From IMG/VR virus record IMGVR_UViG_3300014208_000318, positions 1 to 36,409 of that record: a stretch of DNA of 36,409 nt; one strand, 5' to 3'. The position numbers and the translations under genes were made by a program. The stretch's first letter is position 1; each line of letters begins with the position of its first letter. Positions 1 to 36,409 of this stretch are shown one piece after another. A model generated the notes under the pieces. The model was not told the DNA's origin. It worked only from the letters and a program-made list of their open reading frames with translations, and did not search any database. The stretch is from a virus. Lineage: Duplodnaviria; Caudoviricetes.

Positions 1-65
1 AAACCCATCTCGCTGCCCCCCACAGGGGGGCTCACGCCTCCTTGGGGCGGCCCGGCGGAGGCGTG

Positions 66-551
66 ATGGAAATCACCGTCACCCTCGACGATGCCGGCGT
101 ACAGCGTGCGCTGGATCGCTTCCCCGATCGCATTACAGCGGCGGTCGAGGCGGCCTTGTCGCGCGGCGCGATGGAAATGGCGCGCACGGCGCGCGGCTAC
201 GCCCCCAAGGCCTTCTCCACGCTGACCAATTCGATCAAGGCCGACAAAGTCGGCCCGCTGCATTACATCGTCGCGCCGCATGTGAATCACGGCCCCTTCG
301 TCGAGCGTGGCCGCCCCCCCGGCATGCAGCCCGGCACCGCCAACGGCTTGATGGAATGGGTCAGGCAGAAGACCGGCCTGCAGGGCAAGGAACTCGACCG
401 CAAGACCTACGTCATCGCCCGCGCCATCGGCAAGAAGGGTATCCGGCGCCACGCCTACATGCGCCCCGCGTTCCTGCTCCACAGCGACATGATTGTCGCC
501 CGCGTCCGCGAAGCCGCGCACGCCGCCGCGCAGGAGGCCTTCCGTGGGTGA
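66..551 (+). CDS. HK97 gp10-like tail completion/head-tail joining protein
   Basis: GGAGG RBS before ATG 66; 'ARGYAP..STLTNSI', 'GPFVERG' and 'YMRPAF' pattern typical of the family. Confidence 0.75.
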   Translation: MEITVTLDDAGVQRALDRFPDRITAAVEAALSRGAMEMARTARGYAPKAFSTLTNSIKADKVGPLHYIVAPHVNHGPFVERGRPPGMQPGTANGLMEWVRQKTGLQGKELDRKTYVIARAIGKKGIRRHAYMRPAFLLHSDMIVARVREAAHAAAQEAFRG

Positions 552-960
552 GCTGGCCAACCTGCGCGGCGCACTCAAGACGCAGATGGCCGCCGCCATG
601 CCGACCCGCGTCGTCACCCGCGACTTCAAGGATTTTGCCGACCGCAGCCCGGCGGACCTCGCCGCCGGCATCGTCAGCCTGATCGGCGCCGGCGAGAAGG
701 GCTACGCCAACTACCTGGGCCGCGCCACGCAACTGGGCACCGTGCCCTTCGTCGTCGTCGGTCAGCTGGTGCTGGCCGAGGGCTCCGCGCCGTCGGCGGT
801 CGAAGACGCCGAGGACACGCTGGCCGAACAGATCAAAACCTTCTGCCGTGCCCCCGGCAGCGATCTTCTGGGCGGCATCACCATGACCGGCTTTCGCCAG
901 TCCGGGCAGATGGACGCCCCCTACGGCTGGATCGCCTGCGACATCGAGGTGATGACATGA
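544..960 (+). CDS. Putative tail terminator / head-tail connector protein
   Basis: GTG 544 overlaps upstream stop; size and position after the gp10-like gene. Confidence 0.5.
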   Translation: MGELANLRGALKTQMAAAMPTRVVTRDFKDFADRSPADLAAGIVSLIGAGEKGYANYLGRATQLGTVPFVVVGQLVLAEGSAPSAVEDAEDTLAEQIKTFCRAPGSDLLGGITMTGFRQSGQMDAPYGWIACDIEVMT

Positions 961-1463
961 TCCCCATCGTCGCCGCCCTGATGGAAGCGGGCCTGGGCAT
1001 GCTCGGTAATGCCGTGCTGGCCAAGGGCAAGGCCGTGGTCGAGGAAAAGCTCGGCATCACCCTGCCCGACGGCGCCAGGCCGCTCGACCCGGTGCAGGTG
1101 GTCGAGCTGAAGCGCGCCGAGATGGCGCACGAGGAATGGTTGATCGACGCCGGCATCCGCCGCCAGCAGCAGGAGATCGACGCCGAAAAGGTCGCGCAGG
1201 AAAACGTCACCGAACGCTGGCAGGCCGACATGAGCAGCGACTCATGGCTCTCGAAAAACATCCGTCCGATGTCGCTGATCTATCTGACCGTGGCCTTCAC
1301 GATCCTGATGCTGCTGGACGGCTACACCGACTTCAACCCGGAACCGGCCTACGTCAGCCTGCTGGGCGAACTGCTCAAGGTGGTGTTCGCCGCTTACTTC
1401 GTCGGCCGTACGGTGGTGCAGGGCATCGAGATGTACGGCAAGGTCAAGGGGGCCGGCAAATGA
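957..1463 (+). CDS. Holin (3TM/GTA-holin-like)
   Basis: 'SDSWLSKNIRP' motif followed by two hydrophobic segments; adjacent to endolysin. Confidence 0.75.
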   Translation: MIPIVAALMEAGLGMLGNAVLAKGKAVVEEKLGITLPDGARPLDPVQVVELKRAEMAHEEWLIDAGIRRQQQEIDAEKVAQENVTERWQADMSSDSWLSKNIRPMSLIYLTVAFTILMLLDGYTDFNPEPAYVSLLGELLKVVFAAYFVGRTVVQGIEMYGKVKGAGK

Positions 1464-1810
1464 GCCTCGTCGCCGAACAGGCCGCCTTCCTCCATGACGC
1501 CGCGAAGCTGATCCAGTTCGCCACGGCCGCCGGCTTCGTCGTCACCGGCGGCGAGCTGTGGCGCAGCCCGGAGCAACAGGCCATCTACGTCAGGACCGGG
1601 CGCAGCAAGACCATGGAAAGCAATCATCTGCGCCGCTGCGCCCTCGACCTGAATTTCTTCAAGGACGGCGCGCTGTGCTACGACATCGCGGCGCTGCGCC
1701 CGGTGGGCAACTACTGGGAAACCCTCGACCCGAAAAACCGCTGGGGCGGCAACTTCAAAAGCCTGAAGGACGTGCCGCATTTCGAACGCCACACCGGAGC
1801 CCGCGCATGA
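1460..1810 (+). CDS. Endolysin, M15-family peptidase
   Basis: ATGA overlap with holin; 'SNHLRRCALDL' and 'WGGNF..KDVPHFE' zinc-peptidase motifs. Confidence 0.85.
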   Translation: MSLVAEQAAFLHDAAKLIQFATAAGFVVTGGELWRSPEQQAIYVRTGRSKTMESNHLRRCALDLNFFKDGALCYDIAALRPVGNYWETLDPKNRWGGNFKSLKDVPHFERHTGARA

Positions 1811-2091
1811 CAACAAGCAACGAGTTCGACGACATGGACCGCCGCGAGAGCCGCTGGCATGTCGGCAAGGAAATCCCCATCGCCGTGCTGGTGATGCTGG
1901 CCGCGCAGACCGGCGGCGGCATCTGGTGGGCCGCCAGCCTTTCGCAGAAGCTCGACGCGGTGATCATCCAGGTGGCTGAACTGCGCGCCGAACGCTACAC
2001 CAAGGAAGACGCCCGCCGCGACCAGGATTTCACGCGCTCGCGCCACGGCGATCTGGAACGCCGCATCGTCAATCTCGAACAACGCCGCTAG
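1807..2091 (+). CDS. Small single-TM phage protein with coiled-coil tail (lysis-associated?)
   Basis: ATGA overlap; hydrophobic IPIAVLVMLAAQTGGGIWWAA then charged heptads. Confidence 0.6.
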   Translation: MTTSNEFDDMDRRESRWHVGKEIPIAVLVMLAAQTGGGIWWAASLSQKLDAVIIQVAELRAERYTKEDARRDQDFTRSRHGDLERRIVNLEQRR

Positions 2092-2099
2092 GAGACATC

Positions 2100-2342
2100 A
2101 TGGCCAAGAAACTCGAACCCACCGCCGCTCCCGCCGGCACCGAACTGCCCTCCACCGGCGGCAGCTACCTCGCTTCCGAATCTGCCGGCTTCGTCCGCCA
2201 GGTCGACCCGCCCGCCGCCGCCGCGCCTACCCGGCGCGGCTTTGGCAGCCCGCAAAGCGGAATCCCTGCCACGCAGAGCGCGGGCAAACCCGAAGCTTCC
2301 ACGCCGGCCGCACTGCCGGCCCCCGCATCCTCCAAGGAGTAA
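2100..2342 (+). CDS. Hypothetical Pro/Ala-rich phage protein
   Basis: AGGAG RBS; 'GGSY' motif often seen in small genes upstream of tail tube genes. Confidence 0.6.
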   Translation: MAKKLEPTAAPAGTELPSTGGSYLASESAGFVRQVDPPAAAAPTRRGFGSPQSGIPATQSAGKPEASTPAALPAPASSKE

Positions 2343-2345
2343 ATC

Positions 2346-3512
2346 ATGGGCCGCATCGACCGCCAGCGCATCATCCTCGCCAAAATCCAGCCCGTCCAGG
2401 GCACCGATGCCGTACCCACGGGTGCGGCCAACGCCATCCTGCTCGCCGGCATGCCCAAGGTCACGCCGTTCAAGGCCAACAACGTGCCGCGCGACCTGAT
2501 CCGCAGCTACTTCGGCGCCAGCGAACAACTGGTCGGCACCGGCTACGTCGAGCTGACCCTGCCGGTCGAGCTGCAAGGCGCCGGCACCGCCGGCACGGCG
2601 CCGCCCTGGGGCGTGCTATACCGCGGCGCCGGCTGGGCCGAAACCCTGCTCGCCGCGCCGGTGACCGGCACCGCCCAGGCCGGCGCCGCCGGCTCGGTCA
2701 CGCTCGCCGCCGGCGCCTCCGCCGTCGATGATTTCTACAACGGCATGCGCCTCAGCCTCACCGGCGGCACCGGCAGCGGCCAGAGCGCGCAGATCCTCGA
2801 CTACAACGGCACCACCAAGGCCGCCACCATCGGCCCCGCCTGGACCGTCAACCCCGACGCCACCAGCACCTACAGCATCGGCGCCAATGCCGCCTACCGG
2901 CCCATCTCCACCGCGCTGGAACTGCTCTCGCTGTACTACTGGCGGGCCGGCGTGCAGCGCAAGCTGATCGACTGCCGCGCCAAGATCGAGACCATGGATT
3001 TCGGTGTCGGCGCGCGGCCGATGGCCAGCCTGCGCGTGCTCGGCATCGATGCCGGCGTGGCGGCGGTGACCAACCCGGCGCTGACCCTCACCGGCTGGAA
3101 AACCCCGGCCGTCATCACCGACCCGAACACCGGCGACATCCTGATCGACGGCGTCGCCTACCCCAGCCGCGGCTTCACCGTCAGCGGCGGCGAGAATGTC
3201 GGCTACACCCCGCTCCTGGGCGGCCAGGCCATCGACATCACCGAGCGCGAAATCACCGGCAACCTGGGGCTCGACCTGACCGCCGCGCAGGTGGCCACCT
3301 TCGACGCCAGCGTCAAGGCCAACACCCTGCACACCTTCGGCTTCCAGCACGGCCTCGCCGACGGCTACCGGCTGCTGGCGCACGGCCCGGCCATGCAACT
3401 GCTCGACCAATCCGAAGACGAAGTCAACGGCCGCGCGCTGGAAGGCTTCGCCACGCGCTACCTGCCGTCCGCCGTTGGCGGCGGCGACGACTTCGCGCTG
3501 ATCGCGGCGTAA
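2346..3512 (+). CDS. Major tail tube protein
   Basis: AAGGAG RBS; 'RDLIRSYFGASEQL..VELQGAGTAGTAP' tube motif; position before chaperones and tape measure. Confidence 0.85.
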   Translation: MGRIDRQRIILAKIQPVQGTDAVPTGAANAILLAGMPKVTPFKANNVPRDLIRSYFGASEQLVGTGYVELTLPVELQGAGTAGTAPPWGVLYRGAGWAETLLAAPVTGTAQAGAAGSVTLAAGASAVDDFYNGMRLSLTGGTGSGQSAQILDYNGTTKAATIGPAWTVNPDATSTYSIGANAAYRPISTALELLSLYYWRAGVQRKLIDCRAKIETMDFGVGARPMASLRVLGIDAGVAAVTNPALTLTGWKTPAVITDPNTGDILIDGVAYPSRGFTVSGGENVGYTPLLGGQAIDITEREITGNLGLDLTAAQVATFDASVKANTLHTFGFQHGLADGYRLLAHGPAMQLLDQSEDEVNGRALEGFATRYLPSAVGGGDDFALIAA

Positions 3513-3523
3513 TCGGGGGACTT

Positions 3524-3832
3524 ATGGCATTCAAGCTGCAACCCCCCGACACCTTCCCCGTTCCGGTCGAGATCACCAACCCCGGCGGCGCGCTCGAGAC
3601 GCTCAACGTCGATTTCAGGTGGTTCTCGCGCGACCAGTATGTCGAGTACTGCAAGGCCGGAAAGGATCTGAGCGACCCGGAATTCTTCGCCGGACTGATC
3701 GCCGGATGGGATGCCGACGAAGCCTGCGACGTGGCGGGCATGGGCAAGCTGTTCGGCTACCGGCCAAAAGCGCCGCGCGCGCTGTTCGACGCCTTCCGCC
3801 GCGAATTGCTGGAGGTCGAGGAAAAAAACTGA
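3524..3832 (+). CDS. Tail assembly chaperone (gpG-like)
   Basis: Between tube and tape measure; ends E-K-N-stop on slippery A AAA AAC. Confidence 0.85.
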   Translation: MAFKLQPPDTFPVPVEITNPGGALETLNVDFRWFSRDQYVEYCKAGKDLSDPEFFAGLIAGWDADEACDVAGMGKLFGYRPKAPRALFDAFRRELLEVEEKN

Positions 3833-4194
3833 TTGCCGCCGCGCGTGCCTGGGTCAACGGCGGCGCGGCGGTGGATGAGGTGGACGGCGCCGACCTGATG
3901 GAGCTCGGGGTGGCACCGGAAGAAGTGGCAAAGCTGCAGGCGCTGTACGGCAAGGGCAGCGGCACCGACACCGGCGACGTGCTGGTGACCCCCGATAACT
4001 GGCCCGCGGTGGAGGTCTTTTTGGTGCAGGAAAACCGCTGGCGGCGAAAGCCGAACGGCGCGCTGGAAGGGCTGGACATGACGCAAGTCGAATCGACCAT
4101 GCGCCTGATCGGGATCCGCAGCAAGGACAGGCGAAGCGTGTTCTGGAAGCTCAGAACCATGGAAATGGCGGCACTTGAGGAGACGGCGCGGTGA
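3820..4194 (+). CDS. gpT part of G-T chaperone fusion (DUF1799-like)
   Basis: -1 frame ORF with 'NWPAVEVF..RWR..GLD..LRTMEMAAL'. Confidence 0.75.
   Translation, partial: GKKLIAAARAWVNGGAAVDEVDGADLMELGVAPEEVAKLQALYGKGSGTDTGDVLVTPDNWPAVEVFLVQENRWRRKPNGALEGLDMTQVESTMRLIGIRSKDRRSVFWKLRTMEMAALEETAR
3823..3829 (+). other. Programmed -1 ribosomal frameshift site (A AAA AAC) giving a gpGT fusion
   Basis: XXXYYYZ heptamer immediately before TGA 3830-3832; the -1 frame is open to 4194. Confidence 0.85.
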
Positions 4195-6575
4195 ACGACG
4201 GCAACAACAACGTCGATATCAACATCCGGGGCAAGGTCGACGGTCTGAAGACCGTCGCCACCGAAGCCAAGAGCACGGTCGCCGACCTCAAGGATGCGGT
4301 GGTCGATAACGCCGCGCAAATGACCGGCGTCAACCGCGACCTGCTGTCCTCCGTGTCCGACCTGGCGCCGCGCTTCCTGCTGGTCGGCGCCGCGGTGGCG
4401 GTCGCGGCCAAGGCCTATGCCGACGGGGTGGCCGAAGTCAAGGAAATGAACCTCGCCATCGCAAAGGGCGGCGACATCTCCGGGCAGTCGGCCGCCAGCC
4501 TGCGCGAGCTGTCGGGTGACATCGCCACGCACTCGCGGCTGACCATCGCCGAATCGAAGGGCATCGCCAGCGCGCTGGCCTCTTCCGGGCAGATCGGCGC
4601 GGCGGCTTTCCGGCAAGTGAGCCAGGCCGCCGGCGACTTCGCCCGCGTCACAGGAACCGATGTGGCCAGGGTAGGGCCTGAGCTGGTGAAGCTGTTCGCC
4701 GATCCGGCCAAGGGCGCAGAAGAACTGAACCGGCAGATGCACTTCCTGTCAGCCGCCGAACTGGACCACATCGAGCATCTGACGCGCATGGGCGAGGTGA
4801 CCGAGGCGCAGATCGAGCTTTCCGGGAAACTGAAGGATCGCCTGGGCGAGATCGCGCCGCCGCTGGGCATCCTCGAGCGCGCCTGGGACGGCGTCAAGGG
4901 CGCCTCGTCCAAGGCATGGGACGCGATGATGGGGCTGGGCCGCGAGCAGACTACGCAGGACCGGCTGAACGCCGTCTATGAGCGGATCCGCATCGCCGAG
5001 GCCATGGGCACCACCGCGCGCAACCTGCCGACCGATCGCCAGGTGCCGGCCTTGATGCGGCAGGCGCTTAAGCTGCAGGATCAACTGGAGGTCGAGTCGC
5101 AGAAGAGCTTCGACAAATCGCAGGCGGCGGAGCAGAACCGCCGCGAGCAGCGCGCCCGCTCGATCATCAACAGCAACTCGACCCTGGCTCGCGCCAAGGA
5201 AATCGACGACGAGATCGCGCTGGTGCGCAAAGCCGGAAACGGCACCGCCGAGGCGGATCAGGCCATTGCCAAATTGCAGGAAAAGCGCGCCAAGCTGTTC
5301 GCAGAAAAAAAGACCGCCAAGCACCGCGACGTCTTCCTCGACACCGTGACCGAAGCCTCCGGCGTCAATCGCAACTTCGCCACGGAACTTGGCGCACTCA
5401 AGGCTGGGCTCGATGCCGGACGCATCAGCGAGGAGGCCTACATCGGCACCGTCGAGAAGCTGATCCTGAAGCAGCCCTTCGCCACCAAGGATCTGCAGGA
5501 GACGATCAAGGAACTGGCGCTGAAAGAGCGCGTGCTGAACAAGGTGGACGCCGCCGAGACAGCGGCGCGCGAGGTGATCGAGAAGGCCGGCGAGGCGCAC
5601 ACCCAGCGCAACGAGGAGCTGCGCCTGGAAATTGAACTGCTGGGCAAGAACGCCACCGAGCGCGCCAAACTCACCGCGTTTCGCAAGATCGACGCCGCTT
5701 TGGCCAAGGACGAAGCCAGGCTCACCGACCGCCTGGGCAAGATCGGCGATCTGGACGGCATCGATTCCGGCGTGGCGCAGCTGCGCGCCGGGGCCGAAGA
5801 AGCCAAGGCCGCCTGGGCGGACGCCCACGACACCATCGAGGCGCGCAGCCGCAGTTGGCTCGCCGGCGCCAGGGACGGTCTGCAGTCCTACGCCGACGAG
5901 GCCGCCCGATCTGCCGACGCGATGGCCAACGCCTTCAAGCGCGGCGCGCAGATGGCCGAGGACGCCATCGCCAACTTCGTCGTCACCGGCAAGCTCGACA
6001 TCGCCTCGCTGCTGAAGTTCGCCGCGACCGAGATGGCGCGGCAGAACATCGCCAAGCCCCTCGTCTCGGCCGGGACGGACTGGCTGAAGGGCCTGCTCGG
6101 CGGCGGCGGCGGCACGGCGGCGCCGCAGAGTGCCGCGGCGGCCGACGCGATGAGCAGCCTCTGGACCTACAGCGCCAACGGCAACGCCTTCGACCGGTCC
6201 GGCGTGATCCCCTTCGCCCGCGGCGGCATCGTCGACCGGCCGACGCTGTTCCCCTTCGCCCAGGGCACCGGGCTGATGGGCGAAGCCGGCCCTGAAGCGA
6301 TCCTTCCGTTAACGCGCGGCCCCGGCGGCAAGCTTGGCGTGCAGGCCAGCGGCGGGGGCAGCGGCGGCGGCGGCGGGAACGTCACGGTGATCATCACCGA
6401 ATCCCCGTCGCAGGGTGGGCAGGTTCGCCAGCGCGACGACGGCGGGCGCAAGATTATCGAGATCATGGTGGCCAAGGTGAAGGGCGACCTGATTCAGGAC
6501 GTGCGCAATGAGGGCACGTTTGCGAAAGCGGCCCAGTTGCAGTGGGGCCTCAACCGCGCCGCAGGAGCCGCCTGA
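4191..6575 (+). CDS. Tail tape measure protein (794 aa)
   Basis: Long Ala-rich helical ORF; C-terminal 'FARGG..PTLF..GLMGEAGPEAILPL'. Confidence 0.9.
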   Translation: MNDGNNNVDINIRGKVDGLKTVATEAKSTVADLKDAVVDNAAQMTGVNRDLLSSVSDLAPRFLLVGAAVAVAAKAYADGVAEVKEMNLAIAKGGDISGQSAASLRELSGDIATHSRLTIAESKGIASALASSGQIGAAAFRQVSQAAGDFARVTGTDVARVGPELVKLFADPAKGAEELNRQMHFLSAAELDHIEHLTRMGEVTEAQIELSGKLKDRLGEIAPPLGILERAWDGVKGASSKAWDAMMGLGREQTTQDRLNAVYERIRIAEAMGTTARNLPTDRQVPALMRQALKLQDQLEVESQKSFDKSQAAEQNRREQRARSIINSNSTLARAKEIDDEIALVRKAGNGTAEADQAIAKLQEKRAKLFAEKKTAKHRDVFLDTVTEASGVNRNFATELGALKAGLDAGRISEEAYIGTVEKLILKQPFATKDLQETIKELALKERVLNKVDAAETAAREVIEKAGEAHTQRNEELRLEIELLGKNATERAKLTAFRKIDAALAKDEARLTDRLGKIGDLDGIDSGVAQLRAGAEEAKAAWADAHDTIEARSRSWLAGARDGLQSYADEAARSADAMANAFKRGAQMAEDAIANFVVTGKLDIASLLKFAATEMARQNIAKPLVSAGTDWLKGLLGGGGGTAAPQSAAAADAMSSLWTYSANGNAFDRSGVIPFARGGIVDRPTLFPFAQGTGLMGEAGPEAILPLTRGPGGKLGVQASGGGSGGGGGNVTVIITESPSQGGQVRQRDDGGRKIIEIMVAKVKGDLIQDVRNEGTFAKAAQLQWGLNRAAGAA

Positions 6576-7045
6576 TGGCCACCTGGCCGCCGACCCTGCC
6601 GCGCCCGACGGTTGAGGGCTATGGGCTGAAGCCGGTCGATCCGGTGTCGCGCACTCAGTTCGAGGCGGGCAACAGCCGCTCGCGGCGGCGGTTTCAGTCG
6701 GCGCCGACGATCATCCCGGTGCGCTGGATGTTCACCGAAGCCGAGATGGCTGTGTTCGAGGCCTGGCACAAGCTGGAGGCGCTGGACGGCGCTGCCGCGT
6801 TCAACGTCGACCTGGCCAACGGGCTGGGGCTGACCACCTACAGCGCCAAGTTCGAGGAGATGTGGGACGCCCCGATCCGCGCCGGCATGAACTTCATCGT
6901 CAGCGCCAAGCTGCGCGTCAGCGCGCGGCCGGTGATGACCGCCGCCGAACTCGAAGTCGCCAGCGCCTACGCCCCGGCCGACCTGCTCTACGGCAGCCCG
7001 ACGCTGCACACCCTGATCCACACAACTCTGCCGGCTTACTGGTAA
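6575..7045 (+). CDS. Distal tail (Dit/gpM-like) protein
   Basis: TGATG coupling to tape measure; 'WPPTLPRP..GY..P..V.RTQFEAG..RSRRRF'. Confidence 0.7.
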   Translation: MATWPPTLPRPTVEGYGLKPVDPVSRTQFEAGNSRSRRRFQSAPTIIPVRWMFTEAEMAVFEAWHKLEALDGAAAFNVDLANGLGLTTYSAKFEEMWDAPIRAGMNFIVSAKLRVSARPVMTAAELEVASAYAPADLLYGSPTLHTLIHTTLPAYW

Positions 7046-7054
7046 GGACCGACC

Positions 7055-10051
7055 ATGACCCTCAAGACAGACATAGACCAGATCGCCGTCGATGCCGGCC
7101 TGCTGCATGACATCGTGCATGGCGGCCCCACTGCCGTGGTGGCCACCGACGGCGGCACCGTCAAGAGCGTCGCCAAGGCCATCGCCGACCTCGAAGTGCA
7201 GATCGTCACCGAAGCCGGCAGCTACGTCGACCAGTGCCAGGACGAAGTGGCGCTGGCCACCGCGCAAGCGCAGACCGCCACCAACCAGGCGGCTGCCGCC
7301 GCCGGTTCGGCGCTGTCGGCGGCCTCGGTGGTCGCGCAGGACCTGAGCGCGATCGACCGCACCGTCTTCGCCAGCACCACGCTGGTCGATGCCTTCCTCT
7401 ACGACACCAGCAAGGACAGCGACGGCGGCGCGTGGCGCAAGCGGTGCAGCCATACCTCCTGGGAAAACGAAACCCTCTCCGGCAACTGGCTCGGCTCGGC
7501 CGCCAACGAGGCCGCCGCACGCGCCATCAGCGGCGCAGTGACCGGCAGCTACTACTACGACACCACGGCCGCCGTGTTCTACAAGCTCAACGCCGGCAGT
7601 GGAGTGACGCAGGTCTATCGCGGCAACGTGCGGCAGTTCCCGGCGCAGGTGCTGATCACGGTCGAGGCCGCGCGGGTGGTGATGTGGGACTTGACGCAGG
7701 CCGGGTGCCCGATGTGGATGGTGTTTGTCTCGACGGCCTACGGCCACATATACACGCCGATGGTATCAGTGGCCATGCTCAATGGGTCGCTGGTCGCCGG
7801 GATGGGAACAGCAACAGGTTTTAGCCTGATTAAATTTATTTCAGATTCGGCAACTTATCGGGCAGTCGGAACGCACGCTTTTTACCGCAAGAACATTGCA
7901 GGTCGAAACGCAGCAGAAACTGGTTTCGGTGTCAGCATTGACGCGCAGTACATTGTTGCTAACGTCATCAACGACGTTGCCATGACCGTCCTGCCCAATG
8001 CCCCGGTCGACGTCGCTACCGGCCTTCCGATCCCGACGATTGCGGTGGCAACGAATGGTGGCGTGAGCGTCATCAAGGACGACGGCAACGTGTGGGACAT
8101 CGTGCCGAATGGCGGCGCGGCCTATAGCTACGCCGTGGCCTTCACGGCCGACAATCGACTCATGTTCGAGAATGATGGGGCAGAAACGCGCCGTACTGTG
8201 CGCGTCAATGCCATTCCAACGGCAGACGTGACGCACGTCTACACGACAAAGAACACGTCTCTGGAGGGATACACCAATAACGACACATTCATTGGTGACC
8301 TGACCTACAAAGGCGGCTCGGCCGCTCCGTTGGTGATGAGCAGACGCGCTATTGGCACCAACCTCGGCCTCAATGTTTTGAAGCGTAATCCGGCTGCACC
8401 ATCGTCCGGCATGATCGCCTACGTCACCAAGGACTACAACAGCGGGTGGATGCCAGGCGCGATCAAGGGTGCATGGCTGAGTGATTCCGTCGCTGAGACT
8501 TTGACCGGCGCGGAGAAGGTCACAAACGGCGACTTTGCCACCGACACAAGCGCGAATTGGGTCGATGTGCAATTTTCCACCGGGTTTGCGGTGACCGGCA
8601 ACCAGTTGCAGTGGACTGCATCCAGCAGCGGCACAGTGGCAATGCGGAGCAACAACCTTGTTTTGACTGGATTGACGGTCGGCAAAACTTACACCATTTA
8701 CGCCGATTTGAAGCGGGTATCCGGCTCATCGACCGGCCCCTCTGATCTGAGGGTGTATTCGCAGGCATTTGCATTGCTTGGCATCAGCCCCACGATTACG
8801 CTGTCAACCTCGTTCCAGCGGGTCGCCCTGACATTCACTGCGGCCGACACATGGGAGTATGTCTATGCCTATGTAACCAACGGCGTGAGCGCCGATGTTT
8901 ATGCAATAGACAATATCTCATGCCGCCTCGCCGATGCTGATCGCAGCGTCAAAGCCAAGGGGCTGCAAGCCTTCGGATCACTGACCAAAGCCGCCGTCGC
9001 CTCGGGTGCTCAGTTGATGGGCTACAGCGGGTTCAGCGCAGCGAACTACCTTGAGCAGCCGTACAACTCCGATCTGGATTTCGGGACGGGCGACTTTTGC
9101 ATCATGGGGTGGCTCAACATAGCGGCGAGCGCGGCGACGCAGAATGTATATTCTCGCGCCGCATATAACGGCAGCTTTAGCGGTTCATATTGCACCTTGT
9201 ATTGCGCGCCCACTGGATCGATTTTGGCGTATTTGTCCGATGACGCTGGGGTGACATATGACGTGATCACGTCCCCGGCGCTTTACATCGACGGCAAGTA
9301 TCACCTTGTTGCAATGGTCGTGCGATCGGGCGTTCTGGAACTGTGGGTTGATGGAATAAAGGTCATCCAGACGGCGGTGGTGCTTGCTGCGCTCGGGCAA
9401 ACAAATACCAGCGCAGCTACATGGGTCGGCGTAAGTCCGGCGCTGGCGAGTCCGTTCCTTGGCGGCCTTGCCCTGTTGCGCGCAACCGCCACGGCTCCCT
9501 CCGCCGAGCAGATCAAACACATCTACGAAACCGAGAAGGGGCTGTTCGCGGCGAACGCACAATGCTGTCTCGCCGGCACCAGCAATGCCGTTACCGCGCT
9601 GGCCTACGACGACGAGACCGATCTGCTTCACGTCGGCACGTCCTACGGCCGCAGCGCCTTCAAGGGGCTGGTCCGCGTGGCATCCGAGGCAACGCCGGTC
9701 GGCGCGATCACGGCGCTTGCGGCCGGTGCCGGCGTGATCGCCCAGGCCGGCGCGAGTGGTGCCGACGTCTATGTCCCGGCCTACAGCCTGCGCGAGGAGC
9801 TGCTGCGCGATGCCGAGCAGATGGCGCGCTTCGGCCAGAACCTGATCGCTCACGACTTTACCGCCACGGCCAGCCAGACCAACTTCGCCCTGCCGGCCGG
9901 CTGGGAGATCGTCGCCGTCTATCAGCAAGGCGCGCTCAAGCGCGAGACGACGAGTTGGACGCGCAGCTTCGACGGCTTCATCTGGTCCGTGGTGCTGGGC
10001 ACCGGCGCGACGGTTTCCGACTGGATTTCGATTCTGGCGAAAAGGGTCTGA
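7055..10051 (+). CDS. Tail fibre / receptor-binding protein with CBM-like and LamG (ConA-like) domains
   Basis: 998 aa; 'VTNGDF..LTVGKTYTIYA' CBM-like and 'LDFGTGDFCIMGW..YHLVAMV..LELWVDG' LamG-like motifs. Confidence 0.75.
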   Translation: MTLKTDIDQIAVDAGLLHDIVHGGPTAVVATDGGTVKSVAKAIADLEVQIVTEAGSYVDQCQDEVALATAQAQTATNQAAAAAGSALSAASVVAQDLSAIDRTVFASTTLVDAFLYDTSKDSDGGAWRKRCSHTSWENETLSGNWLGSAANEAAARAISGAVTGSYYYDTTAAVFYKLNAGSGVTQVYRGNVRQFPAQVLITVEAARVVMWDLTQAGCPMWMVFVSTAYGHIYTPMVSVAMLNGSLVAGMGTATGFSLIKFISDSATYRAVGTHAFYRKNIAGRNAAETGFGVSIDAQYIVANVINDVAMTVLPNAPVDVATGLPIPTIAVATNGGVSVIKDDGNVWDIVPNGGAAYSYAVAFTADNRLMFENDGAETRRTVRVNAIPTADVTHVYTTKNTSLEGYTNNDTFIGDLTYKGGSAAPLVMSRRAIGTNLGLNVLKRNPAAPSSGMIAYVTKDYNSGWMPGAIKGAWLSDSVAETLTGAEKVTNGDFATDTSANWVDVQFSTGFAVTGNQLQWTASSSGTVAMRSNNLVLTGLTVGKTYTIYADLKRVSGSSTGPSDLRVYSQAFALLGISPTITLSTSFQRVALTFTAADTWEYVYAYVTNGVSADVYAIDNISCRLADADRSVKAKGLQAFGSLTKAAVASGAQLMGYSGFSAANYLEQPYNSDLDFGTGDFCIMGWLNIAASAATQNVYSRAAYNGSFSGSYCTLYCAPTGSILAYLSDDAGVTYDVITSPALYIDGKYHLVAMVVRSGVLELWVDGIKVIQTAVVLAALGQTNTSAATWVGVSPALASPFLGGLALLRATATAPSAEQIKHIYETEKGLFAANAQCCLAGTSNAVTALAYDDETDLLHVGTSYGRSAFKGLVRVASEATPVGAITALAAGAGVIAQAGASGADVYVPAYSLREELLRDAEQMARFGQNLIAHDFTATASQTNFALPAGWEIVAVYQQGALKRETTSWTRSFDGFIWSVVLGTGATVSDWISILAKRV

Positions 10052-10053
10052 CC

Positions 10054-10530
10054 ATGAGTGCACTGACGATTGACTTGATGGGCAACACGCCGCTCGACGA
10101 GGCGACGATCCAGGCCCGCGCGCAGGACATCATCGCGGCCGAGTGGGCGCCCTGGAAGCGCGAGCGCGCCCTGCGCCTGGCGGCGACCGGCGACGCGGTG
10201 CAGCTCGATGCGCTCAATGCCTACATGGCGGAGATCAGCGCCGAGGTGGATCTGAGCCGCGACAACTCGGCGCTGCTCGCCGCCGCCCTGGCGGTGGAAG
10301 CCGCGCAGACGCGCCTGGCGCTGCCGGCCTATGACGGCCCGGCGACGATCGAGGGCGAGGAAGGGCCGCAGCCGCATCCCGACCAGGTGCGCGACGACGA
10401 CGAGCGCACGGCCGCGCACGAGGTGATCTACCTGGCCAGCCCACAAGTGCTGGCGCTGGTCGCGTCTCGCGTGCCGCCGCCGCCGGAGCCTGCGCCGGAA
10501 CCCGAGCCCGAGCTGCCGGCGGGTCTCTGA
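10054..10530 (+). CDS. Hypothetical tail-associated protein
   Basis: ATG 2 nt after the upstream stop; co-oriented in the tail operon. Confidence 0.65.
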   Translation: MSALTIDLMGNTPLDEATIQARAQDIIAAEWAPWKRERALRLAATGDAVQLDALNAYMAEISAEVDLSRDNSALLAAALAVEAAQTRLALPAYDGPATIEGEEGPQPHPDQVRDDDERTAAHEVIYLASPQVLALVASRVPPPPEPAPEPEPELPAGL

Positions 10531-10533
10531 GCG

Positions 10534-11043
10534 ATGCCTGATCCGCTGCTCTCCGCCGCGATCCGCGAGGCCTATGCCGTGGCCCCGGTCAATGTGGTGA
10601 TCCTCGACACGCTGGAGCTGTCGCATCCGGACTTCACCGAGCCGGTGCGCGTGGTGCTGGCCTATGAGGATCTGACGGCCACCCTGGAGGATGACGTCAC
10701 CCTGGCCACGTTCAAGGCCTTCGCCTTCACCGTCACGTTTCCGCCGATGGGCGATGCCGCGCCGGCGCCGGAATTCGTGGTGCGGCTGGACGGCATCTCG
10801 CGCGAGATCATCGAGCAGCTCGACCTGGCCGTCGAGAGCGGCGAGAAAATCACGATGCTGTACCGCGCCTATCTGTCCACGGATCTGTCGGGGCCGCAGA
10901 ACACGCCGAAGAGCCTGGACCTGATCTACGTGCGCACCGACGTATTCAGCGTCGAGGCGCGCGCCGCGCTGCCTAATGCGGCGAACCGGCCCTTCCCCTA
11001 CGAGGACTACACGGCGCGGACCTTTCCGGGGCTGGCGGGATGA
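10534..11043 (+). CDS. Tail tip protein (DUF1833/gpL-like)
   Basis: 'REAYA..ILDTLELSHPDF..Y..RTFPGL' pattern. Confidence 0.75.
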   Translation: MPDPLLSAAIREAYAVAPVNVVILDTLELSHPDFTEPVRVVLAYEDLTATLEDDVTLATFKAFAFTVTFPPMGDAAPAPEFVVRLDGISREIIEQLDLAVESGEKITMLYRAYLSTDLSGPQNTPKSLDLIYVRTDVFSVEARAALPNAANRPFPYEDYTARTFPGLAG

Positions 11044-11435
11044 CAACGCCACACTGGGCCATCCCCTACGTCGGCACGCCCTGGGCGCAGACGGCCAACT
11101 GCTGGGACTTTTTCCGCCGCGTGCAGGCGGAGCACTTCGGCATCGAGGTGCCGGAGATCCACATCGAGGCCTTCGACCTGCGCCACCTGATCCAGACCTT
11201 CCGCGACCATCCCGAGCGCGGCAACTGGCAGCCGATCGCTACCGCCGATCGGCGCGAGGGCGACGGCATCCTGATGGCGCAGCGTAAGCGCCCCTGGCAT
11301 GTCGGCGTTTGGGTCGATGTCGATGGCGGGCGGGTGATGCACTGCCCCGAGGGCGGCGCGGTGTTGCAGCGGCTGGCGGACGTCCACCGCTGCGGCTGGG
11401 AAATGATCGAGTTCTACAGGCACACGCCAGCATGA
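11040..11435 (+). CDS. NlpC/P60 tail tip protein (gpK-like)
   Basis: 'YVGTPW..NCW' catalytic Cys and 'HVGVW..VMH'. Confidence 0.8.
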   Translation: MTTPHWAIPYVGTPWAQTANCWDFFRRVQAEHFGIEVPEIHIEAFDLRHLIQTFRDHPERGNWQPIATADRREGDGILMAQRKRPWHVGVWVDVDGGRVMHCPEGGAVLQRLADVHRCGWEMIEFYRHTPA

Positions 11436-14400
11436 ATGCCATCTATGCCATGAACCCGCTGTCGCCAGCGCGCCAGGTGGTGCCGCTGCTGGGCGGCGAA
11501 TCGCTGGCGCAACTGGCGCCGCAGGACTGCCCCTATCCCTTCTACTGCCGCCACAACGACGTGTCGGTGCTGCGCGCCGATTGGCCGCTGATGAAAGTCG
11601 GCGCTGGCGACACGGTGGAATTCATCGCCCTGCCGCCCGGCCTGCAGGGCGGCGGCGGTGGCGGCGGCAAGAACCCGCTGGCCACGGTGGCGATGCTGGC
11701 GATCATGGTGTTCAACCCTGGCATGGCGCTGGCCGGTGCGGGTGGCATGGGCCTGACCGGCATGGCGGCCACGCTGGTGGGCGGCGCGATCAACATGGCC
11801 ATCGGCATGGTGGTGTCCTCCCTGACGATGGAGACGCCGCGCGCCACGGCGGCGCAGCAGATGCAGAGCATGGCGGCGGCCTCGCCCACCTACAACCTGC
11901 AGGCGCAGGGCAATCAGGCGCGGCTGGGGCAGCCGATCGCCGAGCACTTCGGCCGCCATCTCAACTTCCCCGATTTCGGCGCCGCGCCGTATGCCGAATA
12001 CGTCGGCAACGAGCAGTTTTTGTATCAACTGTTCGTGATCGGCCAGGGCTATTACGACATCGAGGCGATCCGCATCGAGGATACGGCCATCGCCAGCTTC
12101 CCGGAGATCACCTACGAGGTGGTCGAGCCGGGTGGGTCGGTGACGCTGTTCCCGGCCAATGTGGTGACCAGCGGTGAAGTCTCCAGTCAGGAGCTGACGA
12201 CCGGCGATTACATCGGCGGCTTCATCGCCAATGCCAGCGGCACGCTGGCCAACGCCATCGGCATCGACGTGGTGTTCCCCAAGGGCTTGTACTACGCCAA
12301 CGCCAGCGGCGGGCTGGACAACAAGTCCGGCGTCTTCGTGGTCGAGGCGCGCACCGTGGACAGCGCCGGGGCGCCGACCGGTAGCTGGACGACGCTGGGC
12401 ACCACCACCACCACGCGCGCCACCAACACGCCGCAGCGCATCAGCCTGCGCTTCGATGTCGCGCCGGCGCGCTACGAGGTGCGCTGCCAGCGCACCGACA
12501 CCAAGGACACCGACGCCCGCGCCGGGCACGACCTGTTCTGGACCGGCCTGCGCGCCTACCTGCCGGGCTCGCAGCAGTACGGCGGGGTGACGCTGCTGGC
12601 GATGCGCATGCAGGCCAGCAACAGCCTCTCGGCGCAATCCTCGCGCAAGGTGAATGTGCTGGCCACGCGCAAGCTGCCGGCCTGGGACGCGATCAGCGGC
12701 TGGGGTGCGCCGGCCGCGACGCGCTCGATTGCCTGGGCCTTCGCCTATGTCGCCCGCTCGGCCAATGGCCTCAACTACGCCGACGACCGTCTGCCGCTCG
12801 ACGAGCTGGTGGCGCTCGATGCCACCTGGACGGCACGCGGCGATAAATTCGACGGCATTTTCGACAGCAAGGGCACCGCCTGGGAGGCGCTGACGCAGAT
12901 CGCCCGCGCCGGCCGTGCCAAGCCCTACCCGCAGGGCGGCTGCCTGCGCATTGCCAGGGACGAGCCGCAGAGCGTGCCGGCGGCGGTGTATTCGATGCGC
13001 AACATCCTGCCCGGCAGCTTTTCGATCGAGCACGCGCTGCCCGGCGGGCAGACGGCGGACTGCATCGACATGGAATTTTTCAACGAGGACACCTGGTCGC
13101 CGGATCGGGTGCAATGCGCCCTGCCGGGATCGGCCTCGCTGAAGCCGGAGAAGATCAAAATCTTCGGCGTGGTGCAGCGCGACCAGGTGTGGCGCGAGGG
13201 CATGTTCATCGCCGCCTGCAACGCCTATCGGCGCCGCACCACCGTATTCAGCACCGAGCTGGAAGGCATGATTCCCAGCTACCTCGATCTGGTGGCCGTG
13301 CAGCACGACCTGCCGAACTGGGGCCAGCAGGCCGAGGCGCTGAGCTGGAACGCCGGCACCAAGACGCTCGGGGTGAGCGAGCCGCTGACCTTCGGCAGCG
13401 GCACGCATTATGTCGGCCTGCGCAAGGACGATGGCAGCTTCAGCGGGCCGTGGACAGTGACGGCGGGGGCGGACGAATACACCGTGGTGCTGGCCGCGAC
13501 GCCCGACATCACGCCCTACACCGGCGAGGATCAGGAACGCACGCACGTGATGTTCGGCACGGCCGGCGCGTATCACAAGCACTGCCGCCTGATTTCGGCC
13601 AAGCACGCGGGCGATCTCAAGGTCGAGCTGTCGGCGGTGGTCGAGGATACCCGCGTGCATACGGCCGATGGCGGAACGATTACGCCAACCGCGCCGGGCT
13701 GGGGCCTGCCGGGCATTCCGACCGCGCCGGTGGTGAGCGGGCTGGAGGTGGTGCAGGGCGGCACGCCGGATCGCCCGCTGCTGGCCGCGAGCTGGCGCCC
13801 CGCCGCCGGCGCGGCGAGCTACATCGTGGAGCGATCGAGCGACGGCGCGAGCTGGACCCGCGTCGCCGACGTGACGACCGCGCACCTGACCTTCGAGGTG
13901 TCGCCCGGCACCATCCATGTCCGCGTGGCGGCGATGGGGGCGGTGCTCGGACCGTGGGATTCCTGGACGGATGATGCCGGTACCGGCGTGGCGCCACCGC
14001 CGACTGTTACCGGCCTGGCGCTCACCGAAGCCTTCACCGGCGACGTGCTGCGGGTCAAGTGGGACAAGACGCCGCGCGCGCTGAACTACTCGGTGGCGGT
14101 GTGGAATGCCAGCGTGCTGATCCGCACCCGCATCGTGGTGCTGACGGAATACGAATACACCGCCGCCGATGCGGTTGCCGACGGCCTGCACGGCATCGGC
14201 CGCGATCTGGAAATCCGCGTTCGCGCCAACGGCAACAGCAGCACCTCGCCGGCCTGGGCGGCGCTGGGCATGTCCAACCCGCAGATTGGTGCGCTGGCCG
14301 GGGTGGCGGTGTATGGCCTGATGGCCTCGATCCTGGTCGAATACACGCCGCCGGCGAACACGCCGGATTTCGACGGGGTGTGCGTCTGGGTATCGACCAC

Positions 14401-15205
14401 CGACGGCTTTACGCCCGGCGCCGGAAACCTCAAATACAAGGGGCGCAACAACCCGGTCAGCATCGATCTGGACCCGAGCGCGACAACCTATTACCTGCGC
14501 ATCGCCGGATACGACGTGTGGGGCGTCGATGGCCTGACGTATTCGGCGCAGCAGACCGTGATCATGTCGCAGATCGTCTCGACGCAGATCACCGACGGCG
14601 CGATCAGCACGCCGAAGCTGGCGGCGAATTCGGTGACGGCAACCAAGATGGTGGCCGGCACGATCACCGCCGCCAGCGGCATCATCGCCGACGCGGCGAT
14701 TACCAACGCCAAGATCGCGGACGTGATCCAGAGCACGGCATATGTTGCCGGCTCGGCGGGCTGGAAGCTCGACAAGGCCGGCAACGCAGAATTCAGCGCC
14801 GGGACGTTTCGCGGCGCGCTCGACGCCGCGAGCGGAACCTTCGCCGGAACACTGACCGCTGCGGCCGTAAATGCCGTCGACACGATCAACATCGGCGGCA
14901 ACGCGGTGACGGTACCGGGAGGCGCGACCGGCACCTATTCGGCCGGCGTGTCGCTCACCTTCAGCCATGCCGGCAACGTCGTCATCATCGGAACGTTCAC
15001 GCAGGGCTCCGGTAAAAACGGCCACACCTGGCGGATGTACCAGGACAGCACGGAGGTGGGGGCGGAGCAGCCGATTGAGGGCACGACAGGGGCCATGACC
15101 TACAAGGGAGCCGTGGCCGCCGGTACCTACTATTTCTCGATCGCGTGCGATACCACCTCCGGCGATGGCCGCTGCGGAATTTCTGTGCTTGGAGCAAAAC
15201 GGTGA
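11432..15205 (+). CDS. Host specificity / central tail fibre protein (TipJ-like) with FN3-like repeats
   Basis: ATGA overlap; 'GNQARLGQPIAEHFG', 'TRSIAWA'; FN3-like 'PPTVTGL..W..Y.V'; C-terminal 'GWKLDKAGNAEF'. Confidence 0.9.
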   Translation: MNAIYAMNPLSPARQVVPLLGGESLAQLAPQDCPYPFYCRHNDVSVLRADWPLMKVGAGDTVEFIALPPGLQGGGGGGGKNPLATVAMLAIMVFNPGMALAGAGGMGLTGMAATLVGGAINMAIGMVVSSLTMETPRATAAQQMQSMAAASPTYNLQAQGNQARLGQPIAEHFGRHLNFPDFGAAPYAEYVGNEQFLYQLFVIGQGYYDIEAIRIEDTAIASFPEITYEVVEPGGSVTLFPANVVTSGEVSSQELTTGDYIGGFIANASGTLANAIGIDVVFPKGLYYANASGGLDNKSGVFVVEARTVDSAGAPTGSWTTLGTTTTTRATNTPQRISLRFDVAPARYEVRCQRTDTKDTDARAGHDLFWTGLRAYLPGSQQYGGVTLLAMRMQASNSLSAQSSRKVNVLATRKLPAWDAISGWGAPAATRSIAWAFAYVARSANGLNYADDRLPLDELVALDATWTARGDKFDGIFDSKGTAWEALTQIARAGRAKPYPQGGCLRIARDEPQSVPAAVYSMRNILPGSFSIEHALPGGQTADCIDMEFFNEDTWSPDRVQCALPGSASLKPEKIKIFGVVQRDQVWREGMFIAACNAYRRRTTVFSTELEGMIPSYLDLVAVQHDLPNWGQQAEALSWNAGTKTLGVSEPLTFGSGTHYVGLRKDDGSFSGPWTVTAGADEYTVVLAATPDITPYTGEDQERTHVMFGTAGAYHKHCRLISAKHAGDLKVELSAVVEDTRVHTADGGTITPTAPGWGLPGIPTAPVVSGLEVVQGGTPDRPLLAASWRPAAGAASYIVERSSDGASWTRVADVTTAHLTFEVSPGTIHVRVAAMGAVLGPWDSWTDDAGTGVAPPPTVTGLALTEAFTGDVLRVKWDKTPRALNYSVAVWNASVLIRTRIVVLTEYEYTAADAVADGLHGIGRDLEIRVRANGNSSTSPAWAALGMSNPQIGALAGVAVYGLMASILVEYTPPANTPDFDGVCVWVSTTDGFTPGAGNLKYKGRNNPVSIDLDPSATTYYLRIAGYDVWGVDGLTYSAQQTVIMSQIVSTQITDGAISTPKLAANSVTATKMVAGTITAASGIIADAAITNAKIADVIQSTAYVAGSAGWKLDKAGNAEFSAGTFRGALDAASGTFAGTLTAAAVNAVDTINIGGNAVTVPGGATGTYSAGVSLTFSHAGNVVIIGTFTQGSGKNGHTWRMYQDSTEVGAEQPIEGTTGAMTYKGAVAAGTYYFSIACDTTSGDGRCGISVLGAKR

Positions 15206-15615
15206 CGCATTTTTTTGCATACGACGCGCTCGGCCGGATCGTGATGGCGGGCACGTGCCCGCGTGCCGACCTGGAGCATCAAAGCATGTCGGGAGCCACG
15301 ATCGCCGAAGGCGTCGCCGGGCTTGATACGCACTATTTCGACCTGCAGACGGAGCAACTTGTTTCCATGCCGCCGCGCCCCTCGGCAGATCATGTCTTCG
15401 ACTATATCGCTCGGCGCTGGAAGCAATCCCCAGCACAGGCGGAAGCGAACGTCCGCGCGCGACGCGCGAGCGAATACCCGTCGGTCGGCGCGCAGCTCGA
15501 TGCGCTGTGGCACGCGATGGATGCCGGCGAACTGCCGATGATCGCGGCCTTCTACGAGCCGATCGCGGCGGTGAAGGCGCGATATCCGAAACCGGCGAAG
15601 GGGGGCAATCCATGA
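15202..15615 (+). CDS. Tail fibre assembly-like protein
   Basis: GTGA overlap; 'RRASEYPSVGAQLDALWHAMD..VKARYPKP' motif. Confidence 0.7.
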   Translation: MTHFFAYDALGRIVMAGTCPRADLEHQSMSGATIAEGVAGLDTHYFDLQTEQLVSMPPRPSADHVFDYIARRWKQSPAQAEANVRARRASEYPSVGAQLDALWHAMDAGELPMIAAFYEPIAAVKARYPKPAKGGNP

Positions 15616-15758
15616 AACAGACGGCGCTGATGATCGTGATGGCGGTGCTGCTGGCCGGCTGCGTGACGATGAGCGGCCCGACGCCGTTCGAGGTCGGCGA
15701 CGAAGCCCCGCCGCCGGCTGGCTGTGTTGAAGGGAGGGCGCGCGGTGTGGACTGTTGA
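15612..15758 (+). CDS. Small lipoprotein (48 aa)
   Basis: Signal peptide with lipobox LLAG-C; ATGA overlap. Confidence 0.7.
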   Translation: MKQTALMIVMAVLLAGCVTMSGPTPFEVGDEAPPPAGCVEGRARGVDC

Positions 15759-16170
15759 TCAACTACAGACAATACAGCACCGGACGCAGGCGCGGTTCAA
15801 CTACGTGCCCGACCTGGTGAAGTGGAAGACCCCGGATTACTGGATCGGCCGCCAGGACGGAAATCTGCTCGCGGGAAAGTGGGACGGCGATTGCGACGAC
15901 TTCGCCCTGATCTGCCGCGCCGAATGCCGCGCGCTGGAGATCCCGAATCGGCTGGTGTTCTGCTGGGTGCCCAGCCAGGCCGGCTACCACCTGGTGACCG
16001 AGGTCGAGGGCTGGCTGTTCGACTGCCGCTTCCCGCACCTGACGGAGCGCGACTTGACCGAGTACGTGTGGATCGAGATCAGCGGCTTCGAGGCTGGCGA
16101 GCCGTGGCACTGGGTCAAGGGGTTTGATCCGGCCGGGGTGTGGCCGCATCAAAAGGCTGGGCGGGGATGA
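15745..16170 (+). CDS. Transglutaminase-like cysteine peptidase (C93/BTLCP-like), catalytic domain
   Basis: GGGAGG before GTG 15745; 'DYW..GDCDDFA..RLV..HLV..WLFD' Cys-His-Asp triad. Confidence 0.75.
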   Translation: MWTVDQLQTIQHRTQARFNYVPDLVKWKTPDYWIGRQDGNLLAGKWDGDCDDFALICRAECRALEIPNRLVFCWVPSQAGYHLVTEVEGWLFDCRFPHLTERDLTEYVWIEISGFEAGEPWHWVKGFDPAGVWPHQKAGRG

Positions 16171-16171
16171 T

Positions 16172-16558
16172 TCAGCAGCCAGAGTCCCCGGTCGCCCATC
16201 GGTGCCAGCGATTCCTCCGCGCCTCGCTGTCGCTGGTCAGGCCGACACGCACCCTGGAGTGCTTCTCGTCGATCGCCGTGATGATGATTCGGCCCCAGTA
16301 AATCGGCGAGGCCGAGTTGAGCATTGTGGGGTGCCATGCGTCGAATTCGCCCGTCTTGATGTCATTGAACAGCGCGGACTCGACATACTCATCGCCGCAC
16401 GATCTGAATCCAGCGCGGACATTGCGAAACGCCTGCTGGTAGGCAATTGGCAAGGTCCGCTCGTGCCAGACAAAGTCGCTTTCCTTGAGTTGGCCGACGG
16501 GCGTACACCCAAGCAAGGTGGTAGTTATGGTCGCGAGCGCGGCGATCTTGAGATTCAT
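16172..16558 (-). CDS. Lipoprotein in immunity region (possible superinfection exclusion)
   Basis: MNLKIAALATITTTLLG-C lipobox; co-oriented with the repressor. Confidence 0.65.
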   Translation of the reverse strand: MNLKIAALATITTTLLGCTPVGQLKESDFVWHERTLPIAYQQAFRNVRAGFRSCGDEYVESALFNDIKTGEFDAWHPTMLNSASPIYWGRIIITAIDEKHSRVRVGLTSDSEARRNRWHRWATGDSGC

Positions 16559-16563
16559 GCCGA

Positions 16564-16752
16564 TCAGCGCCGCCCGAACAGCGAGCGGATCAATGCGGAG
16601 AAGATCTGCGCGACCACGGGGCCGATGATCCGCGTCCCGATCCGTGCCGGCACCGTGCCGCGCGCGACGGAATTCACGTCGCCCAGCACGCGGCTGGTCG
16701 AGTACAGCGCACTGCGCACCTTGCCGATGGTGATGCCTTTTTTCGCGCTCAT
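16564..16752 (-). CDS. Small basic hypothetical protein
   Basis: AGGAGG RBS; overlaps upstream stop; in the leftward operon. Confidence 0.55.
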   Translation of the reverse strand: MSAKKGITIGKVRSALYSTSRVLGDVNSVARGTVPARIGTRIIGPVVAQIFSALIRSLFGRR

Positions 16753-17063
16753 GTCGCCTCCTGATCGAATGTCCCGCCCAGAAACGCCTGTATGCCGCGC
16801 AGCTCGCGCAGGGCCGTTTCATCGATGCCGCGATGGGTCGCGGCGGCCTGGGCGGATTGCCATACCTCGCCGCGCAAGCCCTGCCATTCTTCGCTGGTGA
16901 TGCCAAGCCGATCGTACAGCGCGCAGAGGTCGGACACCTCGGCATCAGTCAGGCGCGCATCGGTTACGGCGTCGATCATGGCAGCGCCGAAAGCGGCCAC
17001 AGACATTTCGCGCTCGCCCTCGATCAGGCCTTGCCGGAAGTCTTCAATCAGTTGTTTCAGCAT
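16749..17063 (-). CDS. Hypothetical protein (weak TerB-like 'DARLTDAE..LGI')
   Basis: AAGGAG RBS; directly downstream of the repressor. Confidence 0.55.
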   Translation of the reverse strand: MLKQLIEDFRQGLIEGEREMSVAAFGAAMIDAVTDARLTDAEVSDLCALYDRLGITSEEWQGLRGEVWQSAQAAATHRGIDETALRELRGIQAFLGGTFDQEAT

Positions 17064-17448
17064 CAGGTTTCTCCTTGCTCAATGCGCTGGCGACGGCGTC
17101 AAGATGGTACCGCGTCTCGGGTTCCATGACGCGATAGGCGGCAATCAGGCGTTTTTCGTCGGGCAGCAGCACCTCTGGCGACAAGCCGCTGTCGCGCTCC
17201 GCCGCGGCGACGAGCTCCGATAGCGGAATCTCCAAGGCGAGCGCGACGGCCGAATAAAGGTCCAGCGGAGCTCGCTTCGTGCCGCGCTCCAGCCGTTGTA
17301 GACCGGAGGCATCAGCTCCGCGTCGGTAGTTCATTCGTTCCGCCATATCCCCCAGAGACCAACCGCGTTGTTCACGTACCCGTCTGATGACGGCACCCAT
17401 CTGTTTGTACATAGCGGGGGTGAGTGTCGCCCCTTCGTTGCGCCCCAT
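17044..17448 (-). CDS. CI-like repressor, XRE HTH (start 17448 or 17412); no S24 peptidase domain visible
   Basis: 'IRRVREQRGWSLGDMAER..LQRLERG..LALEIPLSEL'; divergent from cro. Confidence 0.85.
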   Translation of the reverse strand: MGRNEGATLTPAMYKQMGAVIRRVREQRGWSLGDMAERMNYRRGADASGLQRLERGTKRAPLDLYSAVALALEIPLSELVAAAERDSGLSPEVLLPDEKRLIAAYRVMEPETRYHLDAVASALSKEKPDAETTD

Positions 17449-17501
17449 GCAACGCACCCTATGCAATGCCGTTGACAAACCGTTGCATGGCATGCAACAC
17501 T
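17437..17501. promoter_or_regulatory. cI/cro control region: 17-bp operators GTTGCA-N5-TGCAAC and rightward promoter
   Basis: Perfect palindrome GTTGCATGGCATGCAAC 17482-17498; imperfect copy 17437-17453; partial copy 17451-17467; TTGACA at 17472-17477. Confidence 0.75.
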
Positions 17502-17507
17502 AGCGGC

Positions 17508-17687
17508 ATGTCAAAGATTTCCGCACAACGAAAAAAGAAGGGCCTGTCGATTCGCGGGCTGGCGCGCGCCGCTGGTGTCGATCCATCCACCGTGTCAAGG
17601 ATTGAGCGCGGGCAATGGCCGAAGGAGCGCACGGCGCTGCTGTTGGCGAAGGCATTGGGGGTCCCGATCAACCGTTTGTTTGTCTGA
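17508..17687 (+). CDS. Cro-like HTH regulator (59 aa)
   Basis: 'RKKKGLSIRGLARAAGVDPSTVSRIERG..LAKALGV'. Confidence 0.85.
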   Translation: MSKISAQRKKKGLSIRGLARAAGVDPSTVSRIERGQWPKERTALLLAKALGVPINRLFV

Positions 17688-17693
17688 AAACCC

Positions 17694-17728
17694 GGCCCGC
17701 CAGGTGTTCCACCACCCGGCGGGCCTTT
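17694..17728 (+). terminator. Hairpin/weak terminator after cro (tR1-like)
   Basis: 13-bp arms 17694-17706 and 17713-17725 (1 mismatch) followed by TTT. Confidence 0.5.
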
Positions 17729-17804
17729 GCAACAGTGGTGACGGACACCACGGCTCGCAGCTTCAGTCTCCGTCATCGCGCCTTTGAGCGAAAGGTGTAC
17801 TTCG

Positions 17805-18269
17805 ATGGCGGACTCACGCATCCCGGCCGACGTCAATGACGCGGTCTATCAACTGGTCAAGGCCTACGGCGCCGACCGGCTCTCGGCCAAGACCGGCACC
17901 CCGGCGGGCACGATCCACAACAAGGCCAACCCGCACGAGACGTCGCATCACAAGCCGACCCTGTCTGACATCCTGATCTGGACCCAGATCACCGGCGACT
18001 ATCAGGTGGTGCAGGCGCTGTGCCGAGCGCTGGATGGCTGCTTCGTCGCGCTGCACACCCGGCAATACGCCACCGACGTCGAGCTGCTGGAGCTGGTCCT
18101 GCAGCGCGACAGGCAACAGGCCGAGTTTGCCGATGCGCTGCTCGCCTCGCTCTCCGACGGCAGCATCTCGGCCGACGACTTCAAGGCCTGCCGTCGCGAA
18201 GGCTTCGAGGTCATCACGGCCTGGCTGGAACTGCTCGGCCGCCTGGAGGGGATGATCGATGCGCACTGA
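17805..18269 (+). CDS. Phage regulatory CII-family protein
   Basis: 'TIHNKANP..HKPTL..ITGDYQVVQAL..GCFV' pattern; position after cro. Confidence 0.75.
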   Translation: MADSRIPADVNDAVYQLVKAYGADRLSAKTGTPAGTIHNKANPHETSHHKPTLSDILIWTQITGDYQVVQALCRALDGCFVALHTRQYATDVELLELVLQRDRQQAEFADALLASLSDGSISADDFKACRREGFEVITAWLELLGRLEGMIDAH

Positions 18270-18465
18270 TGCCCCTCCGGCTTCGATCGCCGCGCGCGGC
18301 ATCACCACCCTGACCGACAACCTGCCGCACGGGGCTGGGCTCGACATCGCCAGGGACTTCGCCCGGGTGTTCCGTGACGAAATCGAGACGCGTTTGTTCG
18401 GCTGGCAAACCTCCACGCCGCCGCGCCGTGCCACTGCCCCCGCCACAGATCAATTACCCCGCTGA
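18259..18465 (+). CDS. Hypothetical early protein
   Basis: Overlapping, co-oriented ORF. Confidence 0.45.
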   Translation: MRTDAPPASIAARGITTLTDNLPHGAGLDIARDFARVFRDEIETRLFGWQTSTPPRRATAPATDQLPR

Positions 18466-18479
18466 CCGAGGAGACCGCC

Positions 18480-18695
18480 ATGCGCCGCCACTCACCGCAA
18501 CAGCAGTTCGTCGAAGCATGCCAGATCGCCCGCGATCACAACATGTTCGTGGTCGAGAAGCCCGCCCGCCGCGGCGAAGGGACCGACCACATCCTCTACC
18601 GGCGCACGCCGACCCGGCCGTTGCGCGTCGGCAGCCGGCGCGACGTCGGCGATTTCCGCCGCTTTGTCGAAAAGTGTGCCGGGCTCAAGTCATGA
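18480..18695 (+). CDS. Hypothetical early protein
   Basis: GAGGAG RBS. Confidence 0.6.
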   Translation: MRRHSPQQQFVEACQIARDHNMFVVEKPARRGEGTDHILYRRTPTRPLRVGSRRDVGDFRRFVEKCAGLKS

Positions 18696-18826
18696 GTCTG
18701 CGCGACTGGATCGACGCGGCGCTGTACGTCACTGGTTTCTTTCTGGCCCTGGGGCTTTGCGACCCCGCCCCGGCGGCCACTTTCAATGGGGTCGCAATTG
18801 CAGAAATTTCATCGGGAGCGAACCGG

Positions 18827-19504
18827 ATGGACAGATATTTGACCGAGGACGAGCAGGCCCGCCTGCTCAAGACCCTCAAGGAAGCCGCCTGCCGTGACGT
18901 CTACGGCCGGCGCGACGATGCGATGGTGAGGGCGCTGATCCACAGCGGCCTGCGCATCGGCGAGTTTTCGCGCATCACCGTGGGCGATGCACTGGAGGCC
19001 CTGAAAACCGGCTACCTCTTCATCCCCAGGGAGCACCGCAAGGGCGCCAGCCAGGGACTGGCCAGGGACCACAGCGTCTATCTCACCCAGGCGCTGCGCG
19101 CCGACCTCGGCGACCTGCTCAAGGTCCGCCACGAGCTGCGCGACACCGACTGCCGCGTCGATGACCGCCTGCTGGTCGGCCGCGCCGGCGACAGCATGAC
19201 GGTGCGCGCGCTCGAGCTGCGCTACAAGCAGCACGCCACGCTGGCCGGGCTGGCCAGGACCAGCCCGCACTGGCTGCGCCACACCCGGGCGCAGAACATC
19301 ATGCTGCGCTCCACCGCGCGCGATCCGCGCGGCGTGGTGCAGCGCGCCCTGGGCCATAGCAGCATCAAGAGCAGCGGCGTGTACACCGCCACCCCGCGCG
19401 AGGAGGTCGAAGCGGCGCTACGCGAGATCGACGCCGCCGCGGATCCGCGCCGCGTCACCCGGGCGCAGCTGCGCCGCGCCTTCGAGGGGAGGGCGGCAGC
19501 ATGA
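18827..19504 (+). CDS. Tyrosine recombinase, catalytic domain only (alternative in-frame start 18692)
   Basis: 'SGLRIGE' (R), 'RKG' (K), 'HWLRH', 'LGHSS..GVY' (Y); GGGAG before ATG 18827. Confidence 0.85.
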   Translation: MDRYLTEDEQARLLKTLKEAACRDVYGRRDDAMVRALIHSGLRIGEFSRITVGDALEALKTGYLFIPREHRKGASQGLARDHSVYLTQALRADLGDLLKVRHELRDTDCRVDDRLLVGRAGDSMTVRALELRYKQHATLAGLARTSPHWLRHTRAQNIMLRSTARDPRGVVQRALGHSSIKSSGVYTATPREEVEAALREIDAAADPRRVTRAQLRRAFEGRAAA

Positions 19505-19962
19505 CGACTGCCACCCTCGCGCCGCGGCCAGCCGGTGTCATGCGCCCGCCATCGGAAAAGGTCACCGTCACCCTGACGCTATCCGCCGACAAGGTCGAGA
19601 AGCTGCACGCCTTCATGGCCTCCGACACATGGGAGAAGGCCGAGGCGGCCCGCAAGGCCAACCTCGAAGGCTGCATCGACAGCCTGGAGCATGCCGTCAA
19701 TGTCGCCATCAGCCATGTCGGCACCAGCGGCGGCCGCACCTTCGCCACCTTCCTGGCCAGCCTCTACAACGGTAATCGGGTGAAAGCCGATGTCTCGGAC
19801 ATCATGTCCCTGGACAGCGCCAACTTCGAGCACCTGCTGAACATCCTGCGCCTGCGCTTCGAAACGCACCGCGAGCCGCACCAGTTCTTCGTGAATGGCG
19901 GCGCCCTGTTCGAGCAGATCATCGCCGACTGGGGTCTGGAAAAGCGCCGGAGGAAATCATGA
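19501..19962 (+). CDS. Hypothetical phage protein
   Basis: ATGA coupling; 'SGGRTFATFLASLYNG..LD' motif. Confidence 0.65.
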   Translation: MTTATLAPRPAGVMRPPSEKVTVTLTLSADKVEKLHAFMASDTWEKAEAARKANLEGCIDSLEHAVNVAISHVGTSGGRTFATFLASLYNGNRVKADVSDIMSLDSANFEHLLNILRLRFETHREPHQFFVNGGALFEQIIADWGLEKRRRKS

Positions 19963-20183
19963 GCTGGCGTCCGCACACGGATCTGCCAGACGCCGGGGAG
20001 GTGGCGATCATCGCCGCGCCCTGTCCGATCGAGACCGGATGGTTCCTGCTGCCACAGTTGTATCGCTACGAGGCGAGCGAGGGGAAGTGGTACGGGGTTT
20101 CCAATGTGCTGCAGCTCAAGCGCGAGGTCTTTCACTGGCTGCCGGCCCACGACGTACTGCAGACGCTGCCGCGCCAACCATGA
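19959..20183 (+). CDS. Hypothetical protein (DUF551-like)
   Basis: GGAGG RBS; 'MSW..DLP..VFHWLP' pattern. Confidence 0.55.
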   Translation: MSWRPHTDLPDAGEVAIIAAPCPIETGWFLLPQLYRYEASEGKWYGVSNVLQLKREVFHWLPAHDVLQTLPRQP

Positions 20184-20446
20184 CCCCCGACATGATCAAT
20201 GGCGGCTTCGAGTTCGCCGCCGGCCTCGCCATCCTCAACCACAGTGCAGCACTGCTGCGCGATCGTCGCGTCGCCGGCGTATCCACCGGCAGCGTGGCCT
20301 TCTTCACGCTCTGGGGCGGCTGGAACATTTTCTATTACCCGCACCTGGACCAGTTCTGGAGCTTCGCCGGCGGCATCTTCGTGGTGCTGACCAATGCGAT
20401 CTACGTGTCGCTCCTGATCCATTTTCGGAGGAACCCCGCCTCATGA
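20180..20446 (+). CDS. Small 3-TM membrane protein (PQ-loop/SemiSWEET-like topology)
   Basis: 88 aa, three hydrophobic helices, 'LRDRRVAGVS' loop. Confidence 0.6.
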   Translation: MTPDMINGGFEFAAGLAILNHSAALLRDRRVAGVSTGSVAFFTLWGGWNIFYYPHLDQFWSFAGGIFVVLTNAIYVSLLIHFRRNPAS

Positions 20447-20988
20447 ATGCCCCCCTGGTATTGCCCACCATCCAGACCGTCAGCGGCCGCTATTTCCCGC
20501 TGCTGGCGCCGACCCCGGACGACATCCGCATCGAGGACATCGCTCACCACCTGTCCAACATCTGCCGTTTTACCGGCGCCGTGCGCGAGTTCTACAGCGT
20601 CGCCCAGCACTCGGTCTTGGTCTCGCAGATCGTGCCGCCGCAGGACGCCCTGGCGGCCCTGCTGCACGACGCCAGCGAGGCCTACATCACCGACATCAGC
20701 AAGCCGCTTAAGCCGCACCTGGGCGGCTATGCCGAGATCGAGACGCGCATCATGGAAGTGGTGCTGCAGGTCTTCGGCCTGCCCACCTGCCTGCCGGATT
20801 CGGTCAAGCGCGCCGACCTGATCCTGCTCGCCACCGAGAAGCGCGACCTGATGCCGGCGCACGGCGACGACTGGGATCTGATCCGCGACATTCCCCGCCT
20901 GCAGGAGGAGATCGTCCCGCTGCCGCCCCGGGCTGCCCGGGCGCGCTTCATGGATCGCTTCTGCCAGTTGTACCGGAGGCCGTCATGA
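20443..20988 (+). CDS. HD-domain phosphohydrolase (YfbR/5'-deoxynucleotidase-like)
   Basis: 'DIAHHLSNICRFTG..FYSVAQHS..LLHDASEAY..D..LATEKRDL'. Confidence 0.85.
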   Translation: MNAPLVLPTIQTVSGRYFPLLAPTPDDIRIEDIAHHLSNICRFTGAVREFYSVAQHSVLVSQIVPPQDALAALLHDASEAYITDISKPLKPHLGGYAEIETRIMEVVLQVFGLPTCLPDSVKRADLILLATEKRDLMPAHGDDWDLIRDIPRLQEEIVPLPPRAARARFMDRFCQLYRRPS

Positions 20989-21206
20989 GCGCCGCAGAAG
21001 GATGGGGGACTCTTTCCGAAAAGCGCTTCATCGATGGCATCGGCCGTCACTCCCTGATCGCCGCAGACCGCGCGCATCTGCTTCGCAACTACATCGAATC
21101 CCTGTCTCGCCGTTATCGGTGGGGGAGCATCGACCGTCACGCGATCGAGGTTTACACCGCCCGTCTGTTGCAGATCCATGCCGGGGAGGGCGCGCTTCGT
21201 GGCTGA
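20985..21206 (+). CDS. Hypothetical protein
   Basis: GGAGG RBS; ATGA coupling. Confidence 0.55.
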   Translation: MSAAEGWGTLSEKRFIDGIGRHSLIAADRAHLLRNYIESLSRRYRWGSIDRHAIEVYTARLLQIHAGEGALRG

Positions 21207-22173
21207 CAAAACCCACATCGAATGGACCGACGCGACCTGGAACCCGGTCACCGGCTGCAGCAAGGTCAGCGCCGGTTGCAAACATTGCTACGCCGAACGA
21301 GATTGGGCGCGGCTGTCCGCCAATCCGCACACCCGCTACCACGGTCGCGCCTTCACTGACGTGCAATGCCATGGTGACGTGCTCACGCTGCCGCTGCGCT
21401 GGAAGCGGCCGCGGCGGATCTTCGTCAATTCCATGTCCGACCTGTTTCATGAGTCGGTGCCGGATATTTTTATCGCCGACGTGTTCGGCATCATGGCCGC
21501 GGCGCCCCAGCACACCTACCAGGTGCTGACCAAGCGCCCGGAACGCGCGCGCTGGCTGCTCGGCAACAACGGGATCCTCAACTTCTACACCGCAGCCGAG
21601 GAGTGCGCAGCGATGTATAGCCGCGCCTATGTTGATTGGCCGCTGAAGAATGTCTGGCTCGGCGTCAGCATCGAGGACCAGGCCACGGCCGACGAGCGGA
21701 TCCCGATCCTGCTGGATACCCCGGCGTGGACGCGCTGGGTGAGCGCGGAGCCGCTGCTGGGGCCGGTCGATATTCTGGGCTATCTCGACGGACTGGTGGC
21801 CAGTGCGGACATAAGCCGGCCCAATGTCGATTGGCTTGTCGTCGGCGGAGAGAGTGGCCCCAACGCCCGGCCGATGCATCCGGAGTGGGTGCGTTCGCTG
21901 CGCCATCAGTGTGTGGAGGCTGCCGTTCCATTCCTGTTCAAGCAGTGGGGGGAGTGGTTCCCGGCGAGTTTTCTGCCGAAGGACACCATGCTTCCCGCGC
22001 GCCGCTGGGGCTGGATCAGCGAGAACGGCGGCCCGGCGGAGATCAACGACTTCGGCCCGTTCAAGGACGAGTTCGCGCATCACGAACTGATGGGGCGCGT
22101 CGGCAAGAAACTCGCCGGCCGCCGGCTCGACAACCTTGTGCACGACGACTATCCAGCGGAGGTGCCGTTCTGA
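21199..22173 (+). CDS. Phage Gp37/Gp68 (DUF5131) radical-SAM-like protein
   Basis: 'IEWTDATWNPVTGCSKVSAGCKHCYA', 'FVNSMSDLFH', 'GGESG', 'FFKQWG'-like. Confidence 0.9.
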   Translation: MADKTHIEWTDATWNPVTGCSKVSAGCKHCYAERDWARLSANPHTRYHGRAFTDVQCHGDVLTLPLRWKRPRRIFVNSMSDLFHESVPDIFIADVFGIMAAAPQHTYQVLTKRPERARWLLGNNGILNFYTAAEECAAMYSRAYVDWPLKNVWLGVSIEDQATADERIPILLDTPAWTRWVSAEPLLGPVDILGYLDGLVASADISRPNVDWLVVGGESGPNARPMHPEWVRSLRHQCVEAAVPFLFKQWGEWFPASFLPKDTMLPARRWGWISENGGPAEINDFGPFKDEFAHHELMGRVGKKLAGRRLDNLVHDDYPAEVPF

Positions 22174-22571
22174 TGAAAGCACTGAGCATTCTGCAGCCGT
22201 GGGCCTGGCTGATCGTCAATGGGCAGAAGGACATTGAGAACCGCACCTGGGGAACCAGCTTTCGCGGACAGGTATTGATCCACGCCGGAAAGACGTACCC
22301 GAAGCGGGAACTGGAAGACGACATCGAATACTGGGGCAGGCTCTACCCAGACTTCCCGAGGCAACGGGATGGCATGATCGGCGGGATTGTTGGTGTTGCA
22401 ACCATTGTCGACTGCGTAACAAAAAGCGACAGCAAGTGGTTCAACGGTCCGTATGGCTTCGTGCTGCGCGACGCGAGACCGCTTCCATTCATCCCCTTCC
22501 GCGGCATGCTCGGATTCTTCAGTGTTCCGGAAGACGTGCTTGGCGCCATCGGGGAGGGCCTCCGCCCATGA
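22173..22571 (+). CDS. ASCH domain protein 1
   Basis: 'ALSILQPWAWLIVNGQKDIENRTW..RG..LIHAG'. Confidence 0.9.
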   Translation: MKALSILQPWAWLIVNGQKDIENRTWGTSFRGQVLIHAGKTYPKRELEDDIEYWGRLYPDFPRQRDGMIGGIVGVATIVDCVTKSDSKWFNGPYGFVLRDARPLPFIPFRGMLGFFSVPEDVLGAIGEGLRP

Positions 22572-22951
22572 ACGCCATCACCACCGAAGTCTCCATCTCG
22601 TCGATCGCCGCGTTTTCCGCCGACGGGCACGTGTACCGCGCCTTCGGCAATCTGCTGGCGGTCAAGGGCGGCGAGCTGCTGCTGGTGCCGATGGGCCGCA
22701 CCACGGGCGACCTGCGCCAGGTCACCGACGGCTGCCCCGTGCCCTGGTCCGAGGCCTGGGCGGCGCTGGATTCGCTGCCGCAGGACGCCATCCCGATCAC
22801 GCCCGAGGCCATGTGCGACAGCTTCGCCGCCCTGGCCTTGATCACGCCCTACGGCTGGCTCTCCGACGAGATCCCGCTCGGCGCCGGCGCGCCCGACGCG
22901 CTGCGGCTGATCCATGTCTCGGGCATTCGTTACGTCAGGGTGCCGCTGTGA
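22568..22951 (+). CDS. Hypothetical protein
   Basis: ATGA/GTGA coupling on both sides. Confidence 0.6.
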   Translation: MNAITTEVSISSIAAFSADGHVYRAFGNLLAVKGGELLLVPMGRTTGDLRQVTDGCPVPWSEAWAALDSLPQDAIPITPEAMCDSFAALALITPYGWLSDEIPLGAGAPDALRLIHVSGIRYVRVPL

Positions 22952-25155
22952 GCGCACCGATCCTTACGGCCGCTGTGATCGCCGACATTGCCGGCGTCTA
23001 CGACGGCAAGAGCGAAACGATCGCCGCCCTGATGGCGAAGCACAGGCTGGCGCGCCACAACGTTCACCGTGCAGCAAGGCTCGGTGGCTTCAAGACCCGG
23101 CGCCAGCGCATCGACTGGACGCAGGAAAAGGACGACTACCTGCGCCAGAACTGGGGCAAGCTGCCGCCGGCGGAGATCTATGCCCACCTCGGCGTATCGG
23201 AAGGCACCACGGCGGTTTTCAACCGCCTCAAGCGCATCGGCCACTCCACGCGCAACAACGAGGATCTGACGATCTACGATATCGAGCACCTGACCAAGAT
23301 CGATCACCGGATCTGGCGGCGCTTCATCGATGACGGCTGGCTCAAGAGCTACGAGGAATTCGGCCGCGACGGCCAGGTGTGGTCGCGGCGCGTCAAGCTG
23401 GAATCGATCGCCCGCTTCCTGCGGACGCACCCGGAGGCCTTCAACTACGCCGCGGCCGACAAGTACGCGATCGCCGTGCTCGAGCTGGCCAAGCTGCCGC
23501 CGGCGCCGCGCTTCATGCTGGTGACCTGCCGCTCTGATAGTTGGCAGGATGGTACCCGGGCGACGCCGACCGGGGCCAAGATCCACCACGGCGAGATTGC
23601 GCTGGTCGATCGCGAGCACAGTTTCAGCATGGAGAGCTGCGCCGCGATCGGCGGTACCGATGTCTGGGCGACGCTCTACGAAAACCCGTGTTGCCCGCGC
23701 TGCGGCTGCAAGGTGAGCCGCTTCAGCGAGAAGGCCGTGTTCTCCGACACCGACCAGGGCGAGGGCAGCACACTCAACGCGATCGCCGGCAAGCTGGGGC
23801 TGACCTGGGCTGATGGCCGCTTCCTGGCGGCCGATGGCAGCGTGGTGGGCGAGCACGAGCTGCTGCAGTACGTGTTCAGCACCAAGCGCAACCCGGGCAA
23901 GGCCTTCGGCACCTTTCGCCGTATCCTGGAAGCCGGCATGAAGGTGGCGCCGCCCAATCCGGTACCGGCCGAGCAGCTGCTGCCCAATGTGCTGCGCTAC
24001 GAGCTGCGCGAGGGCCAGCAGGCCGCGTTCGCGTCCTTCGTCGAGAGCGGCAACGTCGGCGTGTACTGGCCGCCTGGCATCGGCAAGATGTATTTCCTCG
24101 GCATGGTGTTCTCGCGGCTCGCCGGCGAGCATGCGTTGTTCGTGCACACCCGCACCATCCGCGACCAGTGGGTCGCCTTCTTCCGCGAGCACGGCAATGT
24201 GCGGGTGGTCTGCCACTGGAAGCCGTTTCACTTCCGAGTGGATATCCTCGACAACGCTGGCCAGGTACGCAGCACGGTGCGGATCTTCAGCTACATGACG
24301 CGCGAGGTGTTCGACGACTGGCGCTTCGGCGTGGTCGGCTTCGACGAGGCGCAGTTCCTGCCTGGCAACAACGCCAGCCGGCTTTCGATGCTGAAGTCGG
24401 ATTACCGCGTCGGCCTCTCGGCCACCCCCTTCCGCGAGGACGGCCGCGCCGGATTGATTCAGTTGATGACCGGCACCGCGCTGGGCGAGGACTGGCAGGA
24501 ATTCCGCGACGCCGGCGCGATCGCCGACGTGCCGGTACGAGTCCTGATCGTCAAGGACCTCGAGCACAAGCACCGCGCCCTGGCGCGCATCGTCGGCCGG
24601 CGCAAGACGATCGTGTTCTCCGACGCGATCGCCGACGGCAAGCGCATCGCCGCCGAGCTGCACCTGCCCTTCATCCATGCCGCGACCGAGAAGCGCCTGG
24701 AAGTGCTGGCCAGCCACCGCGTGGTGGTGATGTCGCGCGTCGGCGACTGCGGCATCGATACGCAGGACCTCGAGGAGGTGATCGAGTTCAACTTCCACCA
24801 CGGATCCCGCGCGCAGTCCCTGCAGCGTATGGGCCGGCTGCTGCACTCGCGCAACCCGCTGCGCCACACCGTGATGATGACGACGAAGGAATTCTCGCTG
24901 TATCACAAGCGGCTGTCCGCGCTCGAGGGCAAGGGTTTCCGGATCCATATCGAGATCGACAAGGACCGCAAGCCGCGCGGCCGCCCGCCGGCGCCGAAGC
25001 CGATCAGCGTTTGGGCCCAGATCCTGGGCGCGACGCCGGCCAGGCGCACCACGGCGCCGCTGGAAACCAACGCCGACAAGCGGGCGCGGGTGATGCGTCG
25101 GATTACCGAGCGCAGCGACAAGGCGATGGCTGTCGCGCAGGGAGGTGCGGCATGA
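22948..25155 (+). CDS. SF2 helicase-like protein (XPB/Rad25-like) with long N-terminal extension
   Basis: Q-motif LREGQ, PPGIGKM, FDEAQ, GLSATP, QRMGR; N-terminal HTH-like region and CCPRC. Confidence 0.8.
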   Translation: MSAPILTAAVIADIAGVYDGKSETIAALMAKHRLARHNVHRAARLGGFKTRRQRIDWTQEKDDYLRQNWGKLPPAEIYAHLGVSEGTTAVFNRLKRIGHSTRNNEDLTIYDIEHLTKIDHRIWRRFIDDGWLKSYEEFGRDGQVWSRRVKLESIARFLRTHPEAFNYAAADKYAIAVLELAKLPPAPRFMLVTCRSDSWQDGTRATPTGAKIHHGEIALVDREHSFSMESCAAIGGTDVWATLYENPCCPRCGCKVSRFSEKAVFSDTDQGEGSTLNAIAGKLGLTWADGRFLAADGSVVGEHELLQYVFSTKRNPGKAFGTFRRILEAGMKVAPPNPVPAEQLLPNVLRYELREGQQAAFASFVESGNVGVYWPPGIGKMYFLGMVFSRLAGEHALFVHTRTIRDQWVAFFREHGNVRVVCHWKPFHFRVDILDNAGQVRSTVRIFSYMTREVFDDWRFGVVGFDEAQFLPGNNASRLSMLKSDYRVGLSATPFREDGRAGLIQLMTGTALGEDWQEFRDAGAIADVPVRVLIVKDLEHKHRALARIVGRRKTIVFSDAIADGKRIAAELHLPFIHAATEKRLEVLASHRVVVMSRVGDCGIDTQDLEEVIEFNFHHGSRAQSLQRMGRLLHSRNPLRHTVMMTTKEFSLYHKRLSALEGKGFRIHIEIDKDRKPRGRPPAPKPISVWAQILGATPARRTTAPLETNADKRARVMRRITERSDKAMAVAQGGAA

Positions 25156-25394
25156 GCTCCGTCGAAATCAAGCTGATCGAGCTCACGGTGAGCGTGACGG
25201 ACAACCAGGCCCTGGTCGACGAGTTGCAGACGGTGGTGCTGGATCGCCTCAAGTACCGCAAGGCGATCCGGGAATGCCTGTCGCTGGCCGCCAGTGGGCG
25301 CATCGGCAACGCCCTGGAAGTGCTGCGCGCGGTGTATCCACAAGCGGCCGATCTGACGAAAGTCGGCGCTGGCGAGACGGCGGTGCAGTCATGA
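25152..25394 (+). CDS. Hypothetical protein
   Basis: GGAGG RBS; ATGA coupling. Confidence 0.55.
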   Translation: MSSVEIKLIELTVSVTDNQALVDELQTVVLDRLKYRKAIRECLSLAASGRIGNALEVLRAVYPQAADLTKVGAGETAVQS

Positions 25395-25768
25395 TGCCCT
25401 CCCTCTCGATCCGCCAGCCATGGGCCTGGCTGATCGTCAATGGCCACAAGGATGTCGAGAACCGCGACTGGCCGACGAAGTTCCGCGGCGCGTTTCTGGT
25501 GCACGCCGGCAAAACCAAGGACCGTGAGCAGTACGAGGCGGCCGCCAGGATTGCCGAGGAAGTCGGCATCGAGATGCCATCGATCGACGCGCTGGATTAC
25601 GGCGGCATCGTCGGCCAGTCCTGCCTGCACGGCTGCGTCACGGCCAGCGACAGCCACTGGTTCGTCGGCGAGTACGGCTTCCTGCTGCGCGATTCAAAGC
25701 CGCTGCCATTCGTGCCTTTCCGGGGCATGCTGGGATTCTTCAACGTGCCGCCTGAGGCCATCAAATGA
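25391..25768 (+). CDS. ASCH domain protein 2
   Basis: 'LSIRQPWAWLIVNGHKDVENRDW..RG..LVHAG'. Confidence 0.9.
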   Translation: MMPSLSIRQPWAWLIVNGHKDVENRDWPTKFRGAFLVHAGKTKDREQYEAAARIAEEVGIEMPSIDALDYGGIVGQSCLHGCVTASDSHWFVGEYGFLLRDSKPLPFVPFRGMLGFFNVPPEAIK

Positions 25769-25808
25769 GCCGCGGCCTGGTGACGCTTCGTCGATCGCGG
25801 AGGTCGGC

Positions 25809-26054
25809 ATGAACATCGAACACGGCGAGAAGCTGTTCGAGTTCTCCAGCTTCAGTGACTGGTGCGACACCGCCAAGTCCAAGTTCTTCACCGCCAAGGT
25901 CTCCGGCGCCGACGTGGTCTGCGTCGATCGGCGCAGCCGCCTGTGCGGATGGGGCAAGCATTTCATGCAGGCGCGTGACGAGAACGCCTTCCCGGTCGAG
26001 GTGTTCCGGCTGCGCGCGGACATGAACATGCGGAAGCAGGGCGAGCTGCTGTGA
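25809..26054 (+). CDS. Hypothetical phage protein
   Basis: GGAGG RBS; 'CVD..RLC..G.HFMQARDENAFPV' motif. Confidence 0.6.
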   Translation: MNIEHGEKLFEFSSFSDWCDTAKSKFFTAKVSGADVVCVDRRSRLCGWGKHFMQARDENAFPVEVFRLRADMNMRKQGELL

Positions 26055-26260
26055 GCGCCAGGGTCTGTCGCATCTGTGGCGAGGAGCGAAACGAGAAGAC
26101 CGGTGCCTGCCGGAACGGCTGCGATTGCGTGACCGCGCGACCGGTGGGCGCTGAGTTTAGCGTCCAGGTTGTCAGCCAAGCCGAGGATGCGCCGGTGCGG
26201 ACCGTGGCGCACGGCGGGCTTCGCCGGATGCCGACGACCAGGAATGAGGCGGGGGAATGA
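26051..26260 (+). CDS. Hypothetical Cys-rich protein
   Basis: GTGA overlap; CxxC..C.C. Confidence 0.4.
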   Translation: MSARVCRICGEERNEKTGACRNGCDCVTARPVGAEFSVQVVSQAEDAPVRTVAHGGLRRMPTTRNEAGE

Positions 26261-26550
26261 CGCCTCCATGGACCTCGGCCCTCGAGGCGGAGCTGCGCTA
26301 CCTCATCCGGCGTGAATACCGGCGCCAGCAGCGCGCGGATGCGAGCTGTCGAGGCAAGAACGGATTCCAGACGGCGAAGCATGCCCACCAGGCCATTCCG
26401 GCGCGCGCCATGCATGGCTACGTCACCGTCTACCGCTGCGAGGTGTGCCGTTTGTGGCACGTCGGCAGCCACCTTTCCCCGAAGCGGCGTCTGGACCGCT
26501 CCGGCCATGACCCATTTCCAGAGACCACAACCATCAGGAGAAGCTCATGA
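26257..26550 (+). CDS. Small zinc-ribbon-like protein
   Basis: 'C.GK..F..YRCEVCRLWHVG'; ATGA-coupled to DGR target 1. Confidence 0.6.
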   Translation: MTPPWTSALEAELRYLIRREYRRQQRADASCRGKNGFQTAKHAHQAIPARAMHGYVTVYRCEVCRLWHVGSHLSPKRRLDRSGHDPFPETTTIRRSS

Positions 26551-26918
26551 GCAAAGCACAGTGGATCAAAGACAACCTCAAGCCCGGCGAAGAATACGCC
26601 GGCATCATCCTCGGCAAGAACGGCGAGCAGGACTATCACCTGATCCTGCTGCCCGGCGAGATCGAGCGCGCCGGCTGGGATAAGGCGATGGCTTGGGCAA
26701 AGACCGGCACCGGTCAACTGCCCACCCGCCGCGAGCAGTCGCTGCTGTTCGCCAACCTGCGCGAGCACTTCAAAGCGGCCTGGTACTGGTCCTGCGAGCA
26801 GCACGCCGCCGACTCCGGTTATGCCTGGGACCAGAGCTTCACCAACGGCGACCAGGACGACAACCACAAGAGCTACGAAGGCCGTGCCCGCGCCGTCCGC
26901 AGATTGCCCATTCAGTAA
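26547..26918 (+). CDS. DGR target protein 1 (DUF1566/CLec-fold-like, 123 aa)
   Basis: 'W..AMAWA..LPTRREQSLL..WYWS..AW.Q.F..G..RARAVRR'; C-terminal VR. Confidence 0.9.
   Translation: MSKAQWIKDNLKPGEEYAGIILGKNGEQDYHLILLPGEIERAGWDKAMAWAKTGTGQLPTRREQSLLFANLREHFKAAWYWSCEQHAADSGYAWDQSFTNGDQDDNHKSYEGRARAVRRLPIQ
26798..26904 (+). repeat. Variable repeat VR1
   Basis: 107 bp; 6 mismatches to TR, all at TR adenines. Confidence 0.95.
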
Positions 26919-26951
26919 TTCATCAATTCATCCATTTCAGGAGCGCACACA

Positions 26952-27401
26952 ATGAACATCACCCTTGACGCCATCAAGGCCGAACAGTCGAAGATTGCCG
27001 CGATGATCGCGGCCTTCGAGCAGCAGCCGTCCTACCCGATCACCATCCCCTTCCCGACACTCAACGAGGGCGAGCAGTTCATCGGCGTGATCATCAGCGC
27101 CGACGGCAGCAAGCGCCACGCGCTGATCCTGCTCCCCGGCGAGAAGACGGACATCAAGTGGGACCAGGCAATGGACTGGGCGAAGTCGATCGGCGGCGAA
27201 CTCCCCGACCGCTGCGAAAGCGCGTTGCTGTTCGCCACCATGAAAGATGAATTCAGCCCCGAGTGGTACTGGACGCGCGAGCAGCACGCCGCCGACTCCG
27301 GTTGTGCCTGGGTCCAGGGCTTCGACTACGGCTACCAGAGCCTCAACCGCAAGAGCTACGAAGGCCGTGCCCGCGCCGTCCGCAGATTAGAAATTCAGTA
27401 A
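26952..27401 (+). CDS. DGR target protein 2 (DUF1566/CLec-fold-like, 149 aa)
   Basis: AGGAG RBS; paralogue of target 1 with an extra N-terminal helix; C-terminal VR. Confidence 0.9.
   Translation: MNITLDAIKAEQSKIAAMIAAFEQQPSYPITIPFPTLNEGEQFIGVIISADGSKRHALILLPGEKTDIKWDQAMDWAKSIGGELPDRCESALLFATMKDEFSPEWYWTREQHAADSGCAWVQGFDYGYQSLNRKSYEGRARAVRRLEIQ
27281..27387 (+). repeat. Variable repeat VR2
   Basis: 107 bp; 12 mismatches to TR, all at TR adenines. Confidence 0.95.
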
Positions 27402-27428
27402 TTCTGTCATTTGATTTTCATCATCAGC

Positions 27429-27794
27429 ATGGCACTCCACACCGACCTGCCGATCTACAAAGTGGCCTACGACCTCTTTGATGTCTGCACGGACCTCGCC
27501 AAGAACATGGCCCGAGATTTCAAGACGGGCATCGGCGGCAAGCTCCGTGACGAATGCATCGAGATCGTGACGCTGATCTTTCGGGCGAACGTCGCCCAGG
27601 ACAAGACGCCGCACCTGGACACGCTGATCGAGCGTGTGCAGGTGATCGAGCTGATGCTGCGCCTGTCCTGCGACAAGCACCTGATATCGAGAGGCCAGTA
27701 CGCCAAGGCAGTCGAGCTGACGCGTAGCGTCGCCCGGCAGGCCAGTGGATGGCGCCGCGCATCTTTCGCCAACGCACGTTCGCCCGCTTCATGA
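27429..27794 (+). CDS. avd: Avd-like accessory variability determinant (four-helix bundle)
   Basis: 'LPIYKVAYDL..RDFK..IG..LRLS.D..LIS..QY..RQASGW'; between targets and TR. Confidence 0.85.
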   Translation: MALHTDLPIYKVAYDLFDVCTDLAKNMARDFKTGIGGKLRDECIEIVTLIFRANVAQDKTPHLDTLIERVQVIELMLRLSCDKHLISRGQYAKAVELTRSVARQASGWRRASFANARSPAS

Positions 27795-27940
27795 AGGTCA
27801 AGGCCGTCATGACTGAGCGACTTTTTAATCTGGTCGTGCCGCTGGCTCACAAGGCCACCGACATGCGCACTTGCGATACCGCCGGCAGCCGCCGGGACAG
27901 GTCCGGCGCAGTTCCCGTGCCGAGGATTCGGCACGGTGAC

Positions 27941-29185
27941 GTGGATAGCACGACAGGACGCAGCACGCCGCCGACTCCGGTTATGCCTGGAACCAGAACT
28001 TCAACAACGGCAACCAGAACAACAACCACAAGAGCTACGAAGGCCGTGCCCGCGCCGTCCGCAGATCAAACCGCGCGCCACCCTGCTGATGTTTCTTTCA
28101 CCGAGCTGGTCGAAGCGTATTTCGACTGCCGCCGCACCAAGCGCAACAGCGCCGCGGCGCTGGCCTTCGAGCAGCGCCTGGAGCCTAACCTCGCCCGGCT
28201 GTACCAGGAGCTGGTGGCGGGCGCCTACCGCCCCGGCCGCAGCATCTGCTTTGTCGTCACCCGGCCGCGGCCGCGCGAAGTCTGGGCGGCGGAGTTCCGC
28301 GACCGGATCGTCCATCACCTGCTCTACAACCGGATCGCGCCGCGCTTTCACGCGGCCTTCATGACCGACAGCTGCGCCTGCATCCCTGGGCGCGGCACGC
28401 TGTACGCGGCGCGGCGGCTGGAAGCCAAGATCCGCAGCGCGACACAGAACTGGAGCCGGGCGGCCCATTACCTGAAGCTGGACCTGGCGAGCTTCTTTGT
28501 CTCGATCGACAAGCGCATCCTGCGCGATCAGCTTGCGGCCCGCGTCGTCGAGCCCTGGTGGATGGCGCTGGCCGAGACCATCCTGTTCCACGATCCGCGC
28601 GAGAACTTCGAGCTGCACGGCTCGCCGGCGCTGCTCGATCGCGTGCCGCCGCACAAGCGCCTGGCCAACCAGCCGGCGTACCTCGGGCTGCCGATCGGCA
28701 ACCTCTCGTCGCAATTCTTCGCCAATGTCCACCTCGACGCGCTGGACCAATTCGTCAAGCACCGCATCGGCGCCCGGCATTACATCCGGTACGTCGATGA
28801 CTTCGTGCTGCTCCATGAGTCGCCGCAGTGGCTCAACGCCGCGAAGGCAGAGATCGAGGCCTTCCTCGCCAGCCGGCTGAGTCTGCGCCTCAACCAGGGC
28901 AAGACGATCCTGCAGCCCATCGAGCGCGGCGGCGACTTCGTCGGGCAGGTGATCAAGCCCTGGTGCCGCACCACGCGCCGGCGCACCGTGGCCACGGCGC
29001 TACAGCGCACCGCCGCGATGCCAGCCGAAGATCTGTTCGAGACCGCCAACAGCTATTTCGGCCTGCTGCGTCAGGCGGGGAGCAGCCACACCGATCGCGC
29101 CAGGCTGGGCAACCTGCTGCGGCATCGCGGGCACTGCGTCAATGGCGCCCTCACGAAAACTTTCAGGGTTTCCGGGGCTCGATAG
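27941..29185 (+). CDS. DGR reverse transcriptase (start uncertain; candidates include GTG 27941 and ATG 27983; conserved core from ~28097)
   Basis: 'RDRIVHH', 'LKLDLASFF.SI', DGR signature 'LPIGNLSSQFFAN', catalytic 'YIRYVDD'. Confidence 0.95.
   Translation: MDSTTGRSTPPTPVMPGTRTSTTATRTTTTRATKAVPAPSADQTARHPADVSFTELVEAYFDCRRTKRNSAAALAFEQRLEPNLARLYQELVAGAYRPGRSICFVVTRPRPREVWAAEFRDRIVHHLLYNRIAPRFHAAFMTDSCACIPGRGTLYAARRLEAKIRSATQNWSRAAHYLKLDLASFFVSIDKRILRDQLAARVVEPWWMALAETILFHDPRENFELHGSPALLDRVPPHKRLANQPAYLGLPIGNLSSQFFANVHLDALDQFVKHRIGARHYIRYVDDFVLLHESPQWLNAAKAEIEAFLASRLSLRLNQGKTILQPIERGGDFVGQVIKPWCRTTRRRTVATALQRTAAMPAEDLFETANSYFGLLRQAGSSHTDRARLGNLLRHRGHCVNGALTKTFRVSGAR
27960..28066 (+). ncRNA. 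DGR template repeat (TR)
   Basis: Adenine-rich master copy with 8 AAC codons in the VR frame; identical to VR1 and VR2 at all non-A positions. Confidence 0.95.
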
Positions 29186-29221
29186 CCCGAAGCCTCAACC
29201 ACCATCTTCCTAGCCCGACCC

Positions 29222-32020
29222 ATGGCCACCATCGAAGAACTCAAATCCCGCATCGACCTTCACGACCTTGCCGACAAGCTGGGGCTGAAGCGCGGCGCCA
29301 GCGGCAACTATCATTCGCCGCATCGCAAGGACGAAAACCCGTCGCTGTCGGTTTACGTGCACAACGGCGTGCCGGGCTGGAAGGATCACGCCGGCGGGCC
29401 GGAGGCGAAAGGCTCCTGCATTGACCTGGTGCTCTTCGTCGAGGGCGGCGATGTCGCCGGCGCGGTTAAGCGCCTGCACGAGCTCTACGGCTGGCCGCTG
29501 GACCGACCCAAGGGCCAGGGGCAAGGGCAGGGGGCCAGCACCGAGCCGCAGCGCGAGAAAAGCCGCGCCGAGTACATTGCCGACCGATGCCTGACCGAGA
29601 CCAAGCGCGCCTTCGACTACCTGGTGGAGGAGCGCAAGATCACGCCCGACGTCGCGCAGCGCGCGATCGCGCGCAAGATGGTTGGCTTCAACGACTGGAC
29701 CAGCGCCAAGATCGAGGCTGGCCAGCATGGCCACGGCGGCGCGGCTTGCGCTTTTATCGTGCGCACCCTGAATCCGGGCCACGTGGTGGCGGTAGATCTG
29801 CGCTACCTCGACCCGACGCTGAACGGCGGCACCAAGACGCAGTGTCAGGGCGAGAAGCGCGGCTACGGCTGGACCAGCGACTTGAAGCGCCTGATGGCAG
29901 CCGAGCGGGTGATCTTCGTCGAGAGCCCGATCAACGCGCTGTCGGTGGAGTGCGCGCTGCGCCATCCGCGCGTCGCGGCCTTCGCCATTCGCGGCGTGGC
30001 CAACACGGATCTGGACTGGACCTGGATGCGCGGCAAGCAGGCAATTCTCTGCATGGACAACGACAAACCCTTCCCGGCGCTGACCGAGAAGGGCGAGCCG
30101 CACCCGATGGCGGGGATCCGTCCAGGCTTGCAGGCGGCATGGTCGCTGCACGAGAGCATGACGGCGCTGGACATCTCGGCGCTGCTGGTGAGTCAGGAGG
30201 AGTGGGAGCACAACGACGTCAACGACATCCTGAAGGCGGAAGGGCCGGACGCGCTGAAGTCGCTGCTGGGCAAACTGGAGCCCTGGTTGATTCCTGGCAT
30301 GGTCGGGAAGGTCGACGGCGCCAAAAAGCGCGTATTCCTGCCGGCGCACCACTTCGGTGTCTATCAGGACTATCGCGTCAAGGAAGACTTCACCTCGATC
30401 TTCGCGATTCGCAAGGTACGCAACGCCGACGGCGAGGAGCAGGAGATCCCGTATTACAAGGATCTGGCGGGCTTCCGCATCGCCTCGATCTCGCGCGTGC
30501 GGATCCAGTCCGCCGGCGCGACCATGACCGGCGACGACGACAGCCAGCCCAAGACACTGTTCGCGGTGTCCGTGCAGACCACGCGGCACGGTGCGATGCT
30601 GGTGCGCAAGGTGGTGGAGGACGAGAAGCTGCACAACATCGACTCCTGGAAGAAGTTCGGCCCGGTGTTCACCCAGGTACCCTTCCTGCGCATGGTGAAT
30701 CTGCTCGAATGCGGCGCCCACATCGGGGCGCGCGACGCGGCAAACTTCGTCGGCCTGTGCTTCAAGGACGGCGAGCTGAAGGTCAACGAGGGCCCGGACT
30801 GTTACTTCACCAGCCCGGAGCAGCAGTGTCCTTACCACAACCTCACCTTCCCCACGGGAACGCGGCAGGACGCCCGCACGGTGATCGCGGCGTATCAGCA
30901 GACCTTCGGCCGCAATGCGGCCCTGCTGGCGCTGATCTGGGGCCTGGGTGCGCACCTGAAGGTGCTGCTCGGCTTCTGGCCGCACATGGAAATGCAGGCC
31001 GACAAGGGCGCCGGCAAGAGCACGCTGATCAAGCGCATGGAGCGCTCGATCGCCTTCACCATGCTCTCCGGCCAGAGCATGCAGACGGAGTACCGCCTGC
31101 TGACCTCGATCAGCCACACCTCGCACCCGGTGGGCTGGGAGGAGCTGTCGGCGCGCCGTCAGGACATCATCGACAAGGCCGTCGGCCTGCTGCAGGAGAA
31201 TTATCAATACACGGTGACCCGCCGCGGCGCCGACATGACCGAATATCTGCTCTCGGCGCCGGTGATGCTGGCCGGCGAGGATGTGCCGGTGCGCAGCCTG
31301 ATCGGCAAGCTGGTGCGCACCAAGCTGGTGGTCAAGGGGGCGATCATCGCCGACGACCTGCCGCGCTTCCCGGTTCGCCAGTGGCTGGAGTTCCTGACCA
31401 GCTTCACGCCGGCCCAGGTGCGCGCGATCTACGCCACCTTCAAGGACAAGTGCCTGGAGCAGTCCCGCGCCAGCGGTACCGACGACGGCGCGACGCGCAT
31501 GGCCGGCAATTACGCCGCGCTGCTGACGGCCTGGCGCCTGTTGGCCGAGTTCGCCGAGATAGACGTGCGCCAGGGCGAGCTGCCGACCGACCTGGTGGCC
31601 ACGATGAACGACCACATCAAGGAGACCAGCGCCGATCGCGCGCCCTGGGTTTGGATCCTGGAGACCGCGCTGGCGGAGATCGCTCGCCACAAGTTCGAGG
31701 CACCGCACGTGTTCGATCGCGTCGAAGACGAGGACGGCAAGGGCCACGAGTGCTTGTTGATCCGCACCAGCGACGTGATGCACCACCTGGCCACCACGTC
31801 GGCGCTGAAGGACCTCTGGAACGCCCTGCCGGTCAAGAGCGACCGCATCCTCAAGAAGCAGCTGACGCAGGCCGGCGTGACGATCGGCGATGGCCACGAG
31901 CGCACCATAGGCGCCGGCATGACGCGCCGGCGCGTGGCGCACATGACGGCCCTGTCCCTTTCCCAGCTGGCCGGCTTCGGTCTTCACGCCATACCGACCA
32001 ACGACATTCCCCCACTATGA
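29222..32020 (+). CDS. Primase/helicase replication protein (zinc-finger-like + TOPRIM + P-loop)
   Basis: 'YHSPHRKDENPS..WKDH', TOPRIM 'VESPINALS..CMDND', Walker A 'ADKGAGKST'. Confidence 0.85.
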   Translation: MATIEELKSRIDLHDLADKLGLKRGASGNYHSPHRKDENPSLSVYVHNGVPGWKDHAGGPEAKGSCIDLVLFVEGGDVAGAVKRLHELYGWPLDRPKGQGQGQGASTEPQREKSRAEYIADRCLTETKRAFDYLVEERKITPDVAQRAIARKMVGFNDWTSAKIEAGQHGHGGAACAFIVRTLNPGHVVAVDLRYLDPTLNGGTKTQCQGEKRGYGWTSDLKRLMAAERVIFVESPINALSVECALRHPRVAAFAIRGVANTDLDWTWMRGKQAILCMDNDKPFPALTEKGEPHPMAGIRPGLQAAWSLHESMTALDISALLVSQEEWEHNDVNDILKAEGPDALKSLLGKLEPWLIPGMVGKVDGAKKRVFLPAHHFGVYQDYRVKEDFTSIFAIRKVRNADGEEQEIPYYKDLAGFRIASISRVRIQSAGATMTGDDDSQPKTLFAVSVQTTRHGAMLVRKVVEDEKLHNIDSWKKFGPVFTQVPFLRMVNLLECGAHIGARDAANFVGLCFKDGELKVNEGPDCYFTSPEQQCPYHNLTFPTGTRQDARTVIAAYQQTFGRNAALLALIWGLGAHLKVLLGFWPHMEMQADKGAGKSTLIKRMERSIAFTMLSGQSMQTEYRLLTSISHTSHPVGWEELSARRQDIIDKAVGLLQENYQYTVTRRGADMTEYLLSAPVMLAGEDVPVRSLIGKLVRTKLVVKGAIIADDLPRFPVRQWLEFLTSFTPAQVRAIYATFKDKCLEQSRASGTDDGATRMAGNYAALLTAWRLLAEFAEIDVRQGELPTDLVATMNDHIKETSADRAPWVWILETALAEIARHKFEAPHVFDRVEDEDGKGHECLLIRTSDVMHHLATTSALKDLWNALPVKSDRILKKQLTQAGVTIGDGHERTIGAGMTRRRVAHMTALSLSQLAGFGLHAIPTNDIPPL

Positions 32021-32140
32021 CCCCCCGTACCCCCCATGAGTGCGGGCAGCCGCCCCTCGTCCGCCTGCGGCGGTTTTCCTTGGGAAAGGAGGGGGGGGAG
32101 GGCCGCGCGATTAAAAGTATTGTCGGGCGGTGTACGCAAA

Positions 32141-32488
32141 ACACGTGGATTAGGTGGGCTTATGCAGCTAAGTCATTGAACGTAGACAGGAAAGCTCTCA
32201 CGGGTTGGGGTCTTTTTTCCACATGTCGGCGCATCGCTTCCACGTGTTACCGCTGTTTTTCCACATGTGCCGCTTTTCGTCCGCGCCGCCGCTTCTCTCT
32301 CTATCTCTCTATTTATAAAAAGAAAAGAGAGAGAGAAGAGAGCTTGAAAGCGCAAGGCGGCATCCACGGGTTGCGATCTGGGCTCCACAAGTCATCCACG
32401 GGTTGTGGTCGTCATCCACGGGTAACACGTGGATGCGTTTCTGCAACGAATCAGGACGTTAGCTATTCCCGCGGGGCCATCCACGGGT
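32141..32488. repeat. Putative replication origin: TCCACNNGT iterons flanking an AT-rich core
   Basis: 9-mers at 32197, 32218, 32239, 32260, 32363, 32384, 32395, 32415, 32480; inverted copies at 32141 and 32425; 11-bp inverted repeat 32292-32302/32328-32338. Confidence 0.7.
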
Positions 32489-32538
32489 TTTCCCGTGCAC
32501 TCCCCGTACCTCCTTTTTTTCTCGGTTAGATCGCCCTC

Positions 32539-33018
32539 ATGACTAGACAGACTCTATTTTCACCATGTCGCACCTACCGGTATGTCCTGTGGCGCGAGTG
32601 GATCGGCGGCGACGGCTACGCGATGTTCATCGGCCTGAATCCAAGCACGGCCGACGAGACGCAGGACGATCCGACGATACGGCGCTGCATTGGCTACGCG
32701 AAGGCCTGGGGCTATTCCGGCCTGTGCATGACCAACCTGTTTGCCTTCCGTGCCACAGACCCGAAGAACATGAAGGCCGCTGCCGACCCGGTAGGGCCGG
32801 AGAATGATCAGCACCTGGGGATGCTGGCTCAACGTGCTGACGTGGTTGTTGCCGCGTGGGGAGCGAGCGGGGCGCATCTGGGTCGGGACGCCAAGGTTAT
32901 CGCGATGCTCGATCAGTCACTTTTCTGCCTGGCGCGGACGAAGGGCGGGCACCCAGGGCACCCGCTGTATTTGCCCAAGACATTGACGCCGGTTCCTCTG
33001 GGATCGAACCATGGGTGA
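32539..33018 (+). CDS. DUF1643 domain protein
   Basis: 'FSPCRTYRY.L..FIGLNPSTAD..DDPTIRRC..NLFAFRATDP..AAWG..PGHPLY'. Confidence 0.9.
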   Translation: MTRQTLFSPCRTYRYVLWREWIGGDGYAMFIGLNPSTADETQDDPTIRRCIGYAKAWGYSGLCMTNLFAFRATDPKNMKAAADPVGPENDQHLGMLAQRADVVVAAWGASGAHLGRDAKVIAMLDQSLFCLARTKGGHPGHPLYLPKTLTPVPLGSNHG

Positions 33019-34018
33019 CCTGATCAGCCAATGGCTGGACTTCATGCGCCACAACCGTGGGCGCTCCGAACGAACCATCCAGGTGTATCGCCTGGCGCTG
33101 ACCCGCCTCGAGGAGTTCCTGGTCGAGATCAAGCGCGACTGGCTTGCCGCGACTCACGACGACCTACTGGTCTTCACTGGTCTGTGGCTGCATCGCAAGG
33201 GCCTCAAGGATCCGCTGTCGCGCCGGCCGATGGTCTCTGCGGTGCGCGAGTTCTACCGCTGGGCCGCCACCCGGGGCATGCTGGCCAACAGCCCGGCCGC
33301 GGCCGTTCCGTACCCGCGCGCCGGCCGCAAGCTGCCCAGGGTGATGACGCTGGCCAGCGCCGAGAAGCTGATGTGGGCGCCGGACTTCGGCACCTTCGAG
33401 GGCGTGCGCGACGGCGCCATGCTGGCCGTGCTGATCGGCTGCGGCCTGCGCGTCAGCGGCCTGGTGCGACTGAACGAGAGCGCGATCCAGCGCGAGGTGA
33501 TCGACAAGCTGCAGCGCCTGGTACTCCAGGTCACCGAGAAGGGGAACAAGCAGCGCCGGATCCCGGTGCCGGAGCAGGCTGCGCTGCTCCTCGGGATCTA
33601 CCTCGAGCACCCCGAGCTGAAGGACATGGATCGCCTGCTGCCGAATGGTGACCAGGTGCTCTTCGTCAGCGTCCGCAATCGCACCGTGCCAGCCCATGAG
33701 TATCGCGGCGAGAACCGTCGCCTGCGCCGCGGCGCGGTGCTTGCCATGATCAAGCGCTACGGCACACTGCATGGCATTCCACCGGAGCAGCTCCACCCCC
33801 ACGCGCTACGCCACCTGTTCGGCACCGAGCTGCGCGAGGACGAGGTTGATCTGGTAACGCGCCAGCGCCTGCTGGGGCATGCCGACCCCAAGAGCACCGA
33901 GATCTACGACCACCTGGCGATGCGCAAGGTCACGCGCGACATCGATCGCGCCAGCCCGTTGGCCAAGATCCGCACGCCGGCCAGCGACCTCCTGCGCCAG
34001 CTCAAGGCCCGTCCATGA
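33011..34018 (+). CDS. Tyrosine recombinase (XerC/D-like, with N-terminal SAM-like domain)
   Basis: 'GRSERTIQVY', 'CGLRVSGL', 'EKGNKQR', 'HPHALRH', 'LLGHAD..TEIY'. Confidence 0.9.
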   Translation: MGDLISQWLDFMRHNRGRSERTIQVYRLALTRLEEFLVEIKRDWLAATHDDLLVFTGLWLHRKGLKDPLSRRPMVSAVREFYRWAATRGMLANSPAAAVPYPRAGRKLPRVMTLASAEKLMWAPDFGTFEGVRDGAMLAVLIGCGLRVSGLVRLNESAIQREVIDKLQRLVLQVTEKGNKQRRIPVPEQAALLLGIYLEHPELKDMDRLLPNGDQVLFVSVRNRTVPAHEYRGENRRLRRGAVLAMIKRYGTLHGIPPEQLHPHALRHLFGTELREDEVDLVTRQRLLGHADPKSTEIYDHLAMRKVTRDIDRASPLAKIRTPASDLLRQLKARP

Positions 34019-34229
34019 CCGTCCTTCTTCATTGCAGCCTAGCGCAACCCCCATTAGGGGCGGTAGCTATGGGAGAGAGAGGGCGCAACGGTGGGCGGAT
34101 CGGGGTGATCACGGGGGCGCTACGTCTTCTATAAGAATACGGGCTAAGTCAAACAGGGGTGCGCAACTTCGCACAGTGACACAAAGCGAAGTGAGACAAC
34201 GTAGCAACGAGGGATCAAGGGGGATCACG

Positions 34230-34751
34230 ATGGAAGTAAAGCGAAGCCGAGAGGACGAAAACGCACAGCTCTCGCTGCTGCCAGCCCATCAACCAGGTGG
34301 GGTGGGGGCTCGGCAAGGCACCCAGGGCCTCCCGGCTGGGGGGGGTGGGTACCTGGATGTCTGCACGGTTCTGGATTTTCAAAAAAAACCGGAGGACTCA
34401 AAAAAAACCGGGCCGGCGGGGGACCCACGGCTAGACGATCTGCGCCGCATGGGCCTCCCGCGCGTTTGGCTACGCGTGGCGGAAACGATTGGCACCGATG
34501 CCTTCCTGGCAACCTGGCGGATCCTCGACGCCGACCCATCGACCTGGCACAACGAGACCATCCTGCGGATCCGCCTGCGCCCGTACCGGTCCTATCTGCG
34601 CTACCAGCGCAATCGCTACATCGAGGCGCTCACCGCCCAGGGGCTCAAGCCCGACGAGATACAGCGCCGCCTGCAGCGGCAGCTTGGTGAAACCGTGAGC
34701 CATCGCCACATAACGCGACTGGGCAAGGGCGATAGACTGAATCAAGCATGA
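34230..34751 (+). CDS. Putative Mor/C-like late transcription activator (start uncertain)
   Basis: 'VAETIG.DAFL..W..QRNRYI..L..G....EI..S.RHI.R' resembles the Mor dimerisation + HTH layout. Confidence 0.45.
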   Translation: MEVKRSREDENAQLSLLPAHQPGGVGARQGTQGLPAGGGGYLDVCTVLDFQKKPEDSKKTGPAGDPRLDDLRRMGLPRVWLRVAETIGTDAFLATWRILDADPSTWHNETILRIRLRPYRSYLRYQRNRYIEALTAQGLKPDEIQRRLQRQLGETVSHRHITRLGKGDRLNQA

Positions 34752-36328
34752 ACCAGGCACCGACAGCGATCATTTACGCACGGGTCTCGTCCGTTCGGCA
34801 GGCCGACGACGGGCTCCCGATCGCCAGCCAGATCGAGCAGGCGCAAAACAAGGCTGATCAACTTGGCGCCCGGGTGCTGCGGGTGTTCCGTGACGATGGC
34901 ATTTCCGGCAGAACGTCGCGCCGCCCGGCATTTCAGGACGCCGTCGCCTATTGCGCGACAATGAAGGTGAATCTATTCATCGTATGGAGCACCAGCCGCT
35001 TCGCCAGGAACAAACTCGACGCCGCGAACTTCAAGCTCGAGCTGAAGCGCTACGGGACGCGCCTCGTCTATGTCACCAGCGACTTCGACGTAGACACGGA
35101 CGATGGTTGGTTCCTGGATGGCATCTTCGAGCTGGTCGACGAGCGCTACAGCCGCCAGATCGGCACCGACACCAAGCGCAGCATGATGAAAAACGCCAGG
35201 GACGGCTTTACCAATGGCGGCCGTGTGCCATTCGGTTACCAGGCCGTCCAGGAGGGCAAGCGCAAGCGCCTGAAGCCGCAAGACGACGAGGCCGGCGTGG
35301 TGCGGCACATGTTCGCCATGTACCTGCAGGGGCACGGCACGAAATCGATATCGATGGCGCTCAATGCGGCATCGCGGTTGAAGCGCGGCACCAAGTGGAA
35401 CAAGAACACCGTCAATTACATTATCAAGAACCCGGTCTATGCCGGATTTACCGTCTTCAACCGCAGGGATCACCAGGCCAAGGTGACGCGGCCCGAGTCG
35501 CAATGGGTGAAGACGCGCAGCCACGAGGGAATCATCAGTGAGGAGGACTTCATGACCGTCGCCAACATCATGGAAAAACGCGCACCGCGCGAAAACGGAG
35601 GTTCGCCGCACAGCAATTTTGTCTTCACGGGCCTGCTGCGCTGTGGCCAGTGCGGGGCGTCGATGCAGACCGAGAGCGCCACCGGCCGAAGCGCCACGTA
35701 TCACTACTACAACTGCCGATCCGCCCTCAAGGGACAGGGGTGCCACAACAGGCGGATTCCGGCGCAGGAGTTCGATGCCTGGGTGATCGGCGCCATCCTC
35801 GACAAGGTGCTCACCCGTGACCGCATTGCTGAGATGGTGCGCGAGGTGTACGAACTGCGCGGTGAGTGGTACCTAGCTCGGGCCCGCCGGCGCGACGAGA
35901 TCGTGGCGGAATTGCGGACTATCGAAGGCAAGCGCGGCAAGCTATTCGAACTGCTCGAGCTCCACGGGAAGGATGCGCCGAACCTGGGCGACCTCACCAA
36001 GCGGCTGCGCTCGCACAAGGCGCGCCTCGAGGAGCTGGAGGGCGCGCTGATGGCCCTCGAGGACGATGAGGCGCCGGCGACAGACATAAACGAACGCGAA
36101 ATTGACGAAGCCAGTGCGATGATGCGAGAGATCATCGCCACCACAGAGGACCCCGTGAAACTGCGGACCTTCTTCAGCGGATTCGTGGAGCGGATCGTGG
36201 TGGAGGGCAGTACCGTCCGGGTGGAGTACTTCCCGGAGAAGATACTAAAACCGGCCCATATAGGGCCGGTTCATAGCGAGATTGGATGGCTCCTCGACCT
36301 GGGCTCGAACCAGGGACCTACGGATTAA
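34748..36328 (+). CDS. Large serine recombinase (prophage integrase)
   Basis: 'YARVSS' catalytic Ser, 'SG..RPAF', 'SRFARN', recombinase domain, 'LRCGQCG..YYNC..C' zinc ribbon, coiled coil. Confidence 0.95.
   Translation: MNQAPTAIIYARVSSVRQADDGLPIASQIEQAQNKADQLGARVLRVFRDDGISGRTSRRPAFQDAVAYCATMKVNLFIVWSTSRFARNKLDAANFKLELKRYGTRLVYVTSDFDVDTDDGWFLDGIFELVDERYSRQIGTDTKRSMMKNARDGFTNGGRVPFGYQAVQEGKRKRLKPQDDEAGVVRHMFAMYLQGHGTKSISMALNAASRLKRGTKWNKNTVNYIIKNPVYAGFTVFNRRDHQAKVTRPESQWVKTRSHEGIISEEDFMTVANIMEKRAPRENGGSPHSNFVFTGLLRCGQCGASMQTESATGRSATYHYYNCRSALKGQGCHNRRIPAQEFDAWVIGAILDKVLTRDRIAEMVREVYELRGEWYLARARRRDEIVAELRTIEGKRGKLFELLELHGKDAPNLGDLTKRLRSHKARLEELEGALMALEDDEAPATDINEREIDEASAMMREIIATTEDPVKLRTFFSGFVERIVVEGSTVRVEYFPEKILKPAHIGPVHSEIGWLLDLGSNQGPTD
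36245..36271 (-). terminator. Intrinsic terminator downstream of tRNA-Asn (inside the integrase ORF)
   Basis: 9-bp stem AACCGGCCC/GGGCCGGTT (36249-36271) running into TTTT on the minus strand. Confidence 0.7.
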
Positions 36329-36362
36329 CAGTCCGGCGCTCTACCAACTGAGCTATCGAGGA
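36287..36362 (-). tRNA. tRNA-Asn (GTT), prophage attachment locus
   Basis: 76-nt cloverleaf TCCTCGATAGCTCAGTTGGTAGAGC..CTGTTAA..GGTTCGAGCC..GAGGAGCCA. Confidence 0.97.
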
Positions 36363-36378
36363 ATATCAAGAGGCGCGG

Positions 36379-36407
36379 ATTATAGCCGCCCCCCTTGGTG
36401 CTCGCAA
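36379..36407 (-). promoter_or_regulatory. Sigma70 stable-RNA promoter of tRNA-Asn
   Basis: TTGCGA (36402-36407), 17-bp spacer, TATAAT (36379-36384), then GC-rich discriminator CCGCGCC. Confidence 0.85.
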
Positions 36408-36409
36408 TA

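Follow-up and report, generated by a model that had tools for sequence, protein, structure and literature searches.

The window, that is, the whole 36,409-nt stretch of DNA that was analysed, carries an intact and complete two-target diversity-generating retroelement (DGR), whose parts are listed in Table 1 with the landmarks of the surrounding genome. The variable repeats (VRs) sit at the 3′ ends of the two CLec-fold target genes with their AAC codons in frame, and all 18 mismatches to the template repeat (TR) are located at TR adenines, for which the chance probability, with 31 A per 107 nt, is about 2e-10. The final 38 nt of the TR are GC-rich and identical in VR1 and VR2, and correspond to the putative IMH*/IMH. 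When recounted, the repeat coordinates, the mismatch counts (6 and 12) and the adenine rule of the original prediction were all exact, and its eight in-frame AAC codons and every codon change that it named were found. Even with the tail genes included, no third VR was found in the 36,409-nt window, a contig that contains no head genes.

Table 1. Features of the retroelement and of its genomic surroundings in the window
Feature	Position	Strand	Description
LamG-domain protein	7055-10051		Candidate receptor-binding gene
Tail-tip J gene (lambda-J-like)	11309-15205		Candidate receptor-binding gene
Repressor-like gene	17044-17493	-	Divergent from putative early operon
Putative early operon	17466-32020	+	cro-like, CII-like, tyrosine recombinase, HD phosphatase, DUF5131, ASCH x2, helicase, DGR, primase
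Target 1 (T1)	26547-26918	+	123 aa, CLec/DUF1566-only; ATG overlaps stop of upstream 97-aa gene
VR1	26798-26904	+	6 A-to-N differences from TR: N to D, S, T, D, D, D
Target 2 (T2)	26952-27401	+	149 aa; N-terminal helix and CLec domain; own AGGAG ribosome site
VR2	27281-27387	+	12 A-to-N differences from TR; 9 codons altered
Avd	27429-27794	+	121 aa from ATG; start of ORF caller, TTG 27411
RT-15 structured RNA (Rfam RF03018)	27778-27960	+	5′ part of template RNA
Reverse transcriptase (RT)	27863-29185	+	Probable start at conserved ATG 27863 inside RT-15; alternatives 27791, 27809
TR	27960-28066	+	107 nt, 31 adenines, 8 in-frame AAC codons
Serine integrase	34748-36328		3′ end overlapped by tRNA-Asn
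tRNA-Asn	36287-36362	-	Putative prophage/host junction; overlaps 3′ end of serine integrase

Avd matched PHROG 3206 (E 2.6e-27) and, at 36.3 bits (E 8.8e-9), PF22296, which is below the gathering cut-off of 40. The RT has an open frame with intact GNLSSQ and YVDD motifs and matched PHROG 1423 (E 4e-111), and these matches, together with that of the primase to PHROG 5629, agree with the identities assigned earlier. RT-15 was matched over its full length between avd and the TR, with 167.8 bits against a gathering score of 82. Weinberg et al. (2017) only speculated in their main text that RT motifs besides RT-10 serve DGRs (PMC5737381), whereas RT-15 is plainly part of one in the window. Since the folding energy of RT-15 and TR was not in excess of that of shuffled sequences (z 0.37), the RT-15 structure rests on the Rfam model. 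The conserved core of the RT begins at approximately 28079; its probable start at the conserved ATG lies within RT-15, which would take the RT frame through the TR, so that the RT is probably translated via the template RNA. A GC-rich hairpin downstream of the IMH was not found after the VRs, where the best folds were -1.5 and -3.3 kcal/mol; such a hairpin is present in only 34% of DGRs, and two targets in 13%, according to Wu et al. (2018, PMC5758913).

Against Pfam Lcl_C/DUF1566 (PF07603), T1 and T2 scored 22 and 20.1 bits, below the gathering threshold of 34.9, which longer members of the target family exceed. The structural model of T2 has a predicted CLec fold that matches the Lcl fold, with the C-terminal beta-strands and a loop as the predicted location of the changed codons, and residues 5-23 of T2 form a conserved amphipathic N-terminal helix with a heptad pattern. 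The nearest solved folds, Bdellovibrio Bd2740 (Z 13.2) and Legionella Lcl (Z 13.0), are extracellular adhesin tips, a resemblance that speaks against a cytoplasmic location, and Mtd (1yu0) gave Z 8.3. The PDB sequence search returned only Lcl (E 0.23), the ESM Atlas search returned clusters without names, mostly viral, and PADLOC gave no match for the targets. Neither a hydrophobic N-terminus nor a lipobox was found in T1 or T2 by a screen of hydropathy and regular expressions (not SignalP). Structure prediction, which had been proposed beforehand, thus gave a CLec fold for T2 and, with the clean screen, is in accordance with the original description of stand-alone 123- and 149-aa CLec targets without a signal peptide.

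Gene overlaps were observed at 16 of the 19 junctions between the cro-like gene and T1, which itself overlaps the upstream gene via ATGA at 26547-26550, while T2 starts 33 nt past T1 and Avd 27 nt past T2. Translational coupling of both targets into the early operon had been proposed; it holds for T1 but not for T2, which has the 33-nt gap and its own AGGAG. The promoter scan of the window gave 0 matches, and terminators were below the level of shuffled sequences. The primase gene adjoins the cassette. The target genes are outside the tail module and encode CLec only, with no fibre or attachment domain, and the distance from the end of the J gene (15205) to T1 is 11.3 kb, as expected from the claim that the targets lie more than 11 kb from the tail genes.

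This setting is conserved. In 31 related cassettes, 156 of the 170 flanking genes were co-oriented with the cassette, and none of the 150 that were scanned was structural (tail, head or connector). These genes were called with a home-made caller, three spurious reverse-strand ORFs were left out of this count and the duplicates L024 and L048 out of all counts, and the loci are not independent of one another. The neighbours include RecE/RecT, Gam, ParB, SSB, methylases, integrase, one Lar-like and one Ren-like gene. In each of the six annotated cultured phages examined, the cassette sits in the repressor/recombination/integrase region, at a distance from the tail genes, and temperate phages of Mu-like, lambda-like and primase type share the early context. 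The survey of homologous cassettes suggested at the outset thus found the early-operon context conserved. The related targets (n = 82, with the partial target of L018 left out) are 114-267 aa long, with a median of 151, and 2 of them have a hydrophobic N-terminus; a tail-fibre Pfam domain was found in 0 of the 50 homologues scanned (10 + 40). The family comprises 2,416 clusters at 50% identity, counted at E up to 0.001 with distant DUF1566 proteins included, and occurs in cultured phages. Longer homologues are few: some consist of CLecs in tandem, and others join the CLec to HTH_3 (P0129), to an SNF2 domain (P0198) or to segments without a name. A contig of 1.4 kb holds P0127, in which a signal-bearing PPIase is joined to the CLec, and P0176 reaches 3892 aa with 12 Lcl_C repeats. 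Each fusion is represented by one sequence and could stem from read-through or an assembly chimera. The N-terminus of P0125 resembled a clamp, a likeness that received no support from PDB, Pfam or PHROG and was discarded.

The cassette itself is not new. It is already in print for the Burkholderia cenocepacia phage Magia (NC_070954), whose DGR occupies genes 44-47 and 57 (PMC7883833), and the window adds a further member to this known kind of system. The order of short target, T2-type target, avd, TR and RT and the location in the recombination-to-integrase arm are shared (PMC7883833), with identities of 49% for T2 and 69% for RT. Magia differs in carrying an additional target at a remote site, its third, and in its contractile tail; in the window the tail tip is lambda-J-like and a primase adjoins the cassette. 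The Magia authors propose adaptation or host range and make no case for an intracellular role (PMC7883833). The RT of locus L057 is 66% identical to the window RT by pairwise comparison, and the genome id of L057 has one DGR row in Roux et al. (2021), given as viral, Proteobacteria, target cluster PC_00009, clade 3 and Wu reference t046 RT cluster (PMC8144416). Together with the RT identity to Magia, this indirectly agrees with a place for the window DGR in clade 3/PC_00009. They class PC_00009 as non-structural/unknown; unlike the present family it is a broad, mixed cluster, discussed together with the Legionella DGR, and sections 8-9 and the supplement passages of that paper yielded no early-operon analysis (PMC8144416). 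In category 'd' (DUF1566/CLec2) of Wu et al. approximately half are short DUF1566-only proteins, but its exemplar LdtA is a surface lipoprotein, unlike the window targets, which have no lipobox (PMC5758913). No functional study of the target family was found in the titles and abstracts surveyed, a cover outside which most subscription papers and bioRxiv supplements lie, and the literature search found no virion proteomics on it.

The lineage has very probably been active recently, judging from comparison of related sequences. The closest relative, P0001, differs from the window at 9 of 10 variable codons and at 5 of 139 others, and this concentration of divergence in the variable codons therefore points to recent activity. 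The duplicated targets of L040 differ at 14 of 89 nt inside the VR, all at TR adenines, and at 0 of 265 nt outside it. Within the sample, the Logan contigs of run X1 showed one allele per VR, with TR positions 27990-28028 uncovered; in run X2, from another study, VR1 was identical to that of X1, and neither VR2 nor TR was covered by an identical contig. Because contigs drop rare variants, these single alleles are no evidence of inactivity. At the AAC codons of related TR/VR pairs (n = 698), the predominant residues are Tyr, Asp, Gly and Ser, with a total of 5 for Ala, Pro and Cys. The original figure of about 15^8 variants per target stands as a theoretical ceiling, but realised diversity is far lower, since the effective number of residues per AAC site is about 9, corresponding by hand arithmetic to roughly 10^7-10^8 variants over eight sites. 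Tyr was enriched at variable codons (120 observed against 46-70 expected; three L004 TR/VR pairs without anchor were left out). As a clue to the ligand this enrichment was rejected: the intrinsic output of the BPP-1 RT from AAC is Tyr 14%, Ser 12% and Asp 10% (PMC12875486), and because the Tyr/Asp/Ser bias is the same, it is uninformative on the ligand. Two Gln codons within the VR were unaltered in 161 of 161 cases, which was likewise set aside as proof of selection, being confounded with the A-before-G context, where changes were found in 2 of 209 cases anywhere.

In BPP-1, copying by RT-Avd with errors at adenines and replacement by the cDNA are established, and the target Mtd is a tail-fibre tip protein of 381 aa. 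The window shares with it the mtd-avd-TR-brt order, the adenine rule, AAC codons, the CLec fold and Tyr/Ser/Asp-rich output, but differs in its two tiny early target genes, in having no GC-rich hairpin after the VR and in the RT frame through the TR. Because they are encoded among early and not tail genes, the targets likely act within the infected cell. We consider it probable that they are non-virion, cytoplasmic proteins, an intracellular role that had been proposed for them and that we infer from context, the conserved early setting supporting it well. Judged from the gene overlaps, the cro-side operon, derepressed on induction of the prophage, would co-express T1, T2, Avd and the RT-15/TR/RT transcript. 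The RT-Avd complex would copy the TR with errors at adenines, the products of which are visible in the VRs of the window, and the cDNA would replace VR1 or VR2 independently. The altered codons would vary the predicted C-terminal strands and loop of CLec, and the heptad helix of T2 would oligomerise or dock on a partner. The early timing, with no export signal, suggests an intracellular ligand, and our best guess is that repeated diversification would pay against a ligand that evolves to escape, as is the case for defence proteins.

Given a cytoplasmic location, the chance that the targets are antagonists of host proteins seems slightly better than even. That these early, signal-less lectin-fold proteins would bind and inactivate a host protein that changes rapidly, most likely one involved in defence, is a reading we put a little short of an even chance. 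One survey of gut viromes detected no DGR with known anti-defence proteins as targets (bioRxiv 10.64898/2026.03.05.709809). The same early, signal-less anatomy would also suit cytoplasmic binders directed not at host defences but at proteins, such as repressors, encoded by co-infecting phages or by resident prophages, or at the lysis-lysogeny switch. The remote target of Magia, gp57, comes directly after the divergent region that lies past the immunity repressor, P0129 is fused to a repressor-type HTH, and cellular cytoplasmic DGR CLecs have been proposed as invader sensors (PMC10907252). However, an effector domain is neither fused to them nor encoded next to them, the early operon would be silent in a lysogen and the HTH fusion is represented by a single divergent sequence, and we regard this alternative as rather unlikely.

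The adhesin-like fold could instead indicate virion-associated receptor-binding modules, docked on tail or capsid as separate polypeptides (T2 via its helix) and switching tropism as in BPP-1. The DGR-varied antireceptor of Pseudoalteromonas ACA phages is a separate polypeptide (PMC10612066), and Roux et al. warn that unknown structural proteins could be present in PC_00009 (PMC8144416). This is improbable in view of the absence of structural genes among the flanking genes scanned, the occurrence of the same cassette in unrelated phage architectures, and the window's own candidate receptor-binding genes, J and the LamG-domain protein. Moreover, 2 of the 3 phages located through the primase (L060 and L061, of the same architecture) have no cassette in the fetched stretch. 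Patchy presence would fit a largely selfish or neutral passenger, a retroelement spreading among phage early regions with cheap targets of little benefit, and only an RT fragment is found at 4 of 51 loci (L013, L037, L044 and L054), while VR variation was not seen in the sample contigs. Against this, scaffold residues are conserved across 108 target sequences, 11 of the 51 loci keep target-family genes with no Avd or RT match in the fetched stretch, cassettes hold 1-4 targets, some of them remote, and the Gln codons are unaltered, subject to the confounding noted above; we consider a passenger quite improbable as well. Soluble lectins freed at lysis, which would need no signal peptide and whose lectin/adhesin-like fold could attach to cell surfaces or to rival virions extracellularly, are very improbable given that the genes are placed early rather than late and that the invariant columns include no conserved cysteines.

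For phage DGRs, the paradigm is the switching of receptors by tail fibres. If early, signal-less CLecs of 115-205 aa bind intracellular partners, phages would own a programmable, hypermutating library of inhibitors, carried on a very small natural variable scaffold. As a tentative extension, judged less likely than not, a widespread proteobacterial clade of temperate phages may employ a DGR to generate, in the manner of antibodies, counter-defence proteins that act inside the cell; mutagenesis would then be linked to induction and modulated by translation of the RT across its own template RNA. Because the family is large and present in cultured phages, the question of intracellular binding is directly testable, and, if this reading is true, each VR allele would point to a host defence or competitor protein.

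The repeats, the in-frame eight AAC codons and the Avd, RT and primase identities of the original prediction were borne out by the alignment and by PHROG and Pfam, and the template repeat (TR) differs from VR1 at 6 positions and from VR2 at 12, all of them TR adenines as had been claimed. Since 31 of the 107 nt in TR are A, the probability of all mismatches falling at A is approximately 2 × 10-10. The final 38 nt are the same in TR, VR1 and VR2, the place where a GC-rich IMH/IMH* (putative) is expected. No stable hairpin was found 3′ of VR1 or VR2, and in this the window resembles most DGRs, as a hairpin occurs in 34% of them according to the part of Wu et al. (PMC5758913) consulted. RT-15 RNA (167.8 bits) occupies the gap between avd and TR.

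Coordinates of features in the window
Feature	Position	Strand	Description
LamG-domain protein	7055-10051		998 aa; flanked by tape measure and minor tail genes
Protease-like gene	15724-16170		small, transglutaminase-like/BTLCP cysteine-protease-like; closes tail cluster
104-aa gene	16749-17063	-	behind repressor-like gene; weak PADLOC match PDC-S48 (E 2.5e-7, 73/512 positions)
Recombinase	18692-19504		one of three (two tyrosine, one serine)
ASCH-domain paralogue	22173-22571		XPB-like helicase gene between the two; 70-76% identity in two blocks
ASCH-domain paralogue	25391-25768		
T1 (target)	26547-26918		123 aa
VR1	26798-26904		in T1
T2 (target)	26952-27401		149 aa
VR2	27281-27387		in T2
Open RT frame	27791-28079		across RT-15 RNA and TR
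RT	27863-29185		probable start at 27863, a conserved in-frame ATG within RT-15
TR	27960-28066		
Recombinase	33011-34018		one of three
Recombinase	34748-36328		one of three
Serine integrase and tRNA-Asn	34748-36362	opposite strands	integrase stop inside full-length tRNA-Asn

Compared with the nearest homologue (91%), 9 of the 10 variable codons differ, against 5 of the other 139. Duplicated targets of the related locus L040 differ at 14/89 nt inside VR, all at TR adenines, and at 0/265 outside, and those of L015 at 14/106 inside and 10/341 outside. This VR-focused divergence indicates that the DGR has been active in the lineage in recent times. Contigs of sequencing run X1 hold a single allele at each VR and X2, from another study, carries an identical VR1; these contigs either speak against current activity or are uninformative. 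The 15 variants per AAC site stand as a theoretical range, and the realised diversity is narrower: 698 AAC codons of related pairs gave Tyr 150, Asp 123, Gly 91, Ser 85, Asn 67, Leu 47, Cys 3, Pro 2 and Ala 0. This bias agrees with the intrinsic residue bias of the BPP-1 RT, as given in the sections of PMC12875486 consulted; therefore it holds no clue to the ligand and was dropped as a pointer. In the TR/VR pairs of loci L001-L056, an A that precedes G is hardly ever altered (2/209 at the second codon position), and the outcomes at AAC codons are not independent of one another (Leu CTC 47, Cys TGC 3, Ala GCC 0), reflecting either selection or a context bias in this clade of RTs.

All 37 cassettes keep the RT frame open through TR, and in 33 of them it contains no stop over 252 nt; the corresponding counts are 2 and 0 in the remaining forward frames and 2, 10 and 2 in the reverse ones, with 9% in shuffles. 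In 25/37 a conserved in-frame ATG lies within RT-15, and these 25 all lack an ATG after TR; four without it have an ATG after TR, and eight have no assigned ATG, mostly since the motif did not match. The window has no in-frame ATG, GTG or TTG between TR and the RT core, and the RT of Magia, a Burkholderia cenocepacia phage with the same cassette, is annotated from the same ATG. Judging by the open frame and the conserved ATG, translation of RT probably runs through the template RNA itself, which would double as RT coding sequence. Translation of this kind is described, as an uncommon case, in the ACA phages paper (PMC10612066).

The window, one 36.4-kb contig from which head genes are absent, comes from a temperate phage. 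Genes for neck, lysis, tape measure, LamG-domain protein and tail tip J (PHROG/Pfam) precede a repressor-like gene, which faces cro-like and CII-like genes; a long early-type run, the DGR, primase, tyrosine recombinase and serine integrase follow. Genes overlap at 16/19 junctions between the cro-like gene and T1. Translational coupling, predicted for both targets, holds for T1 (ATGA overlap), while T2 and Avd are uncoupled. A promoter scan found none, and that the early genes form one operon is therefore inferred. The tRNA-Asn overlap is a probable prophage-host (attachment) junction, and the recombinase trio recurs in loci L010, L034 and L060. The LamG-domain protein, without a match in the PHROG search, is a candidate receptor-binding protein, and the 104-aa gene is possibly an accessory gene expressed in lysogeny. 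Groundwater metagenomes are the best DNA sources; the closest T2 relatives with an organism name are bins of Rhodocyclaceae, Undibacterium and other betaproteobacteria, with one labelled Omnitrophota.

By analogy with BPP-1, RT-Avd would carry out mutagenic retrohoming. The targets would be expressed upon prophage induction, stay cytoplasmic and have an intracellular ligand, a joint claim in which we have good confidence. Our best guess for the ligand, offered tentatively, is a host protein that evolves fast, with a defence component as the likeliest kind. For cellular conflict systems, cytoplasmic CLecs diversified by DGRs have been proposed (PMC10907252); a gut-virome preprint, as far as consulted, reports no DGR on known anti-defence genes, and a PADLOC search with the targets gave no matches. 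Ligands from competing elements or the lysogeny switch are a lesser possibility. Eleven phage records match the RT gene, and in all six of those opened (Magia, vB_Sb_QDWS, vB_PL1, Cruim01, LPPA56 and Haboob) the cassette is found among repressor, recombination and integrase genes, apart from tail genes.

In the predicted T2 structure (pLDDT 94) a CLec domain follows an N-terminal helix (5-23), and among solved structures the model is closest to Bdellovibrio Bd2740 (Z 13.2, rmsd 2.3, 103 aligned) and the Legionella adhesin Lcl (Z 13.0, rmsd 4.1, 114 aligned), with Mtd below both (Z 8.3). In this model the variable codons map to strands 118-123 and 129-133 and the intervening loop. The conserved heptad of the helix (L5, I8, Q/H12, I15, I19, F22) suggests oligomerisation. 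The 82 targets of 38 cassettes are 114-267 aa long (median 151), two with a hydrophobic N-terminus and one with a lipobox-like match, and 140 of the best 150 family representatives are ≤230 aa. Homologues of greater length are either CLecs in tandem or single fusions, with HTH_3 (P0129) or an SNF2 helicase domain (P0198); the PPIase-CLec fusion P0127 is probably a chimera, and one 3892-aa homologue is an Lcl_C repeat protein. No tail-fibre Pfam domain was found in 50 scanned homologues. A detachable virion adhesin is an unlikely reading of the targets.

Of 1,119 candidates, 1,101 are homologues of T2. In 51 further loci the family was found in Mu-like early regions (3′ of transposase, MuB and Gam, 5′ of the late activator), in the leftward arms of lambda-like phages and, as in the window, in phages of the primase type. 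The proposed survey of early-operon context found it conserved: among 150 genes, scanned directly or via a cluster representative, of the 170 flanking 31 cassettes with TR/VR pairs (three per side), none was a tail, head or connector gene, and 156/170 share the cassette's orientation; these loci are relatives of one another rather than independent cases, and the gene calls come from our own script. The cassette is missing from the fetched stretch in two of three phages found via primase, in 11/51 loci the stretch fetched has target-family genes but neither Avd nor RT, and 4/51 keep an RT fragment alone. Target-family genes of this kind in L041, L042, L043, L026 and L027 adjoin Sak4, SSB or DNA polymerase genes and can be read as frozen or remote targets. 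That DGR and targets are a near-neutral passenger is about as doubtful as the adhesin, if not slightly more. A lectin released at lysis is the least probable of these readings.

What stands as a result is the cassette with its adenine-specific products, along with the predicted fold and an early position that is conserved among relatives; the window's DGR is real, intact and, as a lineage, recently active. It belongs to a catalogued type: Gafford-Gaby et al. 2021 (PMC7883833) described the Magia DGR with short targets, short DUF1566-only targets and cassettes with two targets are on record in Wu et al. 2018, and Roux et al. 2021 place the genome of locus L057 under clade 3/PC_00009, a viral cluster that the supplement calls non-structural/unknown. 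The target family is not treated in the consulted parts of PMC10053308, PMC6199706 and bioRxiv 2024.10.15.618418, and no functional study of it was found in the literature searched.
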